IMG/VR virus record: IMGVR_UViG_3300032288_003197
Span: 1 to 64,000 of that record
Source of the DNA: a virus
Strand: one strand, 5' to 3'
Length of the DNA: 64,000 nt
This document shows, in pieces, positions 1 through 64,000 of this stretch (positions are counted from its first letter, which is position 1; every line of letters begins with the position of its first letter). The notes below the pieces were generated by a model that saw only the letters and a list, made by a program, of their open reading frames with translations, was not told the origin of the DNA and searched no databases. A program made the translations under genes and the position numbers.

Positions 1-308
1 AGTTTCAAAGGTTTGCCGTTGTGCTGATTGATCCCACAACAGGCACACAAGTATTCACGTTTTCTAGCGGGTTCTCTGAGCGGAACTGCTGATGCGGGCG
101 GCAGCCCCAGACTGTGATCTTGCGCATCATGCGGTGTGCGCTGTTTGACCAGTCCATCTATGCGACGTTGAATAAACGATTTTTGATTTAATCGTGTGTG
201 TTCAGATACTTCACAATCGCGACTACAAAACCCAGGGGTAATTTTTTCTTGGGATCTGGTGTATGCTTGGTTGCAATAACCACAGTAGTGTTGAAAGTAA
301 ATGCTCAT
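1..308 (-). CDS. HNH homing endonuclease, partial (runs off window start)
   Basis: Manual translation from ATG 308: MSIYFQHYCGYC...FCSRDC...YLCACCGINQHNGKPLK, paralleling the CEECGISNVYNGKPLSLELDH segment of the HNH at 2474-2980. Confidence 0.7.
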   Translation of the reverse strand, partial: MSIYFQHYCGYCNQAYTRSQEKITPGFCSRDCEVSEHTRLNQKSFIQRRIDGLVKQRTPHDAQDHSLGLPPASAVPLREPARKREYLCACCGINQHNGKPLK

Positions 309-319
309 ACTGTATTTAT

Positions 320-397
320 TGGAGCATCGGGCTGGATTTGAACCAGCGAATCAACGGATTTGCAATCCGCGCCATTAGACCGCTCTGGTACCGATGC
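320..397 (-). tRNA. tRNA-Cys(GCA)
   Basis: Cloverleaf, anticodon loop TTGCAAA, GGTTCAAATCC, encoded CCA. Confidence 0.95.
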
Positions 398-403
398 ATT
401 GTT

Positions 404-478
404 TGGTAGGTGGTGACGGGATCGAACCGCCGACAGCTGCCGTGTAAAGACAGAGTTCTACCGCTGAACTAACCACCC
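404..478 (-). tRNA. tRNA-Val(TAC)
   Basis: Cloverleaf, loop TTTACAC, GGTTCGATCCC, CCA. Confidence 0.95.
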
Positions 479-486
479 AAATTGCG

Positions 487-648
487 TTATTGTTTGGTGC
501 GTTTGCTGCCGCGCAGTTCGCTTTCAAGAATGCGAACATAGTCCCGAACAAATTCACCGCGATGGTGATCATCAAGAATCTTTGCAGCTATGCGTTTTAC
601 ACTCTTGGGGAGCTTCACTGCTCGTGGATCATAACCTCTGCATGTCAT
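487..648 (-). CDS. hypothetical protein (MTCRGYDPRAVKL...)
   Basis: ORF filling the gap between tRNAs; start trimmed to the ATG outside tRNA-Pro. Confidence 0.6.
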   Translation of the reverse strand: MTCRGYDPRAVKLPKSVKRIAAKILDDHHRGEFVRDYVRILESELRGSKRTKQ

Positions 649-667
649 ATCTACTCTTTCTAAAAAA

Positions 668-744
668 TGGTCGGAGTACAAGGATTCGAACCTTGGACCC
701 CCTGGTCCCAAACCAGGTGCGCTACCAGACTGCGCCACACTCCG
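668..744 (-). tRNA. tRNA-Pro(TGG)
   Basis: CGGAGTG acceptor, loop TTTGGGA, CCA. Confidence 0.95.
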
Positions 745-751
745 AATAAAC

Positions 752-967
752 TTACTTTAACTTTGGATCAATGCTTTTGTCAACTTCATGCGACTCTGCA
801 AACCGTTGTGGTTGGTCCATCCACATGGGAAAAAACTTCCACCCAAAACTTTTCCAGTATTTGTGAATGATGTTATTGATGAGCACTGCTCCAGCAACAA
901 TCACAATCAAACCCATCATTATCAAAATGCTTGCTGCTAAAAACACAGCTGACTGATCCATGTTCAT
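752..967 (-). CDS. small membrane protein
   Basis: AAGGA RBS; N-terminal hydrophobic helix. Confidence 0.65.
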   Translation of the reverse strand: MNMDQSAVFLAASILIMMGLIVIVAGAVLINNIIHKYWKSFGWKFFPMWMDQPQRFAESHEVDKSIDPKLK

Positions 968-977
968 GTTATTCCTT

Positions 978-1051
978 TGGAGCGGGGCAGGAGAATCGAA
1001 CTCCTCGCATGAGCTTGGAAGGCTCAGGTATTACCACTATACGAGCCCCGC
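978..1051 (-). tRNA. tRNA-Gly(TCC)
   Basis: Cloverleaf, loop CTTCCAA, CCA. Confidence 0.95.
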
Positions 1052-1065
1052 GTTGCAATTTAGTT

Positions 1066-1094
1066 ATTGTACGACAACTCGTCATTGTCGTCAA
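1066..1094 (-). promoter_or_regulatory. sigma70-type promoter inside tRNA array
   Basis: TTGACG-17nt-TACAAT upstream of tRNA-Gly(TCC). Confidence 0.65.
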
Positions 1095-1100
1095 CACATT

Positions 1101-1177
1101 TGGTGGTGAAGGTCAGGATCGAACTGACGACCTCAGGGTTATGAATCCTGCGCTCTCACCGGCTGAGCTACATCACC
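1101..1177 (-). tRNA. tRNA-Met(CAT), probably elongator
   Basis: Cloverleaf, loop TTCATAA, paired 1-72. Confidence 0.9.
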
Positions 1178-1178
1178 A

Positions 1179-1253
1179 TGGGGTGTCGTATGAGAATCGA
1201 ACTCATGATAGCGGAATCACAACCCGCGGTTTTACCACTAAACTAACGTCACC
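1179..1253 (-). tRNA. tRNA-His(GTG)
   Basis: Loop TTGTGAT, G-1/C73 signature, CCA. Confidence 0.93.
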
Positions 1254-1287
1254 ATATAGAAACACACTACAACAATAGGTTTTTATA

Positions 1288-1361
1288 TGGTAGGGGTGCA
1301 GGGGAACGATCCCTGTTTTACTGGTTAAAAGCCAGTTACTTCACCTTAAAGTTTCACCCCC
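1288..1361 (-). tRNA. tRNA-Lys(TTT), atypical T-loop
   Basis: ACTGG-CTTTTAA-CCAGT anticodon arm, CCA; T-loop reads GATCGTTC instead of GTTCGAATC. Confidence 0.85.
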
Positions 1362-1389
1362 TGGGTTTATCACTCTTGTCACTGTCCAT
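1354..1389 (-). CDS. putative 11-aa micropeptide MDSDKSDKPRG
   Basis: Strong AAGGAG RBS before ATG; stop TGA lies inside the 5' end of tRNA-Lys. Confidence 0.4.
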   Translation of the reverse strand: MDSDKSDKPRG

Positions 1390-1436
1390 GGGACTCTCCT
1401 TTTAATTAAACTTTTGATGCAATCTGTAAATATTGC

Positions 1437-2234
1437 ATGTCAGATATCACAGTAATTTTTCAAAATCAACCGCCAATACATATCAAACTCTATGATACTG
1501 CTGCTGCCGCGCATTGGCGCAAACTGTTTGTTCAAAACTATCAACAAAAATTTCCACTGTTTCGGGACATGCAAAAATATACCTGGAAATATCTTGAACA
1601 TCTAGTAGATCAGGCAAACAAAACATGTGGATGGAATTTTACAACACAAATTCAAAATCTTCAAGACACAGTGGATTTGCACAAACACATTGAAGTCACG
1701 TTGGCCAACGGATATCAAAACATCCCATCTGACTGGGACCACTTGCTGGACGAGTTACATTTTGCCTTGCATACTGTCCAGCAAACAAAACTGTCTAACA
1801 TATCACGCCGTGGTAACTTTCTTCAAATTGAGTGGTTCAACGATGATTATGTTCCATTACCAGAAGATTTTGTGTTTACATCAAATCTTCAATTTGGAGA
1901 TCTAAGACTTCAAAATGCCTATGTGGGGCACATCCCGTTACAGATTTTTGAACAAAATGATTTTGCCAATGTTTTTCAAACTTGTCGATTTCATGACAGA
2001 ATCAAACCGGGACTAAACATTACAATTTTTTCAGGCAACCGTGTACTACCCAACATCGAAACCTATACTCAATGGTGGAATACTCATGCCCCAGAGTTTG
2101 TCAAATATCATGGCTGGAACAAAATTATGTACTACACTGGACATCCAATCATTGGGCAAGTTGTCAACACCGATGATCTTGCCAAGGTTGCCACATGTGC
2201 CGAAGTATTAGAACTTCAAGAAGTGATTTACTGA
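1437..2234 (+). CDS. hypothetical protein
   Basis: 265-aa ORF, AT-richer than flanks; only convincing plus-strand gene in the window. Confidence 0.8.
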   Translation: MSDITVIFQNQPPIHIKLYDTAAAAHWRKLFVQNYQQKFPLFRDMQKYTWKYLEHLVDQANKTCGWNFTTQIQNLQDTVDLHKHIEVTLANGYQNIPSDWDHLLDELHFALHTVQQTKLSNISRRGNFLQIEWFNDDYVPLPEDFVFTSNLQFGDLRLQNAYVGHIPLQIFEQNDFANVFQTCRFHDRIKPGLNITIFSGNRVLPNIETYTQWWNTHAPEFVKYHGWNKIMYYTGHPIIGQVVNTDDLAKVATCAEVLELQEVIY

Positions 2235-2244
2235 TTTAAAAATT

Positions 2245-2325
2245 TGGTACCCCAGACGGGATTTGAACCCGCATTTAAATTTCTCCTTTTGAGAGAGACG
2301 ACTTTGCCAATTTGTCTACTGGGGC
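2245..2325 (-). tRNA. tRNA-Leu(CAA)
   Basis: Loop CTCAAAA, extended variable arm, CCA. Confidence 0.9.
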
Positions 2326-2332
2326 ACAAAAA

Positions 2333-2408
<76 letters not shown>

Positions 2409-2415
2409 ATTGTAT

Positions 2416-2491
2416 TGGCTCCCCGACCTGGATTCGAACCAGGCTTCACGGATTAACAGTCCGCCGCCTTCACCTAGATTGCTCTCGGGGA
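2416..2491 (-). tRNA. tRNA-Asn(GTT)
   Basis: Loop CTGTTAA, G73, CCA. Confidence 0.93.
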
Positions 2492-2980
2492 ATTTAATTT
2501 TTTGTATCTTATATTTTTTGCTCGGTGTGTCGGTGTTTGACTATGACAGTTCGGACACAAGATACGCAAGTTTTCAATTTTATTATTAACGTTGTTTCCG
2601 TCTATGTGATCTAATTCTAATGATAATGGCTTGCCGTTGTAAACATTGCTAATTCCACATTCTTCGCAAGTATGATTGCGTTCAACTAACAATCTTCTTC
2701 GCAATGAATCATGGGCCATTTCTTCGTGTGGACGACTCCAAGATTTTGCTCTATGAATTGCAGAAGTTTTTCTTTGGGCTTCCGCTTTATCATACTTTAA
2801 CATCTTTTGAGCATTAATTTCTTTGCGCTGTGCTTCGGTAGTATCAGAATAAAAGTCCAACATTGCCTTGCGCTTTTTTTCTTTAGATTTGTCTGTAAAA
2901 GTCCTGCTGTTAGCACAACTTCGGCTGCAAAACAAACCTTGTTTTTCATGAACCATGCTGCATTTTGGACATGCTTTCAT
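2474..2980 (-). CDS. HNH homing endonuclease
   Basis: CxxC...LELDHIDGNNVNNKIENLRILCPNCH; stop overlaps tRNA-Asn 5' end. Confidence 0.92.
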   Translation of the reverse strand: MKACPKCSMVHEKQGLFCSRSCANSRTFTDKSKEKKRKAMLDFYSDTTEAQRKEINAQKMLKYDKAEAQRKTSAIHRAKSWSRPHEEMAHDSLRRRLLVERNHTCEECGISNVYNGKPLSLELDHIDGNNVNNKIENLRILCPNCHSQTPTHRAKNIRYKKLNSPRAI

Positions 2981-2983
2981 ATT

Positions 2984-3021
2984 GAACCTCCGATACTTTT
3001 ATTTATATCTTTCGGAGGTTC
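2984..3021 (-). promoter_or_regulatory. RBS-sequestering hairpin with late promoter in its loop
   Basis: GAACCTCCGA/TCGGAGGTTC 10-bp stem hides GGAGG; TATAAATA in the loop. Confidence 0.8.
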
Positions 3022-3035
3022 GACGCTAGATAACT

Positions 3036-3110
3036 TGGTGCCCCGGGGGTGAATCGAACACCCGACCTCGGATTACAAAACCGATGTTTTACCACTAGAA
3101 CTAACGGGGC
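3036..3110 (-). tRNA. tRNA-Thr(TGT)
   Basis: Loop TTTGTAA, CCA. Confidence 0.94.
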
Positions 3111-3119
3111 TAAATTTTT

Positions 3120-3209
3120 TGGCGGAGAGTTAGGGAGTCGAACCCTATCAGCGGCTCGTCACCACCGCGGGATTAGCAATCCCGTGCCTTACCATCCGGC
3201 CCACTCTCC
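3120..3209 (-). tRNA. tRNA-Ser(GCT)
   Basis: Loop TTGCTAA, long variable arm, G73. Confidence 0.95.
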
Positions 3210-3218
3210 GTCTACGCT

Positions 3219-3247
3219 ATTATATAGTCGACACTGTTGTGTGTCAA
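3219..3247 (-). promoter_or_regulatory. sigma70-type promoter inside tRNA array
   Basis: TTGACA-17nt-TATAAT, perfect consensus, upstream of tRNA-Ser. Confidence 0.75.
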
Positions 3248-3255
3248 CAAAATCT

Positions 3256-3332
3256 TGGTGCCTGTTCGTGGTCTCGAACCACGGACCCCCGCGTTATCAA
3301 CACGGTGCTCTAACCAACTGAGCTAAACAGGC
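3256..3332 (-). tRNA. tRNA-Ile(GAT)
   Basis: Loop TTGATAA, CCA. Confidence 0.95.
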
Positions 3333-3335
3333 CAC

Positions 3336-3411
3336 TGGCAGGGGATGATGGGATCGAACCACCGAATGTCTGAATCAAAATCAGATGCCTTACCACTTGG
3401 CGAATCCCCTA
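3336..3411 (-). tRNA. tRNA-Gln(TTG)
   Basis: Loop TTTTGAT, CCA. Confidence 0.93.
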
Positions 3412-3417
3412 CAAACA

Positions 3418-3492
3418 TGGCATCCCGCCAGGGATTCGAACCCCGTCCCACGGTTTTGGAGACCGTCATGCTGCCGTTGACACCAGCGAGAT
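3418..3492 (-). tRNA. tRNA-Trp(CCA)
   Basis: Loop CTCCAAA, CCA end. Confidence 0.92.
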
Positions 3493-3499
3493 ACAAATA

Positions 3500-3575
3500 T
3501 GGTGGAGGTAAACGGGATCGAACCGATGACCCCCTGCTTGCAAAGCAGGTGCTCTCCCAGCTGAGCTATACCCCC
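3500..3575 (-). tRNA. tRNA-Ala(TGC)
   Basis: G3:U70, loop TTTGCAA. Confidence 0.96.
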
Positions 3576-3584
3576 AAACTTTTA

Positions 3585-3785
3585 ACACACTCTTGAGAAT
3601 GTGTGTATTAAAGCATACTAGCCGCTCTGTTTCTTCTGTATGCCTACAGATTGTATCCATTCGTCTAATATGCTTTAATACGCTGTGATTTTTCACACCA
3701 CACAAGGTGCTCCATCCCACAGGCCGCCCATTTGCAACTGTTTAGAGTGTGTTGCAGGATCGCGTTTCCTGGTCGCACTTGGAGA
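3585..3785 (-). ncRNA. unassigned structured RNA candidate(s)
   Basis: 17-bp stem 3605-3621/3665-3681 (G-U pair only on minus strand) plus a GC-rich multi-stem unit at about 3703-3782; no credible ORF. Confidence 0.5.
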
Positions 3786-3959
3786 TCAAAGATCAAAAAT
3801 TCGAGCTTTGGATTCTCTCTGGTTTACTTTTTCACGAAATGCTCGAGCTCGTTCATACTTTTCATCAATCAGTTTGCGAAACTGTTCCTCGGTAAGGTGA
3901 TTTTCAGTAGTGAATTTGATCTCTCGCATGCGTTTTCTAAAATCAATTTTTTCCTTCAT
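3786..3959 (-). CDS. small basic hypothetical protein (MKEKIDFRKR...)
   Basis: ORF starting just after the attenuator terminator. Confidence 0.6.
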   Translation of the reverse strand: MKEKIDFRKRMREIKFTTENHLTEEQFRKLIDEKYERARAFREKVNQRESKARIFDL

Positions 3960-3971
3960 AATCTTTTGCAA

Positions 3972-4039
3972 AACAAAAAACCCAGGGTGTTTAGTCCTGG
4001 GTCCTGGGGTAAGATACAGTTGTATGTTACTTAGGACCC
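3972..4039 (-). terminator. attenuator 1: mutually exclusive terminator/antiterminator
   Basis: Terminator ACCCAGG-loop-CCTGGGT+TTTTT; antiterminator GGGTCCT(4039-4033)/AGGACCC(4005-3999) shares ACCC with the terminator. Confidence 0.8.
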
Positions 4040-4141
4040 TGAGCCTCCTGGAATGCTGTTCAAGCCTGTAAATGTGCGTGGCCAGACTGATGTCTGAGGC
4101 ATCGCAGATTTTTGTAGCACTGAACACATTGTATGTTTCAT
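4031..4141 (-). CDS. leader peptide 1 (36 aa) MKHTMCSVLQKSAMPQTSVWPRTFTGLNSIPGGSGS
   Basis: Manual translation; directly behind promoter; last codons and stop overlap the antiterminator 5' strand. Confidence 0.72.
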   Translation of the reverse strand: MKHTMCSVLQKSAMPQTSVWPRTFTGLNSIPGGSGS

Positions 4142-4151
4142 CTTAAGTCCT

Positions 4152-4180
4152 ATTGTACTTTATTTATGATTGTTTGTCAA
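4152..4180 (-). promoter_or_regulatory. composite sigma70 + late promoter for leader 1
   Basis: TTGACA-17nt-TACAAT with CATAAATA inside the spacer. Confidence 0.75.
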
Positions 4181-4209
4181 CCAAGAATTGATTCCGTGTT
4201 ACGCGGAAT

Positions 4210-4284
4210 TGGTTGCGGGGGGAGGAATCGAACCTCCGGCTTCCAGGTTATGAGCCTGGCGGTCTACCGCTGACGTACCCCGCG
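4210..4284 (-). tRNA. initiator tRNA-fMet(CAT)
   Basis: C1:A72 mismatch, CGCGGGG acceptor, loop CTCATAA. Confidence 0.9.
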
Positions 4285-4312
4285 ATATGTTATAAATCAA
4301 ACAAGTTGTTGG

Positions 4313-5146
4313 TCAGCCCGGAAACCAATCTTTTTCTTCGTCGAACTTGTAGTTGTCTGGCAGTACAACCTTGTTTGAATGATCAACCAAATCAAGCAAT
4401 TGAGGTTTGGGAACCCCAGTAATTCTAATTTGTCTTCTACGTGAAGTGCAAACCGGAACTCCATGCAAAAAGTAATCACTGGACAAATACACCGGATCGT
4501 TGGATTTCAAAACTGTTTTGTTGTCAGCACCGTCCAAACTCCACCACAGTGGAACACCGCCATCACTGAGATTTAGCACCATGATCACATGTCCTTGTTG
4601 ATATACACCATTGTTGACACCTAAATTTTTAGTAAATGATGTTCCACTATCAAATTCATATCTCAAGTCGCGATGTATGCAGGCAAACGATCCCGGCTCC
4701 ATGCTTACGCAATGTATACTTACAATTCTTTGAAACGGTAATTTTTTTAAAATAAATTCTACAATTTTTAATTGCTTGAACTCGGGTTTTAACTTGTACA
4801 ATCTATGCAAATGATGATTGCGCATGGTAGAACCGCCTATGCCAGCACGTAGTTTTACATACTCACTATCTGAGTCAACAAGGTGAAGTTCCAATAATTG
4901 AGTTATATCAAATTGAGGAATCCCATCAGAAATACCACATTCTGTTTCCACACTGATCTTATCATACAAGTCTGGATCTACCATGCCCCAACTTTGATTG
5001 AGTTGCCGGGTGTTACTCCAAACTGATTCAAGAGATCTTATTTGTCGTGCCGCTGGTAAAATACAATTATCATATTCATCGATAAAAATTGTAGGATCAA
5101 AATCAATGTTGAGTTTTGCGTAGGCAAAATTTGCAAATGGGTGCAT
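4313..5146 (-). CDS. putative 2OG-Fe(II) oxygenase-like protein
   Basis: HxD (IHRD)...H (FLHGV)...R pattern. Confidence 0.55.
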   Translation of the reverse strand: MHPFANFAYAKLNIDFDPTIFIDEYDNCILPAARQIRSLESVWSNTRQLNQSWGMVDPDLYDKISVETECGISDGIPQFDITQLLELHLVDSDSEYVKLRAGIGGSTMRNHHLHRLYKLKPEFKQLKIVEFILKKLPFQRIVSIHCVSMEPGSFACIHRDLRYEFDSGTSFTKNLGVNNGVYQQGHVIMVLNLSDGGVPLWWSLDGADNKTVLKSNDPVYLSSDYFLHGVPVCTSRRRQIRITGVPKPQLLDLVDHSNKVVLPDNYKFDEEKDWFPG

Positions 5147-5191
5147 GGGGTATTTATTGGTACAAAGTCGCATTTCAAACTATTACAACTT

Positions 5192-5411
5192 CAATTTGTT
5201 TTGGTCAAACTGGTCGTCTTCTGCTTTGCGTTTAAAGGTACACAATGCTTGTGTGTAAAGCATGGTCTTCCTTCCAGGCACATGGACTGACTGTGACTAG
5301 CAGTCCAGAACTTAATCCCCAGCGGCCCTGGATTCAGTATTGTCCTCAGCAGATAGGCCCGTCGTCATCGAGTTTTTGACACAGACAGACCAGTTTGACC
5401 AAAACAAATTG
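5192..5411 (-). ncRNA. unassigned structured RNA closed by a perfect 24-bp inverted repeat
   Basis: CAATTTGTTTTGGTCAAACTGGTC (5192-5215) / its reverse complement (5388-5411); internal hairpins such as TGGACTG/CAGTCCA. Confidence 0.6.
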
Positions 5412-5500
5412 GTAGGAGTGGTGGGAATCGAACCCACATTCGCCGCCTTATCTAGACGGTGCTTACGAGGATATAAATCTCGCCCTTAGGCCAATATTAG
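5410..5500 (-). tRNA. atypical tRNA-like RNA, apparent anticodon TAT, very long variable arm
   Basis: GGGAGTG/CACTCCT-A-CCA acceptor and canonical T-arm; weak D-stem; loop TTTATAT; about 28-nt extra region with CCGTCT/AGGCGG stem. Confidence 0.7.
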
Positions 5501-5519
5501 CAACACTCCCATTATTCTC

Positions 5520-5667
5520 ATAGTCAAGCACCGAGAGATGCCGATTTGTCAACAAAGGTGCTTCCTCTGACAAGCGAATAGCAGTTATATCAGGACCTGT
5601 TCCTCGCACAGTTAGGCCCGCATAGTGACAGCGTCCCGTCACGATACCTGTATCGATGCTTGACTAT
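5520..5667 (-). ncRNA. unassigned structured RNA
   Basis: 15-bp closing stem ATAGTCAAGCATCGA/TCGGTGCTTGACTAT plus internal hairpins GTGACG/TGTCAC and TTGTCA/TGACAA. Confidence 0.55.
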
Positions 5668-5677
5668 AAAAACAAAA

Positions 5678-5875
5678 ATGCTCTGCATCCCCCGGCGGTA
5701 ATTGTACTGCATCAAGTACCAGGAACCCCCAGCACCATCACACACAGCTTCCACCCGCTTCACGACAGGGACCGTTATCGTATTGCCAACGCTGTTTAGG
5801 CTAGAACAGTACCGCCCGTGAGTGTCATCTCACTTCTCATCGTCTGGGACCAGACTATCCAGTGACGCTGGAACG
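5678..5875 (-). ncRNA. manA-motif RNA
   Basis: Recalled motif blocks CCCAGACGATGAGAAG, GGGCGGT, GCAATACGA, GCGGGTGGAAG, AATTACCGCCG; this motif is known from phage tRNA clusters. Confidence 0.75.
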
Positions 5876-5884
5876 TTTGTTTGC

Positions 5885-6073
5885 TCACCGAACTGGCGAG
5901 CGTAATTTAAATGTTGGTGACGGTGTCAAGTTCTCTGGCGGCTTGACAACCACAGTGTTGGACTGTCGATAATCTCGAAAAATTTCCAACACCAACCATG
6001 CCCATACTGCTATAGAAGTCACAGCGATCATGCTCAAAAGAACGATGCCAAACCAATGCATAATAGTCGTCAT
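5885..6073 (-). CDS. small membrane protein
   Basis: MTTIMHWFGIVLLSMIAV... single hydrophobic helix; start trimmed to avoid tRNAs. Confidence 0.6.
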   Translation of the reverse strand: MTTIMHWFGIVLLSMIAVTSIAVWAWLVLEIFRDYRQSNTVVVKPPENLTPSPTFKLRSPVR

Positions 6074-6084
6074 GTTGTATTTAA

Positions 6085-6161
6085 TGGCGCACCGTAGGGG
6101 ACTTGAACCCCTGACCCCTTGCGTGACAGGCAAGTGCGCTGACCAACTGCGCCAACGGTGC
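6085..6161 (-). tRNA. tRNA-Asp(GTC)
   Basis: Loop CTGTCAC, G73. Confidence 0.95.
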
Positions 6162-6162
6162 A

Positions 6163-6247
6163 TGGTGGAGATGATTGGGATCGAACCAATTGTGACCGAA
6201 GTCGGCGGATTTACAGTCCGCTGCCATACCATTACGGCGGCACCTCC
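6163..6247 (-). tRNA. tRNA-Tyr(GTA)
   Basis: Loop CTGTAAA, long variable arm. Confidence 0.95.
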
Positions 6248-6326
6248 ATGATACTTGCTACGGGACGCCAAATTCTTACGGTCGTTTAAGAGTAGGCGGC
6301 CACAGCCGCACACTCTCCCTTAAAAA

Positions 6327-6402
6327 TGGTACTCGGTACGGGAATCGAACCCGTCTTACTGACGTGAAAGGCCAGTGTCCTAAACCGATAGACGAACCGA
6401 GC
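6327..6402 (-). tRNA. tRNA-Glu(TTC)
   Basis: Loop CTTTCAC, CCA. Confidence 0.94.
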
Positions 6403-6477
6403 AATTCTATATGTAAACACACAAATTGTGTGCTTGCATATAGAGTCTGCACTCAACGCAGACTCTATACGAATCTA

Positions 6478-6545
6478 ATTTTTAAAGAACGTTGTCGGTT
6501 TCCCAACACAGCCTCTAGTATAACACTCTAGGCTTTTTGTGTCTA
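6478..6545 (-). promoter_or_regulatory. sigma70 promoter followed by rrn-like boxB-boxA
   Basis: TAGACA-17nt-TATACT; then TGTTGG-GAAA-CCGACA hairpin and CGTTCTTTAAAAAT. Confidence 0.65.
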
Positions 6546-6551
6546 CCACAT

Positions 6552-6618
6552 AAAGAAAAACCCTGCTAGTTGCAGGGCCTTTGTTGATGTAGTAATTTTT
6601 ACTTACTGACAAAGACCC
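6552..6618 (-). terminator. attenuator 2: terminator/antiterminator
   Basis: Terminator CCCTGC-AACTA-GCAGGG+TTTTTCTTT; antiterminator GGGTCTTTGT(6618-6609)/ACAAAGGCCC(6584-6575) overlaps its 5' arm. Confidence 0.78.
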
Positions 6619-6680
6619 AACAGAACACCCTGCTCATAATCTGAGCCCTGTATAGGATTGAATGCGATTGTTGTCATCAT
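6603..6680 (-). CDS. leader peptide 2 (25 aa) MMTTIAFNPIQGSDYEQGVLLGLCQ
   Basis: Manual translation; ATG 7 nt after the -10 box (leaderless); last codons overlap the antiterminator 5' strand. Confidence 0.68.
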   Translation of the reverse strand: MMTTIAFNPIQGSDYEQGVLLGLCQ

Positions 6681-6686
6681 GGTGTA

Positions 6687-6715
6687 ATTGTATATGATTA
6701 TTTATACTGTGTCAA
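6687..6715 (-). promoter_or_regulatory. composite sigma70 + late promoter for leader 2
   Basis: TTGACA-17nt-TACAAT with TATAAATA (6706-6699) inside the spacer. Confidence 0.75.
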
Positions 6716-6767
6716 GCGAAAGACTTCAAATTTGGACAAATAGATCGATTGCACAGCACGATCAAGC

Positions 6768-7490
6768 TCACAGAGCCCGAACCCACTCGGTGGGTCGCAA
6801 CCATGTGCTGTAGATATGATCTGCTGTGGCTTGATGTTGTGCCAAGTGTGGTTCTATGCCGGCCACTATGGCTGCACTGTCTTGTACAGATTCGTACAGC
6901 TCTCGTGCTTGGGCCCACTTGGGGTCTTCGTCTGCTGCCCAGGCCTGTGCTTTTTCTGCGTCCATTTCGATGTGAAACTGCATGGCTAGATGTGGACCCA
7001 TGCTCCAGGCTTGGTTAGGACAAGCACTGGATCCAGCCAAGCGTGTGGCGCCCCGAGGCACCGTGAATGCGTCATAGTGCCATTGAATCACTGTGGGTGT
7101 GGGTGCAGGACCAAACCATTTTTCAACTTCGGCATGGGTTTCATATTGTATAGACTGCCAACCAATCTCGGGCCGGGGCGAAGTGCCCACAGTTGCTCCT
7201 AGTGCTCGACTCATGAGTTGTCCGCCAAGACAGTGTCCAATCACTGGAACATCCCGAAGCACAGCCTGCAAGATCAATATTTCAGCCTGACGATTACTCA
7301 GCAAGTCATCATTGGCACTCATGCCACCGCCCATGACAGCCAAGGCTGCATAGGGTTCAATGCTGGCAGGGAATGGTTGTCCTAGCCCAGCGTTGTGAAC
7401 TTCAAACTTGATCTCGTGTTGGGTCAACCATGTCACAAGGTAAGCCGCCCACTCCGGGGTTTGATGCTGTAGTATTAGTATGGGTTTCAT
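6768..7490 (-). CDS. class I glutamine amidotransferase
   Basis: GHCLGGQ nucleophile elbow and QFHIE His-Glu. Confidence 0.9.
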   Translation of the reverse strand: MKPILILQHQTPEWAAYLVTWLTQHEIKFEVHNAGLGQPFPASIEPYAALAVMGGGMSANDDLLSNRQAEILILQAVLRDVPVIGHCLGGQLMSRALGATVGTSPRPEIGWQSIQYETHAEVEKWFGPAPTPTVIQWHYDAFTVPRGATRLAGSSACPNQAWSMGPHLAMQFHIEMDAEKAQAWAADEDPKWAQARELYESVQDSAAIVAGIEPHLAQHQATADHIYSTWLRPTEWVRAL

Positions 7491-8074
7491 TACAAGGCCT
7501 GTTGGATTCTATCAAGTATGATTTCTACTACTTGATTGCTGAGTACAACTTCGTAGTGATTTAGTGGTAATTCTATGAGTTCAAAGTCTGTTCTTGATCG
7601 CATGCTTTCTATTGTGACAACACCATCATTGGATTCTTGAATCCAAGGACTGTCGCCACGAGTTGTGACAATATTGGTCCAACGTGGTGGTGCAGGTAAT
7701 TTTTTTGCGTCCAGCATGGGTCCACTCATGGTTCCGATATCTTTCATCAAGCGATTAAAGGGCAAAAAGTATCGTGCAAAGTCTGCTTGAGCACACCCAC
7801 CATACGGAGTGCTGAGTGATATGCCACCGCAGGTTCGATCTTGATAATGATTGGCCAGGTGCAAGGCATAGATACCGCCCAGGCTATGGCTGACAAAAAA
7901 CAGTCTTTCTGCATCATCCAAGGCGCCTTTCATGAGGCCAAGGTTGTGGGCAAACCCATCTGCACTGTTGTATTCAAGTGCGATGTCTGGCAATTCGGTG
8001 TGTTCTCTCACATATTCTCTAATGTGGGTGAAGCTTTCGGCAGTGGCACTGGCACCGTGTATATACACTATCAT
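7490..8074 (-). CDS. alpha/beta hydrolase
   Basis: YIHG, SHSLGG, DGVV, NH catalytic motifs. Confidence 0.88.
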   Translation of the reverse strand: MIVYIHGASATAESFTHIREYVREHTELPDIALEYNSADGFAHNLGLMKGALDDAERLFFVSHSLGGIYALHLANHYQDRTCGGISLSTPYGGCAQADFARYFLPFNRLMKDIGTMSGPMLDAKKLPAPPRWTNIVTTRGDSPWIQESNDGVVTIESMRSRTDFELIELPLNHYEVVLSNQVVEIILDRIQQAL

Positions 8075-8093
8075 CGAAATATTTAGCCAAAGG

Positions 8094-8115
8094 AAAACCC
8101 GCCGAAGCGGGCTCC
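8094..8115 (-). terminator. intrinsic terminator after tmRNA
   Basis: GCCCGC-TTCG-GCGGGT-TTT. Confidence 0.8.
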
Positions 8116-8456
8116 GAGTTTCTGTTACGAGGTATGTCTTACCCTAGGCTGCGTTTAGGCTGCCAATGCGAACTGTTCGTCGTTTGCGTTTACGTTTTTT
8201 GCTTGATTTACGGTCATCGCCTACCGTGCTGTCCACTCCGTTACTCTTGACCCAATCGATCCTGTGTCAGGCCCATCAAAAAGATTCTTCCATCTGTCCA
8301 GTGCTTCGTGATAGCTGATCCAGACACATCCTTCGCAACCTCGGCCACAACAAGTAGTTGGCTCTTGTGGTCTAGGGTAAAAATCTTTTTGGTGGACCTG
8401 GGCGGCACTGCCCCGCCGTCTTGAATCCGTTTCTCTTTGCTTCATACAGCAATAAC
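8115..8456 (-). ncRNA. ssrA: permuted two-piece tmRNA, tag ANDEQFALAA
   Basis: Acceptor piece ends GGTCCACCA (8390); intervening segment 8389-8275; coding piece starts GGGCCTGAC (8274); tag frame 8187-8155; promoter TTGACG-17-TATACT upstream. Confidence 0.92.
8221..8445 (-). CDS. ORF through tmRNA carrying a Cys-rich oxidoreductase-like domain in the intervening segment
   Basis: [29 protein letters not shown] resembles the Oxidored-like N-terminal domain (PxEP..CC..GC..CVW..Y...L..W). Confidence 0.5.
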
Positions 8457-8472
8457 TTGCAGTATACTGTTT

Positions 8473-8691
8473 TTAGATATTGTCGTCAACCAGTTCGATC
8501 ACGTAGCCAATGTATTCTTTGGCGCGCTCACCGTCGCCAGCATCAATGGCTCCTTGTGCATCATCCAAGTAACCCATCATCTGACTGCGCAGATCGGCCA
8601 TGCTGCCTTCGCGTCGGTCTGGACGAGGAGCATCCATTGCGTCTGCTTCTTTGATGATGTCAATGTATCGTTTTAAATTGCTCATGGTCAA
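8473..8691 (-). CDS. hypothetical protein, possible internal virion protein
   Basis: TATAAATA late promoter and AGGA RBS; N-terminus LKRYIDIIKE. Confidence 0.7.
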   Translation of the reverse strand: MTMSNLKRYIDIIKEADAMDAPRPDRREGSMADLRSQMMGYLDDAQGAIDAGDGERAKEYIGYVIELVDDNI

Positions 8692-8724
8692 AATCCTTTG
8701 GTGTATTTATAGATAGATCAGTTT

Positions 8725-9378
8725 TTATTTGAGTATTTGTAGATCCTGGTGCTGGGACACGCGGGTAAACTCAATGTTGGGGGGCGTATTCCTACTGATT
8801 TGTATGGCCACACGAACGGACTCGACGTTCTCTACCGCATGCAATATTGCACTGTTGATACACACCCATTTCTCTGCGGGCAAGCAAACTCGATCAATTT
8901 CTTCCAATGTGTCAAAATTCTTTGTGATGAGATTGGGATCAAAAACTGACTTCAAGTCAGGGCGCAAGAGCGGATACCCATGCTGTCTGTACCATGATGT
9001 TTCTACACGACTGCCGCCAGTGTCCAGGATATACATGATAGTGTAGTCCCTACTGATGTCCACGTGCGGGGCAAAGAACGAACTGTGTGCGTCATATACT
9101 GCTACACCACATGGCGCAGGGTCTTGATCAAAATACTGGCGTACCCATGCATCAAACTCTTCGCTGATACTGTACCTATGAGACTTTATTGTCTTGACTT
9201 CCGACCCATCTCGCAGAGTAAAATTTCGATATTCATACTCTGCATAGCCTGGCCGATCAAGCCAATTATTCACCTTGACTTCGTGATTGCCCTTGTTTGT
9301 TTCTAGACTTGCCCAGGCCGCATCCACAATTGTTTGCGGCAAGGGTGGCAAGTCTAAAAATGCATAGGTAAATGTCAC
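8725..9378 (-). CDS. putative 2OG-Fe(II) oxygenase-like protein
   Basis: APHVD...LHAVEN...RVAIQ. Confidence 0.6.
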   Translation of the reverse strand: MTFTYAFLDLPPLPQTIVDAAWASLETNKGNHEVKVNNWLDRPGYAEYEYRNFTLRDGSEVKTIKSHRYSISEEFDAWVRQYFDQDPAPCGVAVYDAHSSFFAPHVDISRDYTIMYILDTGGSRVETSWYRQHGYPLLRPDLKSVFDPNLITKNFDTLEEIDRVCLPAEKWVCINSAILHAVENVESVRVAIQISRNTPPNIEFTRVSQHQDLQILK

Positions 9379-10262
9379 TTTTTGGTTTTTTCTGCTATTT
9401 GTTCAAAGATTCGAATTTCTCTGTTGGCATACTGCGCAGATCTCTGTGGTCCATAATTCAACACAGTAAGACCCAGCAAATCTTTGAAACTGGTATTGGT
9501 GGAATCTTGAACCAGTCGTGACATTTCTGTTACAGCAGTACGATCGGTGTCTTGTCTGGCCCAGACTGCGTACCAATTGTTGGTGTAATTTCCACTGAAT
9601 CCCATTTCACTGGCAGTGGGCACATTTGGCAGCTGAGGCAGTCTCCGCTCTCCAAACACCATGACAGGACGAACTTGTCCGTTGTTGAAAGACGGCCCAA
9701 TTCCGGTGTAAGCCAAAACTCCGTATTCAGTATGACCGGGCAACACATCGTTGACCATTGGTGCCAGCCCTTTGTAAGGAATCAAGTTGAGTCGCGTGGG
9801 CCATTTTAGATCATTGAGCCATATTTCTCCTTGATTGGCAACACCCACATTAATGATGTCTTGATTTCGGATCTGTTGTCTGATCTTGGTATCGCTGCCA
9901 GCGGTGAACATCACATATGGACTTTCGCCGATCAATGACACTGGTACAAATTCTCGATAAGTGTTGGTGCCCAGCATTGCCGGACCCACCACAAATCCAG
10001 CCTCGGCAACGATAAATGTGTGATTGTCGTTGGGCCTATTCAAAACATGTGTGGTAGCAACCGCCAGTGCCGCGCCAGGCATGTATTGAACTTCAACTGG
10101 AACTGAAACTTTACCTTGAAAGTCTTTTTGCATGGCTCTTGCAAATTTATCAATAAGTCCACCAGGCGGATACGGAACAATAAGAGTAATGGACTTAGAC
10201 GGCCATGCCAGTGCAGACACTGAGATTAGCATGGCCGAGATAAAGGTCAACAGTTTTTTCAT
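9375..10262 (-). CDS. Bug/TctC tripartite tricarboxylate transporter substrate-binding protein
   Basis: Signal peptide, WPSKSITLIVPYPPGG, IPYKG, RLPQLPNVPTASEMG. Confidence 0.88.
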   Translation of the reverse strand: MKKLLTFISAMLISVSALAWPSKSITLIVPYPPGGLIDKFARAMQKDFQGKVSVPVEVQYMPGAALAVATTHVLNRPNDNHTFIVAEAGFVVGPAMLGTNTYREFVPVSLIGESPYVMFTAGSDTKIRQQIRNQDIINVGVANQGEIWLNDLKWPTRLNLIPYKGLAPMVNDVLPGHTEYGVLAYTGIGPSFNNGQVRPVMVFGERRLPQLPNVPTASEMGFSGNYTNNWYAVWARQDTDRTAVTEMSRLVQDSTNTSFKDLLGLTVLNYGPQRSAQYANREIRIFEQIAEKTKK

Positions 10263-10352
10263 ATATCCTCTCAAAAAGTAATTGTTGAACAAAAGCACTG
10301 CTAGAGTGCTTTTGTCCGGTGCTGACAACGGGGACGATTCCCGCGTTGCTGT

Positions 10353-11312
10353 TTATTGATGTTGTTGAATGCTTTCGACCAAACCAGGAGTGAATGTATC
10401 GCGGAATTGATCATACACACCGCTCAGTGCAGCCTTGGCAGCTTCGCGTTGTTCTTGTGTCCACTTCACAATGTTGGCACCTTCTTCTGCAACAAGACGC
10501 TGTTCGGCACGAGCACCGTCACGAATGGTTTCGGCACGCTCTTCGCGACCAGCCAGCACAGCAGCTTGTTTGATCACTGCTTGAACTTCGGGACTCAATG
10601 TATCCCAGAACTTGTCGCCAATGATCATTGATGTAAGGAACAAACTGTGACCAGTGTCAATCACTGACTTGGTAACTTCGTTCTGACGCAGTGGATACAC
10701 ACGTGGGTAGTTGGTTTCACCGCCTTCAGCTTCACCGTCAACCACGACCTGACGCAGGTCTTCTACTTCGGCCACAACAGGCTTCATGCCCAGTGCAGAA
10801 ATAGTTGCTTGTGCAACAGGATTACGGTTTGAACGAACTGGTGTTCCTGCAAGCTCTTCCAATGTGCTGACTCGCTTGTTGGAAATCATTTGGCGGAAGC
10901 CACCTGAGTATGTGAAACTCAAGCCACGCACATTTGACTTGTCTGTGAGCTTGGCAAGCAGTGTTTCACCAACTTTGCCCTCTAGTACACGAGTTGCGTG
11001 ATCGTGGTCTTTGAACAAGAATGGGAGATCAAATACCAAAAAGTCCTGCTCGTACTTCTCAGCAAGCCATGTGGTGTACATTTGACTCATTTCAATTTTG
11101 CCCTGTTCCATGAGGTCCAGTAGATCGTGCTTGGTGACCACAACGCCGTTGTTGTAGCGTTGGCTGTACTCGGTAAGAGTCATGATTTCCACTTCGATTT
11201 TGTGCTCGCTTTGTTGCTCGTTTACACGACGCTCAAAGTCTTCAGCAGCACGAAGGAAAAGATTCAAAGGTTCATGGGCAATGACCCAGCGAATTTTGGT
11301 AGTGTTACTCAT
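10353..11312 (-). CDS. DctP-family TRAP substrate-binding protein without signal peptide
   Basis: FDLPFLFKDHDHA, GGFRQM, KFWDTLSPEVQAVI; N-terminus not hydrophobic. Confidence 0.85.
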   Translation of the reverse strand: MSNTTKIRWVIAHEPLNLFLRAAEDFERRVNEQQSEHKIEVEIMTLTEYSQRYNNGVVVTKHDLLDLMEQGKIEMSQMYTTWLAEKYEQDFLVFDLPFLFKDHDHATRVLEGKVGETLLAKLTDKSNVRGLSFTYSGGFRQMISNKRVSTLEELAGTPVRSNRNPVAQATISALGMKPVVAEVEDLRQVVVDGEAEGGETNYPRVYPLRQNEVTKSVIDTGHSLFLTSMIIGDKFWDTLSPEVQAVIKQAAVLAGREERAETIRDGARAEQRLVAEEGANIVKWTQEQREAAKAALSGVYDQFRDTFTPGLVESIQQHQ

Positions 11313-11455
11313 TTTTATATCCAGATTAGGTAGTTTAAATGTGCTTGCGAGGTTGCTCGCTACGGTTGGCGTTCTAGGCATAACATGCTAGTAAAGGAGT
11401 CCATACTCCAGGCGTCTTTGACCCGACGTCGACCACTTGATCGGCGCTGCCATGT

Positions 11456-12355
11456 TTATTTAGTCAGAGACACGCCTTGACTCAAACGTTTCCATAGTGC
11501 CACCTGTGAATCAAACCAAATCTGTGTGGCCGTGGTGTTGAGGTTGCTGGGATCACAGTAGTCCACAGCATAGGCACGCTGCACTGCATCTGTTCGGCCG
11601 GCTTGCAGTACCAAACTTCGCAGTTCTTGGTACTGTGCTTCGGGCATGGATTTTGGCACTTGCAAACTGTGCATGTTAACCACCTCGCCCACTCCAGCAA
11701 AGCCCTGACTTTCCAAGGTGGCAATGCCACGCACTGTTTTCTTGCCTGAAATGCCCAGGGCGTTGAGGTCACCCTTGTCCAAGAATCCTTCAACTTCGCC
11801 CAAGAATGCCACGCTGAGATCAATGTTGCCCGAGATAGCATCAATACTGGCTTCGCGTGTGCCTTTGTAGGGCACCGGGGTGGCGTTGGGATAGCGTTTG
11901 ACAATTTCCATGGCCATGAGGTGTGAAGTGGCGCCAAGGCCAGAAATGCCAATGCTGATCTTTTGATTGCGGTCAATTTCACGCCAACTACGATACTTCT
12001 TGCTCACAATCAACATGGGTGCTGCACACTGAGTCATCAGCGGACGGAAGTCACTGACTCGATGACTCTCATCGGGATAAAAGTTAGGGCGCACAAAAAA
12101 AGCTGTACTCGCGGCCAGCACAGCGTTTGGTGTAGCTGCCACATGTTTGGCACCAATGGTTGCACCGGCACCGGGCTTGTTCTCCAAGATAAAGTTGTAT
12201 TTCTTTTGACCAGCGTTGAGCTCTTCTACCAAGCTGCGACTGTACTGTGCCTGTGTATCGCCCATGCCAAACGGCCAAACAATAGAAATAGTTTGTTGTG
12301 CTTGTGCAGCAAAATATGTCAGAGCCGCTGCTGCAGAAATTAGAAGTTTTTTCAT
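11456..12355 (-). CDS. Bug/TctC-family substrate-binding protein
   Basis: Signal peptide, ENKPGAGATIG, SGLGATSHL, VPYKG. Confidence 0.88.
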   Translation of the reverse strand: MKKLLISAAAALTYFAAQAQQTISIVWPFGMGDTQAQYSRSLVEELNAGQKKYNFILENKPGAGATIGAKHVAATPNAVLAASTAFFVRPNFYPDESHRVSDFRPLMTQCAAPMLIVSKKYRSWREIDRNQKISIGISGLGATSHLMAMEIVKRYPNATPVPYKGTREASIDAISGNIDLSVAFLGEVEGFLDKGDLNALGISGKKTVRGIATLESQGFAGVGEVVNMHSLQVPKSMPEAQYQELRSLVLQAGRTDAVQRAYAVDYCDPSNLNTTATQIWFDSQVALWKRLSQGVSLTK

Positions 12356-13536
12356 TTGAGATTTCCTTGTATGATGTCTGTGTTGACAAAGTCAGCAGGA
12401 CCTAGGTCGTAGAAGGTGTCCATGAACCCCACAAAGCCCACTGGCCGTCCCAACTCATAGGTGAAAAATTTGGGATCAATTTTGTCTACCATGTGTTGCA
12501 CGCCGGCTTTCCATACTTCGTAGAAGCGTGTTTCTGTGAAGTTTTTAAAGAACCACCAACCCATTTCACTGTAGAAGTTGTTGGTACTTTTCATGGTTTG
12601 CCATGTTGTGGGATCGTAGTCCTCATAGATCAGTGGGCGAGCAATTTGCTCGTAGGCATTGCGTTGTGCCGGACTGTGATTGGGCCAGCGCATCAAGAAC
12701 TGCAAGTGCTTGGTGTGTGGCAGTTGGAACCAGTTGCGGATTGTGTGAGCTTGTTTGATGATCAACTCAGGAATGTCTGGTTGCCAGTAAAAGTACTCTG
12801 TGGTCAAGTTGGTATAAGGACCAATTGTGGCCTGGCTATGGTTGGCTTGTATGTCTAAGAAGTACAGGTACCAACGCCCGTCCCGGATACAAATTTTAGG
12901 TTTGTCAATACCGTATAGTATACAAATGCTTTTGCCAGACTCTGCTAATTGTTTGTGCCCATCTAGGCCCAGTGGATCGTGTTTGAATGTGTGCTCGGGG
13001 TGCAAGTAATCTCTTGCACGTTCTACCCACGACTCGTCACCTTTGTAGTCCAGTATGTTTTGACTGAAGTCGTGCATGGTGATCTTTGTATTGGGGTGAC
13101 TAAGAGCCAGCTTTTGCAACACCGGCTTGGCTGCAAAATGCCATTCGCTCAGCGTATTCTCGGCTTTCATGTTCTTGGGATCAGGTCCAAGATTCTTGTC
13201 GCCCTGTGCAGGATAACGAAATACCACTTCGTCTATGTGAAGTCCGTTGTTGATAAAACTATAGAGTACTGTTGTACTGTCACTACCACCTGAGAACTCT
13301 AATCGAATATAATCGTATCGGTCTCGAAGCTGTTGTGCCCGCATGCGATACAGTTCACGCAGACTCAATTGTGGCTCAACTGTGGTGTCTATTCGACTGT
13401 ATACTTCTCTGTTGAAATTAAAATGAGGAAAGTGCCCGGTGGCTGTTGCTTCCAACAAAGCCTGCGGCTTGCTGTAAAATCGTTTGTCGCCTACAGTATA
13501 AAATCCCAGTCTGGGATTTTGTTCTAGTTCAATCAT
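12352..13536 (-). CDS. PP-loop (adenine nucleotide alpha-hydrolase-like) protein
   Basis: FSGGSDS motif; paralog of 48884-50035. Confidence 0.7.
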   Translation of the reverse strand: MIELEQNPRLGFYTVGDKRFYSKPQALLEATATGHFPHFNFNREVYSRIDTTVEPQLSLRELYRMRAQQLRDRYDYIRLEFSGGSDSTTVLYSFINNGLHIDEVVFRYPAQGDKNLGPDPKNMKAENTLSEWHFAAKPVLQKLALSHPNTKITMHDFSQNILDYKGDESWVERARDYLHPEHTFKHDPLGLDGHKQLAESGKSICILYGIDKPKICIRDGRWYLYFLDIQANHSQATIGPYTNLTTEYFYWQPDIPELIIKQAHTIRNWFQLPHTKHLQFLMRWPNHSPAQRNAYEQIARPLIYEDYDPTTWQTMKSTNNFYSEMGWWFFKNFTETRFYEVWKAGVQHMVDKIDPKFFTYELGRPVGFVGFMDTFYDLGPADFVNTDIIQGNLK

Positions 13537-14092
13537 TGTTGTTTTCTTCTAGTACTTTCCAGCCCAACTTCAGTAGATCCTCTCGGATCTCATCAGTCAC
13601 AACACTCTCACCGACAAAGTTTTCTTGATACCACTCATGTTTGGCACGTTCGTCTTCAGTCATTGACTCTAGATCTTCGTCGGTGGGTTTACCGCGAATC
13701 CCGGTGCAATACCAGTCGATGTAGTCGCCCTCTTCGCGCATGTCTGCAACAATGCCCCCAGCATAACGCCATGAGCACGAGTAGGTTTGACCTTTGAGCA
13801 AAGGCCATGTTTCTAGCTTCTGGAAGTCATTGTTGCACATTGCGGCATACAGGTTCTGTGCATACTCTTCACGAGCTTTGGCCTTGTCGCAGATCCATTT
13901 GGTACTGCGCAAATCGTATTCAAGATTGTTTTCTTTCCACTCGGGCTTGGCTTCACGCTCAGCTTGGTGTTGAGCAAAAATGTTATGAAACTCAATCATT
14001 TCCTCAGCATGTTCGGCAGTGGTATTGCCCTCTTCCACACGTCGAAGAAGACTATCTCGTTGAAACTTACCACGCTCAGGACTGGAATTCAT
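13529..14092 (-). CDS. conserved phage hypothetical protein
   Basis: ORF translationally coupled to neighbours; SCSWRYAGGIVADMR, YIDWYC. Confidence 0.75.
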   Translation of the reverse strand: MNSSPERGKFQRDSLLRRVEEGNTTAEHAEEMIEFHNIFAQHQAEREAKPEWKENNLEYDLRSTKWICDKAKAREEYAQNLYAAMCNNDFQKLETWPLLKGQTYSCSWRYAGGIVADMREEGDYIDWYCTGIRGKPTDEDLESMTEDERAKHEWYQENFVGESVVTDEIREDLLKLGWKVLEENNND

Positions 14093-14322
14093 TGTCTCTG
14101 TAAGTTCGCCCATGCCAACCACTGTTTGAAAGCAAGATACACAGCCTCTGCTTCTTGGTCATCTGCAGACACTCGCACACCACGCACATAAAAACCATCT
14201 CGGGTAACCCGGAGCATCTCATCACCACCGGCAATGTGCATGGCAATTGCAGCCTCCTCGTAGGGCGCATAAATTTGAATTGCGCCGTCGCTTAGTCCTG
14301 TTTCCCGCATGTTGTCTGCCAT
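14089..14322 (-). CDS. hypothetical protein
   Basis: AAGGA RBS just after tRNA-Arg. Confidence 0.65.
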   Translation of the reverse strand: MADNMRETGLSDGAIQIYAPYEEAAIAMHIAGGDEMLRVTRDGFYVRGVRVSADDQEAEAVYLAFKQWLAWANLQRQ

Positions 14323-14334
14323 GTATATATCCTT

Positions 14335-14409
14335 TGGTCCGGCCACCAGGAATCGAACCTGGATTGACTGCTTAGAAGGCAGATGTTCTATCCATTGAAC
14401 TATGGCCAG
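14335..14409 (-). tRNA. tRNA-Arg(TCT)
   Basis: Loop CTTCTAA, CCA. Confidence 0.93.
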
Positions 14410-14412
14410 AAT

Positions 14413-14489
14413 TGGTGCGCCCACTAGGACTTGAACCTAGGACCAATGGATTATGAGTCCACTGCTCTGACCAACTGAGCTATAGGCGC
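14413..14489 (-). tRNA. tRNA-Ile2(CAT) (lysidine type) or Met
   Basis: GACTCATAATC-ATTGGTC resembles bacterial ileX; own promoter TTGACG-17-TATAAT at about 14500-14529. Confidence 0.85.
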
Positions 14490-14544
14490 ATTTAAACTTA
14501 TTATAACAGAAAATTTATTTAACCGTCAAGTTCTTTTTGGTATT

Positions 14545-14907
14545 TCATGTCACTAGCGAAACCAGCCAAATGTATGTCAAGGCATGTAGGAATTGATCCA
14601 GGCCCAGCAACCACCAAAATTGATCGTGTGTGCTGGGCGCCCAGCCCATTTTAGCGTTGAGATTAGTTTTGACCCAGTCGATGTGATAGTGAATTACAGC
14701 ATCCGCACAGGCCAACCAGGCCGCAGCCATGGGAGCATACCACGCAAAACAAATCCAGGTACCAATGCCATGCAGGCCTGCATGCAGTAGGCCGCCCGGG
14801 TGCAGGTAGATGCCTTTGTTGCTGTACTGATATCGATGTTGCAGTGGAAAATCTACCACAAAGTGTTTGGCAAACAATGCCAACACCAGCCACAAGGTTG
14901 GATTCAT
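14545..14907 (-). CDS. DUF3307-like membrane protein
   Basis: HFVVDFPLQ, H...H, HYHIDWVK, DQFLH. Confidence 0.8.
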   Translation of the reverse strand: MNPTLWLVLALFAKHFVVDFPLQHRYQYSNKGIYLHPGGLLHAGLHGIGTWICFAWYAPMAAAWLACADAVIHYHIDWVKTNLNAKMGWAPSTHDQFWWLLGLDQFLHALTYIWLVSLVT

Positions 14908-15134
14908 TGCACGGCTTTCATGTCAAAGTCATCCAGGATTTCCATGGCCAGGGCCTGCAAAGTTGACATGGCGTAGTGCTCTTCTTGTCGATACGCCTGG
15001 TCAATTTCTTTTTCAATTTTGTCTAGGATGTGCTTGACAATGGCTTCACCAAACTGTTGTTGTAGAGCAGGATTGATGGTGGGGTAGTGCGAACCACCGG
15101 CCATGAGACTGAAGTTTTTGAACACGTCATTCAT
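14904..15134 (-). CDS. hypothetical protein
   Basis: GGAG RBS; coupled ORF. Confidence 0.65.
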   Translation of the reverse strand: MNDVFKNFSLMAGGSHYPTINPALQQQFGEAIVKHILDKIEKEIDQAYRQEEHYAMSTLQALAMEILDDFDMKAVQ

Positions 15135-15399
15135 GTAGGTCTCCTTTGAGGCTGTGCCAAAGTTTGGGATCGGTGCCCAAGTAAATTTTATATTTGACAT
15201 AGTTTCGCCACCTGGTATAGCGATTGACCAGATGTTCTACCCAATTAAACATCCTGTCTCTGAACCACAGCGGGTTCAAAACGGCTGTGAGCAACATCAC
15301 AAACAAAAAAGGCACGGACACAACAACCGATGCCCAGTGAAAAGTCATGGCCTGATAGTAACGCCCACCTTCGGGGGTGAGTGTGATTTCTTTGTTCAT
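15127..15399 (-). CDS. small membrane protein
   Basis: Hydrophobic segment; coupled ORF. Confidence 0.65.
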   Translation of the reverse strand: MNKEITLTPEGGRYYQAMTFHWASVVVSVPFLFVMLLTAVLNPLWFRDRMFNWVEHLVNRYTRWRNYVKYKIYLGTDPKLWHSLKGDLHE

Positions 15400-15593
15400 T
15401 GCTGCACCTTTCTACATTCAAAGACGCCAGGCACCATTCTATTTTCTCGGACCATTTGGTCCATGTTTGCAACCAAGGAGGCCTTGACCTTTTCGCACTC
15501 TGCCACCTCACGAAACCGACTGATGTGTTCCGTGTGAGAACCTGCTGGGCCAGCCCGGGTCAAAATCAAAACAGTAAAGATCAGTTCGTACAT
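15396..15593 (-). CDS. small secreted/membrane protein
   Basis: Uses the repeat-derived GGAG RBS; two Cys. Confidence 0.6.
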   Translation of the reverse strand: MYELIFTVLILTRAGPAGSHTEHISRFREVAECEKVKASLVANMDQMVRENRMVPGVFECRKVQQ

Positions 15594-15802
15594 TCTTCAA
15601 CTCCGAAATGTTTTTTGATAGCATCGCCTTCTTCGCTTCTTTCAAAATCTTCTGCGTCAGGATAACGATCAAAGTAAATTTTGTTACAGATATCAGCACA
15701 TTCCCGCACAATCAACTCGGCGAACTTTTCTAACTTTGGGTGATGTTCTAACAACCATTCTATGTCAGCCTGTTCTGCAAGTTCTTTAATTCGTTCGTTC
15801 AT
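15581..15802 (-). CDS. MNERI-family mini-protein
   Basis: MNERIKELAEQA...EKFAELIVRECA...IKKHFGVEE. Confidence 0.8.
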   Translation of the reverse strand: MNERIKELAEQADIEWLLEHHPKLEKFAELIVRECADICNKIYFDRYPDAEDFERSEEGDAIKKHFGVEECTN

Positions 15803-15996
15803 TCTTCAACTCCGAAATGTTCTCGAATCTCTTCGTAAATGTCTAATGCATCGTGTTCAGCGGCAACATTGGCACATTCCCTCACAATCAGTTCAGCGAA
15901 CTTTTCTACGGTATATTCCCACTTGTATCTTTCCTTGCCTAGACCATATACATCTAAGTTGGATTCTCTAACAAGTTCTTTAATTCGTTCGTTCAC
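15799..15996 (-). CDS. MNERI-family mini-protein
   Basis: Same conserved blocks. Confidence 0.8.
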   Translation of the reverse strand: MNERIKELVRESNLDVYGLGKERYKWEYTVEKFAELIVRECANVAAEHDALDIYEEIREHFGVEE

Positions 15997-16187
15997 TCTT
16001 CAACTCCGAACCAAACCAACACATCTGCTCGGCCAGTGAATACCATCCAAGCGGCAGTTATTCTTTTTCGTAGATTTATTCCTGGCCATGACATAGGTCT
16101 TGCCTGAGTCCATAATCCATTTTTTCCGGCGGATTGAACATCCCAACATTTGATTTGGTCCGCAGAATATACCATAGGTGTTCTCAT
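15993..16187 (-). CDS. hypothetical protein with FGVEE tail
   Basis: Unrelated body, shared C-terminal repeat. Confidence 0.7.
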   Translation of the reverse strand: MRTPMVYSADQIKCWDVQSAGKNGLWTQARPMSWPGINLRKRITAAWMVFTGRADVLVWFGVEE

Positions 16188-16420
16188 TCTTCAACTCCGA
16201 AATGTTGTTTAATCAAATCATATGCTTGACCACGGCTAACCATGTCACGTAGCATAGGACTCAATGCTACACCACATTCCCGAACAATCAACTCAATCAA
16301 ACCGTCAACTTCTTCTCGATACATGAAATAGTGGTCATCTTCTACTGTTTCACCATACGAATTGAAGTAATCTCGGCAATAATGCTGTTTTAGGTATGCT
16401 TCAATATGTTCAATCATCAT
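16184..16420 (-). CDS. MNERI-related mini-protein with different N-terminus
   Basis: ELIVREC...IKQHFGVEE. Confidence 0.75.
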   Translation of the reverse strand: MMIEHIEAYLKQHYCRDYFNSYGETVEDDHYFMYREEVDGLIELIVRECGVALSPMLRDMVSRGQAYDLIKQHFGVEE

Positions 16421-16677
16421 TCAACTCCGAAATGTTCTTTGATCGTATCGCCACACGAATAAGCAGTATCTCTACCATCAGCATCATTGTATCCTGCTCT
16501 AACTGCCGCAATACCTGCACAAACTTCTACACATTCTGCCACAATCAACTCGGCGAACTTTTCAAACCGAATTTTATCCCACGTTTGAATATTAAACCCT
16601 TCTTCGGGTGTGTATGTATGTGTCTTGTCGGCATAGTCAATAGCCTCTTGGAAAAGTTCTCGAATTCGTTCGTTCAT
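16417..16677 (-). CDS. MNERI-family mini-protein
   Basis: Same conserved blocks. Confidence 0.8.
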   Translation of the reverse strand: MNERIRELFQEAIDYADKTHTYTPEEGFNIQTWDKIRFEKFAELIVAECVEVCAGIAAVRAGYNDADGRDTAYSCGDTIKEHFGVE

Positions 16678-16955
16678 CGTTCAATCCAATTATAAAAATT
16701 CAATACTTCGTCCACGCTGTTTGCCCACCGATCAAAATCCGACAAAGGGCAACTAACATCCACAAAGAACTCACCCTCATCACCCCACCAACGGAAACGA
16801 TATGCTCGGCCTTTATAATGCGATACAGAACCCATCTTGAAGAAGTCACGAGTTACACTATGTCCACGTTTCTTCAACATAGTTTTGAATTCGCTGGGAC
16901 TCATACCCCATAGTTGCTCTCTTGTTGGCTTGCGGTGTTTATATTTGAACTTCAT
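16674..16955 (-). CDS. hypothetical protein
   Basis: Coupled ORF within the array. Confidence 0.7.
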   Translation of the reverse strand: MKFKYKHRKPTREQLWGMSPSEFKTMLKKRGHSVTRDFFKMGSVSHYKGRAYRFRWWGDEGEFFVDVSCPLSDFDRWANSVDEVLNFYNWIER

Positions 16956-17179
16956 TCTTCAACTCCGAAACGTTTCTTAATCTCAGCCGCAGTCCAACTG
17001 TCTCGGTCATTCAGCCCCGAAGCTGCACTAAACTGTTCGTTAGCAATGTCAGCACATTCCCTTACAATCAACTCGGCGAACTTTTCTTTGAAATTGTCAA
17101 ACCATTCCAATCCCTGTGGTGTCACATACTCCGCATAATCTCTTGCCTGTTCAGCAAGTTCTCGAATTCGTTCATTCAT
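16952..17179 (-). CDS. MNERI-family mini-protein
   Basis: Same conserved blocks. Confidence 0.8.
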   Translation of the reverse strand: MNERIRELAEQARDYAEYVTPQGLEWFDNFKEKFAELIVRECADIANEQFSAASGLNDRDSWTAAEIKKRFGVEE

Positions 17180-17570
17180 AGTCATAGCCTTCAGTCTCGT
17201 AACTGCCGGCGGTTTCAATATGCACATGGCCGAAACGGATCAAGCCATGATCCTCACTGACTTCAAACGGCTGATCAAAATCCACAATGGCGCCCAGACG
17301 TTTGATATCGCGAGTGTTGTCGCGAATGTCGTCTACCAGGATGCAACCAATCAGGCCAGCATCCACTGAGTGGCTGGTGCCAATGTTTGATTGGTATACC
17401 CCGTCGCCATGCGCAGTTCCGAAGCTGGCAAAGCGTCGTCCGTCAGCAAACACAAACTCGCCATCTACACATTGATTGTTGGGCATGGTGATCTCACAGA
17501 ATTCACCCCACTCATCGTGCATCACATAGCACAGGTCACCGATGTAATAACGTCCAGCGGGCATGGTCAT
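17172..17570 (-). CDS. conserved phage hypothetical protein
   Basis: GRYYIGDLCYV, TAHGDG, VDAGLIG. Confidence 0.75.
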   Translation of the reverse strand: MTMPAGRYYIGDLCYVMHDEWGEFCEITMPNNQCVDGEFVFADGRRFASFGTAHGDGVYQSNIGTSHSVDAGLIGCILVDDIRDNTRDIKRLGAIVDFDQPFEVSEDHGLIRFGHVHIETAGSYETEGYDYE

Positions 17571-17572
17571 GA

Positions 17573-17830
17573 TCAACCCCAGTCCTTTTTGTCACCGTGT
17601 TGTTCATTGTAATTGAAGCCTGCGGTGTAGGCCACAATCTGTTCAGCAGTCATGTCGTCCATTTCCACGCGGCGTGAAGAGCCAGTGTCGCCCACATAGA
17701 AGTGTGGATTGTATCCGCGATGGTAATAACTGTCAGCCGAGCCGCGATCAAACGCACCGCCATGCCGGCGATCATACAGTCGGCCGTTGATTTCAATAGA
17801 TTGGTTCATGGTTGCAATTGATTCAGTCAT
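17573..17830 (-). CDS. hypothetical protein
   Basis: AAGGAG RBS; RHGGAFDRGSADSYY. Confidence 0.75.
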   Translation of the reverse strand: MTESIATMNQSIEINGRLYDRRHGGAFDRGSADSYYHRGYNPHFYVGDTGSSRRVEMDDMTAEQIVAYTAGFNYNEQHGDKKDWG

Positions 17831-17840
17831 GTCATACTCC

Positions 17841-18158
17841 TTAAAACGCAAGTTCTTGGGCGGGGAAGCGGATCTTGCCTTCAAACTCCAGCTGATCGCG
17901 CTCAAATTCAGTAAGGTAGTCATCGGCCACCACAGACCAGTGCACAATGCGTTCTTTGAAGGCATCATTGTCCTGTTCGACTTGGCCGCGCACACGATCC
18001 ACGATGATGTCCACCATGTCGCATTCATCCACACTGCGGACCACATAGTCCGAGCCGCCCTTGGCCTTCCAGTAGGCTTCGGCGCCAGTGCCTAGGCTAC
18101 CGTCTTCGCGCCAGGCGTAATTTTCGTAAACTTGAGTGGTGATCAGCAGTTTGGACAT
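17841..18158 (-). CDS. hypothetical protein
   Basis: AAGGAG RBS behind an early promoter. Confidence 0.75.
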   Translation of the reverse strand: MSKLLITTQVYENYAWREDGSLGTGAEAYWKAKGGSDYVVRSVDECDMVDIIVDRVRGQVEQDNDAFKERIVHWSVVADDYLTEFERDQLEFEGKIRFPAQELAF

Positions 18159-18187
18159 TTGGGCTCCTTGTTACTTTCTATGCTTCT

Positions 18188-18218
18188 ATTATAGCAAAAT
18201 GGGAATTATTGGTCAACC
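18188..18218 (-). promoter_or_regulatory. early sigma70 promoter
   Basis: GGTTGACC-N-TGCTATAAT with 17-nt spacer; near-identical copy at 18564-18594. Confidence 0.8.
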
Positions 18219-18557
18219 GATTTCTACGCCGCGCATGTCGGTGTTCAAGTTGGGGCAGTGCGCACGGATCAAATCACGCTCAAACGTGTGTGCTAAAGTT
18301 TTACCGCGCAACACAGCCAAGACGCTGACAGTGAACGCCTGGGTACCACGCTCGCGCAGGGCTTCATACAGTGCCCAGCTCTTGTCCTCGCTACGTGAGC
18401 GGTACAGGTGCTTGCGGCAACGAGTCATCACGCTGAGTTTAACAGTCGAAGCAGTCTTGGCAGTGACACCGATGTAGAAGTCCGAGCCCGAAGTCAGCAT
18501 GTAAACAATGTGGGTACGATCCGAGCGCTTCTTGCGTGACTGCTTTTTAAGTTCCAT
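18213..18557 (-). CDS. GIY-YIG-like endonuclease
   Basis: IVYMLT...FYIGVT...R...E...N; leaderless behind the promoter at 18564-18594. Confidence 0.75.
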   Translation of the reverse strand: MELKKQSRKKRSDRTHIVYMLTSGSDFYIGVTAKTASTVKLSVMTRCRKHLYRSRSEDKSWALYEALRERGTQAFTVSVLAVLRGKTLAHTFERDLIRAHCPNLNTDMRGVEIG

Positions 18558-18597
18558 ACAAGTATTATAGCAAAAAGGGAAATTCTGGTCAACCGTT

Positions 18598-18963
18598 TTA
18601 GTACCGTTGTAAACTTGCCACAAATCGGTTGACATCATTATACAGGGCATACATGGTGGCTTCTTTACTGGCAAAGAAGCATAGTTTGGAACGCTTGCCT
18701 GCTTTGATATAGTAAGGTGCAGTAAGTTTGCGGTCCAACATCAACAGTATTCTAGGAATGGCTTGAATAGCTACCTCGGTTTCAAAATCCCAGTGTTCGA
18801 GTTTGTATTGCTCAAATGCTTCAAACCCAACAGAGGAAAGCCGCCAGCCACCATCAGGATTTTGCCACCATTCTCTCATGGCTTCTTCCACGGTCCATAT
18901 GTCAGACTGTGCTACTAAATTTTTTGTGAATTTTGTTTTATTGGGCACTAACTGCAAATTCAA
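18598..18963 (-). CDS. hypothetical protein
   Basis: ORF in operon; start uncertain. Confidence 0.7.
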   Translation of the reverse strand: MNLQLVPNKTKFTKNLVAQSDIWTVEEAMREWWQNPDGGWRLSSVGFEAFEQYKLEHWDFETEVAIQAIPRILLMLDRKLTAPYYIKAGKRSKLCFFASKEATMYALYNDVNRFVASLQRY

Positions 18964-19247
18964 GGGAATATCTGAGTCCCAGCAGTCATTAAAACAACCG
19001 TGAACTTGTCGGTCTTGAATTGAACGTTTAGTTTCCGGGCTAAGTTGATTGCGTGGCCTTTGTTTGAAAACGAAACTTTTTTGTATTTGGGTCCAGGGTA
19101 TTGTGTGAGCATGTTTGATGTTTTTAAGTTGATGGGCTTGGTATCAAAAAACACAGCCCACACTCCCTCGGAGGCCAACACTTGCTCGGTCTTGTAAGTT
19201 GCTTTGTCAGTGTGCTCGATCAGCACCGTTGGCTTGGGTCTACTCAT
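18960..19247 (-). CDS. conserved phage hypothetical protein
   Basis: GGAG RBS; PGPKYKKVSFSN. Confidence 0.75.
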   Translation of the reverse strand: MSRPKPTVLIEHTDKATYKTEQVLASEGVWAVFFDTKPINLKTSNMLTQYPGPKYKKVSFSNKGHAINLARKLNVQFKTDKFTVVLMTAGTQIFP

Positions 19248-19278
19248 CGTTATCTCCGTAGTTTATTTATCTCAAAAA

Positions 19279-19488
19279 CTACGTGCTTTTAAAACCACCA
19301 CCACTCATCTCCACTGTGACAGTTTCTTCGCGACTGACCGAATTGCGCATACTTTCCAAGGTCAACAACAGTTTGGTAATGTCCCCGTGTAGGTCTTTGG
19401 CATCACGCAAGGTCATTGTGAGATCACGTTGGCCACGACTTTCTGCAGCCTTGATTGTATCCACAAAACGATTGATATGCAGACTCAT
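19279..19488 (-). CDS. hypothetical protein
   Basis: ORF in operon. Confidence 0.7.
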   Translation of the reverse strand: MSLHINRFVDTIKAAESRGQRDLTMTLRDAKDLHGDITKLLLTLESMRNSVSREETVTVEMSGGGFKST

Positions 19489-19489
19489 T

Positions 19490-19873
19490 TCAAGAAAATT
19501 TCTTCATGAAATGTGTTTTACTGAGATACTGCTCAAGTTCAGGTGGAGTCCATCCCTGTGGCTTGAGTACTTTGCCATCTTCACGTTTACGAACCTTGCC
19601 GGTGTCTCGATCGATCTTGGCAAAGTTTGTGCGCATGACTTCTTTCCAGGCACCTTCGCCGTCTGCACCCAGGCTGTGAATAGCACCAATTGTGACCACC
19701 AAGATGTCAATCAGGGCATCTAAGTCGTCTTTGGCTGTGGTGCTGGCCACAAGTTCATCAAATTCTTCTCTAATGAGGTTACAATACATTTGGTATTGTT
19801 GTTCATTGAACTCGCCTGTGGTTTGATCACAGGCCTTCATGAATTTTTCTTGATCACGAAACGGATTGGTCAT
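19490..19873 (-). CDS. MazG-like / PRA-PH nucleotide pyrophosphohydrolase
   Basis: LIREEFDEL...DALIDILVV...EVMRTNFAK...REDGKVLKP. Confidence 0.85.
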   Translation of the reverse strand: MTNPFRDQEKFMKACDQTTGEFNEQQYQMYCNLIREEFDELVASTTAKDDLDALIDILVVTIGAIHSLGADGEGAWKEVMRTNFAKIDRDTGKVRKREDGKVLKPQGWTPPELEQYLSKTHFMKKFS

Positions 19874-20306
19874 TGGCTTGCTCTTGAGTTTGAAAAGGAC
19901 CTTGGTAAGCATACCGCTCCAAGGCAATAAGTTTGGGGTGTTGTACCACTCGCCACTTGCGATGTTGTTTGACTCGGTACCAGCCTGCAGCGAACCAGGA
20001 CTTGGATTTTTCTTCTCTAGTAAACAACGGTAATTTATGTTTGACATCCCACAGTGGATTGAATACCGCACCCATGACCTCGTGTCCATATACCAGATTT
20101 GCCGGCTGCGGTGTTGCTGTTTCGGCTGGCTCGAATTGGATGTTTATGGCATCGCGAGCCATTTTAATGGTTTGATATTTTGCTACACTGTCTAGGATTT
20201 TTATAGTACAGTTGCCGTTGTCAGCAACTTCAAGTTGGCCAATCTTGCGATTATCCTTCTTGAGGATCCAATACTGATTCTCTACTATGGGTTTGGCTAG
20301 TATCAT
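19854..20306 (-). CDS. conserved phage hypothetical protein
   Basis: AGGAG RBS. Confidence 0.75.
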   Translation of the reverse strand: MILAKPIVENQYWILKKDNRKIGQLEVADNGNCTIKILDSVAKYQTIKMARDAINIQFEPAETATPQPANLVYGHEVMGAVFNPLWDVKHKLPLFTREEKSKSWFAAGWYRVKQHRKWRVVQHPKLIALERYAYQGPFQTQEQANDQSVS

Positions 20307-21300
20307 CTAGTACTCCTTTATATGTTTCGTTGAGCCATCGACTGACTTGTTCGGCGTTCTCACTGAGTTTGGTCAACTCATACCGGCCACAGAATCGCAT
20401 GAAGTGAACTCCAACTTGTCCAACATCCTTGTGACTGATTTGTTCACGAATGCAACCATCTACTACGGCCTTGACGTCATCTGGCTGTGCAGTGAGGTCA
20501 ACCAAGGTACGATTGCGTTCGTAATCATCTTTCACACGATGTTCCGCACCATTGTGGTCGGTCCAACGTTGTAGCATCAGGTTGTTCCAGTTGTAGCCTT
20601 TATTACCGCGATCCGCGTAGGCTTCACGGAGACCAACCTTATTCTTTGTGCCTTTTTCACGTACTCCCGGATAAGCACTAAACACATTGTCGGAGGTGTC
20701 CCCACGCATGCACTTTTCAAACAGTAGCCATTGCGGGTCCGGAGTGGTTTTTGGTTGTTTAGTTTTCTTATCAAGGACAGGGTTACCTTTGGCATCAAAT
20801 ATACCTTCCAGGGTCAATAGTTCGTCTGTGATACCGTTGTACTGTTGCACATTGGCGGCCAGCAACTGCACAAAATCTGTGTCCGAGCTTACAATGGTGT
20901 GTTCATCTTGGGGGTGTAGAGCAATCCAACGTGCAATGATGTCATCTGCTTCAGCAGTGGCGCAACGCACAACGCTACAGTTTGTTCGAGTAGACAAGTA
21001 TTTAGTCAGCTCATCATAGGTTTCCCAGAACAACCGGTCTTCTTCTGCTTCGGTTTCGCTCATGGCCCCACGTGCTACAGCACGGTTTTTCTTGTAGGGT
21101 TCGTAGAAGTCCTTGCGCCAGCTACGCCCTTCTAGTGCAAAAATCACATGATCTGCTTGGAAGCGTCGGGCCACTTTGTTGGCAGCCATGATGGTCACAT
21201 GCAGGGCAAAGCCCAATTTGGTCCATGTGTCACTGGCACGATGTGCACTGTGCCTGGCACGGAAAAACATGTTGGCAGTGTCAATCAGCAGATATTTCAT
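20251..21300 (-). CDS. 5'-3' exonuclease / T4 RNase H-like flap nuclease
   Basis: LLID, YKKNR, EADD, SSDTDF, GDTSDN. Confidence 0.92.
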   Translation of the reverse strand: MKYLLIDTANMFFRARHSAHRASDTWTKLGFALHVTIMAANKVARRFQADHVIFALEGRSWRKDFYEPYKKNRAVARGAMSETEAEEDRLFWETYDELTKYLSTRTNCSVVRCATAEADDIIARWIALHPQDEHTIVSSDTDFVQLLAANVQQYNGITDELLTLEGIFDAKGNPVLDKKTKQPKTTPDPQWLLFEKCMRGDTSDNVFSAYPGVREKGTKNKVGLREAYADRGNKGYNWNNLMLQRWTDHNGAEHRVKDDYERNRTLVDLTAQPDDVKAVVDGCIREQISHKDVGQVGVHFMRFCGRYELTKLSENAEQVSRWLNETYKGVLDDTSQTHSRESVLDPQEG

Positions 21301-22006
21301 TGGGCGCAATCAGATTGTTGTCGTTGATGTATTGTAACACATAGTTGGCCCAAAAGCAATGGGCATCAGCACCAAAATGGTAACTTTTGGGGTTGACATA
21401 TTCAAAACCGTTGTTTCTACACACAGCACTATAGGAATGATCTATGGAATAAGGTTGGATATACGAAATCCCCCAATCCCGATCTGCTGGCAATTCACTG
21501 AATGTACTGTGTCCGTTGAAGAACAAGTGTGGTATCTGAAGGTGGATCAACTCTTGATGGAAATCCCAAATTCGGTCATGTGCTCTGCGAGTGGCCACTT
21601 TCCAATCCACATCAATCACATACTGCTTGTACCTATCGCGTAGCTCAGGTGGAACTATATCCCAGCCACTGGCGTTGACTTGATACCAGATGCCATTGTG
21701 TAACCACTCCTCGCGTTCCCAAGTTGACCACTGTATGATCATAAAAGTGTTGGATAGTTTATCTGGATTGTTTGTGATCCAATCACGTGTGGTACGAATC
21801 ATGCGGTCATTGCTACTGGCCGATTCTGCATCACAATACATTTCAACACCAAGTTGTTGGGCCAATTTGGTACACCAACTCACTGCTAGATTTGCTGGAT
21901 GCGGCCTACGATCTATGCCATTCTGACCGTCATCTACAGCAAATGCTTCTTTGACTGCGGCTTCTGCAGCCGCGGTATGGCTACAGCCATTAACGTATAG
22001 TATCAT
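21281..22006 (-). CDS. SGNH-like hypothetical protein
   Basis: NGCSHT block and C-terminal H. Confidence 0.55.
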   Translation of the reverse strand: MILYVNGCSHTAAAEAAVKEAFAVDDGQNGIDRRPHPANLAVSWCTKLAQQLGVEMYCDAESASSNDRMIRTTRDWITNNPDKLSNTFMIIQWSTWEREEWLHNGIWYQVNASGWDIVPPELRDRYKQYVIDVDWKVATRRAHDRIWDFHQELIHLQIPHLFFNGHSTFSELPADRDWGISYIQPYSIDHSYSAVCRNNGFEYVNPKSYHFGADAHCFWANYVLQYINDNNLIAPNEISAD

Positions 22007-22242
22007 TTTTTATAGACTGGATTGGGTACTTCTAGTTCAAACACATGATATTCGCTGAACCCTGAGTCTGTGTTTTTGAGCAGCTCTAATGTTCTTAATT
22101 GTTCAGCTTCTTCTCGACTGCCATAAAATCCTGCACCAAATGTAACGCTGCTACCGCTGCCATACACATAGCTCATTTGAAGTCCGGTCTGTTTGATTAC
22201 AGCATAGACCTTGAATGTGGGCAAGGGTTTAAGTGGTTCCAT
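22003..22242 (-). CDS. hypothetical protein
   Basis: Coupled ORF. Confidence 0.6.
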   Translation of the reverse strand: MEPLKPLPTFKVYAVIKQTGLQMSYVYGSGSSVTFGAGFYGSREEAEQLRTLELLKNTDSGFSEYHVFELEVPNPVYKK

Positions 22243-22711
22243 CTTTCAACACCTTGAATGTTTCTGCAGCCACCACACGTTTGCGCAGGCTTGAACTGGA
22301 GAAGCTGTGATCTCGACGGTTGAAAACAAGTTCGATACCTCTCTCCCCACATTCATACCTTCCAGAGAAATCTTTGTTTTCGTACTCTACTCCTAGGATG
22401 CGCACATCCACAGGTAATATCAACAATAGGTCACAGAGATCTTGTTCGGTTTGGTACACAACAACTTCATCCACATAACGGCATGCTGCCAACTGAATTT
22501 GTCGCTCCACCACACTTTGAATAGGTTTGTTTTTGGTGTCAGGTCTATCGATAGTTGGGTCAGTTTGTAGTCCTGCGATGAGATAATCACAGTGATTTTT
22601 GGCTTCTGATAGCATTGCAATATGACCTGCATGCAACATGTCAAAGGTCGAGAATGTGATGCCAATTTTCTTACCGTCTGCTTTGAGCTTTTTGATGTGA
22701 TTAAAGATCAT
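22229..22711 (-). CDS. TagD-like cytidylyltransferase
   Basis: FDMLHAGH, RDHSFSSS. Confidence 0.9.
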   Translation of the reverse strand: MIFNHIKKLKADGKKIGITFSTFDMLHAGHIAMLSEAKNHCDYLIAGLQTDPTIDRPDTKNKPIQSVVERQIQLAACRYVDEVVVYQTEQDLCDLLLILPVDVRILGVEYENKDFSGRYECGERGIELVFNRRDHSFSSSSLRKRVVAAETFKVLKDGTT

Positions 22712-23112
22712 GATACTTCGCTCCGCCCCCCACCAATGTCGCGGGTACTGACATATTGACTACTGTATTTTTGTATGGCTTGTTCTTGTTCCCAAGTTTC
22801 CATCACAACATGCCTGCAGATATTTTGGAACCAGCGATCCACAATGTCTGCATCAGTGTCCGTGGGTTTCATCATGTAGCCAGCTTTGACCAGTCGTGCT
22901 ACAAAAATCTCATTCCAGTCCAATTCAAATGCGCCCTGATGCAGATTACTGGGATCAATGTCCATCTTGACAATGCTCACATACGGTTCATTGTTTTCTG
23001 TGGCTAGCTCTTTTTCGGTTTTCTCTGGTGCCCGTGGTTTGGGTTCAGATTTGACCTTGACTGGTTCAGGTTTTTTTCTAAAGCGATCAAATATCCCCAT
23101 TAGGTTCCCCAT
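22708..23112 (-). CDS. conserved phage hypothetical protein
   Basis: FELDWN; coupled ORF. Confidence 0.7.
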   Translation of the reverse strand: MGNLMGIFDRFRKKPEPVKVKSEPKPRAPEKTEKELATENNEPYVSIVKMDIDPSNLHQGAFELDWNEIFVARLVKAGYMMKPTDTDADIVDRWFQNICRHVVMETWEQEQAIQKYSSQYVSTRDIGGGRSEVS

Positions 23113-23936
23113 TCATTCTTGAAGAGTGGCACTTGAAGTCGATCACTGTACCGCCATCCTTTTCGCATTGCCATTTCTGCCACTGCACGATTGTTAAGGG
23201 TATACACCCGCTCAACACCACCAACGGGCATAATATAAACAGGACCCGTAAAACCTGCCGCACGATATTCATCAACAGCTCGTTCCGCATCATGGAGATC
23301 CTCCTCAGTGGACACAACAAACTTTAGATATGTATATCCAACATCTTGATATTCGCAAACAATTTCTGGACAGATAGCATCTTCCCACCGCTCACCACTG
23401 CATGGAAGTTTGGCGCTTACGCTGAATGTGATTTCTCGCCCTACCTTGTTCCAGTCTTGCAAGTAATTTTTGAACTCTGGTGAGAGTTTTTGAGTGCCAT
23501 TGGTTTCAAACGTAATCTCTGTTAGCTCACGCATGTCTGGATGATCCAACAAGTCTGGATAAGAACGTTGCCAACCCAACAATGGTTCACCACCTGTGAT
23601 TACTAGATGTTCGTCCCGCCATTTCTTGTGCGGTAGCGAATCCACAACAGCAAGGGCAACCGCATCAGTATCAAGAACGGGAGATAAATGACGAAAGCGA
23701 GGATCCCAACTAGCGTAACTATCACAACCTGTACTAACCAAAGGAAGAGACTTGTACTCGGTGTACTGATCAGGGTCAATATTGTTTGCTTCATTGCTTA
23801 GTTCTCCACGAGACATGCCAAAACCTGCACACTTGAAGTTGCAGCCAAAAACACGCAAGAATACACTGGGCACCCCCATGTAACGACCTTCGCCTTGAAT
23901 TGAATAAAATAGTTCTGCTACCTTGAGTTTAGACAT
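23100..23936 (-). CDS. queE: 7-carboxy-7-deazaguanine synthase (radical SAM)
   Basis: ELFYSIQGEG, CNFKC...CDS, ITGGEP, ETNGT. Confidence 0.92.
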   Translation of the reverse strand: MSKLKVAELFYSIQGEGRYMGVPSVFLRVFGCNFKCAGFGMSRGELSNEANNIDPDQYTEYKSLPLVSTGCDSYASWDPRFRHLSPVLDTDAVALAVVDSLPHKKWRDEHLVITGGEPLLGWQRSYPDLLDHPDMRELTEITFETNGTQKLSPEFKNYLQDWNKVGREITFSVSAKLPCSGERWEDAICPEIVCEYQDVGYTYLKFVVSTEEDLHDAERAVDEYRAAGFTGPVYIMPVGGVERVYTLNNRAVAEMAMRKGWRYSDRLQVPLFKNEWGT

Positions 23937-23999
23937 CTGTATCCTTTGTTGTATGCCCTGCTATTGTACATGAAATCAGCACAATCTGCAACACGCACA

Positions 24000-24896
24000 C
24001 TAGGCAATTTGGCCAATTGACTTTTGCACACCCGATTCAAACGACATGGGATTGTAGTCGGGCATGATGCTTTTGAGTTTTGATATATTGGGTCTACGGT
24101 TGGCTGTGCTTCCAGGTTTGCCGGGAGTGGTTTCCCAGTCAGCGTTGGGATGGCCCAAGGCAGTGGCAATGATTTTGGCTGCATCCATGATGGTGATTTC
24201 TCGGTCATTACCGATATTGATCACATCACGAGTTTGTGTTTCGGCACAGTAGATACTGGCTCTCACAGCATCTTCCACATGACAGAAACTTCTGGTCTCG
24301 TTGGCACCAAAGCACTCGAAGCGACCTGCTTTTATTTTTGTAATCTGATCGGCCAAGAAGTGTCCGGCCTTGCTGTTCTCTCCGTACACATTGAAATAAC
24401 GCAACATCACATAGGGCAAGTTGCTGTTGGCCAGGTAATTTTCACTGCATACCTTGGCCAGTCTGTAACTCCAGCGAGCATTGTGAATGTCTCGGATAGC
24501 AATGTCTGAGTGTTCAGGAACCGGGCTCACAGGATCGTCACTGACAATTTCGCTACTGCTGGCATACACAATTTTTTTAAGACCGGGCAACCGGGCAGCC
24601 CATTCAAACACATTGATGTCACACACAAAGTTATTGCGTAGCACTTGGTTGGGACGCTCATAAAAGTTTTTGGTACCATTGATAGCACCATAGTGATAGA
24701 TGTAGTCAAAGTCTTGCGGCAACCGGCTCAAAGCCGTGGGGTCGTTCAAGTCCATGGGCCGGAATTCATCACAGGGAGGTATGGTGCTACTACGACTGTG
24801 ATTGTCAACAGCCCACACTGTGTGGCCGCTGTTTTTGAGTTGTCTACAGATTTCAGTGCCCAACAATCCACTGGCACCAGTTACTAAAATTTTCAT
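24000..24896 (-). CDS. NAD-dependent epimerase/dehydratase (UDP-glucuronate decarboxylase-like)
   Basis: TGASGLLG, ASSSE, YRLAK, RYFNVYG. Confidence 0.9.
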   Translation of the reverse strand: MKILVTGASGLLGTEICRQLKNSGHTVWAVDNHSRSSTIPPCDEFRPMDLNDPTALSRLPQDFDYIYHYGAINGTKNFYERPNQVLRNNFVCDINVFEWAARLPGLKKIVYASSSEIVSDDPVSPVPEHSDIAIRDIHNARWSYRLAKVCSENYLANSNLPYVMLRYFNVYGENSKAGHFLADQITKIKAGRFECFGANETRSFCHVEDAVRASIYCAETQTRDVINIGNDREITIMDAAKIIATALGHPNADWETTPGKPGSTANRRPNISKLKSIMPDYNPMSFESGVQKSIGQIA

Positions 24897-25666
24897 TTGC
24901 TTACCTTGTTGTTGTCGTCAATCACACTTTGAATCAGTGTATAGGGCAGGCCAAGATTGTGAATCAAGTTGTTCCATGCACTGGTGTCTTTGGGCAAACA
25001 ATGTCCGCCGTAACCACGCATGTTCTCATTGGCCATCAAGTAGTGTGGGTTGATACATTCTCTGCGAGTGATTGCATCATACACATTCTTGTAGTCAGCA
25101 CCCAATTTCTTGCACACATCATATGTGATATTGGCAAAGGTCACGCTCATGGCATGATGCACGTTGTTGAAATATTTCACCACTTCAGCTTCAGTGGGAC
25201 TCACACGAGCCACGGTCTTTGGGAAATGTCCGTGTATTTTTTCAATTAGGTCAAAATCTTCCTCGCGGTCACTGCCAATGATCAATAGGTCATGATTGTA
25301 AACAAAATCTGCTAGAGCTGTTTTGGCACGTAAAAATTCAGGCACACTGCAAATCTTTAAATTGGGATATGCTTCACTCAGTCGTCGACTGGTACCAGGA
25401 ACCACAGTGCTCTTGATTGCTACCAATCCCGAGTACCGGTGTTGGTTCAATTCCGCAACCACTCGTTCAACAATGCTGGTGTCGCAATCTCCGTTGGCTG
25501 CTTGATTTGTGGGCACACTGAGAAACACACATTCGGCATCCAGCACATCAGCAAGTTTGCTGCCTTCATAAGCCGGATCATAGAAACACATGTTGTGTCC
25601 AAGGTATTCAAGGCCTTCGTACACAGCCTTGCCCACTGTGCCTTTTCCAATAATTCCTATTTTCAT
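24893..25666 (-). CDS. UDP-glucose/GDP-mannose dehydrogenase, short form
   Basis: GKGTVG, KSTVVPG, PEFL, GYGGHCLPKD. Confidence 0.9.
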   Translation of the reverse strand: MKIGIIGKGTVGKAVYEGLEYLGHNMCFYDPAYEGSKLADVLDAECVFLSVPTNQAANGDCDTSIVERVVAELNQHRYSGLVAIKSTVVPGTSRRLSEAYPNLKICSVPEFLRAKTALADFVYNHDLLIIGSDREEDFDLIEKIHGHFPKTVARVSPTEAEVVKYFNNVHHAMSVTFANITYDVCKKLGADYKNVYDAITRRECINPHYLMANENMRGYGGHCLPKDTSAWNNLIHNLGLPYTLIQSVIDDNNKVSK

Positions 25667-26277
25667 TTTACATCCTTAAAAGTCATGTCTACGCAACTAC
25701 TGGCCAAATTGGATTTGGCCAATTTGAAAATTTCTTCAGCCACCTGTTGGGGTTCTAGATAGTCCAACTTGGGATCAAATTGTTTGCCTGCTGTGGCCAT
25801 CCGGGTGCGTGTTCGCACTGGGTTTAGTAAATCTACTTGAGTGCTGGATCCAGCAAAGTGATCTCTAGCCGATTCCCACAAATTGTATAAAGCAGCCTTG
25901 CTGGCACTGTACAGTGGATACAGCACTCGCCCGCCGGTGTAACTGCTGCTGCCGATCATGATGATTCTTGCGGGCTTGGCGGAATCTTGGTGCGACATAT
26001 AGTAACTGACAATGGACCAATTGCTGCCAAAATTAATATTCATGGTTGCTGTGTGAGTATCAGAGTGTCCGTTGACAAATATTCCAACACAGTTCACAAC
26101 CACATCGGCCTGTGTGTAATGCAGTAGCCTAGCAACATCTTTGTGACTTTGTGCATACTCAAAATTTAGCTGATCGCGATTCACCGCAATCACACGATAA
26201 CCTTGATCTTGAAACAGTTTGGCAGCGGCACTGCCAATCCCACCGTTTGCACCAAAGATCACCACAGTTCTTGTCAT
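25663..26277 (-). CDS. short-chain dehydrogenase/reductase
   Basis: GANGGIG, YSASK. Confidence 0.88.
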   Translation of the reverse strand: MTRTVVIFGANGGIGSAAAKLFQDQGYRVIAVNRDQLNFEYAQSHKDVARLLHYTQADVVVNCVGIFVNGHSDTHTATMNINFGSNWSIVSYYMSHQDSAKPARIIMIGSSSYTGGRVLYPLYSASKAALYNLWESARDHFAGSSTQVDLLNPVRTRTRMATAGKQFDPKLDYLEPQQVAEEIFKLAKSNLASSCVDMTFKDVK

Positions 26278-26279
26278 TG

Positions 26280-26693
26280 TTATACCGCGGTGATGTCATC
26301 TACTCGATAGGTGTCAGATTCGTAGTCTGCACCGCCTCTTGGTCCTTCTGCAAATGCAATAAAGGTGCATCCATCTGGCCCTGCCCGCATGGCATGAATT
26401 TCAAAAGGCTCGCTGATGATCATATCACCAGCACTGGCCTGTAACACATTTGGAGGCTGATCGGTAATATACAAGTTTTTACTGTAGTATGTCAACGTGC
26501 CCGACATCACAAAAGTGTATTGTGTAGTCAACTTGTGATAGTGATTACCACGCACTGCACCGGGCTGGTTGGTAATCACGCAACCGTGATTCATGTTGGC
26601 CTGATAAAAAATGTCAGTGATACTGCCGCGATCGTCTTTGAATGCACCAAGTCCAGGCAATCCGTGTTGGCTATAGATGTTGTAAGTTTTCAT
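26280..26693 (-). CDS. cupin, FdtA/WxcM-like sugar isomerase/epimerase
   Basis: DDRG, RGNHYH, EIHAM. Confidence 0.8.
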   Translation of the reverse strand: MKTYNIYSQHGLPGLGAFKDDRGSITDIFYQANMNHGCVITNQPGAVRGNHYHKLTTQYTFVMSGTLTYYSKNLYITDQPPNVLQASAGDMIISEPFEIHAMRAGPDGCTFIAFAEGPRGGADYESDTYRVDDITAV

Positions 26694-27925
26694 TGTGAAA
26701 TAAATCTTGTGTTGGGGTTGATATTTAATATGGCGCGGCGCAGGCCCTCACCAATGTTCCAGCTCAAAATCAAAGCATATGGTTGTCGATGTTGGGCAAA
26801 CTCTTCGTCTCCAACAACAGGAATTCTGGTCAACGGCGTAAACTTGCCCTGTTTGTGTTCACTGGCATCAGTTATGCAGTGAATCACTGTGTTGTCAAGC
26901 CCATGCCACTTCAGCCATGTGTTGGCTTTGGCGGCAGCCCCCACACCAATTACCACTGCATCGGGATCTTGTTCCAGCAAATTATAAAAATTGGCCAACC
27001 AGGTGACCTTGGCTTTTTCAAATTTGCGCTGTAGGCCTTGATAAAAATCGGGATCAAATAGTCCCATTTGGGTTTCTTGGCTGATGGCCTGTTGAATTTT
27101 GTCAGGCATGCCAGCACCTGTGGCATGTCTGGCGAATACTCTCAAACTGCCGCCGTGATAGTCAACCACATCAAAATCAACTATTTCTAATCCGGCTGCC
27201 TGTAGCACACTGCTGGCCATTTTGACAGTGAAATAAGCGGGATGCTCATGATACACCATGTCAGTGAATCTGCCGGACTCAATCATGCTGAGCCAATACG
27301 GAACTTCAAACACAAACTCACCAGCAGGAGCCAGCAGTTTTGCCACACTGCGAGCAAATGCCACAGGGTTGTTGGCATGGTTGAACACATTGTTGGCAAT
27401 CACAGTTTGGGCTGTTCCATGTCGCGATCGTATCAGTTCAGCGGTGCTGTTATCAAACAAGGCATGCACAGTTTCAACACCTCGAGCCTGGCTCAATGCA
27501 CACATTTCTGCACTGCTGTCCACAGCCACTGCTTGATCAAACTGCGAAACAAGATACCCGTCGTTGCTGCCAATCTCAACCACAAGTCCCGAACGCCCAC
27601 GATGTTTGATTGTTTGAACATATTCGTCCCAGTGGTCTCTAGCAGTCTTGCTGTTGCTGGAGGTGTAACTGTAACTGTAGAGATTGTAACGGTCTTCGGC
27701 TGAACTTAGATAGCCCAACTGTATACTGCCAGTGTCACTGTTCAAGAAAACCTGTAGTGGAAACACTGGTTCACTGAGATGAAGTTGGTCGGCCCTGACA
27801 AAAGTGTCAGCATAGGCATGCTGACCAAAATCAAGTATTTTTACAACCGGCTGTTGGGAAACTACACATTTGGTAACCGCATCACTCACAGTTATATTAT
27901 TTTTTGACAACACCATTCCTGACAT
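26690..27925 (-). CDS. NDP-hexose C-methyltransferase
   Basis: EIGSNDG, NVFNH, YHEH, HGGSLR, GAAAKANT, KQGKFTP. Confidence 0.88.
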   Translation of the reverse strand: MSGMVLSKNNITVSDAVTKCVVSQQPVVKILDFGQHAYADTFVRADQLHLSEPVFPLQVFLNSDTGSIQLGYLSSAEDRYNLYSYSYTSSNSKTARDHWDEYVQTIKHRGRSGLVVEIGSNDGYLVSQFDQAVAVDSSAEMCALSQARGVETVHALFDNSTAELIRSRHGTAQTVIANNVFNHANNPVAFARSVAKLLAPAGEFVFEVPYWLSMIESGRFTDMVYHEHPAYFTVKMASSVLQAAGLEIVDFDVVDYHGGSLRVFARHATGAGMPDKIQQAISQETQMGLFDPDFYQGLQRKFEKAKVTWLANFYNLLEQDPDAVVIGVGAAAKANTWLKWHGLDNTVIHCITDASEHKQGKFTPLTRIPVVGDEEFAQHRQPYALILSWNIGEGLRRAILNINPNTRFISQ

Positions 27926-28787
27926 CCTCACTTCTTTGATCCGGTTCAACGGATATTATTTGGCCTTGGTCGTCTAGTCTCATCACGAATTGGCTCATTT
28001 GTCGATTGACATCTAGTTCGGCCAATTTTTGCCAGGCATAGTTTTTGCCGCTTTTGACACCTTCCCACCAAGAAGTATCCAGGCCCAGTGTTTTCATGTA
28101 TTCAGCAATGGCGTTGCATCGTTCCACTCGAAGAAATGTATTTTGCGGATAATGAAAGTCAATGGGGTTGGTTGGGTCACCTTCAAATCTCACCTTGGGC
28201 TTGAGCGGATCCTTTTCATCCTTGGTGAGTTCGACTTGATTGTGCACAACATCAACGTCAACGACCTGCATGAGATCCAACAGAAAAGCAATCTGACTCA
28301 ACTCAGCATCAATCATTTGATGTCTGCTGAGCTCTTGTGTGAGCTCATACCATGCTCGAGGAACTATGGGAAAAATACTGTAGGGATGATCGTTGTGAGT
28401 GTGAACTTTCAGCAATCGAAATTGGCCGGTGTATTGACCAATAACAGTGTCCCAGCCCTGCGTCTGCATCACAGCATCGTCATTCCACACAAACAGCCAG
28501 TCTGACGAAGTTGACTTGGCCAAATGATTGTAATATCTATTGAGTCCAGCATAGCCCATGCTTTTGAACACCTGAGCCTCGTAGACAACTTCGTGCTGAT
28601 CTAAAAATGGTTGAATAACTTTGGCAAAGTGATCCAGGCCCACCTGATCGTCGTCATCAAAGCCAAACAACAATTGTATGCGTGAAACGTCGTCGGCTAG
28701 ATTTACAATGCTGGTCACACTAGAAGTCAATGCATCAGTGCGACTGCGGGTGGGCAGCAAAACTGCTATGCTGTATTCGTTGGTCAT
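27897..28787 (-). CDS. GT-A (family 2-like) glycosyltransferase
   Basis: LLPTRSR, DDDD, WNDD. Confidence 0.75.
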   Translation of the reverse strand: MTNEYSIAVLLPTRSRTDALTSSVTSIVNLADDVSRIQLLFGFDDDDQVGLDHFAKVIQPFLDQHEVVYEAQVFKSMGYAGLNRYYNHLAKSTSSDWLFVWNDDAVMQTQGWDTVIGQYTGQFRLLKVHTHNDHPYSIFPIVPRAWYELTQELSRHQMIDAELSQIAFLLDLMQVVDVDVVHNQVELTKDEKDPLKPKVRFEGDPTNPIDFHYPQNTFLRVERCNAIAEYMKTLGLDTSWWEGVKSGKNYAWQKLAELDVNRQMSQFVMRLDDQGQIISVEPDQRSEDVRNGVVKK

Positions 28788-28814
28788 TGTAAAAATTTTT
28801 ATATGCGTATATTA

Positions 28815-29318
28815 TTATGCAAATAAATCTTCGTTCCACTCACGGTGGCCTTCACGGAAAGCCATGTTGGCCTGTGTTTCGCGAACTTCTACTCTATAGC
28901 ACCACAAGCGAGCAGCCTCTCCTGGCCCCCACATTTCGGGAATGTAAACACCGTTGACATATTTGTAAAGCATGTCACTAAGACCTTCACAGCCCAATTT
29001 AGGCAGCACCACAATTTTGGCCATGTTACGCTCTTGTAGCAATTGGAACGTGGCCATCTCAGGGTCGTCTTGTGCCACAATAAGTGTGTGGTCAAACTGA
29101 TCTTCTAATGTCTTCTTTAGTTCTTTGAGTCCACCATAATCAGCCGCCCAGTTGCGAACGTCTAGATCGTTGGTGCCAAAGTAAAATTTCATAGAAAAAC
29201 TATAACCATGAATGAGATTACAGTGACTATCAGCACGCCATTGGCGATAAGCGCAGGGAAAAGCATCATGATACTCCTTTGTGCTGGTATATTTGTAAGT
29301 TACGGGTAGATTTGCCAT
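28815..29318 (-). CDS. queD: 6-carboxy-tetrahydropterin synthase
   Basis: CNLIHGY, FDH, VEVRET. Confidence 0.9.
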   Translation of the reverse strand: MANLPVTYKYTSTKEYHDAFPCAYRQWRADSHCNLIHGYSFSMKFYFGTNDLDVRNWAADYGGLKELKKTLEDQFDHTLIVAQDDPEMATFQLLQERNMAKIVVLPKLGCEGLSDMLYKYVNGVYIPEMWGPGEAARLWCYRVEVRETQANMAFREGHREWNEDLFA

Positions 29319-29321
29319 ATT

Positions 29322-29390
29322 GTCCTCCTATGTACTATAGCATAGGCAGCAGAGTTTGTATAGCGGGATGATGCCGGACAGGCCGCATAG
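29322..29390 (-). promoter_or_regulatory. candidate preQ1-I-like pseudoknot leader of queD
   Basis: GCGG-loop-CATC-CCGC-TATACAAACT; loop GGCA can pair with TGCC; CCTATG/CATAGG hairpin overlaps the RBS. Confidence 0.45.
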
Positions 29391-29398
29391 AGAAATAT

Positions 29399-29803
29399 TT
29401 AGTTGGGTTTTTGATAGCCTGCAGTTTTGTAATTCTGCTGACCAAAAATAACACCACGAACACCGCCAGTGGGATCGTCACAGTCGCCGTGTTTGCGTGG
29501 AATCAAATGCACATGTGGATACATCACTGTTTGTCCAGCTGCTTGACCTTGATTTAGGCCAATGTTGAAACCATCGCAATGATTGTTTGCTACCCAGTCA
29601 CGACCGGTAGACAAAGCAAGTTCCATGGCTTCTGCAATTGATTGGTCGGTGTTGAATCGAGGCACAAACAGCAAATGACCTTGTGTGACCGGATAAGCAT
29701 CTCGAAACACTGCCACGTGTAAATTGCCAAGTTCAGGAACGCTGTGGGTCCAAGGTGCCACATTGGCCTCTTGTGCGGCTGTCAACGTTGTGTATAAAAT
29801 CAT
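29399..29803 (-). CDS. HIT-family hydrolase
   Basis: AGQTVMYPHVHLIPR. Confidence 0.92.
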   Translation of the reverse strand: MILYTTLTAAQEANVAPWTHSVPELGNLHVAVFRDAYPVTQGHLLFVPRFNTDQSIAEAMELALSTGRDWVANNHCDGFNIGLNQGQAAGQTVMYPHVHLIPRKHGDCDDPTGGVRGVIFGQQNYKTAGYQKPN

Positions 29804-29827
29804 TTTTGTTTTTCCTAATGAGTGACG

Positions 29828-32200
29828 TTAAAGATTAAACTTAAAAGTTGCCTTGGCTTGGTAAGCTTTCTGATCATTGATCACTGCACCAATATTGAAC
29901 AAATGCTTTCCTACTTTCCAAGTGTAATCCGATCCGACAAACGTCACTGCTTGGTTACGAATTGCAACACTGTGTGTAGTATAATGCATGGTTCCCTGTG
30001 TGTCAACGGAAGTTGGCAATTTTACTTTTATATTGCCGCTGAATGCAGTGGGTTGTAGACCACCATACACTGTAAGTCCGTTGCCTTTCCATCCTCCCAC
30101 AACATAGCCCAACCACATGGGAGAAATTTTTTCAACTAATCCAGGTGTGAGGTCCACCATGGATTGAATTGTGCCCAGTTGCCCAAAAAATCCATTGTTC
30201 CAAAATCTCGTGGCATTGAAATCATACATTGTGGTTCGATTTATGCTGCCAAACATACCACCCACACTGATCCACGGATTGCCTTTTTGCAACACTGCCA
30301 CACCCATGCGATATACCCACGACGAGTTGGTATTTAGATCAAGGGCTTTGTTGGTAAAACTCAATGAATACGACGACTCGTCGCTGCCACTGAGGCTAAA
30401 TCCATTGACGTTGTAATTTTCCGCACCGGTAAATCTGCTGCTCCAATTTTGAGTAATGTCAGAAGTGTATAGATTAAATTTGATTGGAATGCCCAAGGGC
30501 TGCGGCGCCATGCCCTCAAGATTTACAGAAAAATTTCGATTCAACGAATCAACGGCTTGAATGTTGTTCAGCAGTGCAGAATTCATTCCAGGAACACTCA
30601 AAGAACCATTGATGGGAATCCTGTGTCCTGTTCGACCGTTCAAAGTAATTGCCAGTGTGCCAATGGGCTTCATCACTGCGTCGAAGTCTATGACCGGAAT
30701 GCCATCTACCCAGTTTACAACAGATTTGGCCAACGCTGAGTTGGCCTCTGCCGGACTCATCCAGGGCCATGCTTGTTGTAACACTGCCACAGTGGCTGGT
30801 GCAGTCACAGTTCCGGTTGAACCGATCAAACTTAGATAAACAGCAATCTGCGGCGCACCGTTGGCATCAGTGGTTTCAACACCGGTCATTAAGTATCGTT
30901 TCCCCTCAGGTCCCGATACTATGGCAATGGCCTGATTTTGTATTGCACCAGGAGTCATTGCCTTGGTTTGATTGGCAAAATCGGTAAACACCTGACTGTA
31001 ACTTTCAACAAACTTGCCTTCTTTGGTGGCCAGCAACACAGATGTAGACGCCTGGCCGGTGTAATCTGTGGCTGAAATCAAAATGTCCATCAGCCCGTCG
31101 TTGTTGACGTCAATCAACTGTGGGTTATACGTTGTGGTTTTGTTGGTGTTGTAGTTGACCAGCACTGTATCAGTCACATCGACAAATCTACCACTGCCGT
31201 AGTTTTTAAGAAACTGCACTTCGCTATAGCCATGTGCATTACTGCCCTTGGGCATGGTGCTGAACACCACAACATCTGGCACACCGTCGTTGTCAAAATC
31301 CATGGTAATGTTACGAACTGCGTGTGGAGCTAGACTGGTCGACGCACGAACTGTGTTCCATTTGGGCAACATAAATCTGTCCGGAGGCAGGTCTGCAATT
31401 TTTGTAAGAACCAGTTTGCCATTTTCGATTTTCCAAGAAAATAGCCTGGTGTCATCACCACCACTAGTGCCTTGTGGAGAATCAGTGATTACCATGGTTT
31501 TGGTTCCGTTGCCTAAGTAGTCAGCAACACTGATACCCGCACCACCGCCAAAATTATCGCTGCGATACACCGTGAAGTTGCCAGACCTTGATCCAAATGC
31601 CACAGCGGGTTTGGTGTTTAAAATATCAGTGACAAAAATGTCAGCAATGCCATCACCGTTGAGATCTGTTACAATACTGTCGTGCGCACCCACATCGCCA
31701 AGATTCACATTGACTCGGGTGAAACTGCTGCCGTTGTTGAAAAACACAGGCATGGGCGCGGTGATGTTGGTGTCCGAAAACGTGGCAGCAAACATATCAA
31801 TCTTGCCATCACCGTTGAAATCGCCAAATCTAATTGTGGTGCCGCCCAGGTAACGAGTGTCTGTGCCCGAAAGCCATCTAGTGGTTTCGTTTGAAAATTT
31901 ACCTGTGTTGAATCCGTAAATTTGTAAATTGGAATCTTTCCACCCACCTGGTTTGTTTTGACTGTTGAACGCCACCGACGAAACAACAACTTCGTCGCTG
32001 TTGTCGTTGTTCAAGTCTCGGGTGAAAATTTCTGTAACAGGTGTTGTATAGGACGAAGTTACAACGGGATTGTAGTGGTTAATGGCTTGGGGCGCATAAA
32101 AAGGAACTTCCGAGCGGAGGTATCCACCAGCGGTCCCGCCACCACCACCACACCCAGTTAAAACCAAAGTTGACAGAAAGAGCGCAACAATTTTTTTCAT
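29828..32200 (-). CDS. lipoprotein with FG-GAP/VCBS repeats
   Basis: Lipobox LTGC; repeated DxNxDGxxD loops; beta-rich C-terminus. Confidence 0.8.
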   Translation of the reverse strand: MKKIVALFLSTLVLTGCGGGGGTAGGYLRSEVPFYAPQAINHYNPVVTSSYTTPVTEIFTRDLNNDNSDEVVVSSVAFNSQNKPGGWKDSNLQIYGFNTGKFSNETTRWLSGTDTRYLGGTTIRFGDFNGDGKIDMFAATFSDTNITAPMPVFFNNGSSFTRVNVNLGDVGAHDSIVTDLNGDGIADIFVTDILNTKPAVAFGSRSGNFTVYRSDNFGGGAGISVADYLGNGTKTMVITDSPQGTSGGDDTRLFSWKIENGKLVLTKIADLPPDRFMLPKWNTVRASTSLAPHAVRNITMDFDNDGVPDVVVFSTMPKGSNAHGYSEVQFLKNYGSGRFVDVTDTVLVNYNTNKTTTYNPQLIDVNNDGLMDILISATDYTGQASTSVLLATKEGKFVESYSQVFTDFANQTKAMTPGAIQNQAIAIVSGPEGKRYLMTGVETTDANGAPQIAVYLSLIGSTGTVTAPATVAVLQQAWPWMSPAEANSALAKSVVNWVDGIPVIDFDAVMKPIGTLAITLNGRTGHRIPINGSLSVPGMNSALLNNIQAVDSLNRNFSVNLEGMAPQPLGIPIKFNLYTSDITQNWSSRFTGAENYNVNGFSLSGSDESSYSLSFTNKALDLNTNSSWVYRMGVAVLQKGNPWISVGGMFGSINRTTMYDFNATRFWNNGFFGQLGTIQSMVDLTPGLVEKISPMWLGYVVGGWKGNGLTVYGGLQPTAFSGNIKVKLPTSVDTQGTMHYTTHSVAIRNQAVTFVGSDYTWKVGKHLFNIGAVINDQKAYQAKATFKFNL

Positions 32201-32263
32201 AAAAATAGGTGCAGATAGTTAATCATACACCTATTATAAACGATTTTTAATTTTTAGTCAAAT

Positions 32264-32965
32264 TTATCGTGGTGCAAAGTCCTGTTGCAGTTTGATATTG
32301 TCAAAGAATTCTTTCTTCACGCTTTGGTCTGTTTTAAAGGCACCGTGAAGCACTGTGGTCTGGGTGAGACTACTATGAGCCATAATACCACGATTCTCAC
32401 AACAACCATGGGTAGCTTGTATATAAACGGCCACATCTTGAGATCCGGTTGCGCTCCTGATTTCACTAGCGATATCCATACATAGTTCTTCTTGGAGAGT
32501 ACCACGTCGTGCACACCACTGGGCAATACGGGTGTACTTGGAAAGACCAATGAGTTTGGGACCAGCAATGATTCCAATATAAGCCACACCCGAGACAGGT
32601 TGGTGATGATGGCTACACATGCTCTTAAGCTCCGAACGCACCACAAGCATACCGTCGTATGCTCCTTCCGTGTCGTTCGGGAAAGCCGTTGCATTAGGGC
32701 TCTCCTCGTACCTACCAGCCATGATTTCATATACATACATCTTTGCTAAACGTCGGGCTGTGCCTTGTGAGTTCGGATCATTGAATCGATCAATAATCAA
32801 ACTATCTAGTACCCCTTCAAACTTGCCAGTGAGTTCATCCACTAGCAAGTCTTTCTCTTTGTCAGTGATGTATTCACTGATGTTGTCTCCGGCCCAATAA
32901 CGTTTGTCTGCGTCCGTAAGGCGTTTGCGAATTACTTGTGATAGATTCAAACTGTTGTCGGTCAT
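32264..32965 (-). CDS. folE: GTP cyclohydrolase I
   Basis: SMCSHH, GLSK, LQE, HGCCENRG. Confidence 0.95.
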   Translation of the reverse strand: MTDNSLNLSQVIRKRLTDADKRYWAGDNISEYITDKEKDLLVDELTGKFEGVLDSLIIDRFNDPNSQGTARRLAKMYVYEIMAGRYEESPNATAFPNDTEGAYDGMLVVRSELKSMCSHHHQPVSGVAYIGIIAGPKLIGLSKYTRIAQWCARRGTLQEELCMDIASEIRSATGSQDVAVYIQATHGCCENRGIMAHSSLTQTTVLHGAFKTDQSVKKEFFDNIKLQQDFAPR

Positions 32966-32966
32966 T

Positions 32967-33554
32967 TTAGTCCTTGATGGTGATTGTTCTTAAATCTGGA
33001 TATACAACTTGTCGTGGTGGCGGGCAGTATTCTTTCAAACCTTCCAGTAAAGCAATTCCTTGCATGGCTTCTTCAGGGGTAGGCTTGTAGTGATAACCAA
33101 CTTCAAATTCATGCTGTGTTGCCCAGGGTGATATACTTAGATCGCGACCATCATACCGCATGCGAATCAGTCTACGATATGCTGTCTCGTCATCCAACAG
33201 TATAGCACCTCCGCGGCCTATGTGTAAAGGCTTGTCATGCCCAAAACTCAAACATTGCATTTGCCCAGTTCTATACATATTGGGTTCCAGTCGGCGAGCA
33301 CTATCCCAAATTCGGGTACCGTGGAATTGATATTCGCCTGTCCACTCTTCTTCGCGGTAGTAGTATTTGATGCCCAGCTTGTGCATGGTCATGGGGATGC
33401 TCAAGTAGCTGTAAGGAGTCATTACCAATTCTTGCACACGATCATACCGCAAACACAGTTCAATGGCATGAGTGCAGCAGTCGGTCATGACTGCATAAGG
33501 TGCACCAGTGAACTCAGCCAGCTCTTGTTCAAATTTTAAAATCTTATCGAACAT
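32967..33554 (-). CDS. DegT/DnrJ-family PLP aminotransferase, short form
   Basis: CTHAIEL, DSA, SFGHDKPL, GRGG. Confidence 0.8.
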   Translation of the reverse strand: MFDKILKFEQELAEFTGAPYAVMTDCCTHAIELCLRYDRVQELVMTPYSYLSIPMTMHKLGIKYYYREEEWTGEYQFHGTRIWDSARRLEPNMYRTGQMQCLSFGHDKPLHIGRGGAILLDDETAYRRLIRMRYDGRDLSISPWATQHEFEVGYHYKPTPEEAMQGIALLEGLKEYCPPPRQVVYPDLRTITIKD

Positions 33555-34491
33555 ACCAATTCCATGCATGGTTGATAACATCATTTAAATTGTGATTGCG
33601 CCAGGCCTGGCCCACTGCTGTATCAAATTTGTCGGGGTTGGCAGTGAGCATGGCAGGATCGCCTGCTCTTGCAGACACAACATCAATTTCTGGCAGCCGT
33701 CCCACAACCTCTTGAACACTGTTGATTATTTCACGCACACTGGTGCCTGACCCTTGTGCAAGATTGTAAGCGCCACTCTTGATACTGGAATTCAAGGCCA
33801 AGATGTGTGCATGGGCAATATCATCCACGTGCACATAATCTCTAACACAGGTACCATCTGTAGTGGGATACCCGTCGCCGTAGATGGAAAATTTGCTGTT
33901 GTCTCGTGTGGCTTCGAGTAATCGAGCAACCACGTGTGTTGCCCCAGGTTCTTGACCGTGCCTGCACTGGGGGTCAGCACCGCAGGCATTGAAATAACGA
34001 AATGCCACGTAGTCCAGGCCATATGCTCGATGGTAACTGGCCAAGATTTGTTCTATCATGCGTTTGCTCTCGCCATAGGGAGATATTGGTTCGCAAGGAT
34101 CAACTTCGTGACAAGGATTCATGATGGGTTCACCGTAAACAGCAGCACTGCTACTAAACACAAACCTCACCCGCGGTAGAGCCAGTCGCACAATGTCCAA
34201 CAATTTTAATGTCTTTACTACATTGTTGTTGTAGTATTCGGCTGGGTTTTTCATGCTTGGTCCAACCAAACTGGTGCCGGCACAGTGTATGATGGCTGTG
34301 GGCTGTACTTCAATCATTTTGGTCAATGCTTCTTTTTCTGCAAAATCGCCTTGCACAAATTTAGTAAATGCTGACGCAATGCCAGAGTGAGCAGGACGCA
34401 GGTCAATGCCCATGACCTTTTGTCCAGCATCGGCCAGTTTCAATGCAATTTGTCCACCAATATAACCAGCGGCTCCTGTTACAACAATCAT
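33544..34491 (-). CDS. galE: UDP-glucose 4-epimerase
   Basis: GAAGYIG, YGESK, RYFNACGA, DGTCVRDYVHV. Confidence 0.9.
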   Translation of the reverse strand: MIVVTGAAGYIGGQIALKLADAGQKVMGIDLRPAHSGIASAFTKFVQGDFAEKEALTKMIEVQPTAIIHCAGTSLVGPSMKNPAEYYNNNVVKTLKLLDIVRLALPRVRFVFSSSAAVYGEPIMNPCHEVDPCEPISPYGESKRMIEQILASYHRAYGLDYVAFRYFNACGADPQCRHGQEPGATHVVARLLEATRDNSKFSIYGDGYPTTDGTCVRDYVHVDDIAHAHILALNSSIKSGAYNLAQGSGTSVREIINSVQEVVGRLPEIDVVSARAGDPAMLTANPDKFDTAVGQAWRNHNLNDVINHAWNWYVR

Positions 34492-34503
34492 GATACTCCT
34501 GCT

Positions 34504-35718
34504 TTAGTTTTCAATTTTTACAACCGGATATTTTTCGTGAGCAACGTGGTCACGATAGCGATTGCCCGCTCGATTCCACTGCTCACCTTGTCCAAGAATA
34601 ATGTCAACCACACGATCCACAGTGGCATTGTTCCAGTCGCTAATAAGTCCCATGTTGTGATGTGGTTCTCGCAATAGGTTTTGTAACTTGTGATAAGCAT
34701 CATCTATGCTCCATGGTACATAAAGACGGTTGGGGTCATTAGCAAAGGTTTCAGGGAAAGAGCGATACGCTGGATACAATACATTGCATCCAAGAGTATC
34801 GGCCTCTGATACGGTGTTTGAAACCCAGTCCTGTAGAGCACAATTAAACAACACACGAGTATCGTTGACAAGAGCATAATACTGATCCTTCTTCAAGTTA
34901 TCATAGATCTTGAGCCGGCCCTCTGCCTCCATACGGCGGGCACGAACAATATACTCTGGGTTATTGGATCTGAGAGGTCCGCCACTGAAAATTGCAAATT
35001 CACATGGTTCCTTGGCAAGCTCACCATACATTTCAATAAGGTCCATGAAAAAGCCAGGTTGCTTTTCTTGGTCAAAGCGAGCTGCGAAGCCAACCCTGCG
35101 GGCCCGCTGAGCAAAGGGCGTAATTTTTGTCCGTCCTCCAATGCGCTCAAGAACTTCTTCTTTTCCAAATGCAAGACCGGAAATGTTGTAGATCGGAGCA
35201 GTCCACCCAGCAATCCGCATGTGAGCGACCATTTCTTCGTTGGTTGCAAGAACTGCGCCACCACTGAACGCCACCACCTCATTGACCATTTGTTCATATA
35301 GATTCATCCACTTGCTCATACCCCACACATGCACAAAGTCATCGGGATCAATGGCCTGTGCCAAACAGCGAACATAGATTCGGGGACATTGTTCGCGTGG
35401 AATCTGGTTCATGATGTAGCCCAGACTTTCAAAGCCAGGCTGGAACATATCTTCAAAGTAGATCACATCCTCACCGGTGACTTCTCCGTTCTTCATGAGT
35501 TGAACCAAGTTCATCATTTGGCTCATGGAGAAGTAACTGCGGCCATGTGCATCCAACACTTGCCCCACACTGATAGCCTGTGTGTTGTCAATGGTGTTGC
35601 CAGGCACATAAACAACGTCCAAGCCACGGCGCTCAAACACACGACGATTCCACTCAGTGAGTTGCAGTGTGTATCGGGCTTCGTAACTTTCCAAGCCCAT
35701 GTAATACAGTTTTCTCAT
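34504..35718 (-). CDS. GT-B glycosyltransferase
   Basis: ARFDQEKQP, SEADTLG, YPAYRSFPE. Confidence 0.75.
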   Translation of the reverse strand: MRKLYYMGLESYEARYTLQLTEWNRRVFERRGLDVVYVPGNTIDNTQAISVGQVLDAHGRSYFSMSQMMNLVQLMKNGEVTGEDVIYFEDMFQPGFESLGYIMNQIPREQCPRIYVRCLAQAIDPDDFVHVWGMSKWMNLYEQMVNEVVAFSGGAVLATNEEMVAHMRIAGWTAPIYNISGLAFGKEEVLERIGGRTKITPFAQRARRVGFAARFDQEKQPGFFMDLIEMYGELAKEPCEFAIFSGGPLRSNNPEYIVRARRMEAEGRLKIYDNLKKDQYYALVNDTRVLFNCALQDWVSNTVSEADTLGCNVLYPAYRSFPETFANDPNRLYVPWSIDDAYHKLQNLLREPHHNMGLISDWNNATVDRVVDIILGQGEQWNRAGNRYRDHVAHEKYPVVKIEN

Positions 35719-35720
35719 AC

Positions 35721-35945
35721 TCAACCCCTAGAGGTAGCAAATCGACGCAGGTCCTCACTCCACATGTTCTTGGCGTTCTTGCCTTGTGTGAATTTGTTGA
35801 ACTGTTGCCATGCATAGCTCTTGAAGTTGTAGAGATCTGACTCATTGTAACGATACCCGTAGTCTTGACAGAACTCCAAGAATTTGTCAAGGTCGTTGAA
35901 AATCTCAGCAACACGGGGATTGGGTTTGAACGATGGCTTGGCCAT
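35721..35945 (-). CDS. hypothetical protein
   Basis: AAGGA RBS. Confidence 0.7.
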   Translation of the reverse strand: MAKPSFKPNPRVAEIFNDLDKFLEFCQDYGYRYNESDLYNFKSYAWQQFNKFTQGKNAKNMWSEDLRRFATSRG

Positions 35946-35954
35946 TTTATTTCC

Positions 35955-36410
35955 TTAGATATTAACAGAAAGTGAAGGACGGTGAGTTTCGTATTTGATG
36001 AGAGCCCCGTTTTCACCATCTTCGGAGACCTCAATCCAGACCGCACGGTCAGGATAGCGTGATGCAATTTGAATGTACAGATCGTCTGCCATCATTTCGC
36101 AAGATTTGTAATCGAGTTGGAGTGTGCCCGACTCGTAGAGTTTTTGGAGCCATCGTTTGAATTGGATGAACTCGATGTCTCGATCGTTGTGTACGACATC
36201 GATCCACACCCGGAAGTGGAAGATATGACGGTGAGGGCTACCAAGGAAACTAACATCATACTCATCGCCCGTCGCAAGTTCGGGCGCTGTGGCGGCTGCT
36301 GGGTAACAGTGGATTCCTTCTTTTTGGAAGGTAACCCAGATTTTTCGTTCTGCATGTTGCATGATCCTTTCTTTTTGTTCTACCAGTGCTTGTTCTCGTT
36401 GTGTGTTCAT
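35955..36410 (-). CDS. QueD paralog, DpdL-like (putative CDG decarboxylase)
   Basis: LGSPHRHIF fits the recalled LxxxHRHxF DpdL signature; SCE and VSEDGENGA T-fold motifs. Confidence 0.7.
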   Translation of the reverse strand: MNTQREQALVEQKERIMQHAERKIWVTFQKEGIHCYPAAATAPELATGDEYDVSFLGSPHRHIFHFRVWIDVVHNDRDIEFIQFKRWLQKLYESGTLQLDYKSCEMMADDLYIQIASRYPDRAVWIEVSEDGENGALIKYETHRPSLSVNI

Positions 36411-36820
36411 GATTTTAATGCTTCCAGGGTTATGATTTGACCAATGGCTTGGCCAAGATCTTGATTGTCACCGATTACATGTAGTTCATACACACTGTCT
36501 CCGGTGCGTCGATCAGGTCTACGTGTTTCAATCACTGTGCCACCATTGGCACGATACACTTCAAATCTGATGCCAGTGGCGCTGATTCTACAGGTGTCTT
36601 CTGATATTGCAATATCTTCTTGACGCTGATGGTCATCGGCCAGGCTCCAGGTGACCAAGCCTCTGATGATTCGCTTAAACATATTGGGTCCTTTTGTTTG
36701 ATATTTTCTTACTGGTTTGACTGCGGTACCGGTACTGATGGCGGTGCCATAGATTTTGTTCATTCTATGTTGTTTGCTACTGGTTTTAGCACCTATAACT
36801 TGTGGATATGTTGCCATCAC
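36407..36820 (-). CDS. hypothetical protein
   Basis: Coupled ORF. Confidence 0.65.
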   Translation of the reverse strand: MMATYPQVIGAKTSSKQHRMNKIYGTAISTGTAVKPVRKYQTKGPNMFKRIIRGLVTWSLADDHQRQEDIAISEDTCRISATGIRFEVYRANGGTVIETRRPDRRTGDSVYELHVIGDNQDLGQAIGQIITLEALKS

Positions 36821-37332
36821 AGCACCCGATCTTTGGTGTATTCGGACCAGTCGGTGAACTGTGATCTGGTCATCAGGTCATGAATGCTGTGACACCAAAC
36901 ACCAGGGTTGGAATGATCAAAGTCGGTATCATCCAGTTTGAGAGTGGCATTGTAGCCCAGCAAACCAATGTAAGGCAATTTGGCTGAAATCATGGGAATA
37001 AAATATCTGTTCTCACACAGGCCAGATTCGGCTAGACCTTCCACACAACTGATGTCTAGATCCAATGTACATTGAATATTTTTTCCCAGAAAGTGAAAAA
37101 TCATGAGTTCCCACTTGGCCCATTCGCCGCCATCATTGACTTTAAGATTGGGAAAACTGTGATTGGCACCAAAATAAATGTGCTCAATACTGTGATTCTC
37201 ATCTAGATATTTTTGAATATCAGCAACCGACTGGACTCCCACAACAAACAGAGTTGTTTTACCATGTGCAGGTGTGCGCTCAACTTCGGTGCCAATAAAA
37301 AAGTTGGCTGTTTCGTGCCCGTGTCTATTCAT
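36817..37332 (-). CDS. conserved hypothetical protein adjacent to TGT-like gene
   Basis: HIYFGANHSF, NPGVWCH. Confidence 0.7.
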   Translation of the reverse strand: MNRHGHETANFFIGTEVERTPAHGKTTLFVVGVQSVADIQKYLDENHSIEHIYFGANHSFPNLKVNDGGEWAKWELMIFHFLGKNIQCTLDLDISCVEGLAESGLCENRYFIPMISAKLPYIGLLGYNATLKLDDTDFDHSNPGVWCHSIHDLMTRSQFTDWSEYTKDRVL

Positions 37333-38896
37333 TGTGAATCGCTTTTTCCATTTGATCCAATGTGGTAGTGTCTAATATTACACTATCATCGCTGGTGTTG
37401 TCAACATCATCTTCTTCAAAACTGAACAGTGCATTGAATTGAGTACGAGCATTCTTGGTTTTCTTGCCTTTGAAACCTCGTGTGCCCACAATCTCCATCC
37501 AATACGTATCGTACAATTCTATAATATCTTCGGCAGTTTGTCTATCCGGTGCGGCAAATATGGCTTCCACAATATCTTCAAATCGAGCATAGTCTCCGGT
37601 GCTACGACGCATCATGGCCGGATGTTCTCCTGCATCAAAACGTCGATTGGCTTCTTGCACAGCGGTCAGGTGCATGTAAACATTGTGGCCCATTAGCAAC
37701 GCATAACTGAAACTATCCCACGACGTTTTGCCTTCCTTGCCGTTTTTATTTAGATCGCCAGGCCGGTAGATACAGATATCTTTCATCTGCAACATGTTGC
37801 TGATGGGACTGTCTTGCCAACGTGGATAGATGCCGTCTGCAACTACCCCTTGTGCCCAAGGTCTTGTGTCTGTGGCGTATTTTTTGTCATCGGCTGAAGG
37901 AGCCATGCGATACGACCACTTTGAGTCGTGTTCAAATACGTTTTCAAAGTAGACCTGTCCGTTTGCTGTTGCAAGGAACGGTGAGGCGCAGTCAAACGAG
38001 ATTGTGAATTGTGGATTGACATATTTTCTTACGGCCCTTTGGATCACAGTTAATAAAACAGCCCACTCCAGTTTGGAGGTTCCCAAGAAGTGCATCCAGT
38101 CATGAACACCTTCTTGAAGTAGATTGTCGTAGCGCAGAGCCACCAGGCGTTTGAGCACCAGGTGCACGTCGCACATGTTCTGGCCGCCCATGGCCCAACC
38201 GTCAAAGTGAGTGTTGGGATACTTTACAGGGTCACAGTACTCTTTCATGATCTGGTACCATTCTTCAGCAGATGTGTGATTGTCGCCCTGCAACACATTC
38301 AAGAATCGGGCGCCGCCATTGTTCTTGCCCCGGCGGTTGGCCATGAAGTATTCGTTGTTGAACTTGGTGGCTGCCACTGCTTCTTCCAGTGTGGTGATAC
38401 CGCACGCCTGGCTGGCTTCTCGACTGTGTATGACCCATGTGGGGATATCCAAGATCATGCCATAGTCGGCCACATTGTCCAGCCAATTCAGAACGAGTTG
38501 CCGCTTCTTTTGGGCCCGAGCACAACCCGAGTTGGCCTTCCAATCTCCTTCCCAAAGTCCCTTAGCAATCTGAAAGCCGCCCGAGTCTCCCAATATAAAA
38601 GTCCCAGGTTCCCGGTTTCGTACCATGTCCTCTGACCAGTCCTGCTTGGCAAGATCAAGGTTGGCATGTCCACCCGAATAAAGCGACCACTTGTAAGGAA
38701 ACAAGCCTTTGGTAGAGTTGAGCCAATTAAGTTGTTCCATATCCGTGAGGCCCTGCGGAAATCGTGCGGGATCCACATAAGGTTCATTCCTTTGCTTGCC
38801 TATGAATGTGGCATAGAAGCCGGAGATAGCCGGAAGAAACACAGCATAGTCCAACTGCTTGGCAGTCAAGTTGTCTCGAACTACGGGCTCGGTCAT
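37325..38896 (-). CDS. TGT-fold transglycosylase (DpdA-like DNA guanine transglycosylase)
   Basis: DSGGFQ, LDIP, VLQG, HFLG, SFD, HN motifs; located between deazaguanine genes and replication genes. Confidence 0.8.
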   Translation of the reverse strand: MTEPVVRDNLTAKQLDYAVFLPAISGFYATFIGKQRNEPYVDPARFPQGLTDMEQLNWLNSTKGLFPYKWSLYSGGHANLDLAKQDWSEDMVRNREPGTFILGDSGGFQIAKGLWEGDWKANSGCARAQKKRQLVLNWLDNVADYGMILDIPTWVIHSREASQACGITTLEEAVAATKFNNEYFMANRRGKNNGGARFLNVLQGDNHTSAEEWYQIMKEYCDPVKYPNTHFDGWAMGGQNMCDVHLVLKRLVALRYDNLLQEGVHDWMHFLGTSKLEWAVLLTVIQRAVRKYVNPQFTISFDCASPFLATANGQVYFENVFEHDSKWSYRMAPSADDKKYATDTRPWAQGVVADGIYPRWQDSPISNMLQMKDICIYRPGDLNKNGKEGKTSWDSFSYALLMGHNVYMHLTAVQEANRRFDAGEHPAMMRRSTGDYARFEDIVEAIFAAPDRQTAEDIIELYDTYWMEIVGTRGFKGKKTKNARTQFNALFSFEEDDVDNTSDDSVILDTTTLDQMEKAIHNE

Positions 38897-39618
38897 TACT
38901 TGCTTTGTGCAGGAAGGGTGTAGTTATAAACTGCCAGGCCAGAATCCACAGTGATTTCAGCGGCACCATCATCCGAGATGCGTACTTTCTTGTCACCGGT
39001 CAAGTCCATGATGCTGACAAATTGCTTGGCGGGCCAGGACCATGCACGTTTGAGTTGGCCGCTTACGCCAGGGTGGAACACAAAGTTGCCCGAGTGCGTG
39101 GAGTGATCACCAAAGAAGAATTTGAGATCACCGCCATCGGTCTTGGCTTGGAAGTTGGCTTCTTCTGCGTTGGCGCTCATCTGCCACTTCAGTCTCTGAA
39201 TGGCAGCATTGGTGGGTTCAAACTCAATGTGCCAAGTCACAGGACGAATCTTGGCAGTTTTGAGTTTTTCTTTTACCACTCCCGACGCCATGAAGCGATA
39301 GTTGTTTTTAAAGTCGCCCACTTTGTTTTCAAAGTTGATACCATCGGGTTCACCAGTTGAGCCTTTGGTGATACTGAGTTTGCTGTCTTCACGATACTCT
39401 TGCAAGTTCAGCAGTGTTTTGAGTTTGCCTAGATTGGGCATACCAAATGTTCCCACGAAGTCGGCCACAGGGTTGTGAAAGTTGCCGCGAATCACAACAC
39501 TCAGGTCTTCGGCCAGACCCACAATTTCAGTTTTGCTGGTATCGCCAACAATTTTGATCAAGTCAATGCAGCCAAGATCATAAGTGTGTTCTACTAAATC
39601 TAACAGGTAATCTCTCAT
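38896..39618 (-). CDS. putative DNA polymerase sliding clamp
   Basis: 240-aa two-domain beta-rich protein ending YNYTLPA, near the polymerase. Confidence 0.6.
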   Translation of the reverse strand: MRDYLLDLVEHTYDLGCIDLIKIVGDTSKTEIVGLAEDLSVVIRGNFHNPVADFVGTFGMPNLGKLKTLLNLQEYREDSKLSITKGSTGEPDGINFENKVGDFKNNYRFMASGVVKEKLKTAKIRPVTWHIEFEPTNAAIQRLKWQMSANAEEANFQAKTDGGDLKFFFGDHSTHSGNFVFHPGVSGQLKRAWSWPAKQFVSIMDLTGDKKVRISDDGAAEITVDSGLAVYNYTLPAQSK

Positions 39619-39649
39619 GTGTTTCTCCTAATGTTAAAGTGTACAGGAA

Positions 39650-40594
39650 TCATGTTGTTTTTGCAACAACTTTGGCCAAAGTCTGGCCGCCTCGTAGACT
39701 GGACAAGTCGCCAGGCTTTTTGAATTCAAACCAACTTACGTCTCCTTGACCATCATAGGCTTCACGCAGTTCAAACCCCAGTGCCACAGCATGTGCTTCG
39801 ATCATTCTGCGCGGTGTGTACATCATCCATGCATGTTCAGCACGTATCACACCGTATGCAAGATCGCAGTTGTTGTAGGTCATGATCACTACACCGCCGG
39901 GCCGCAATTTTTCAAAAAACTCATCTAGAAATTTGCATATGATTGGCACGGGTTTGTGATTGAAATAGTTGTAGGCAAATATTGCACCAAATTGATTGTT
40001 GGGCAGTTGGTGCAGTATTGGCCCCGGTGCCCAATCATTTATCACGTACTCACGCAGTCTGCGTTGATATGCAGGAGTAAATTTTTCAATGGCTGGTTGC
40101 ATGAGTTCTGACTTGTGATCAACCACATACAGTGGATCCAACGGAACCATGTCTTCAATATAGTTTTCAAGGCCGGGCCGCAGAATCATGCCCGGCAGTC
40201 GCCAGTCAGTGATGTTTCTTAGATGAGTTCTCAAGCGTAGATCATCTTCGCTGTCAATACCCATGCGCCGTGCAAATATAGCATTTGCAGAGTCACGCCA
40301 GTGCTCTTCAAGATAGATATGCATGCTTTTCTCAAGATACTCATGTTCTCCAATGGCTATTTGTTGTTTTAAAGTTTGTTTTAAATTTTCTACCTGGTCG
40401 GCAAATTTGTCAATTGAGTATGAAATATCACTGTAAGTGCTATCAATCAGTTTTGATATGCCTTCAAATTGATCTGCATGTTCAGCAACGGTGTGACGAA
40501 TGTGGTTGATTTTACCAACCGCAGTCACACACTCACTTCTAACATCAAGTGAGTCTAACAAATTGAGATAGGCAACTAATTTACTGAGCTTCAT
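39650..40594 (-). CDS. coiled-coil plus SAM-methyltransferase-like protein
   Basis: QFGAIFAYNYF, KLRPGGVVIMTYN. Confidence 0.55.
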   Translation of the reverse strand: MKLSKLVAYLNLLDSLDVRSECVTAVGKINHIRHTVAEHADQFEGISKLIDSTYSDISYSIDKFADQVENLKQTLKQQIAIGEHEYLEKSMHIYLEEHWRDSANAIFARRMGIDSEDDLRLRTHLRNITDWRLPGMILRPGLENYIEDMVPLDPLYVVDHKSELMQPAIEKFTPAYQRRLREYVINDWAPGPILHQLPNNQFGAIFAYNYFNHKPVPIICKFLDEFFEKLRPGGVVIMTYNNCDLAYGVIRAEHAWMMYTPRRMIEAHAVALGFELREAYDGQGDVSWFEFKKPGDLSSLRGGQTLAKVVAKTT

Positions 40595-43251
40595 TCAAAT
40601 TCAAACAAACTACTAAATGTATTTTCTGTGTTGGTTGCACTTGCAAGATCCCAATCCAACACACCCAACAAGTTGTCAACTTTGCCATCCACCACAGTTG
40701 CCTCCATCTCTCCGTCATCAAACGGCAAAGACGTAAACCAACTTGGCAATCTTTGTTCATCTGTTGGATAACCAATTGAAGTCCAACCTAGAGCATTGCT
40801 TCTTAGTTTGCAAACAATAGTTTTCATGCCATCCACAATCTGCATACTATAGTTGTCGCCATTCATCTTGCGCATGTTGTTCCAGTTGATTGCGGCTCGC
40901 ACATGCCCGGGCATGTTGGCTTTGCCAAGTCTTGCTTCCTCTGCTGAATACTTGGTCAAGTTGTTCACACGCTTGGGGCTACCCTTTTCCCAACCTGGAC
41001 GTTCTTTGAACTCGTATTTGAATTCACGGATGCGTTCCACAATCTCATCTCGACCTGCACCAGCAAGTAGTTTATTTAGAATTTCCAACAAGAAGTCTTG
41101 AATTACCTTGGGGGTATCTGAGCGTTTAAGGTCAAGTCCTGTGGCTTTGGTTTTGCCAATTGAGCCATTGACATCAAGACGCTTGCCTTCGATGTCAATG
41201 GCGTTGACAGCATAACGCTTTTTTGTGATAAACAAGCCACGGTCTGCCACAGTTTCACGACCGCATTTGATCAGTTCACCCATGTCTCGGGGGCAGTGGA
41301 ACGCCTGTTCCATAAAGCCCGGGAAACTCGAGTTGACTTGGTCAGCAAGGCTGTCATACAGTTGAATACAAGTCTCTTTTGACCACGCCATACGTCCTTC
41401 TTCAACTTCCTTCTTAAGCGCGGGCCATGCTGAAAAATAACATGAGTCCGTATCTCCATATATGACTGCTTTTCCAACATGATCATACTCGCCCGTGATG
41501 AGTTCGTTAAGATAAGCATCCATGTGTTTTGCAATCGAACGACCAGTAAGAGTGGTGGACTGCCCAATACGTTTGTCAAAGAACCTACAGCCAGGATTAA
41601 GAATAGCACCGTACAAACTGTTGAGGTTAATCTTTTTAACTAACTGACGCTTGTCCCAGAATGCAATTTCTTTGGCATCTTTGGCTTCCTTCTTCTTGGC
41701 CTGCAATTCCTTACGTTCCGAATACCAACGCTCTAGCAAGCCGGGGATGATGCCCTTCTTCTCAAATGTGAGAATAGTGCCGTTGGCAGTCAATATCCAC
41801 GGCTGGTTACTATCAAAGATAATGTTCCAGATTTCTGCGGCTGAGTGTACACTTTCTTCGCCGTTTTCCCAGTCAATGGTGATCTCAGTGCCGCGTTCTT
41901 GATTCATCACAGCAGTGTATTCAAGACAAGCAAACAAACCTTCCCAAGCAGCCGCAAAGCTCTGACCCTTGGCCATGTTGTTTTTGATCAACTGGTTGGT
42001 CATCACAGGGCGCAGTTGACCCACAATGGTTTCTGGTCCCATGTTGCAGGCACGAATCGCACTGGGGTATAGGCTGTTGATGTCCACTGACCCAATCCAT
42101 TCATGCACACCTTTCTTGGGATAGGCCACATAAGCACCTGCGGCCTGTGTGTCTTCATCTGTAAGGCGTTGCTTGCGGTTAGGCACAACCATGCCACGTT
42201 CATGTGCTTCGTTGATGATGGCTTGTTCAGTCACTGCCACGGCACCCATGGTGGTCTGTAATAACACAGTGTTGGCATGTGCCAGTTCGTTGGCCAGATC
42301 CAAAAAGCGCAACTTCTTGTCTAGTTTACCAATCAGTGCAGTGTCTTGGCGGTTGTATTCAATGAACGTTCGGAAGTGCTGGTTGTACAGTTGATCCAGT
42401 GTGCCTTCAAACTGTGTCTTGCGTTCGCCCAGTTCGTATTCACAAATAGCATCCAAGCTGTATGAATGGCGTTCTTCGTATGTGTACTTGCGATACAGTT
42501 GCATATAGTCCATATGCACACGACCGATCAAATCATAAGTTTCGTTTTCAGCGCCAAAGCGTTCAAACATGCGCTTCTTGGGCAGTTGCCCCCACAAGCA
42601 GAATTTACGTGTGTCATCTTTTGACAGCACACGCACACATCTGTTGACAGTATAAGGAATATCATAGCCCTCTGAGTTCCAACCACTCAGCACATCGGCG
42701 TCGTCAATCAAGTCAAGGAATGTCTTGATCATTTCAGCTTCGTCTTCAAACAAAATAGTGTTGTCAAAGTCTTTGACCAACTCATGTGCAGTTTCCCAAC
42801 TTAGATGTCGGGGCGGTACTGCCAATGTAACAAGTTGATCTAACCAATCAAGGTAAACTGAAATAGCGGTGATAGGATTGAATGGATCCTCAACTGGTGA
42901 GAAACCACGCTCTTTGTCAAATGCAACCTCGATGTCGAAAAAAGCTGTGTGTAGTTCAGGGGCGTCAGCACCTTTGTAGTTTTCTTCAAGACATCGGAAT
43001 ATGGGATTGATGTCTGATTCATAAAGTTGCTTGCCGCTGTGAATACGGACTTCCTTGCGGAACTCTTTGTTATTGCGTGTAGAAAATCTTGATACGGGTG
43101 TGCCGTAGATGCTGCGAAACTTTCCACGTGGATCATCGTAATAGAAAATGTAATTTGCTGGATACTCTTTGTAGACTCGCACGCCGTCACGGCGTTCCAC
43201 AGTATGAATGCGATCGTGTTCACGATCAAATAGTGCGTCAATATAACTCAT
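40591..43251 (-). CDS. family B DNA polymerase
   Basis: FDIE, WNSEGYD, YNRQD exonuclease motifs; DINSLYPS, KINLNSLYG, YGDTDS, KKRY. Confidence 0.98.
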   Translation of the reverse strand: MSYIDALFDREHDRIHTVERRDGVRVYKEYPANYIFYYDDPRGKFRSIYGTPVSRFSTRNNKEFRKEVRIHSGKQLYESDINPIFRCLEENYKGADAPELHTAFFDIEVAFDKERGFSPVEDPFNPITAISVYLDWLDQLVTLAVPPRHLSWETAHELVKDFDNTILFEDEAEMIKTFLDLIDDADVLSGWNSEGYDIPYTVNRCVRVLSKDDTRKFCLWGQLPKKRMFERFGAENETYDLIGRVHMDYMQLYRKYTYEERHSYSLDAICEYELGERKTQFEGTLDQLYNQHFRTFIEYNRQDTALIGKLDKKLRFLDLANELAHANTVLLQTTMGAVAVTEQAIINEAHERGMVVPNRKQRLTDEDTQAAGAYVAYPKKGVHEWIGSVDINSLYPSAIRACNMGPETIVGQLRPVMTNQLIKNNMAKGQSFAAAWEGLFACLEYTAVMNQERGTEITIDWENGEESVHSAAEIWNIIFDSNQPWILTANGTILTFEKKGIIPGLLERWYSERKELQAKKKEAKDAKEIAFWDKRQLVKKINLNSLYGAILNPGCRFFDKRIGQSTTLTGRSIAKHMDAYLNELITGEYDHVGKAVIYGDTDSCYFSAWPALKKEVEEGRMAWSKETCIQLYDSLADQVNSSFPGFMEQAFHCPRDMGELIKCGRETVADRGLFITKKRYAVNAIDIEGKRLDVNGSIGKTKATGLDLKRSDTPKVIQDFLLEILNKLLAGAGRDEIVERIREFKYEFKERPGWEKGSPKRVNNLTKYSAEEARLGKANMPGHVRAAINWNNMRKMNGDNYSMQIVDGMKTIVCKLRSNALGWTSIGYPTDEQRLPSWFTSLPFDDGEMEATVVDGKVDNLLGVLDWDLASATNTENTFSSLFEFE

Positions 43252-43323
43252 TGTTCTCCGTTTGTGGCCGGCTAGCCTTGATACATGCTCGTGACGTGAG
43301 CGACTCGTCTACTGAGTAGATAT

Positions 43324-43584
43324 TTATAGAGTTTTGCCCACAGTTTCAAGAATTGTTTCCAGGGTCTCGTGGTCTTGCTTTTCTTTGCCGAATTCTGCTT
43401 TGTGAGCCAGCTTGATGGCTTTCTTGAGAATGGCAGGTTTGACTTCTAACTCTTCGGCCACAGCCTTGATGGTATCGTTGAGGCCACCTTGCAGCGTGTC
43501 AATCTCATGCATGACCTGCATGCCTTCGTTGATGATTTGAGTGAGTTTGACCTTTTGGTCACCGTTGAATGTTTTGGTTGACAT
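43324..43584 (-). CDS. DsbA/GapR-like dsDNA-binding protein
   Basis: Short helical protein, IKAVAEELEVKPAILKKAIKLAHK; promoter TTGACA-N-TATAAT upstream. Confidence 0.6.
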   Translation of the reverse strand: MSTKTFNGDQKVKLTQIINEGMQVMHEIDTLQGGLNDTIKAVAEELEVKPAILKKAIKLAHKAEFGKEKQDHETLETILETVGKTL

Positions 43585-43713
43585 AGACATCTCCTAAAGT
43601 GTTATTATAACACTTATTTTGGAGATGTCAAGGTGTATGTGCTCGTTTTGGACCTCAAGGTAGCGAATCTCTTGGTCCAGGCAGCAGCCGCCCACTCGGT
43701 CCTAAGGGCTGAG

Positions 43714-46700
43714 TTACTTGGCCATTCGCTGGCTGTATTCTCTACGACGTTGAGCACCAACTCGGGTTACATGTTCAATCAGTTGGTTGCGAACTGCAAA
43801 TGCTGATTCGCTTACTGCACCGTATCGCACAAATGTTTGGTCAATAAACTGTTTGATACGAGCAATGTCTTCTTTGGTTTCTACCATGTTCAACATTTCT
43901 GCCACAGGCTGTTTTGCTGCCTGAGCAATACGTTGGGCCAATTTGGCTTGTTCCTCGGGAGTTGGTCCCCCGGCGGTTACTTTGGGTCCTGCGGGCACAG
44001 CAGCCTTTACACCTGCGCCACCACCTGCTGGCAATGAGGCAGTGGTTGGGGCAGCAGTTTTCATGCCTGGAATACCAGTCATGGGCTTGACTGTGGTTGT
44101 GGTTTTGCCATAGCCGCTGGGTCCTGCAAAACTAGGTGTCTGGGCAGGTGCAGTCTTCTTGGCATACTTTTCCATGCCAGGCAGTTTCATTACATTGGCG
44201 CCACTGAATGTTGCTGGGCCAGTTGATTTGGTGGTTGCTGTCTGTGGCGCCGGTTGCGTATCCGGGGCAGCAGCCTGCTCGGGCTCCTTGCCATAAGCCA
44301 ATAACTCATCCACGGTGTAAGGTTTCTCGGTTTTAGGATTAATACCAGCATAAGCCTGTCGTTGTGCCCCACCAGCAACAGGTGCACGGGGAACTCCAGC
44401 CTTTTCTGCACCTGCTGGTTGATCAGCAGTGGTTGGTGTTGCAGAGACTGGCAGGCCCATGGTTGAATACACAGAATTGACCACGCCAATTGGAACGCCT
44501 TGTTTGACCAGCCAAGCAGACAATTGATCGCTGTCTGTAGGCTTGCCGCCCTGTTGCCAATTCATCTTGAGTTTTTCTTTTGTGACGTTTCTAGTAAGCT
44601 GCCGCCCAGCAGTGCTCAATGCACTGCCCACTGCCTTGGTGCCACGATCTAAGGCATCAAGTCCCCGGCCAAACCAACTCTTTTTTGCAGGGTCTGCGGG
44701 TGTGTACGGTGCATCGGGTGCATCAGGACGATAAAGATCAGGCAGTTCTTCACGACCGGGGCCTGTTGGGGTAGTGTTAACAGGTGCAGTAGGTGCCGGA
44801 GTAGGTGCCGGAGTAGGTGCTAATGGCACAGTGGTCGCAGACCGGCTACGACTTCTATTGATTGTGTCCTCGGGTGATCCAAACTTTAGTTCTGGTCCCA
44901 ACGGAGCAGGTGCTGGCGTGGGTGTAGGTGCTGGCCTAGGTGTCGGGGGCGGATTGTATTGAAATGGATCTAATGGTTCTGGTGGAACTTCATCTACTGG
45001 CCCAAATGGTTCAGGAGCTGGCCCGGACACAGGTTTATCACCAGCAGCAAGTCGTCGTTCCAATTCTGCTTTGACTTGGCGGGAAACATCATTGTCTTTA
45101 TCACCATGCATTCCCACCCAGTTTTGTAAATCTTGTGTAGATCTTTTAGCCAGTGTAGCAGAAAGATCAAGTTCTGCTAGGGTTTGAATGTTTTCAAACA
45201 CTGCATCGATACCGCGCTGTGTTAAGTGTACACTACGACCTTGTGGCTTGCCTACGCTTTCATTTAAAGCCCAAGACAACTTGGTGAGCTTTTGATCAAT
45301 CATTTGTTCAGCTGGCAAGGTGCGTAGTTTTACACTTTCTTTAATGGCACCAGCCATGGCAGCCTTGGCCTTGAGTGTGGCAATCTGCTGTGCAGACTGA
45401 ATTGCTCTGGCACTGGGTTCAGCACCGTATTTGGCAATCTCTTGTGCATAGATTTGTTTGTAAACAGGATTGTCAAAAATATTTTGAGCAGTTACACCAC
45501 CAAGTGTGCCGGCGCCGCCGGTTGTTGCACTACTGACCGCATCAGCTGGAAATTTTGTAAAGTAAGCTGTACCATTGTAAACGTATCCAGTGACTTCTTG
45601 TCCGTTGTATGGAATTACAATTTTTTCTGCGCCTACTGGGATCCTTGGTTGGAATTGACCACCTTGTGGGAACACTGCTGCCTTGATAGTTTCTCCGGAA
45701 GGCAGTTGCACTGTGCCTGAGTTTGTGACAGGATCAAAAGTCAAGGGACTACTTGCAGGTGCAGCAGCCGCAGCAGAGGCAACATCATCCATTGGAACCA
45801 AACGCATTGGTTGACCGTTTGGGCCAATTGGGGTAATGCCTGAATCAAATGGCTTGCCTATTGTACTGCCACCAGCAGCAGAGGCAGCATCACCAGCAGC
45901 GGGACCACCCAGCAATTCTGGTCCAGTCACTTTGTCCCCGTACATGCCACCTTGGTAGCCAGACCACACACTGCCTTGTCCAGGTGTGCCACCGGGCGGC
46001 AAGTTGAGTTCCATGCCCTTTTGCAATGCTTTGCTGAAATCAATGTTGGGATTGGCGGCTCGAATGGCTTCGGGGGTAGTGCCTTGTGCTTGTGCAATAA
46101 AGCCTAGTTGATCTCCATCTACCACAGTATAAGAACCGCCTCCGGTTGGAGCAACACTACCACTTGGGGCAGCGTCAAATTTAGTACCTTGAGGAACAGT
46201 GTCTGCAGCAGCAGCGTCGCCGCTAAACATTGAAGCGACTTTTGATGCAGCCCAAGCAGTGGCAGCAGCTCCGCCGGCCTTGAGTGCAATATCTGAGAAC
46301 TTCTCGCCCTTGATGGCCGAATCCAATCCATACACAAATGCAGCAATTGCAGGAGCACCTGCGCCTCCAGTGGCAAGACCAGTGATGGCAACTATGGCAG
46401 CTTTGGCCAGGCCAGCTGTCTTGGGATATTCTTTGGCCAACATGCGATACTTCTTGATCGCTGACATGATTTTGCCTTTTTCGCCGCCAGCAACGTCGGC
46501 CAGCGCATCTGTGGCTTTGTCGTAGGCCACGTCAACAAAAGAAATAGGAGTAGAACTTTGGATGCCGCTCCAAACACCTTTCAGTGCATCGGCCACACCA
46601 CCTGCAAAATCTGTAGCGGTATCTTTACCACGGCCCAGCCAAGTACGGTTAGCACCAGTGGCTTTGTCAGTCATGCCGTTTTCAACATCAGCAAACACTT

Positions 46701-47190
46701 GCAAGATTTCTTTTTCTGTCATCTTGCGTTCAGCAATATAGCGGCCTACCTTTTTAAAATTACGATAGACAGGATCTTCCATGAGCCAGGCTTCGTCAAT
46801 GCGACGCTTTTTGTTTTGTTTGCCTTCGGCCATGCCTTGCTTTAACTTTTGTTTGATAGCGTTGATCTGTTGATTAATTCCGTGCTGTTCTTTCCAGAAT
46901 CTGTGATCATCGCTGTATTCAAAACTAGGATCAAATTCAGCTTCTAGCTTTTTTAGTTTGGATTCAAGGCCAGCACGTTCTTCGTCGCTGAGTGGTATAG
47001 GAGCAGGAGCAGGTGCGTTGGCACGATCAGCCGCACGTTGCTTTAGCATGGCATCAGTTCTAGCACGTTCTTCGTCAGGAGTTCCTGCCAGGCGCGGGTT
47101 CATGCCTTTGGCTTTTGCCATGGCCATGAATTCATCTGCGAGACCTTCTTGGAGATTTTTTTTGTTATCAAATAATTGGTCTACTATCAT
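43714..47190 (-). CDS. large LysM-domain, Pro/Ala-rich protein (putative internal virion/ejection protein)
   Basis: YTVVDGDQLGFIA...IRAANP...LQKGMELNLP LysM; hydrophobic Gly/Ala segments; PAPT repeats. Confidence 0.7.
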   Translation of the reverse strand: MIVDQLFDNKKNLQEGLADEFMAMAKAKGMNPRLAGTPDEERARTDAMLKQRAADRANAPAPAPIPLSDEERAGLESKLKKLEAEFDPSFEYSDDHRFWKEQHGINQQINAIKQKLKQGMAEGKQNKKRRIDEAWLMEDPVYRNFKKVGRYIAERKMTEKEILQVFADVENGMTDKATGANRTWLGRGKDTATDFAGGVADALKGVWSGIQSSTPISFVDVAYDKATDALADVAGGEKGKIMSAIKKYRMLAKEYPKTAGLAKAAIVAITGLATGGAGAPAIAAFVYGLDSAIKGEKFSDIALKAGGAAATAWAASKVASMFSGDAAAADTVPQGTKFDAAPSGSVAPTGGGSYTVVDGDQLGFIAQAQGTTPEAIRAANPNIDFSKALQKGMELNLPPGGTPGQGSVWSGYQGGMYGDKVTGPELLGGPAAGDAASAAGGSTIGKPFDSGITPIGPNGQPMRLVPMDDVASAAAAAPASSPLTFDPVTNSGTVQLPSGETIKAAVFPQGGQFQPRIPVGAEKIVIPYNGQEVTGYVYNGTAYFTKFPADAVSSATTGGAGTLGGVTAQNIFDNPVYKQIYAQEIAKYGAEPSARAIQSAQQIATLKAKAAMAGAIKESVKLRTLPAEQMIDQKLTKLSWALNESVGKPQGRSVHLTQRGIDAVFENIQTLAELDLSATLAKRSTQDLQNWVGMHGDKDNDVSRQVKAELERRLAAGDKPVSGPAPEPFGPVDEVPPEPLDPFQYNPPPTPRPAPTPTPAPAPLGPELKFGSPEDTINRSRSRSATTVPLAPTPAPTPAPTAPVNTTPTGPGREELPDLYRPDAPDAPYTPADPAKKSWFGRGLDALDRGTKAVGSALSTAGRQLTRNVTKEKLKMNWQQGGKPTDSDQLSAWLVKQGVPIGVVNSVYSTMGLPVSATPTTADQPAGAEKAGVPRAPVAGGAQRQAYAGINPKTEKPYTVDELLAYGKEPEQAAAPDTQPAPQTATTKSTGPATFSGANVMKLPGMEKYAKKTAPAQTPSFAGPSGYGKTTTTVKPMTGIPGMKTAAPTTASLPAGGGAGVKAAVPAGPKVTAGGPTPEEQAKLAQRIAQAAKQPVAEMLNMVETKEDIARIKQFIDQTFVRYGAVSESAFAVRNQLIEHVTRVGAQRRREYSQRMAK

Positions 47191-47191
47191 G

Positions 47192-47929
47192 TCAACGTTC
47201 TTCTATGTAATCTTGACTGAGATCTTGTTTTTGTCTACGCTTCTGGAACAGGCGTACCGCAATGTCAGCTTCGTCGGGTGTTCGAAAGCGTGATGGCAAT
47301 GCTTTGTTGTTTCTGCGCAGTTCGTATCCTTGCTTGTCGTCACCCCAGCATTCCAAACAAGAACCATCTTCCATGGCGTAGGTTTTTACAGGCGCTTCGC
47401 TCACAGCTGACATTGGTGCAGCAGGTGCAGCCACAGCAGCCGCAATATGATCTTCTATGCCATGTGCCACTTCTGAATCAGCTGGATCACCAATGGGTTG
47501 CACATCTTGGTCCCAGGTGGCATTTTCTTCGACTTCGCTTTCGGTTTGCGGATCATCGTCAATGTTTAATTCGGCCTTGGCCTTGCGAACCAAGCGGCGA
47601 TCGAGACGATTTTCGCGCTCCAATTTCTCAAGATAGTCTGCAAAGTTTGCCTTGACCTTGCCCAGCATGTCTTCTTCAATGCCCTGCATGGCTTCTTCCA
47701 AGGCATTCTTTTTGGGTTCAACGGAATCGCCCACTAACTTGCCATCCATGGGATGTTTTTGATAGGGTTTCTTTGACAGTGTGGGTGAGATGTCTCGGGG
47801 CTTGAACAATGCAGGTAGCTGTCCTGCTGATCGTTGTTGAGGATTCAAGCCGTGTTTGACTGAAACTGGTGTGGTCTTGCCCTCGATCAAGGCCAGGCGT
47901 TCGATTATCTTGTAGATTGGGTCACTCAT
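47192..47929 (-). CDS. hypothetical protein
   Basis: 245-aa coupled ORF. Confidence 0.75.
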   Translation of the reverse strand: MSDPIYKIIERLALIEGKTTPVSVKHGLNPQQRSAGQLPALFKPRDISPTLSKKPYQKHPMDGKLVGDSVEPKKNALEEAMQGIEEDMLGKVKANFADYLEKLERENRLDRRLVRKAKAELNIDDDPQTESEVEENATWDQDVQPIGDPADSEVAHGIEDHIAAAVAAPAAPMSAVSEAPVKTYAMEDGSCLECWGDDKQGYELRRNNKALPSRFRTPDEADIAVRLFQKRRQKQDLSQDYIEER

Positions 47930-48369
47930 GCTCGCTCATCTTTCAGGAAACTTCTCAACATCCAGCCATGCTTTTGATGGGCATCGATGCGTTCTGCTAT
48001 GAAGTTGGCAATGCCCTGCTGATTTTCTTGTTCAGCAGTGGCAAATGTTTCGTTGAGCAATTCAAGAAGTTGATCGTTGTTGGCCAATAATTCTTGAATC
48101 ATGAGACGAGCACGCGGAATCTTGGTTTGTCCTTTGATAATTGACAGTTCTGCAAAACGTTCAAAACTGCCTGGGCTGTAGTCTCCCATGGCACGAATGT
48201 ATTCAGCAGTCTGGTCTATACTACCATCGTAGACTTCTTCGTATAGATTACCAAAGAACTCGTGCAATTGTGCAAAGTCTGGTCCTTCTACGTTCCAGTG
48301 AAATAGTTGGGCCTTGATACTGAATGCGTATTCAGTTGCCAGGAGAATTTTTAAACTGTCCGCGAGCAC
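47926..48369 (-). CDS. dps: Dps/ferritin-like protein
   Basis: HWNVEGPDFAQLHEFF, D..AEYIRA, KHGWMLRS. Confidence 0.92.
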   Translation of the reverse strand: MLADSLKILLATEYAFSIKAQLFHWNVEGPDFAQLHEFFGNLYEEVYDGSIDQTAEYIRAMGDYSPGSFERFAELSIIKGQTKIPRARLMIQELLANNDQLLELLNETFATAEQENQQGIANFIAERIDAHQKHGWMLRSFLKDERA

Positions 48370-48550
48370 GATTTCGATTCCTTTTGTATTCTTTAGGCGT
48401 GTTCGGAGTAGGATCCGAACTCGTTACATATTTACCTGTGAGCATGCTTCCGCCTGATCTTGATATCATGCCCATGGGCATGACAACCGGAGCAAATCCG
48501 CCGCTGACAGTGCCCGCTGAGCTTTCCATTATTTCATGTATTTTCATCAA
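48332..48550 (-). CDS. small hypothetical protein
   Basis: MKIHEIMES N-terminus shared in style with neighbouring late genes. Confidence 0.6.
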   Translation of the reverse strand: MMKIHEIMESSAGTVSGGFAPVVMPMGMISRSGGSMLTGKYVTSSDPTPNTPKEYKRNRNRARGQFKNSPGN

Positions 48551-48842
48551 CGGATTTCCATATTGTTACACAGCCATGTTGATCCACTGAGCCTGATCCT
48601 GACTGAATTTTATAGTTGGCGGCGTGCAATTTTACATCACAATCAGTGTCTACAAGTTCATATCTTACTTGATACGTGCCCGGTGCACCCTGTATAACCA
48701 GGGCTTCTTCCAAGTACATGTCACTCCAGATCCAGGTGCGTTCTGTAAACAGTTCATCGTTGACATAACATCTATAACGTGGGGGATTGCGAAACCACTC
48801 GCAGTCCACATCAACCACAACAGTGACACATTCATTTTGCAT
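48534..48842 (-). CDS. hypothetical protein
   Basis: YRCYVNDELFTERTW; late-promoter-like CTAAATA. Confidence 0.7.
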   Translation of the reverse strand: MQNECVTVVVDVDCEWFRNPPRYRCYVNDELFTERTWIWSDMYLEEALVIQGAPGTYQVRYELVDTDCDVKLHAANYKIQSGSGSVDQHGCVTIWKSVDENT

Positions 48843-48883
48843 ATGATATTTAGCAAAATGTATGCCTATATTTTTGTGTTTGA

Positions 48884-50035
48884 TTACTTGGGCACTACAC
48901 CAATGGGAAAATTTCTACCATAAAATGTCTTGATACTGTGAACACGATTGGAGTTGGGATAAAAAGTAAAATATTTAGAATCAATCATGTTGGTGTGAGC
49001 GTTCAACGTACTTTGCCAAGCCTCTAGTGCTGTGGTTTTTTCTCGCATGATCCAGGAATGTTGCGAGCTCCACACAGTTGAATCTGCTTTGTCGGCTTGA
49101 AAAATGTTGAGATCCCAGTCTGGGTAAATGATACTTTTTATCAAGTTCTGTCGGTATGCTGTGTATTTTGATTGTGTGTCAAACAAGTGTTTTAATTTGG
49201 GATTGGCCAACACATGTTGGTATATCAGGTGTGCTTGTTCGCGCACAATCTCTGGCATGTCGCCGCTCCAATAAAAATACTCAACCACACGATTTTCGGG
49301 CACATGAGATGACTTGAAGAAACAGTGATTGTCCCCGACAATCACACAAAAAATATTTTTTTCAATGAACACCTCGGGTTTGTCGCAGCCCAAAATTATA
49401 GCAGCACGATCGATTTTTTTGTTGATTTCGCTGAATCTCCGGGCCACATTTTTGTATCGTTTGGTGCTTTGATACGGCCCCATGTGGCTGATGGTAAAGG
49501 TATGTTCGGTATCTTCTATGGATAAATCTTCGGTGGTGTCGGTGATGGTTATTTTTATTCGGGGATGGTGCTCCCTAACATAGTTTAACATGGGTTTGAT
49601 GGCTAGTTCCCATTCGCTGATGTGATTGTACGGTGTGGGATCATTGGACACTGTCCAGTCACTGGTGTGTTTCAACGGCCAGTCACATATGATTTCATCC
49701 AGGTGTATGTTGTTGCTGATAAAACTTTTCAGTATGGTGGTGCTGTCAGATCCACCGCTGAAACACAGCATCAGGTAATCATAGCGGTCTCGCAATTGTT
49801 GCGCTCGCTGTCGGTACAGAGATCTAATGTCCACCTGCAACGGACGGCGCCAATCAAGAGATCTAAATTGCGCACTATTAAATTCCCACTTAACGTCCTG
49901 CTGGGTTTTTGATGCATACATCAAGGCATTGAATTTGAAATTAAAATTCTTGTTTCCTACGATGTAGTATCCGTTTTTCTCCACAAGCGGAACCGTGGCT
50001 GAATCATCTTCGAGCTGAATATTAAGTGGAGTCAT
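48884..50035 (-). CDS. PP-loop protein (paralog of 12352-13536)
   Basis: RAQQLRDRYDY..L.FSGGSDS, GCDKP, EYFYW. Confidence 0.7.
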   Translation of the reverse strand: MTPLNIQLEDDSATVPLVEKNGYYIVGNKNFNFKFNALMYASKTQQDVKWEFNSAQFRSLDWRRPLQVDIRSLYRQRAQQLRDRYDYLMLCFSGGSDSTTILKSFISNNIHLDEIICDWPLKHTSDWTVSNDPTPYNHISEWELAIKPMLNYVREHHPRIKITITDTTEDLSIEDTEHTFTISHMGPYQSTKRYKNVARRFSEINKKIDRAAIILGCDKPEVFIEKNIFCVIVGDNHCFFKSSHVPENRVVEYFYWSGDMPEIVREQAHLIYQHVLANPKLKHLFDTQSKYTAYRQNLIKSIIYPDWDLNIFQADKADSTVWSSQHSWIMREKTTALEAWQSTLNAHTNMIDSKYFTFYPNSNRVHSIKTFYGRNFPIGVVPK

Positions 50036-50075
50036 TGAAAAATTACTTACCGATGACTCTGTTGGTGTTAGTTTT

Positions 50076-50300
50076 TTATGCTATTTGTACCACGTTGGTA
50101 ATCACAGAATCTTTGCCGTACTGTGCCATCAGCAGCTGACGAGCCATTGCGGGATTCTTGGCAAATATGGCCACATCCATAGAATTGGTATACAATTCGT
50201 TTTTGACTTTGACTCGGGCTTGGTACACATGAAATCCAGGTACCACTGCTTCCTGTAAATTGTACTGCGATCCGCGAGAGTTGTTTTGATATTGTTTCAT
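50076..50300 (-). CDS. hypothetical protein
   Basis: ORF immediately after the upstream stop. Confidence 0.6.
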   Translation of the reverse strand: MKQYQNNSRGSQYNLQEAVVPGFHVYQARVKVKNELYTNSMDVAIFAKNPAMARQLLMAQYGKDSVITNVVQIA

Positions 50301-50301
50301 T

Positions 50302-50733
50302 TTAGTCGGCTGCTTTGTTGCGATCTTTTTCGGTGATGGGTCCGCCTGTGATCCAGGCCTTGCAACTACGTGAGCCCGCGCACTTGAAATGCAGGAAATT
50401 ACAGTAACCAAGGTCTGCCAAGTTGATACTGGCATTGGCATCCACTGCGGGCTCATCTCCTCGGATACCGTTGGCAATGCATTCTCTCATGCTGTCACTG
50501 ACATCAAAAGCTCCGCAGTTGCCGCACTGCATGGTCCGGGCAGTGGCCACGCTGACTTTGAATATTTTTGCGCTTTTCTTCCAGTAGTCTTCGGCACGAT
50601 CAGGATTGGCAGGTCCGTAGTGATAATCGTCTATGGCCCGTTGACGGTTTTTCAAGTTCACATCTATGTCATGTGTTGCTGTGGGGCAACCTTTTTCGAT
50701 TGCCTCCAGTAGATTGATATAGTTTCTCATCAT
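50302..50733 (-). CDS. Cys-rich hypothetical protein
   Basis: CGNC, GYC, FKCAGSRSCKAW. Confidence 0.75.
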   Translation of the reverse strand: MMRNYINLLEAIEKGCPTATHDIDVNLKNRQRAIDDYHYGPANPDRAEDYWKKSAKIFKVSVATARTMQCGNCGAFDVSDSMRECIANGIRGDEPAVDANASINLADLGYCNFLHFKCAGSRSCKAWITGGPITEKDRNKAAD

Positions 50734-51383
50734 GTATTTACTTGAAAACTAAAACCAATTTGATTTGGAGTTAGCCCAACATGTGCAATTTTTAAAAATC
50801 CTTTGCTTCTGCACAGACTCAAATATGATATAGGAATTTGATTTTTAAAAGTGCAAAAGTTGAGAATGGCAACGGCGGATATATTAGATGATGGACATGC
50901 TTTTGCAGCAAGTCTTGACGATTCATAAGTCCCCCACGGAGTCACATAATGTCCTTTATAGTTAGGATTGTTTTTTCCAGTTTTGGATTCTGAATAATTT
51001 TTTCTTGCAATGGCACTACGTGATGGTTGTGTGCAACCTTTCTTTTGTTCGCTTACAAATTTAGATACTTGTATTCTTAAATTTTCATAAAGTTGAGACT
51101 TTTTGACTCGATTATATCGACTCGACTTACCTCTTCCTGTTAGATAAAACACAGATGATATCATCTTCCTTTTATCCATTCCTGCGGTCATTTTAGTAAG
51201 CAAGATATGACAAATAAAATGTTCACGTGCAGTCAATGCAACAAGATTTACTTTTGCGTCGGTGCCGCCCAGGCTACGAGGAATAATGTGATGCTTTTCT
51301 GTATAACAAGAAATTGATCTTGTTTTTGCTCTGTCTATTATTTTGTAATATACTCGAGTATATTTGTTATCTATAAATATCAT
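50730..51383 (-). CDS. HNH homing endonuclease
   Basis: EKHHIIPRSLGG...NLVALTAREHFICH; AT-rich insertion. Confidence 0.9.
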   Translation of the reverse strand: MIFIDNKYTRVYYKIIDRAKTRSISCYTEKHHIIPRSLGGTDAKVNLVALTAREHFICHILLTKMTAGMDKRKMISSVFYLTGRGKSSRYNRVKKSQLYENLRIQVSKFVSEQKKGCTQPSRSAIARKNYSESKTGKNNPNYKGHYVTPWGTYESSRLAAKACPSSNISAVAILNFCTFKNQIPISYLSLCRSKGFLKIAHVGLTPNQIGFSFQVNT

Positions 51384-51442
51384 TGCTGATGCCCTCCACG
51401 GCGTTAGGGTAGTTGGGAACGCCAATTCCGCGAACTACACTT

Positions 51443-52003
51443 TTATTTATTCTTTTTTGCTTTCCCGCGACGCATGTTCAACTGCCACTGAGCCATTCTT
51501 CTTCGTTCTCCGGTGCTTGACTTAGCAATTTTGGATAGCTGTGCGAGAGTTGGTTTTTTTGGAATACCAACTCTTCTGCTCAATCCTTTGCGTCCGGGAT
51601 TCTTGCCGTCCGCAAAGTTTTCATTGAGTCTAGTCAACGCTTGTTGCAATCCTGGATGTAAAGGTTCGGGCCAATCTCCGGCTTCTACCCAACATGAGTC
51701 CTGACTTTCAGAGTTTAGTCGGGGTTCAAATTCATGTGGCACATGTCCAATATAAGTGGCATAGCGTTGATTCATCATCAAGGGCTCCAGCTTCAACGGT
51801 CCGGTGTATCCACCTTCTTCTGCCAGCTCTCTGCGCACTGTTTGTTCTAGTGTTTCGCCAGGCTCGCGTCCACCGCCCCAGGTTGACCATACACCGGGAT
51901 CACCGACGTCTTCACTGCGTTGCTGTAAGCACCAACGGCCGGTATCTGCTGCTCGAAGGATGCAGCCTGCTGCTCGAGGTTCAGTGAATTCTCGGGCTCT
52001 CAT
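51443..52003 (-). CDS. NUDIX hydrolase with basic C-terminal module
   Basis: GGREPGETLEQTVRRELAEEGG Nudix box. Confidence 0.9.
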   Translation of the reverse strand: MRAREFTEPRAAGCILRAADTGRWCLQQRSEDVGDPGVWSTWGGGREPGETLEQTVRRELAEEGGYTGPLKLEPLMMNQRYATYIGHVPHEFEPRLNSESQDSCWVEAGDWPEPLHPGLQQALTRLNENFADGKNPGRKGLSRRVGIPKKPTLAQLSKIAKSSTGERRRMAQWQLNMRRGKAKKNK

Positions 52004-52551
52004 GCTTGACCTCGTATGCGATCAAAAAAGCTGGGCCCTGGCCTACCTCGTACTTTGCCATGTCTGCGATGTTGTTCGGCGTAGTTGTAATATTTGCCCA
52101 CAACATCAAAACCGTAAGTAAAAAATATTGCCGCTGGCGGTCGAGTCATTCTTATAATACCCACACGCTGTTTGCCAGCAGGTGCTGCCACAGCTTGACG
52201 ATCGCCGTCTTTTACTGTTTGCAGCCAAGCATTGGGTTTGAGTTTGACCAACCAAGCATATGGTTTGTCTGTGGCATAGGCCCCATGAATTTCTTTGAGA
52301 TAATATGCGGCAGGATAAAACCACAAGCTACGGCGTCCAGTGTTTTGTCCCAGAGCATCGAAGTCAAAGTTGGGATCATCAACATCAGGAGTTTTCTTGA
52401 ACGTTTGTTTATTGCTGAAGCCCAACTTGTCTGTGTCAGTGAATCGCACAAAGTAATCGTCCACACTGCCGCCGTGTCGGCGAACATCAGCAATGATCTG
52501 ATCACGCACTGGCGGAACTCGGGCTTCTACAATGAACTCTTGTGCTCTCAT
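52000..52551 (-). CDS. hypothetical protein (MRAQEFIVE N-terminus)
   Basis: Coupled ORF. Confidence 0.7.
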   Translation of the reverse strand: MRAQEFIVEARVPPVRDQIIADVRRHGGSVDDYFVRFTDTDKLGFSNKQTFKKTPDVDDPNFDFDALGQNTGRRSLWFYPAAYYLKEIHGAYATDKPYAWLVKLKPNAWLQTVKDGDRQAVAAPAGKQRVGIIRMTRPPAAIFFTYGFDVVGKYYNYAEQHRRHGKVRGRPGPSFFDRIRGQA

Positions 52552-52563
52552 GTTATCGTCTCA

Positions 52564-55500
52564 TCATCTCATGATTGGGAGTACTTCTACTTGGGTTCCG
52601 TATGTATAACCTTGTTGCGCCAGCCAGCGAGTTGCAACACGATTTGCATCACCTTGACTGTTGCCCACACCACCAAATCGATACAGCTCGCGACCATTGT
52701 TGTCGACCACTTGCCACTCGCCTGTGAACCTGCCGCTGGCAGCAAGACCTTGATCTATTAGACTGCCAGGATCTGAACTTTGCTGTGTGCTCGGAGTCTG
52801 CGTAGCCAGTGGAATATCAAGTTCAACGTCAGTGACTCCCGGTATAGGCACAGATTGATATTGAGCTGCTCGTTGACGTTGTAGGTCTAGAGTGGATCCA
52901 GGAACAGGTGGTTGTCCTAATCGTTGGCCGGGATCATATCTCAGTTGCCATTCTCCAGGATTCTCACGGCTCCATTGCAGCAACACTGTGTCGGCATCGC
53001 CGGCATCTGCTGCCATGAAACGATAGGCGATTGGATCGTCCACAGAGGCACGGTTTCTCACTATAACATAGGAGCCATCAGGATTGCTGGGACGACCGTT
53101 CACAGTCGGTCCTGCACTTTTCGGTGCGGATCCTTGATATGGGCGAAGCGGTTTTGCTCGTAGAGATTGCGCAGCCTGACTCATTGGATGAATTCCCCAC
53201 TCTCGTACCGCAGCAGCAATGGCTTCTTGCGCATTGCTGGCCACAACTTCTATGCTGCGAGTGTTTTCCCATTCCACATTCCACCACATGGCACCAGTTT
53301 GTTTGCCCTTGGCCACACTGCGTTGCAACTGTGCTTGGCGCACAAAACTCTTCAAGGCCTGCTGAGGCAAATCACCAACTGCATATTTTGTAAAGTATTG
53401 TATTGTGTCTGTATCTGCTGAATCTTTTGACAACAACTTGTACAGCTTTTTTTGATATTCTTCTCGATATGCTTCAGGATCCAGGGCCGCGCTCATGGCC
53501 ACTGTAAATCTCAACAATGTGTTTTCAATTTGATCAAAGTTTTCGTTGAGCCAATCACCACCTGGTGAGCGAAATTCTATCCAGCCCTCTTTGGTGTTGA
53601 TACTGGTGTATTTTCCTGTTTCACCTGAATGTATGGCCTTGGATGCCAAGTCCTCCATGTGTCCGCGCATTTTGTTCAGCAGCGATTGTGCAGCATTAGG
53701 ATCCTGTTTTACTCTGTCTTTGACAATTTTCAAAGCAGATTCACAATAGGAGTTGCTGGATCTGCCAAATGTGTCCAGTACATATTGATCGCCCATGAGC
53801 AAGGCCAGTTTAACAAAGTCTAATCGGTCCTGAGAATATCCCGGCACCGAAATGTTGATGTGTAAACCTGTGCTGCTATTGGTGTAACAACCACGACTCG
53901 TGGCCCAGGCCTTGACTTTGTTAAGATCACTCAGCATTTGATCAATGGGCAAGGGCGGAGATACAAATTCTAGACCGGCATCGTTGTGGTCGTCGGCTTC
54001 AATACTGCCATCAGGCTCTACCACATAGTGTCCGGCTTCTCTGCGACCTTGACTATAGCTAGAGCTGGTATTGACAGGACGACCGATGGCCGCTTCAAAA
54101 TCGTCACCAACGCTGTCTATAGCAGTATTGGTTTCTGGATATACCCAGTGCGGCCAGTTAACATCATAGTTACGGAGAACATCACGCATGGTTTCAATAC
54201 CTTCTGACTCCAACCACTCTGATTCCAGGGCCGCATTTTCATTAAATTCTTCGCTCCATTCTTCATAGGCAGCATCCATGTCGCTGCTGCCCACACCGTC
54301 AAGGGCTGCGTCGTGTTTTTCTTGAACCAATTCTTCAATCTTGGATCTGAGTTCTTCATCGTTGACGCCAAACTCAGGAGCACTGTCTAGAATTTGTTGT
54401 TCGGCTTCTTGGCGCCATTCATCTTCGTAGGTTCGCCAAAGCCAGTCACGAACATAATCATCAACGTCTTCTTTCCACTGTTGCTCTCTCCGCTCTTCCA
54501 ACCACTCATAATATTGATTGGTCATTTCTTCCCGCAAGTCGGCAATCTCTCTACCACCGTTGTATTCGCCGTCATCAAAGAATCGAACTGCATCTTCAAT
54601 GTCACCTACTGATTCGTTGTAATTCCAATCGGGCTCTGGGTCGACGCTGCCTACGCCATCGCCATTATCAATATCTACGTTGGGCACAACCATTTCAAAT
54701 TCCATGCCCGCACGTGCACCGGTTTTTGCAGCTTCTTGACGCAGATTGCTGGGACTCATTCGAATCTCGCCCAGCACTTCATCTTCTAATAGTTCAAACT
54801 CTCTACGCAGGCTTTCCACCAGATCATCTTCTTCGTCTACATTGTACGTGGGATCTGTCTTGATCTTACGCATGCCTGCAGGTTGCTGGGGATCCTTGGG
54901 GTCAATGTCTGTGACGTCAAGTCCTGTGGCTTTGAGATCTTTGATAAATTTGTGTTCGGTTTCTTCGTCGCCGAAGCTTATGATAGCACTGGGCGGTCCC
55001 TTGCCAAAATCATGTTTGCCCAGGCCTTTCATGTTGCTGATATGCTGTCCCAACTTATACCAATCATACACATCACTCACATCCACTCGCACAGTGCCTG
55101 CAGGCATGGTAGGCGGAGTCTCAGGACCCAGGGGCTGATTCAGTTCGCGATACTGGCCGGGACCTTGGCTGGGCTGTGGCATACGACCTTCGCGTAGGTT
55201 CACAGTTTTCATAAGCAACGCAGGTTTACCTTGACTGTCGGTGTCCAAGGCCAGCTTGTTGGCTTCCCGGCCAACTTGACCTGGTTTGATGTCCACAGTC
55301 AGAGCCATTGAGTAACGTGGATCGCGAGCTTGTTTTTTGTTCTTGGGAATGTAGCCACTTGCACTTTCCTCTAGCGACACATCTCGAAACATTTCAGGGT
55401 GTTTGTCCGCCCAGTGACGCATGATTCTGCCGGCCATGGCATTGGCTTCATCTTCCCAGGGACTGCCTGTACCACCTGCATCGTCCGGCAAAGTTTGCAG

Positions 55501-56670
55501 TTCGTTTTGTCGGCAATGAGTGAGCTCATGTGCCATGGTTCTCAGGATGTCCAACACATGACGTCCGCTGGTGGCTAGATGCAATAAGTTGTTATCTGGA
55601 TCAAATTGACCAAAGCTGCCGGTGCTTTCGCTCCAGTCTGTGTTGTGATGCAACACCATTTCGGGAGCGTTTTCAATATCTAAAAAGTCTATGCAATTGT
55701 CGAAAAATCTTGATAGAACAATGTCAATGTCATTTTCAGTGAGGAACATGGCAGTGGTGGGATTCACACCATCTGGTGATTCATCAACAGGTTCTTCCAG
55801 GATGCTCTTGGTACTGGGGTTGACACCATCTGGTGATTCTGAAAAGCGACTTTCGCCGCCACCACCGTCACCGCCGACCTCGCCGCTGTCACTGAAGCTG
55901 AAGCCGGGAGCCCAATAACCACCAAAGCCATATTTGACTTTTTTCTTTTTGTTTTTCTTTTTAGCTTCAGCCATGCTCAAGTCTCGATCTCGAGCAGCAG
56001 TCACGGCGTCTTTCAGCAACTTGATGCAACCACTGTTTCTCAACAGTTTGAAAGCAATGTTTTCGCAACCAAACTCACCGTGTTGAGCCAGGCCAGCTTG
56101 ACGCATCTGTTTGATCTTTTGCCACAGTGCGTTGATAACAGTCTCGTCGCCTTGCTTGACTGCATCATGAATTCGTGCGTCAAGGTCAGCCACTTTGTCA
56201 CGCACACAGGCATCATCTATCTTGGCACGTCTGCGACGAGGAACTGAGATCCACTTGCGGTCTTTTACGGAATAGATGCCTTGACTGTGATGCGGTTGAT
56301 CAGCGGGTTGCACATACAACTCAACGTCAGCACCACCAATGGTTATGTTGTGCTCGTTGTTGTACTGATATTTCTTGGCCGTGAACAGTTCTTGATACAC
56401 CGGATCCGACGGCATTTGCACCACAAGGTGCAAATCAATGTCAGAATTGGGAGTGTAACTGTAGGCTGCGTTTGAGCCTGAAAGTGTGATGTCTTGGATG
56501 TCAAGATTTTCTACACCCAAAAATTCTTGGAAATCAGCAGCGATGGCCAAGAGTTTTTCACGCACTTGCGGCAACAAGTGTTCGTCACGACCCCAGAGCT
56601 TGGGGTTGAGACGATTGTGAAATTTTACCGCATCGGCAAGATTATAAGAGTCCAGTTCTAGAATGTTCAT
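52564..56670 (-). CDS. polyvalent protein: Pol-beta nucleotidyltransferase + HExxH zincin-like + putative amidoligase
   Basis: SGSN...SDIDLH; AHELTH...EDEAN; GMEFE...DGSI...GLEFVSPP...STGLHINIS...IEFRSPG. Confidence 0.8.
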   Translation of the reverse strand: MNILELDSYNLADAVKFHNRLNPKLWGRDEHLLPQVREKLLAIAADFQEFLGVENLDIQDITLSGSNAAYSYTPNSDIDLHLVVQMPSDPVYQELFTAKKYQYNNEHNITIGGADVELYVQPADQPHHSQGIYSVKDRKWISVPRRRRAKIDDACVRDKVADLDARIHDAVKQGDETVINALWQKIKQMRQAGLAQHGEFGCENIAFKLLRNSGCIKLLKDAVTAARDRDLSMAEAKKKNKKKKVKYGFGGYWAPGFSFSDSGEVGGDGGGGESRFSESPDGVNPSTKSILEEPVDESPDGVNPTTAMFLTENDIDIVLSRFFDNCIDFLDIENAPEMVLHHNTDWSESTGSFGQFDPDNNLLHLATSGRHVLDILRTMAHELTHCRQNELQTLPDDAGGTGSPWEDEANAMAGRIMRHWADKHPEMFRDVSLEESASGYIPKNKKQARDPRYSMALTVDIKPGQVGREANKLALDTDSQGKPALLMKTVNLREGRMPQPSQGPGQYRELNQPLGPETPPTMPAGTVRVDVSDVYDWYKLGQHISNMKGLGKHDFGKGPPSAIISFGDEETEHKFIKDLKATGLDVTDIDPKDPQQPAGMRKIKTDPTYNVDEEDDLVESLRREFELLEDEVLGEIRMSPSNLRQEAAKTGARAGMEFEMVVPNVDIDNGDGVGSVDPEPDWNYNESVGDIEDAVRFFDDGEYNGGREIADLREEMTNQYYEWLEERREQQWKEDVDDYVRDWLWRTYEDEWRQEAEQQILDSAPEFGVNDEELRSKIEELVQEKHDAALDGVGSSDMDAAYEEWSEEFNENAALESEWLESEGIETMRDVLRNYDVNWPHWVYPETNTAIDSVGDDFEAAIGRPVNTSSSYSQGRREAGHYVVEPDGSIEADDHNDAGLEFVSPPLPIDQMLSDLNKVKAWATSRGCYTNSSTGLHINISVPGYSQDRLDFVKLALLMGDQYVLDTFGRSSNSYCESALKIVKDRVKQDPNAAQSLLNKMRGHMEDLASKAIHSGETGKYTSINTKEGWIEFRSPGGDWLNENFDQIENTLLRFTVAMSAALDPEAYREEYQKKLYKLLSKDSADTDTIQYFTKYAVGDLPQQALKSFVRQAQLQRSVAKGKQTGAMWWNVEWENTRSIEVVASNAQEAIAAAVREWGIHPMSQAAQSLRAKPLRPYQGSAPKSAGPTVNGRPSNPDGSYVIVRNRASVDDPIAYRFMAADAGDADTVLLQWSRENPGEWQLRYDPGQRLGQPPVPGSTLDLQRQRAAQYQSVPIPGVTDVELDIPLATQTPSTQQSSDPGSLIDQGLAASGRFTGEWQVVDNNGRELYRFGGVGNSQGDANRVATRWLAQQGYTYGTQVEVLPIMR

Positions 56671-56687
56671 TGAACTCTTATTTATTG

Positions 56688-57569
56688 TTAATCGCCGTTG
56701 GCTGCTTTCTTGGGTTTCTTCCGGCTGGCAGCAATCACCTTGCTCTCAGGTTCGGCCACTGGTTCAGGAGCTGCAGGTGCAGGTGCAGGTTCAAATACTG
56801 CTTTGAGATCACGGTACACTTGTTCTTGTGCATTGCCGTCAAATGTGTAGGTGCCAGTATGGCGCAACAACACACGTTTATCCACCCAGACTTGACCGCC
56901 TAGATCACGCCAGTTTTCACAGAATGTCCAGTCTTCACTGTAGTAGCGGCCTTCGCGCACAGCAGTGTCAAAGTAGGTTTTCATGTACTGGTCAAGTTCA
57001 CGTGGCAAACCAATGTCATTGGCAAAAGTACGCACAGCAGGGTGAGCATTCAACTTGTCAAATACATCACGCTTGATCAACAAGAATCCTGTGCCAGTTT
57101 TTGATACTTCAATCAAGGGCGAATTAGGATCTTCCACCACACCAGGAATGCCGTTCACACACCATTTCACTGGCAGACTCTTCATGGGGTACAAACCGCC
57201 TATGACGTCTTTTTGTGCATCCAACATCACCAGTAAATGCCAGGGCTCCCAGCCAATGTCTGCGTCAATAAACATCAAGTGTGTGCTGTCTTTGTTGTGC
57301 AAGAACTTGGCAGTAAGCGTGTTTCTAGCACGACTAATCAAGCTCTCGTTGGTCATGGTTTCTACAGTCCAATCCAGGCCCAGTTGTCTAGCAGTATTGC
57401 TCCACTTGATGTAACTCATGAATGTTGATTCAGTGAGTTGTCCACCGTAACATGGCATACAGATGTGAACTCGAGTGGTTCTCAAATAGTCAATGTTGAC
57501 TTGAATGTTTTGTTGATTTGTTTGCGCAGGATTGGTGGGCGCAGTTGTTGTGGGTTGGGCGTCAGCCAT
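56688..57569 (-). CDS. GT-A glycosyltransferase-like protein
   Basis: ISRARN, FIDAD, GTGF, SEDWTFC. Confidence 0.8.
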   Translation of the reverse strand: MADAQPTTTAPTNPAQTNQQNIQVNIDYLRTTRVHICMPCYGGQLTESTFMSYIKWSNTARQLGLDWTVETMTNESLISRARNTLTAKFLHNKDSTHLMFIDADIGWEPWHLLVMLDAQKDVIGGLYPMKSLPVKWCVNGIPGVVEDPNSPLIEVSKTGTGFLLIKRDVFDKLNAHPAVRTFANDIGLPRELDQYMKTYFDTAVREGRYYSEDWTFCENWRDLGGQVWVDKRVLLRHTGTYTFDGNAQEQVYRDLKAVFEPAPAPAAPEPVAEPESKVIAASRKKPKKAANGD

Positions 57570-57632
57570 GTTTACTCCATAAAAGTTGTGTATTATTTAC
57601 AGAGTATAACACCCCAGCTGAATTTTTTCTAG

Positions 57633-58202
57633 TTATTTCCGGCCAATAACCATGAAACGACTGTATTCAGTTTCGGGATCTTCTAGATCTAGACTGCCTG
57701 AATACAGCACTTGACTCAAGGGAAATTGTTGTTCGATGTCTTGGGCACCGCGAAATTTGGCACCAGGGTCTTGGTCTCGGGCCTGCAAGGCCACCAAGGT
57801 TCCCGGAGGAATATTATCAAACCATGCACGACCTGGCATGTCTGTAAGACTGGTGTTGACCACAGCGCCCTTGCGATCCAGCTGTCTGTAGTCTATGTCA
57901 TTGGCATCTTTCAGCATGAATTCAACGCGGGGTACTCCGTGCCGGCGCAGCATTTTTTCACTGGTTCGGACAAATTCTGGGTCAGTTTCCACGTTGATGA
58001 TTTGATCTACTTGTAGATATCCTGACTTGTCAATCAGCATGGCGAGATTGCCATACCATGCACCCAGCACATACATCACAGTGATATGCGGTTGTATTTT
58101 TGCCAGTTCACTGATCAGCCACAACTTACTGAACACCAGGTCGGGTGTGTAACTGCCTTCAAGACTGTAGCCCGAACTTTCGGTCAAGTCTGCGATTTTC
58201 AT
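57633..58202 (-). CDS. SAM-dependent methyltransferase-like protein
   Basis: VLGAWYG, VETD, VVNTS. Confidence 0.6.
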   Translation of the reverse strand: MKIADLTESSGYSLEGSYTPDLVFSKLWLISELAKIQPHITVMYVLGAWYGNLAMLIDKSGYLQVDQIINVETDPEFVRTSEKMLRRHGVPRVEFMLKDANDIDYRQLDRKGAVVNTSLTDMPGRAWFDNIPPGTLVALQARDQDPGAKFRGAQDIEQQFPLSQVLYSGSLDLEDPETEYSRFMVIGRK

Positions 58203-59086
58203 TTCTTTTTGCGTCCAGCGCAGTGAGCACGTTGACTGAAGCCTTGAGGGCGGGCACAGTTGATTGACTTTTTGTACTTCTGGCTCCACTTTTCTTCAAC
58301 GTAGTCTTCGTCAATGGGCTGATTTTCACGCTGTTGATATCCAGCCCACATACCGCCCACAGCCGGTGTGCCGGCCATTTGTCCCGACTCTTCATCCATG
58401 GGCTCACGATGCAGTCTTTGCTGTAGCTGACGAAACTGCGGAGTCAATTCTGGTCGCTGGCTTTCCAAGGTGGCTGCCCAGCCTTGATTTTCATCCACTG
58501 TGCTGCCAATCGCTGTGTCCAACATCTTGACCACCGTGGTAGCCAACTTAGGATTCTTTTGTGTGGCAGGATACAGGCTCATCACAAGAGCAGTCTTGCG
58601 CTTTTCATTCAATTGCGGCCAAGCAGTGCGAATCTCTGTGGCCGATGTCATACCAGGGCCAAACTCCACTGTGGGCAAGTAGGCCATGTAGGCGTGCCGA
58701 TTAAATGATTCCAATCGATTGGCTCCCTCCAAGGGTTGCAAGTATGCTGGCTCACCATTCTTTTTGACTCCACCGGCCTGTGGTGGTTTGTCAGCGTCTT
58801 TTTCTGAACGCACAAAAATCAGTCGATCCGATTCGGGGTCAAAACTCTTGGTGATTTCTTCGGCTCTAAATGGTGACTTGACCTGTACAAAGTGTCCGGG
58901 TTCAACGCCGGCCAGTTGAGCCAGCTTTTCTTTTACAGCAAAGGGAAATGGTCTTGAACTGGTGTCATTTGTGGCTGCCACAAATACTTCAGCGTCGGGA
59001 AATGCTCGTTGAATGCTGTGATAAAGCGCCGCGTGTCCTGCGTGAAACGGGTGAAAGCCCCCGGGCATGATGACTACTGTACTCAT
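58199..59086 (-). CDS. HxGH cytidyltransferase-like protein with basic C-terminal module
   Basis: PGGFHPFHAGH, TSATEIR. Confidence 0.8.
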   Translation of the reverse strand: MSTVVIMPGGFHPFHAGHAALYHSIQRAFPDAEVFVAATNDTSSRPFPFAVKEKLAQLAGVEPGHFVQVKSPFRAEEITKSFDPESDRLIFVRSEKDADKPPQAGGVKKNGEPAYLQPLEGANRLESFNRHAYMAYLPTVEFGPGMTSATEIRTAWPQLNEKRKTALVMSLYPATQKNPKLATTVVKMLDTAIGSTVDENQGWAATLESQRPELTPQFRQLQQRLHREPMDEESGQMAGTPAVGGMWAGYQQRENQPIDEDYVEEKWSQKYKKSINCARPQGFSQRAHCAGRKKK

Positions 59087-59101
59087 AATGAGTATTTAGC
59101 G

Positions 59102-59545
59102 TCACATGTTTTCTAGGAACCAAAGGTATATGGGAGTGGTAAACTTGAATTTTACAGCACCGTTGCAGCCCATGAATCCGTAAAATTTATGATCTGCTGA
59201 TGACTGTGAGCCGTTGAAATCATGAGTGTACGTGGCCAGCTGCTGAAATAGATGGTTGATATCTATTTCATCCATGTTCAAGTTTGTCACACTCAACATG
59301 GCGTCCGACAGTATTTCACCAGCTTCGTTGATTTTGGTATGTTCGGGTAATTTTCCAAACATTTCAAATGCCAATTCGTGTTCGCCATCATCGTCTGAAA
59401 AATCATGCTGTATCTCTGTTTCACTGCTTACGTGAGCATTTTCGTATATCACTGCGCCGTTGAAATGAATACGCAATCCCAAGGGCACAGCAAAGTCAGT
59501 GGATCCCACAGTGAGTTTTAGCGTAATTTTTTCGGAGGTTGACAT
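59102..59545 (-). CDS. hypothetical protein
   Basis: MGCNG...F.TPIYLW; AGGA RBS. Confidence 0.7.
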   Translation of the reverse strand: MSTSEKITLKLTVGSTDFAVPLGLRIHFNGAVIYENAHVSSETEIQHDFSDDDGEHELAFEMFGKLPEHTKINEAGEILSDAMLSVTNLNMDEIDINHLFQQLATYTHDFNGSQSSADHKFYGFMGCNGAVKFKFTTPIYLWFLENM

Positions 59546-59555
59546 TCTTGATTCC

Positions 59556-59921
59556 TCAGTACGTAATAGTTACTTGATTGATGGTACCACCTGAAAAACC
59601 CTCCACTCTCACTCGCATCCAAGTAAAGTTTCCAGTCACTGTTTCGGGGTGATAATCCGTGAGTGGGGTAGTGGAGCCATCGCCGTACACAAAAGTGGTG
59701 AACCAAGTGGCCGAATCTGCGTCAGAATCCAAGGTGGCTTCCAGGGTCATGACACCTTCAAAGCCCGTGACCGAAAACAACACAGTCTGAACTCCGCCTT
59801 GACCACGATAGTAATTTGATGCCAGGCGGGCATCACTTATCCAATCTTGACTTGACCCGTCGTAGTTGCCCGAAGGTGTTCCGTACACAGTGGTATCAAG
59901 AATGGTGTACGTTGTGGTCAT
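59556..59921 (-). CDS. hypothetical beta-rich protein, possibly structural
   Basis: GNFTWMR; coupled ORF. Confidence 0.7.
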   Translation of the reverse strand: MTTTYTILDTTVYGTPSGNYDGSSQDWISDARLASNYYRGQGGVQTVLFSVTGFEGVMTLEATLDSDADSATWFTTFVYGDGSTTPLTDYHPETVTGNFTWMRVRVEGFSGGTINQVTITY

Positions 59922-60085
59922 TATGCTCGTTCCGCTTCCACAACCACGCCAGCCCCGGCTAGTTCTTCGGCCACTGATTGCAGTGCAGCCACAATATCAG
60001 ATGTGGCAATCTCGCCGCCCTGATCGCTGTCTTTGACCAATTTTGATAGTTTGATCACAACTATTTCTTCGTGAATTTTTGCCAT
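59921..60085 (-). CDS. small hypothetical protein (MAKIHEEIVVIKLSKLVKD...)
   Basis: 54-aa ORF found manually; fills the gap exactly. Confidence 0.65.
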   Translation of the reverse strand: MAKIHEEIVVIKLSKLVKDSDQGGEIATSDIVAALQSVAEELAGAGVVVEAERA

Positions 60086-60091
60086 AGTCAA

Positions 60092-60751
60092 TTATTTAGC
60101 ACGGCCCACTATTGGCAGGGTCTTTCTTACTACCCCGGGCACAACCATGCTGATCAATAGATCTGCGTTGGGCTCGTTGTGATCTACAAAGTTGTTAGAA
60201 CCCAAATAAATGCGCTTGCTGTTTACAAATCTTTCAAACCCCGGACTCAATCTGAATTGATCAGATCTTGTAGAAAAGTATTTGCGCAGTGATTCGATTT
60301 CATCTTGACTGATCCAGCGTTCTCGAAAGTAGGTTCTGAAACAGTGTTGAGGATCAACCAACGTGACAGCATTGGGCATGAGAGTCAGTGAAGCTTGATC
60401 AATTTTTTTGATTTTTCCAGTGGGCATGGACTCTAGATCTTGAAAATCTTCCGGGTGATTGGTATACAACCACATGCAGTGCCCCGAAACTGTTTTCTTA
60501 AATGGTCGGGTGCGAGACTGTAAAAAGTCACATACCCGGTGCAAAATGTCCTGTGTTGTCTGATCAATGTGTGAAGGGGCCGCCAGGTGGCGGCTATGCC
60601 AACTGTTTCTATAACGTATGGCTGTGTTGATTTTTGCATGATCTAATTCACGCAAAAAACTAGCATGCGGCAAATCAAACTGAACTGCATACTGCCACTG
60701 GCCAAAGTACAATTCACTGCGGGCCACCTCACGGATCTTGGAATCAAACAT
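60092..60751 (-). CDS. hypothetical protein
   Basis: Coupled to the ClpA stop. Confidence 0.7.
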   Translation of the reverse strand: MFDSKIREVARSELYFGQWQYAVQFDLPHASFLRELDHAKINTAIRYRNSWHSRHLAAPSHIDQTTQDILHRVCDFLQSRTRPFKKTVSGHCMWLYTNHPEDFQDLESMPTGKIKKIDQASLTLMPNAVTLVDPQHCFRTYFRERWISQDEIESLRKYFSTRSDQFRLSPGFERFVNSKRIYLGSNNFVDHNEPNADLLISMVVPGVVRKTLPIVGRAK

Positions 60752-63011
60752 CCGCTACCTTTATGATACCATTCTCTGAGACACCAATGTTGGATCTAGG
60801 AACCACATCAAATTCAACTTGGTCATCCAGCATGTTCACTGTGATGTCACAATCAGTGAGTCGATCAAACAAGATCTTCTTTGACAGCGGCACACGAATC
60901 AGCTGGTCGATTTTGCGCGACAGCGGTCTTGCACCCATTTTGGGATCGTAGCCTCGGTCGGCCAGCATGTCCACAACTGCTTCACTCAAGTTGAGTCGAA
61001 TGCCTTTGGCACTCAAGCTGGTCTTGAGTTCGTCCACGAATTTAACAACAACTTTCTTGATGGCCAAAGTATCCAACTTGTTGAACTTGACAATTTGATC
61101 AATACGATTGCGCAGTTCAGGTTTGAAGAACTCCTTGACTGCTTTGTCATCTTCGCCGGTCTTTTCAAAGTTGCCAAAGCCAATGTTGTTGGCTTCACTG
61201 TCTCGTGCACCTAGATTTGACGTCATAATGATGATGCAGTTTTTGCAGTTGGCTTTTTTGCCATTGCTGCTGGTGATAACACCTTCGTCCAACATCTGCA
61301 GCAGGATATTGGTGACATCGGGGTGTGCTTTTTCAATCTCATCAAACAAGATAACACTGAACGGATTTTTAGTAAGATCAGAGATCAGTTTGCCACCGCC
61401 TACGTTGCCATCCTCAAAGCCCACATAGCCCGGAGGAGCACCAATCAAACTACTCACTGAATGACGCTCTTGATATTCACTCATGTCATATTTGAGCAGC
61501 TTCATATCCAAGTTGTCACTCAGCAGTCGTGCCAGTTCAGTTTTACCTGTACCGGTTGGACCCAAGAACAAGAAGCTGGCCATGGGCCGTTTGTCATTGG
61601 CAATGCCGGCAAAGTTGATGTACACCCGCTCCAGCACACTATCCACTGCTGAGTCTTGTCCGTACAACTTCTGCTTGATGTTGCCTTCCAGCTCCATGAT
61701 CTTGGCACTACGCTCGTTTTGCAGTTTGTCTGTGGGCACGCCTGTCACACGAGTCAGCTGTTCTTCGATCATGCTTTTGGTAACTGTTACCAAGCCAGCA
61801 TCTTTCACACGCTCACGAGCACAGGCTGCATCAATCAAGTCAATGCTTTTGTCAGGATTCTTTTTATCGTGGATATAGCGATTTGCAAGTTCCACGGCAC
61901 TGGTGATCGCCTCGGTTTCAATGAGTACATTATGAAACTGTTCGAGCCTAGGTGATAGGCCAATGAGGATTTGTTCAGTGGTCGACGCATCCGGTTCATC
62001 AATCGCCAAGCGATAGAAACGCCGCATGAGTGCGCGATCTTTCTCAAAACTTTCATAGAATTCTTCCCAGGTGGTGCTGGCCACAACTTTAAGACTGCCC
62101 TTGGTGATAGCTGGTTTCAACATGTTGGCAAAGTCCAGGCTGCTGTTGCTGCCTGCACCAGCACCCTTCATGGTGTGTGCTTCGTCCACAAACAAGATAC
62201 AGTTCCGCTTGGCTTCCAGTGCAGCAATCACTGCCTTGAACTTTTCTTCAAATTCGCCGCGGTACTTGCTTCCTGCCAACAGCGAGCCAATTTCCAAGCT
62301 CCATACTTCGTGTCCCTTTAAGAATTCGGGCACACGGTCAGCGGCAATCTCCTGCGCCAAGCCGTCAATGATGGCAGTTTTGCCTACACCAGGATCGCCT
62401 ACCATGAGCACGTTGGCCTTGAAACGTCGAGCCAGCACAGTGATCATTTCTTCCAGTTCTTTGCTGCGACCAATTAGCGGCTCCAGTTGATTTTTGTTGG
62501 CTCGGGCAGTGAGATTTTCACAGTATTCATTCAAGATGTCGTCGGCTTGATCGGTGCTCATACCAGTGTCGGCAGCCGAAGTTTTGTAGGCCTTTTGCCA
62601 GTGATCCACAAACTCCTGTTTCTTCACACCGTATTTCAGCAAGAAGTAGTGTGCATGGCTGTTGGTTTCGGCCATGATTGACAGATACATGTCTATGGTT
62701 GTGACCAGTCTGCGGCCGGTAAACATCACCTGCACATGCACACGATTGAAAATGCGCTCCAAGGCCACAGTGCGTCGTGGTTGGGCGTCGGTGCTGTTGG
62801 TCACAAGATGTACTTGACTCAACAAATACTGCTGGATCTCGTTTTCCATTTGGTCAACTTCTACACCAAAAGCATCCAGGCATTTTCTAAATGCTGGATA
62901 ACGGATCATGCTCAACAGCAGGTGTTCAGTGGTGACATACTCGTGTTTGAGATTTTGGGCCAGTTTGACTGCGTTGTCAACAATGTGTTTGATTTCGGGA
63001 TTTTCTTGCAT
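60744..63011 (-). CDS. clpA: ATP-dependent Clp protease ATP-binding subunit
   Basis: Clp N domain, GDPGVGKT and GPTGTGKT Walker A, GYVG pore loop, IGF ClpP-binding loop. Confidence 0.95.
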   Translation of the reverse strand: MQENPEIKHIVDNAVKLAQNLKHEYVTTEHLLLSMIRYPAFRKCLDAFGVEVDQMENEIQQYLLSQVHLVTNSTDAQPRRTVALERIFNRVHVQVMFTGRRLVTTIDMYLSIMAETNSHAHYFLLKYGVKKQEFVDHWQKAYKTSAADTGMSTDQADDILNEYCENLTARANKNQLEPLIGRSKELEEMITVLARRFKANVLMVGDPGVGKTAIIDGLAQEIAADRVPEFLKGHEVWSLEIGSLLAGSKYRGEFEEKFKAVIAALEAKRNCILFVDEAHTMKGAGAGSNSSLDFANMLKPAITKGSLKVVASTTWEEFYESFEKDRALMRRFYRLAIDEPDASTTEQILIGLSPRLEQFHNVLIETEAITSAVELANRYIHDKKNPDKSIDLIDAACARERVKDAGLVTVTKSMIEEQLTRVTGVPTDKLQNERSAKIMELEGNIKQKLYGQDSAVDSVLERVYINFAGIANDKRPMASFLFLGPTGTGKTELARLLSDNLDMKLLKYDMSEYQERHSVSSLIGAPPGYVGFEDGNVGGGKLISDLTKNPFSVILFDEIEKAHPDVTNILLQMLDEGVITSSNGKKANCKNCIIIMTSNLGARDSEANNIGFGNFEKTGEDDKAVKEFFKPELRNRIDQIVKFNKLDTLAIKKVVVKFVDELKTSLSAKGIRLNLSEAVVDMLADRGYDPKMGARPLSRKIDQLIRVPLSKKILFDRLTDCDITVNMLDDQVEFDVVPRSNIGVSENGIIKVADV

Positions 63012-63081
63012 AGAATTTGATCTAGGTTCCTATGGTTTATTATATTACTTACTGCTTTGATAAGCAAGCATTCTGACACTA

Positions 63082-63870
63082 TTATCGGTGTTGTTGAATG
63101 GCCTCGGCCAATTCTGGCGAGATTGACTCTGGTAACTGCGCTTGTAGTCGTACAAAAAGATCTCCTTGGTTGCTGTGCCGATCCTGAATCCCACGCCCGC
63201 GCAGACGCAGGGTTGTGCCGTTGGCAGTGAGTGGCGGAATTGTGACCACTAACCGGTGGCCGTCAATGTTGACAACTTCGGTTTCGCCGCCTAGAATCAT
63301 GTCCCAAACACTGGCACGGTGTTCTGTGGTGAGATTCAATTCATCTCTGCGAAACTGTGGGTGTGGTTGCACTCTGAATTCAATCACAAGATCTTGACCA
63401 CCGGGCGCAATGCCTTGATACTGCACCATGTCGCCGTCGTTGATGCCCCGGGGAATATCTATTTCTATGGTACTTTGGCCTTGCATGCTGCCCAGGGCCA
63501 CTTGCCTGCGGCCGCCGGTGACCACATCTCGCAGTGTGATCCACAAGCTCATTCTCATGTGATTGCGTCGGGGATGTTGGCCAGCAAAACCTCCCATGTG
63601 CTGCCCAAACATTTGATTGAGTATGTCGTTCATGTTGAACTGTGCACCAAAACCATTGGGAACGCCTTGAAACTGTGGTTGTGGATTGTCGTAGGCCCTG
63701 CGCTTGGCTTCATTGCCCAGCACATCATAGGCTGCTTGTATCTGCTGAAATCTAGCGGTGTCGCCACCTTTGTCGGGATGATGTTGACTGGCCAACTTTC
63801 TAAAAGCTCGCTTGATGTCATCTGCTGTAGCTGTTTTTGCAACACCCAAGGTGGCGTAGTGATCGGTCAT
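63082..63870 (-). CDS. DnaJ/CbpA-type co-chaperone
   Basis: J domain with HPD, G/F region, C-terminal domain, no Zn finger. Confidence 0.93.
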
Positions 63871-64000
63871 AGAAAAGGCCCTGTGTGTTTAATTATACAG
63901 GGCCTGTGTGGATGAGTTAAAACTTATTTCTTTTTGGGATCGGGTACTTTTTCAGCGTCTTCTAGTTTCTTGTGTGCTTTGACTTCTTTGCAATTTTGTT

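Follow-up and report, generated by a model that had tools for sequence, protein, structure and literature searches.

A Permuted tmRNA Gene of a Freshwater Jumbo Phage Has a Conserved Protein Gene in Its Spacer and Probably Doubles as Its mRNA

Can the precursor of a tmRNA also be a messenger RNA? The precursors of tmRNA are usually viewed as pure RNA genes in which the spacer is waste, and permuted two-piece tmRNA genes with an excised spacer are found in Alphaproteobacteria, a betaproteobacterial lineage, and cyanobacteria. The question is raised by a locus in the IMG/VR virus record IMGVR_UViG_3300032288_003197 (72,339 b; CheckV completeness 21%), from which a stretch of 64,000 nucleotides, hereafter the window, was analysed. 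A preliminary description of the sequence had proposed a permuted two-piece phage tmRNA whose spacer encodes a Cys-rich protein domain, and had offered two alternatives: either the precursor doubles as an mRNA or a gene fragment was captured in the spacer. Two-piece structures accounted for 53 of the 133 unique phage tmRNA structures, from aquatic phages, in the part of an earlier survey consulted here (PMC9004378).

The proposed tmRNA was recovered by cmscan with two Rfam models, both on the minus strand. The model RF04321 (tmRNA_permuted) matched 8451–8155 over its full length (model positions 1–213 of 213) with 124.2 bits against a gathering threshold of 47 (E = 7.9e-24). The model RF01850 (beta_tmRNA) matched 8489–8092, also over its full length (positions 1–331 of 331), with 109.6 bits against a threshold of 84, and this beta-type model of Rfam was the best fit. 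ARAGORN, which found 22 tRNAs in the record, made no tmRNA call at 8092–8489. Both the alignment and the sequence agree with the claim that the acceptor piece, ending in CCACCA, precedes the coding piece: T-arm, 3' acceptor strand, and CCA (8392–8390) are followed by the spacer and then by the coding piece, which begins at G 8274 (table 1). In the acceptor stem GGGCCUG/CAGGUCC, G3 lies opposite U, the wobble of alanine identity, and ACCA comes next. The tag frame, with its resume codon, ends in a hydrophobic C-terminus (ALAA) and a stop codon, and is kept in relatives. The hairpin at 8092–8115 is probably the terminator and the 3' end of the precursor; a simple terminator scan did not call it. 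When the tmRNA was searched by blastn in distant mode against a phage collection that may omit records close to the window, no match was obtained. Metatranscriptome contigs at 85% likeness, from four runs (X15, X16, X19, and X20), cover only 8116–8282, which is the conserved tag/coding piece, with many mismatches and loose ends; none fell on the spacer. These contigs probably derive from many tmRNAs, and since contigs cannot show RNA ends, their coverage speaks neither for nor against a translated precursor. In all, six metatranscriptome runs had small shares of the sampled words.

Table 1. Features of the tmRNA locus in the window (coordinates of the window; empty cells, no entry).
Feature	Position	Strand	Basis or remark
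Sigma-70-like promoter, TTGACG (8489–8484)-17 nt-TATACT (8466–8461)	8461..8489	-	10/12 consensus matches
Acceptor piece: 5' strand of helix 2, T-arm	8390..8451	-	RF04321 and RF01850 alignments
Acceptor piece, 3' end: acceptor strand CAGGUCC (8400–8394), discriminator A, CCA (8392–8390)		-	Rfam alignment
AUG in internal loop of acceptor piece, without Shine-Dalgarno motif	8443..8445	-	Sequence, ORF list
74-aa ORF, including stop codon	8221..8445	-	ATG start; spacer in frame
Intervening segment (IVS), 115 nt	8275..8389	-	Rfam: insertion between CCA and coding piece
Closing stem, 5' arm AAAAAGAUUUUUA	8378..8390	-	Predicted fold
Closing stem, 3' arm GAAGAAUCUUUUU, pairs with 8378–8390	8278..8290	-	Predicted fold
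Oxidored-like coding sequence: four invariant Cys (CCGRGCEGC), then VW	8284..8376	-	hmmscan, alignment, selection
Coding piece: 5' acceptor strand GGGCCUG (8274–8268), 3' strand of helix 2, tag template	8116..8274	-	
Tag reading frame AKNVNANDEQFALAA and stop	8155..8202	-	Rfam alignment and sequence
Terminal GC-rich hairpin GAGCCCGC-UUCG-GCGGGU, then UUUUCC	8092..8115	-	Aligns with RF01850 3' hairpin

The 115-nt spacer closed by complementary arms was likewise found as described, at 8389–8275, with the arms AAAAGATT (8389–8382) and AATCTTTT (8286–8279) and a predicted closing helix of ~13 bp. Judging from the alignments, this segment is absent from the mature two-piece tmRNA. A compensatory change of the stem occurs in a clade of relatives, where AAAAAGA/TCTTTTT is replaced by ATAAAGA/TCTTTAT, and a family-wide, offset-free measure gave a longest helix of 10.7 bp for spacers with their own arms versus 6.5 bp with the arms of other spacers. 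Many relatives have AAGGA, a Shine-Dalgarno-like motif, at the position of the 5' arm. Several spacers of the type found in the window, the window's included, have AAAAGA or TAAAGA in this arm, without the Shine-Dalgarno-like GG, and others of the same type have the Shine-Dalgarno-like AAAGGA.

The domain in the spacer was assigned by hmmscan to PF09791 (Oxidored-like), as the preliminary description had suggested, with 46.4 bits against a cut-off of 24 (E = 3.3e-12) on residues 24–54 of the open reading frame; a PF09791 search of the record's own genome scored 46.2 bits. In 25 aligned phage and bacterial sequences, C32, C33, G36, C37, C40, V41, and W42 are invariant, and eleven columns, the four Cys and VW among them, are invariant across phage and bacterial homologues. 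The best bacterial matches were 58–69% identical and came from Acidovorax, Polaromonas, Limnohabitans, Aquabacterium, Variovorax, and Noviherbaspirillum. The same domain family comprises bacterial PF09791 proteins of Burkholderiales (~70–80 aa), eukaryotic OXLD1, and chain o of PDB entry 7zm7, whose residues 235–265 match the domain (E = 1.1e-6). All share the core P-x-P-x-E-P-x-x-CC-x-x-GC-x-x-CVW and a helix after it; bacterial members are free-standing and have an N-terminal helical extension of ~35 aa, whereas the phage versions consist of the core of ~35 aa. All clusters returned by an Atlas search were of PF09791 (0.86). A candidate identity of 7zm7 chain o, as a lead only, is the additional accessory subunit that a structural paper (PMC9699679, in the part consulted here) describes at the NDUFV3 site of complex I. 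The function of the Oxidored-like protein is probably that of a metal- or redox-active Cys cluster. Ten ORFs that flank the bacterial gene in four loci belong to unrelated families (ABC transporter, amidohydrolase, response regulator, RecC, and phosphoglucomutase) and gave no clue to function, and ARAGORN found no tmRNA within 1.5 kb of the bacterial PF09791 genes in 53 loci. The "oxidoreductase-like domain" of an ExoVII paper (PMC3439923) was considered and set aside, being Rossmann-like and unrelated.

The ORF that contains this domain runs from 8445 to 8221 across both tRNA-like halves and begins with an ATG near the predicted transcript start, as had been claimed. The acceptor piece supplies its residues 1–18 and most of codon 19, the IVS residues 19/20–57, and the 5' end of the coding piece residues 58–74. 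The 74-aa ORF had no family in NCBIfam or PHROGs, and tblastn against the phage collection, which may omit records close to the window, gave only chance matches (E at least 0.7). An AlphaFold2 model of the ORF was weak overall, at a mean pLDDT of 60.8, with low values for the first and last ~20 residues and moderate values in the middle. AUG 8445 is the only in-frame ATG, GTG, or TTG upstream of the domain, and between CCA and the first Cys codons there is no in-frame ATG, GTG, TTG, or one-base-off variant of ATG. Sites resembling TTGAC(T/G)-17-TATAAT are found directly upstream of the tmRNA in many relatives, and the RF01850 model also aligns the promoter region. Since AUG 8445 has no Shine-Dalgarno motif and lies ~10 nt from the predicted transcript start, it would not be a true leaderless start; a ribosome starting there would have to open the T-arm. 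In members without the Oxidored cargo, the acceptor-piece frame is open throughout (86 of 86), and the AUG is conserved also in tmRNAs whose cargo has no need of it. The conservation of the AUG is thus uninformative on its use as a start, and the open acceptor-piece frame was rejected as an Oxidored-specific mark because the test has no power. One relative (L022) has the domain but ACG in place of the AUG, and would require a TTG 3 codons or an ATG 22 codons upstream.

Of 40 related viral loci, 28 had the embedded arrangement too, which makes it more than a chance occurrence; as these loci were retrieved by similarity to the ORF itself, the Oxidored cargo is over-represented among them. Related viral contigs provided 18 distinct embedded cores of 32 codons, in which the variable sites at codon positions 1, 2, and 3 numbered 12, 9, and 26. 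The pooled values in the ORF frame were pS 0.59, pN 0.094, and dN/dS 0.087, without an in-frame stop in any of the 18, whereas the other two frames gave dN/dS values of 1.65 and 1.0 and contained 12 and 54 stops. In the clade with identical junctions (12 distinct sequences), pS was 0.56, pN 0.024, and dN/dS 0.023, with 5, 5, and 23 variable columns, and the window and its relative L001 differed by 14 synonymous and 2 nonsynonymous changes. This dN/dS at such a pS, with the same junctions, means that the divergence came after the capture. A third embedded subclass has an IVS of 109 nt, which is 6 nt away from 115 nt, so the frame is kept. Moreover, a complete relative (G001; 346,856 b, terminal repeats, 100% complete) contains one PF09791 match only, the embedded one. 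The spacers of relatives therefore preserve both the domain and the frame on which the preliminary description had relied. By these substitution patterns, what is embedded is a living gene, kept by strong purifying selection, and not a decaying relic, and this selection argues for translation.

The gene also occurs outside tmRNAs. Free-standing homologues in related phages are 41–43 aa long, have their own ATG, and begin with MYP(R/K)PQEPTTCC; the embedded copy has TTT at the position of this ATG. In one locus (L029) the stop codon of the free-standing gene overlaps the first bases of the tmRNA, and in another genome (G003, loci L031 and L032) 65 kb separate the free-standing gene from a tmRNA, whose IVS is short. 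The same tmRNA body was found with short noncoding IVSs and with other cargos, and in a tree of tmRNA bodies the window stands beside tmRNAs with other cargo, a placement which indicates that IVS contents have been exchanged. The two alternatives of the preliminary description thus fare differently. The captured fragment is right as history, as the free-standing homologues with their own ATG suggest, and wrong as a relic, while the evolutionary evidence favours the precursor as mRNA: the low dN/dS in both sets of embedded copies, the absence of a second copy from G001, and the lack of a start between the ATG and the domain.

We therefore consider it likely, with roughly two chances in favour for each one against, that a freshwater jumbo phage has here a working permuted tmRNA gene, the primary transcript of which is also the mRNA for a four-Cys Oxidored-like protein. 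The strong conservation of the protein encoded in the spacer makes this double role of the precursor the most likely one, and the observations comprise the tmRNA features, the domain and the purifying selection on it, its occurrence as a single copy in a complete genome, and the diversity and exchange of cargos. Transcription would begin at the promoter at 8489–8461, and we infer that ribosomes would load at AUG 8445 during transcription, at a stage when neither the 3' arm of the spacer stem nor the coding piece has been made. They would pass the T-arm and CCA into the spacer and produce the 74-aa protein, in which the central ~35 residues would be the conserved domain and the ends passenger sequence set by the tmRNA. 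Upon formation of the closing stem, RNase P and 3'-end maturation enzymes would be expected to excise the spacer and free the two tmRNA pieces. Translation and processing would draw on the same molecules and hence be mutually exclusive. In this family of phage tmRNAs the spacer probably accommodates small genes in general, most other cargos having their own Shine-Dalgarno-like motif in the 5' arm and often a stop codon in the 3' arm, and the Oxidored-like cargo having lost its own ATG and being fused in frame to the acceptor-piece AUG.

There are other potential explanations for a translated spacer. The embedded gene could be translated by some route other than initiation at AUG 8445 on the primary transcript of the tmRNA; it would instead be read from an upstream read-through mRNA, with re-initiation after the stop of a 72-aa ORF (8473), or from a noncanonical start inside the spacer, while the tmRNA matured from a separate pool of transcripts. 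The upstream ORF (8473–8691) ends 28 nt before AUG 8445, and in L009, L013, and L021, which have no clear tmRNA promoter, an upstream ORF ends ~20 nt before. Cotranscription is likely in L029, where the free-standing gene lies directly 5' of the tmRNA; the AUG is missing in L022, and the Shine-Dalgarno-like AAAGGA is present in some 5' arms of this cargo type. However, the window and many relatives have a strong promoter-like site immediately 5' of the tmRNA, the stretch from CCA to the first Cys codons offers no in-frame ATG, GTG, TTG, or one-base-off ATG, and even on a longer transcript AUG 8445 would still be the sole in-frame start. We regard translation from another transcript or from a start inside the spacer as unlikely, at about one chance in five.

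Loss of function on either side of the locus fits the data far less well. If the tmRNA function had been lost, what is left would be a gene for a small protein, its untranslated and terminal coding regions being remnants of a tmRNA, as the ORF across both tRNA-like halves and the silence of ARAGORN might suggest. Yet the two full-length Rfam matches are far above threshold, the G3-U wobble, the ACCA end, and the ALAA-stop tag are all intact, the arms of the closing stem covary, and the same body is found with short noncoding IVSs and other cargos with the tag frame kept across them, so that we consider a dead tmRNA very improbable. The converse is an untranslated relic of a captured gene, the coding signal of which would stem from recent capture or from gene conversion by a free-standing copy. 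Free-standing homologues do exist in related phages, and the ATG has been lost from the embedded copy (TTT instead), but 12 distinct sequences with the same junctions have reached pS 0.56 at dN/dS 0.023, the 18 distinct embedded copies are free of in-frame stops, the 6-nt length difference preserves the frame, and the complete genome G001 has no second copy that could serve as a donor. A relic is in our view barely credible.

Coding spacers are not confined to the Oxidored-like cargo if other members of the family are taken into account. In a cargo-blind sample, whose loci were found with a 20-mer of the acceptor piece, the Oxidored cargo was present in 6 of 106 resolved loci. Among the 85 distinct IVSs of at least 50 nt, 20 combined a Shine-Dalgarno-like motif with a start at most 25 nt from CCA that opens an ORF of 15 aa or more, compared with 3.2 ± 1.7 in shuffles (maximum 12 in 300) and 0 in the reverse complement. 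Of the IVSs of at least 110 nt, 22 of 23 were open over at least 80% of their length. The Shine-Dalgarno-like motif of these 20 IVSs sits in the 5' arm of the stem, and half of their ORFs (10 of 20) end with a TGA that the 3' arm provides immediately upstream of the coding piece. A match to PF03692 (CxxCxxCC) was given by one cargo (L108; 29.4 bits against a cut-off of 23). The frame of the acceptor-piece AUG has a stop at most 8 nt from the cargo start in 15 of 19 cargo-bearing IVSs and one overlapping it in 7 of 19, versus 5 of 19 with a nearby stop in the third frame, counts that are not phylogenetically independent; this proximity gives a hint that the acceptor-piece frame may be read.

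A wider reading is that the spacer of this family of two-piece jumbo-phage tmRNAs is a dedicated, exchangeable slot for small proteins in a precursor with three functions, which we hold to be doubtful with all its parts taken jointly. In the stem that marks the spacer for excision, the 5' arm would also bear the ribosome-binding site and the 3' arm the stop codon. A short leader frame from the conserved acceptor-piece AUG would be translated in every member and would couple ribosomes to the cargo through UGAUG or AUGA overlaps or, in the window, be fused to it. Folding and RNase P cleavage would then switch the molecule from mRNA to tmRNA. Where the cargo runs past the cleavage site, as the Oxidored-like one does, cleavage would yield a message without a stop codon, the product of which could be tagged for degradation by tmRNA from the same transcripts, a self-limiting timer.

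In the dual-function bacterial RNAs SgrS/SgrT, RNAIII/hld, and SR1/SR1P, the coding and RNA roles reside in the same mature molecule. The present locus resembles them in that one transcript would combine a structural or regulatory RNA role with the coding of a small protein, here on evolutionary grounds; excision of the coding part, together with an ORF that runs across both sites of processing, should keep any single molecule from performing both functions. Known permuted tmRNA genes share with it the leading acceptor piece, the processed-out spacer, the G-U alanine pair, and the ALAA-type tag, but the spacer is treated as noncoding in the parts of the sources consulted, whereas here it is a protein gene under purifying selection. 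The consulted part of the 2025 tmRNA database paper (PMC11915505) gives one spacer with a tRNA-Ala gene, called a "unique feature," and a repetitive element within the longest spacer. The same part describes group I introns in tmRNA genes that carry homing-endonuclease ORFs (LAGLIDADG, self-splicing, in the T-loop; PMC11915505). These also nest a coding sequence in a precursor part that is missing from the mature RNA; in contrast, the T-loop is uninterrupted here, the cargo follows CCA and precedes the 5' end of the coding piece, and small proteins other than endonucleases are encoded. No group I intron family matched in the window at the gathering threshold of cmscan. A literature search that covered mainly the main texts of open-access papers revealed no description of permuted tmRNA genes with a spacer that encodes protein.

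A protein gene under strong purifying selection in a spacer alters the view of tmRNA precursors as pure RNA genes, as does the presence of a ribosome-binding site and an ORF at the start of about a quarter of the distinct spacers. Both together would define a further class of nested genes, with translation and RNA maturation in competition for the same molecule, and would provide a testable system for the translation of structured RNA precursors. The widespread PF09791 domain, human OXLD1 included, is thereby linked to phage infection of freshwater Burkholderiales-like hosts, and the exchange of cargos between tmRNA backbones represents a cassette-like mobility of small genes in phages. The locus also bears on annotation, where ORFs inside tmRNAs pass unrecognized: gene callers predict such ORFs as "hypothetical proteins," with their location in a tmRNA not noted.

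Both covariance models of the class support a permuted two-piece phage tmRNA in the window, as the preliminary description had claimed, with scores above their gathering scores. RF04321 (permuted tmRNA) matched 8451-8155 with 124.2 bits (gathering score 47), and RF01850 (betaproteobacterial two-piece model) matched 8489-8092 with 109.6 bits (84), both on the minus strand in cmscan. ARAGORN missed this tmRNA, although it listed 22 tRNAs in 320-14489. The first bases of the coding piece face the 3' end of the acceptor piece, so that an acceptor stem with the G3-U alanine-identity wobble is formed, and the tmRNA is structurally intact. The intervening segment (IVS, or spacer), which is absent from the mature molecule, was predicted to be closed by a helix of ~13 bp, AAAAAGAUUUUUA paired with GAAGAAUCUUUUU (fold energy -35.3 kcal/mol, z -1.9).

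Features of the window tmRNA gene and its embedded frame, and the largest cargos in spacers of related loci
Feature	Position	Strand	Basis
Promoter-like site TTGACG-17-TATACT	8489-8461	-	sequence scan
Acceptor piece, 3' end CAGGUCC-A-CCA	8451-8390	-	sequence reading
IVS, 115 nt	8389-8275	-	sequence reading
Coding piece, first bases GGGCCUG	from G 8274	-	sequence reading
Tag frame AKNVNANDEQFALAA-stop	8202-8155	-	sequence reading
Terminal GC hairpin	8115-8092	-	sequence reading
ORF residues 1-18 and most of codon 19	acceptor piece		
ORF residues 19/20-57	IVS		
ORF residues 58-74	5' end of coding piece		
L206 cargo, 123 aa	10241-10609	-	
L214 cargo, 83 aa	1660-1908	-	
L183 cargo, 75 aa	1630-1854	+	
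L033 cargo, 68 aa	3069-3272	+	

The source record in IMG/VR (72,339 b) is rated 21% complete, and the relatives' contigs are jumbo phages of 300-374 kb, one of them with terminal repeats and rated 100% complete. The tmRNA sits among tRNA genes (22 by ARAGORN, 23 by Rfam) that all lie on the minus strand in 320-14489, and this array and the tmRNA make up a translation-related region of a jumbo phage. A 98-nt Rfam tRNA match at 5413-5510 (minus strand, 41.1 bits) was absent from the ARAGORN list, and its length suggests an insertion or intron in this tRNA. Downstream of the tmRNA, 7490-8074 (minus strand) encodes a 194-aa protein with a borderline match to alpha/beta-hydrolase PF12697 (25.6 bits, cut-off 26.3).

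The ATG at 8445, ~10 nt from where the transcript is expected to start, falls within an internal loop of the acceptor piece and opens a frame of 74 aa that ends at 8221, crossing both tRNA-like halves and the IVS as previously described. The spacer peptide had been taken for a Cys-rich small oxidoreductase-like domain, and a Pfam profile search bore this out: PF09791 (Oxidored-like) matched residues 24-54 with E 3.3e-12 and 46.4 bits (cut-off 24). No in-frame ATG, GTG or TTG was found between 8445 and the domain. Its core contains four invariant cysteines (CC-x-x-GC-x-x-C), followed by VW and a helix, placed at residues 42-57 by AlphaFold2. The passenger ends of the ORF differ with the tmRNA body among relatives, and pLDDT was ~45-52 in the first and last blocks versus 65-79 in the domain (mean 60.8).

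When viral contigs were scanned for the peptide pattern, 47 stretches matched and 40 loci encoded a relative of the ORF; the way of retrieval biases this set towards the ORF. A tmRNA_permuted match lay at the same place in 37 of the 40 (20/20 and 17/20); 28 of these 37 have the Oxidored-like motif within the tmRNA and in the frame of the acceptor-piece start, and the other 9 have a different spacer. The 18 distinct embedded versions of the 32-codon core varied at 12, 9 and 26 sites of codon positions 1, 2 and 3. The frame was kept in these relatives, and pooled Nei-Gojobori estimates in the ORF frame were pS 0.59, pN 0.094 and dN/dS 0.087; the other two frames gave dN/dS of 1.65 and 1.0, with 12 and 54 stops. 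In 12 distinct sequences the tmRNA junctions were exactly alike, so their divergence is later than the embedding of the gene; here dN/dS was even lower (pS 0.56, pN 0.024, dN/dS 0.023; 5/5/23 variable columns by codon position). The window and L001, a related locus, differ by 14 synonymous and 2 non-synonymous changes, and the embedded subclass L251-L259 has an IVS of 109 nt, a 6-nt difference that keeps the frame. Gene conversion from a free-standing paralogue could not supply this selection signal, because the complete genome of one relative (G001) contains exactly one PF09791 match, the embedded copy. Judged from this evolutionary pattern, the embedded domain is very likely translated.

How translation could coexist with tmRNA production is a matter of a model. 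Ribosomes would load at AUG 8445 on the nascent transcript, ahead of synthesis of the 3' arm and coding piece, and would pass through the T-arm into the spacer, yielding the 74-aa protein with its ends as passenger sequence. Later folding and processing would give the two tmRNA pieces, presumably through cleavage by RNase P at G 8274 and trimming of the 3' end to CCA, as is established for two-piece tmRNAs (PMC11915505). We consider it probable that the pre-tmRNA is bifunctional in this way, being both mRNA and tmRNA precursor. The start codon is less certain, and AUG 8445 is favoured only slightly. No Shine-Dalgarno motif precedes it, and it lies slightly inside the transcript rather than at its 5' terminus. 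The AUG is conserved whatever the cargo (the small ORF inside a spacer), with the acceptor-piece frame open in all 86 non-Oxidored members; moreover, L022 has ACG instead, with only a TTG 3 codons or an ATG 22 codons upstream. On the other side, among the matches listed, 19 spacers have a cargo with its own ribosome-binding site and start, and the acceptor-piece AUG frame stops within 8 nt of that start in 15 of them, overlapping it in 7 (UGAUG, UAAUG, AUGA), versus 5 of 19 for the third frame. As these 19 rows are not independent, the proximity is only suggestive of a general reading of the acceptor-piece frame.

Spacers were also sampled blind to cargo, with an exact 20-mer of the acceptor piece that retrieved at least 120 stretches of viral contigs. 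Among the matches listed, 122 motif hits (the window's included) were obtained, in 107 of which the acceptor piece, the spacer and the coding piece could be told apart; the other 15 were at contig ends or in truncated copies. The resolved loci contained at least 90 distinct spacers of 24-382 nt, and besides the window 6 of 106 listed had an Oxidored-like one. Most spacers listed were stem-loops of 58-100 nt. The longest uninterrupted end-to-end helix averaged 10.7 bp between a spacer's own arms versus 6.5 bp between arms of different spacers in these matches, at least 60 distinct 5' arms were present, and one clade showed a compensatory change (AAAAAGA/TCTTTTT to ATAAAGA/TCTTTAT).

The matches listed included 85 distinct spacers that were 50 nt or longer, and 20 of them began with a cargo: a Shine-Dalgarno-like motif, then a start codon (ATG, GTG or TTG) no more than 25 nt from the CCA, then an ORF 15 aa or longer. 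In mononucleotide shuffles the figure was 3.2 +/- 1.7 (maximum 12 in 300), and in the reverse complement 0. One of the 20 (L113) looks spurious. The motif, typically AAGGA, was located inside the 5' arm of the closing stem, and 10 of the 20 listed ORFs ended at the TGA of a conserved ...TGAT just before the coding piece, 6 ended earlier and 4 continued into the coding piece. Read from the sequences, the arms of the closing stem in these other members also provide a ribosome-binding site and a stop codon. Of the 23 listed spacers that reached 110 nt, 22 were open for 80% or more of their length. The listed cargos were mostly hydrophobic peptides of 23-41 aa, some being larger, up to 123 aa. L108 (2967-3227, minus strand) has a 284-nt spacer with an 87-aa Cys-rich cargo matching PF03692, the CxxCxxCC putative zinc- or iron-chelating domain (29.4 bits, cut-off 23), a second metal-binding-type cargo in the slot. 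No other scanned cargo had a Pfam family above the curated cut-off, and only L108 had a PHROGs match, a weak one. The four largest cargos in the table had neither, the L183 cargo being weakly like DUF6552 (23.1 bits, cut-off 27).

Spacer contents did not follow the tmRNA bodies. In a tree of the acceptor piece and the first 60 nt of the coding piece, spacer excluded (122 columns, 93 distinct rows), the window was grouped with L033 and L030 (100% SH-aLRT support, 92% identity), neither of which has the Oxidored-like gene: L033 has a 68-aa ORF preceded by a ribosome-binding site of its own, and the L030 spacer is short. The Oxidored label changed 9 times on the best tree, at least 3 changes being forced by well-supported branches, and a single Oxidored clade was rejected (AU test, p 0.028), though many forks are unresolved because the alignment is short. 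The tmRNA bodies of L022 and L251 hardly differ, but their Oxidored-type spacers are very different (115 versus 109 nt). Taken with the tree, this indicates that spacer contents move between backbones, likely by recombination in the conserved flanks.

Free-standing genes with their own ATG occurred in 3 of the 40 loci (41-43 aa, starting MYP(R/K)PQEPTTCC); the embedded form has TTT where these have ATG. In L029 the gene (3004-3135) is directly upstream of the tmRNA, its stop codon overlapping the first acceptor-piece bases, while in L031/L032 (genome G003, 98% complete) it is 65 kb away from a 265-nt tmRNA. Three database proteins, P0008 and P0009 (both ending ...DIAV) and P0010 (...VKTV), have C-terminal peptides that agree with the beginning of the acceptor piece in a different reading frame, which suggests that their genes abut a tmRNA as in L029. 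This abutting pair is a second linked arrangement of gene and tmRNA, probably co-transcribed. The nearest cellular homologues are free-standing proteins of ~70-80 aa with 58-69% identity over the core in Burkholderiales (e.g., Acidovorax, Polaromonas, Limnohabitans, Aquabacterium, Variovorax, Noviherbaspirillum). ARAGORN found no tmRNA within 1.5 kb of the bacterial homologue in 53 loci, a weak negative because it also missed the window's own permuted tmRNA. The beta-type tmRNA and these homologues point to a freshwater betaproteobacterial host.

The four cysteines, VW and helix suggest that the core is a metal- or redox-active mini-domain; the bacterial gene neighbourhoods of homologues gave no clue to function. 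Among solved structures the domain is present only in PDB 7zm7/7zmb/7zmg, where chain o (380 aa) matches at residues 235-265 (E 1.1e-6). We take them to be the complex I structures that PMC9699679 describes for Chaetomium thermophilum. According to an excerpt, complex I there has an additional accessory subunit at the NDUFV3 site (PMC9699679). A tie of PF09791 to the NADH-oxidising module of respiratory complex I may be taken as a lead, not a finding.

According to excerpts of earlier studies, two-piece tmRNAs in aquatic phages were already known (PMC9004378), as were protein genes in tmRNA group I introns, namely homing endonucleases, and a tRNA-Ala gene in one tmRNA spacer, called a 'unique feature' (PMC11915505). 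Full-text searches, mainly of openly accessible articles, turned up no account of permuted tmRNA genes with protein-coding spacers. We read the locus as a variant of the permuted tmRNA gene in which the excised spacer is a gene slot; in the window the cargo has been joined in frame to a start codon that lies in the tRNA-like domain. Dual-function RNAs are close in spirit to the window locus, except that a single molecule here should serve either for translation or for RNA maturation, not for both.

Some short ORF-less spacers (L149, L161, L193, L101) have T-arm-like sequences (GGTTCGATTCC-type) and may be tRNA-like elements, by analogy with the tRNA-Ala gene in the excerpts of PMC11915505. Truncated acceptor-piece copies, broken in or near the T-loop, occurred in L100, L174, L111, L138, L170, L200 and L211. 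In L100 (2631-2650; 4047-4315) and L174 (4350-4700; second motif ~870 nt off) the copy is 0.9-1.4 kb from a complete tmRNA, and L211 also has a complete one. No group I intron family matched at these loci; the copies look like the footprint of an element inserted in the tmRNA gene with its 5' part duplicated. A match to Rfam TYMV_upPK in L022 (3903-3925, plus strand; 42 bits, gathering score 38), a 23-nt model, is probably due to chance. Tag frames were unusually long in L008 (~32 aa, ending ...EALAV) and L038/L039, compared with 15 aa in the window, and L015 has a different tag, ending ...VVINGRGV.
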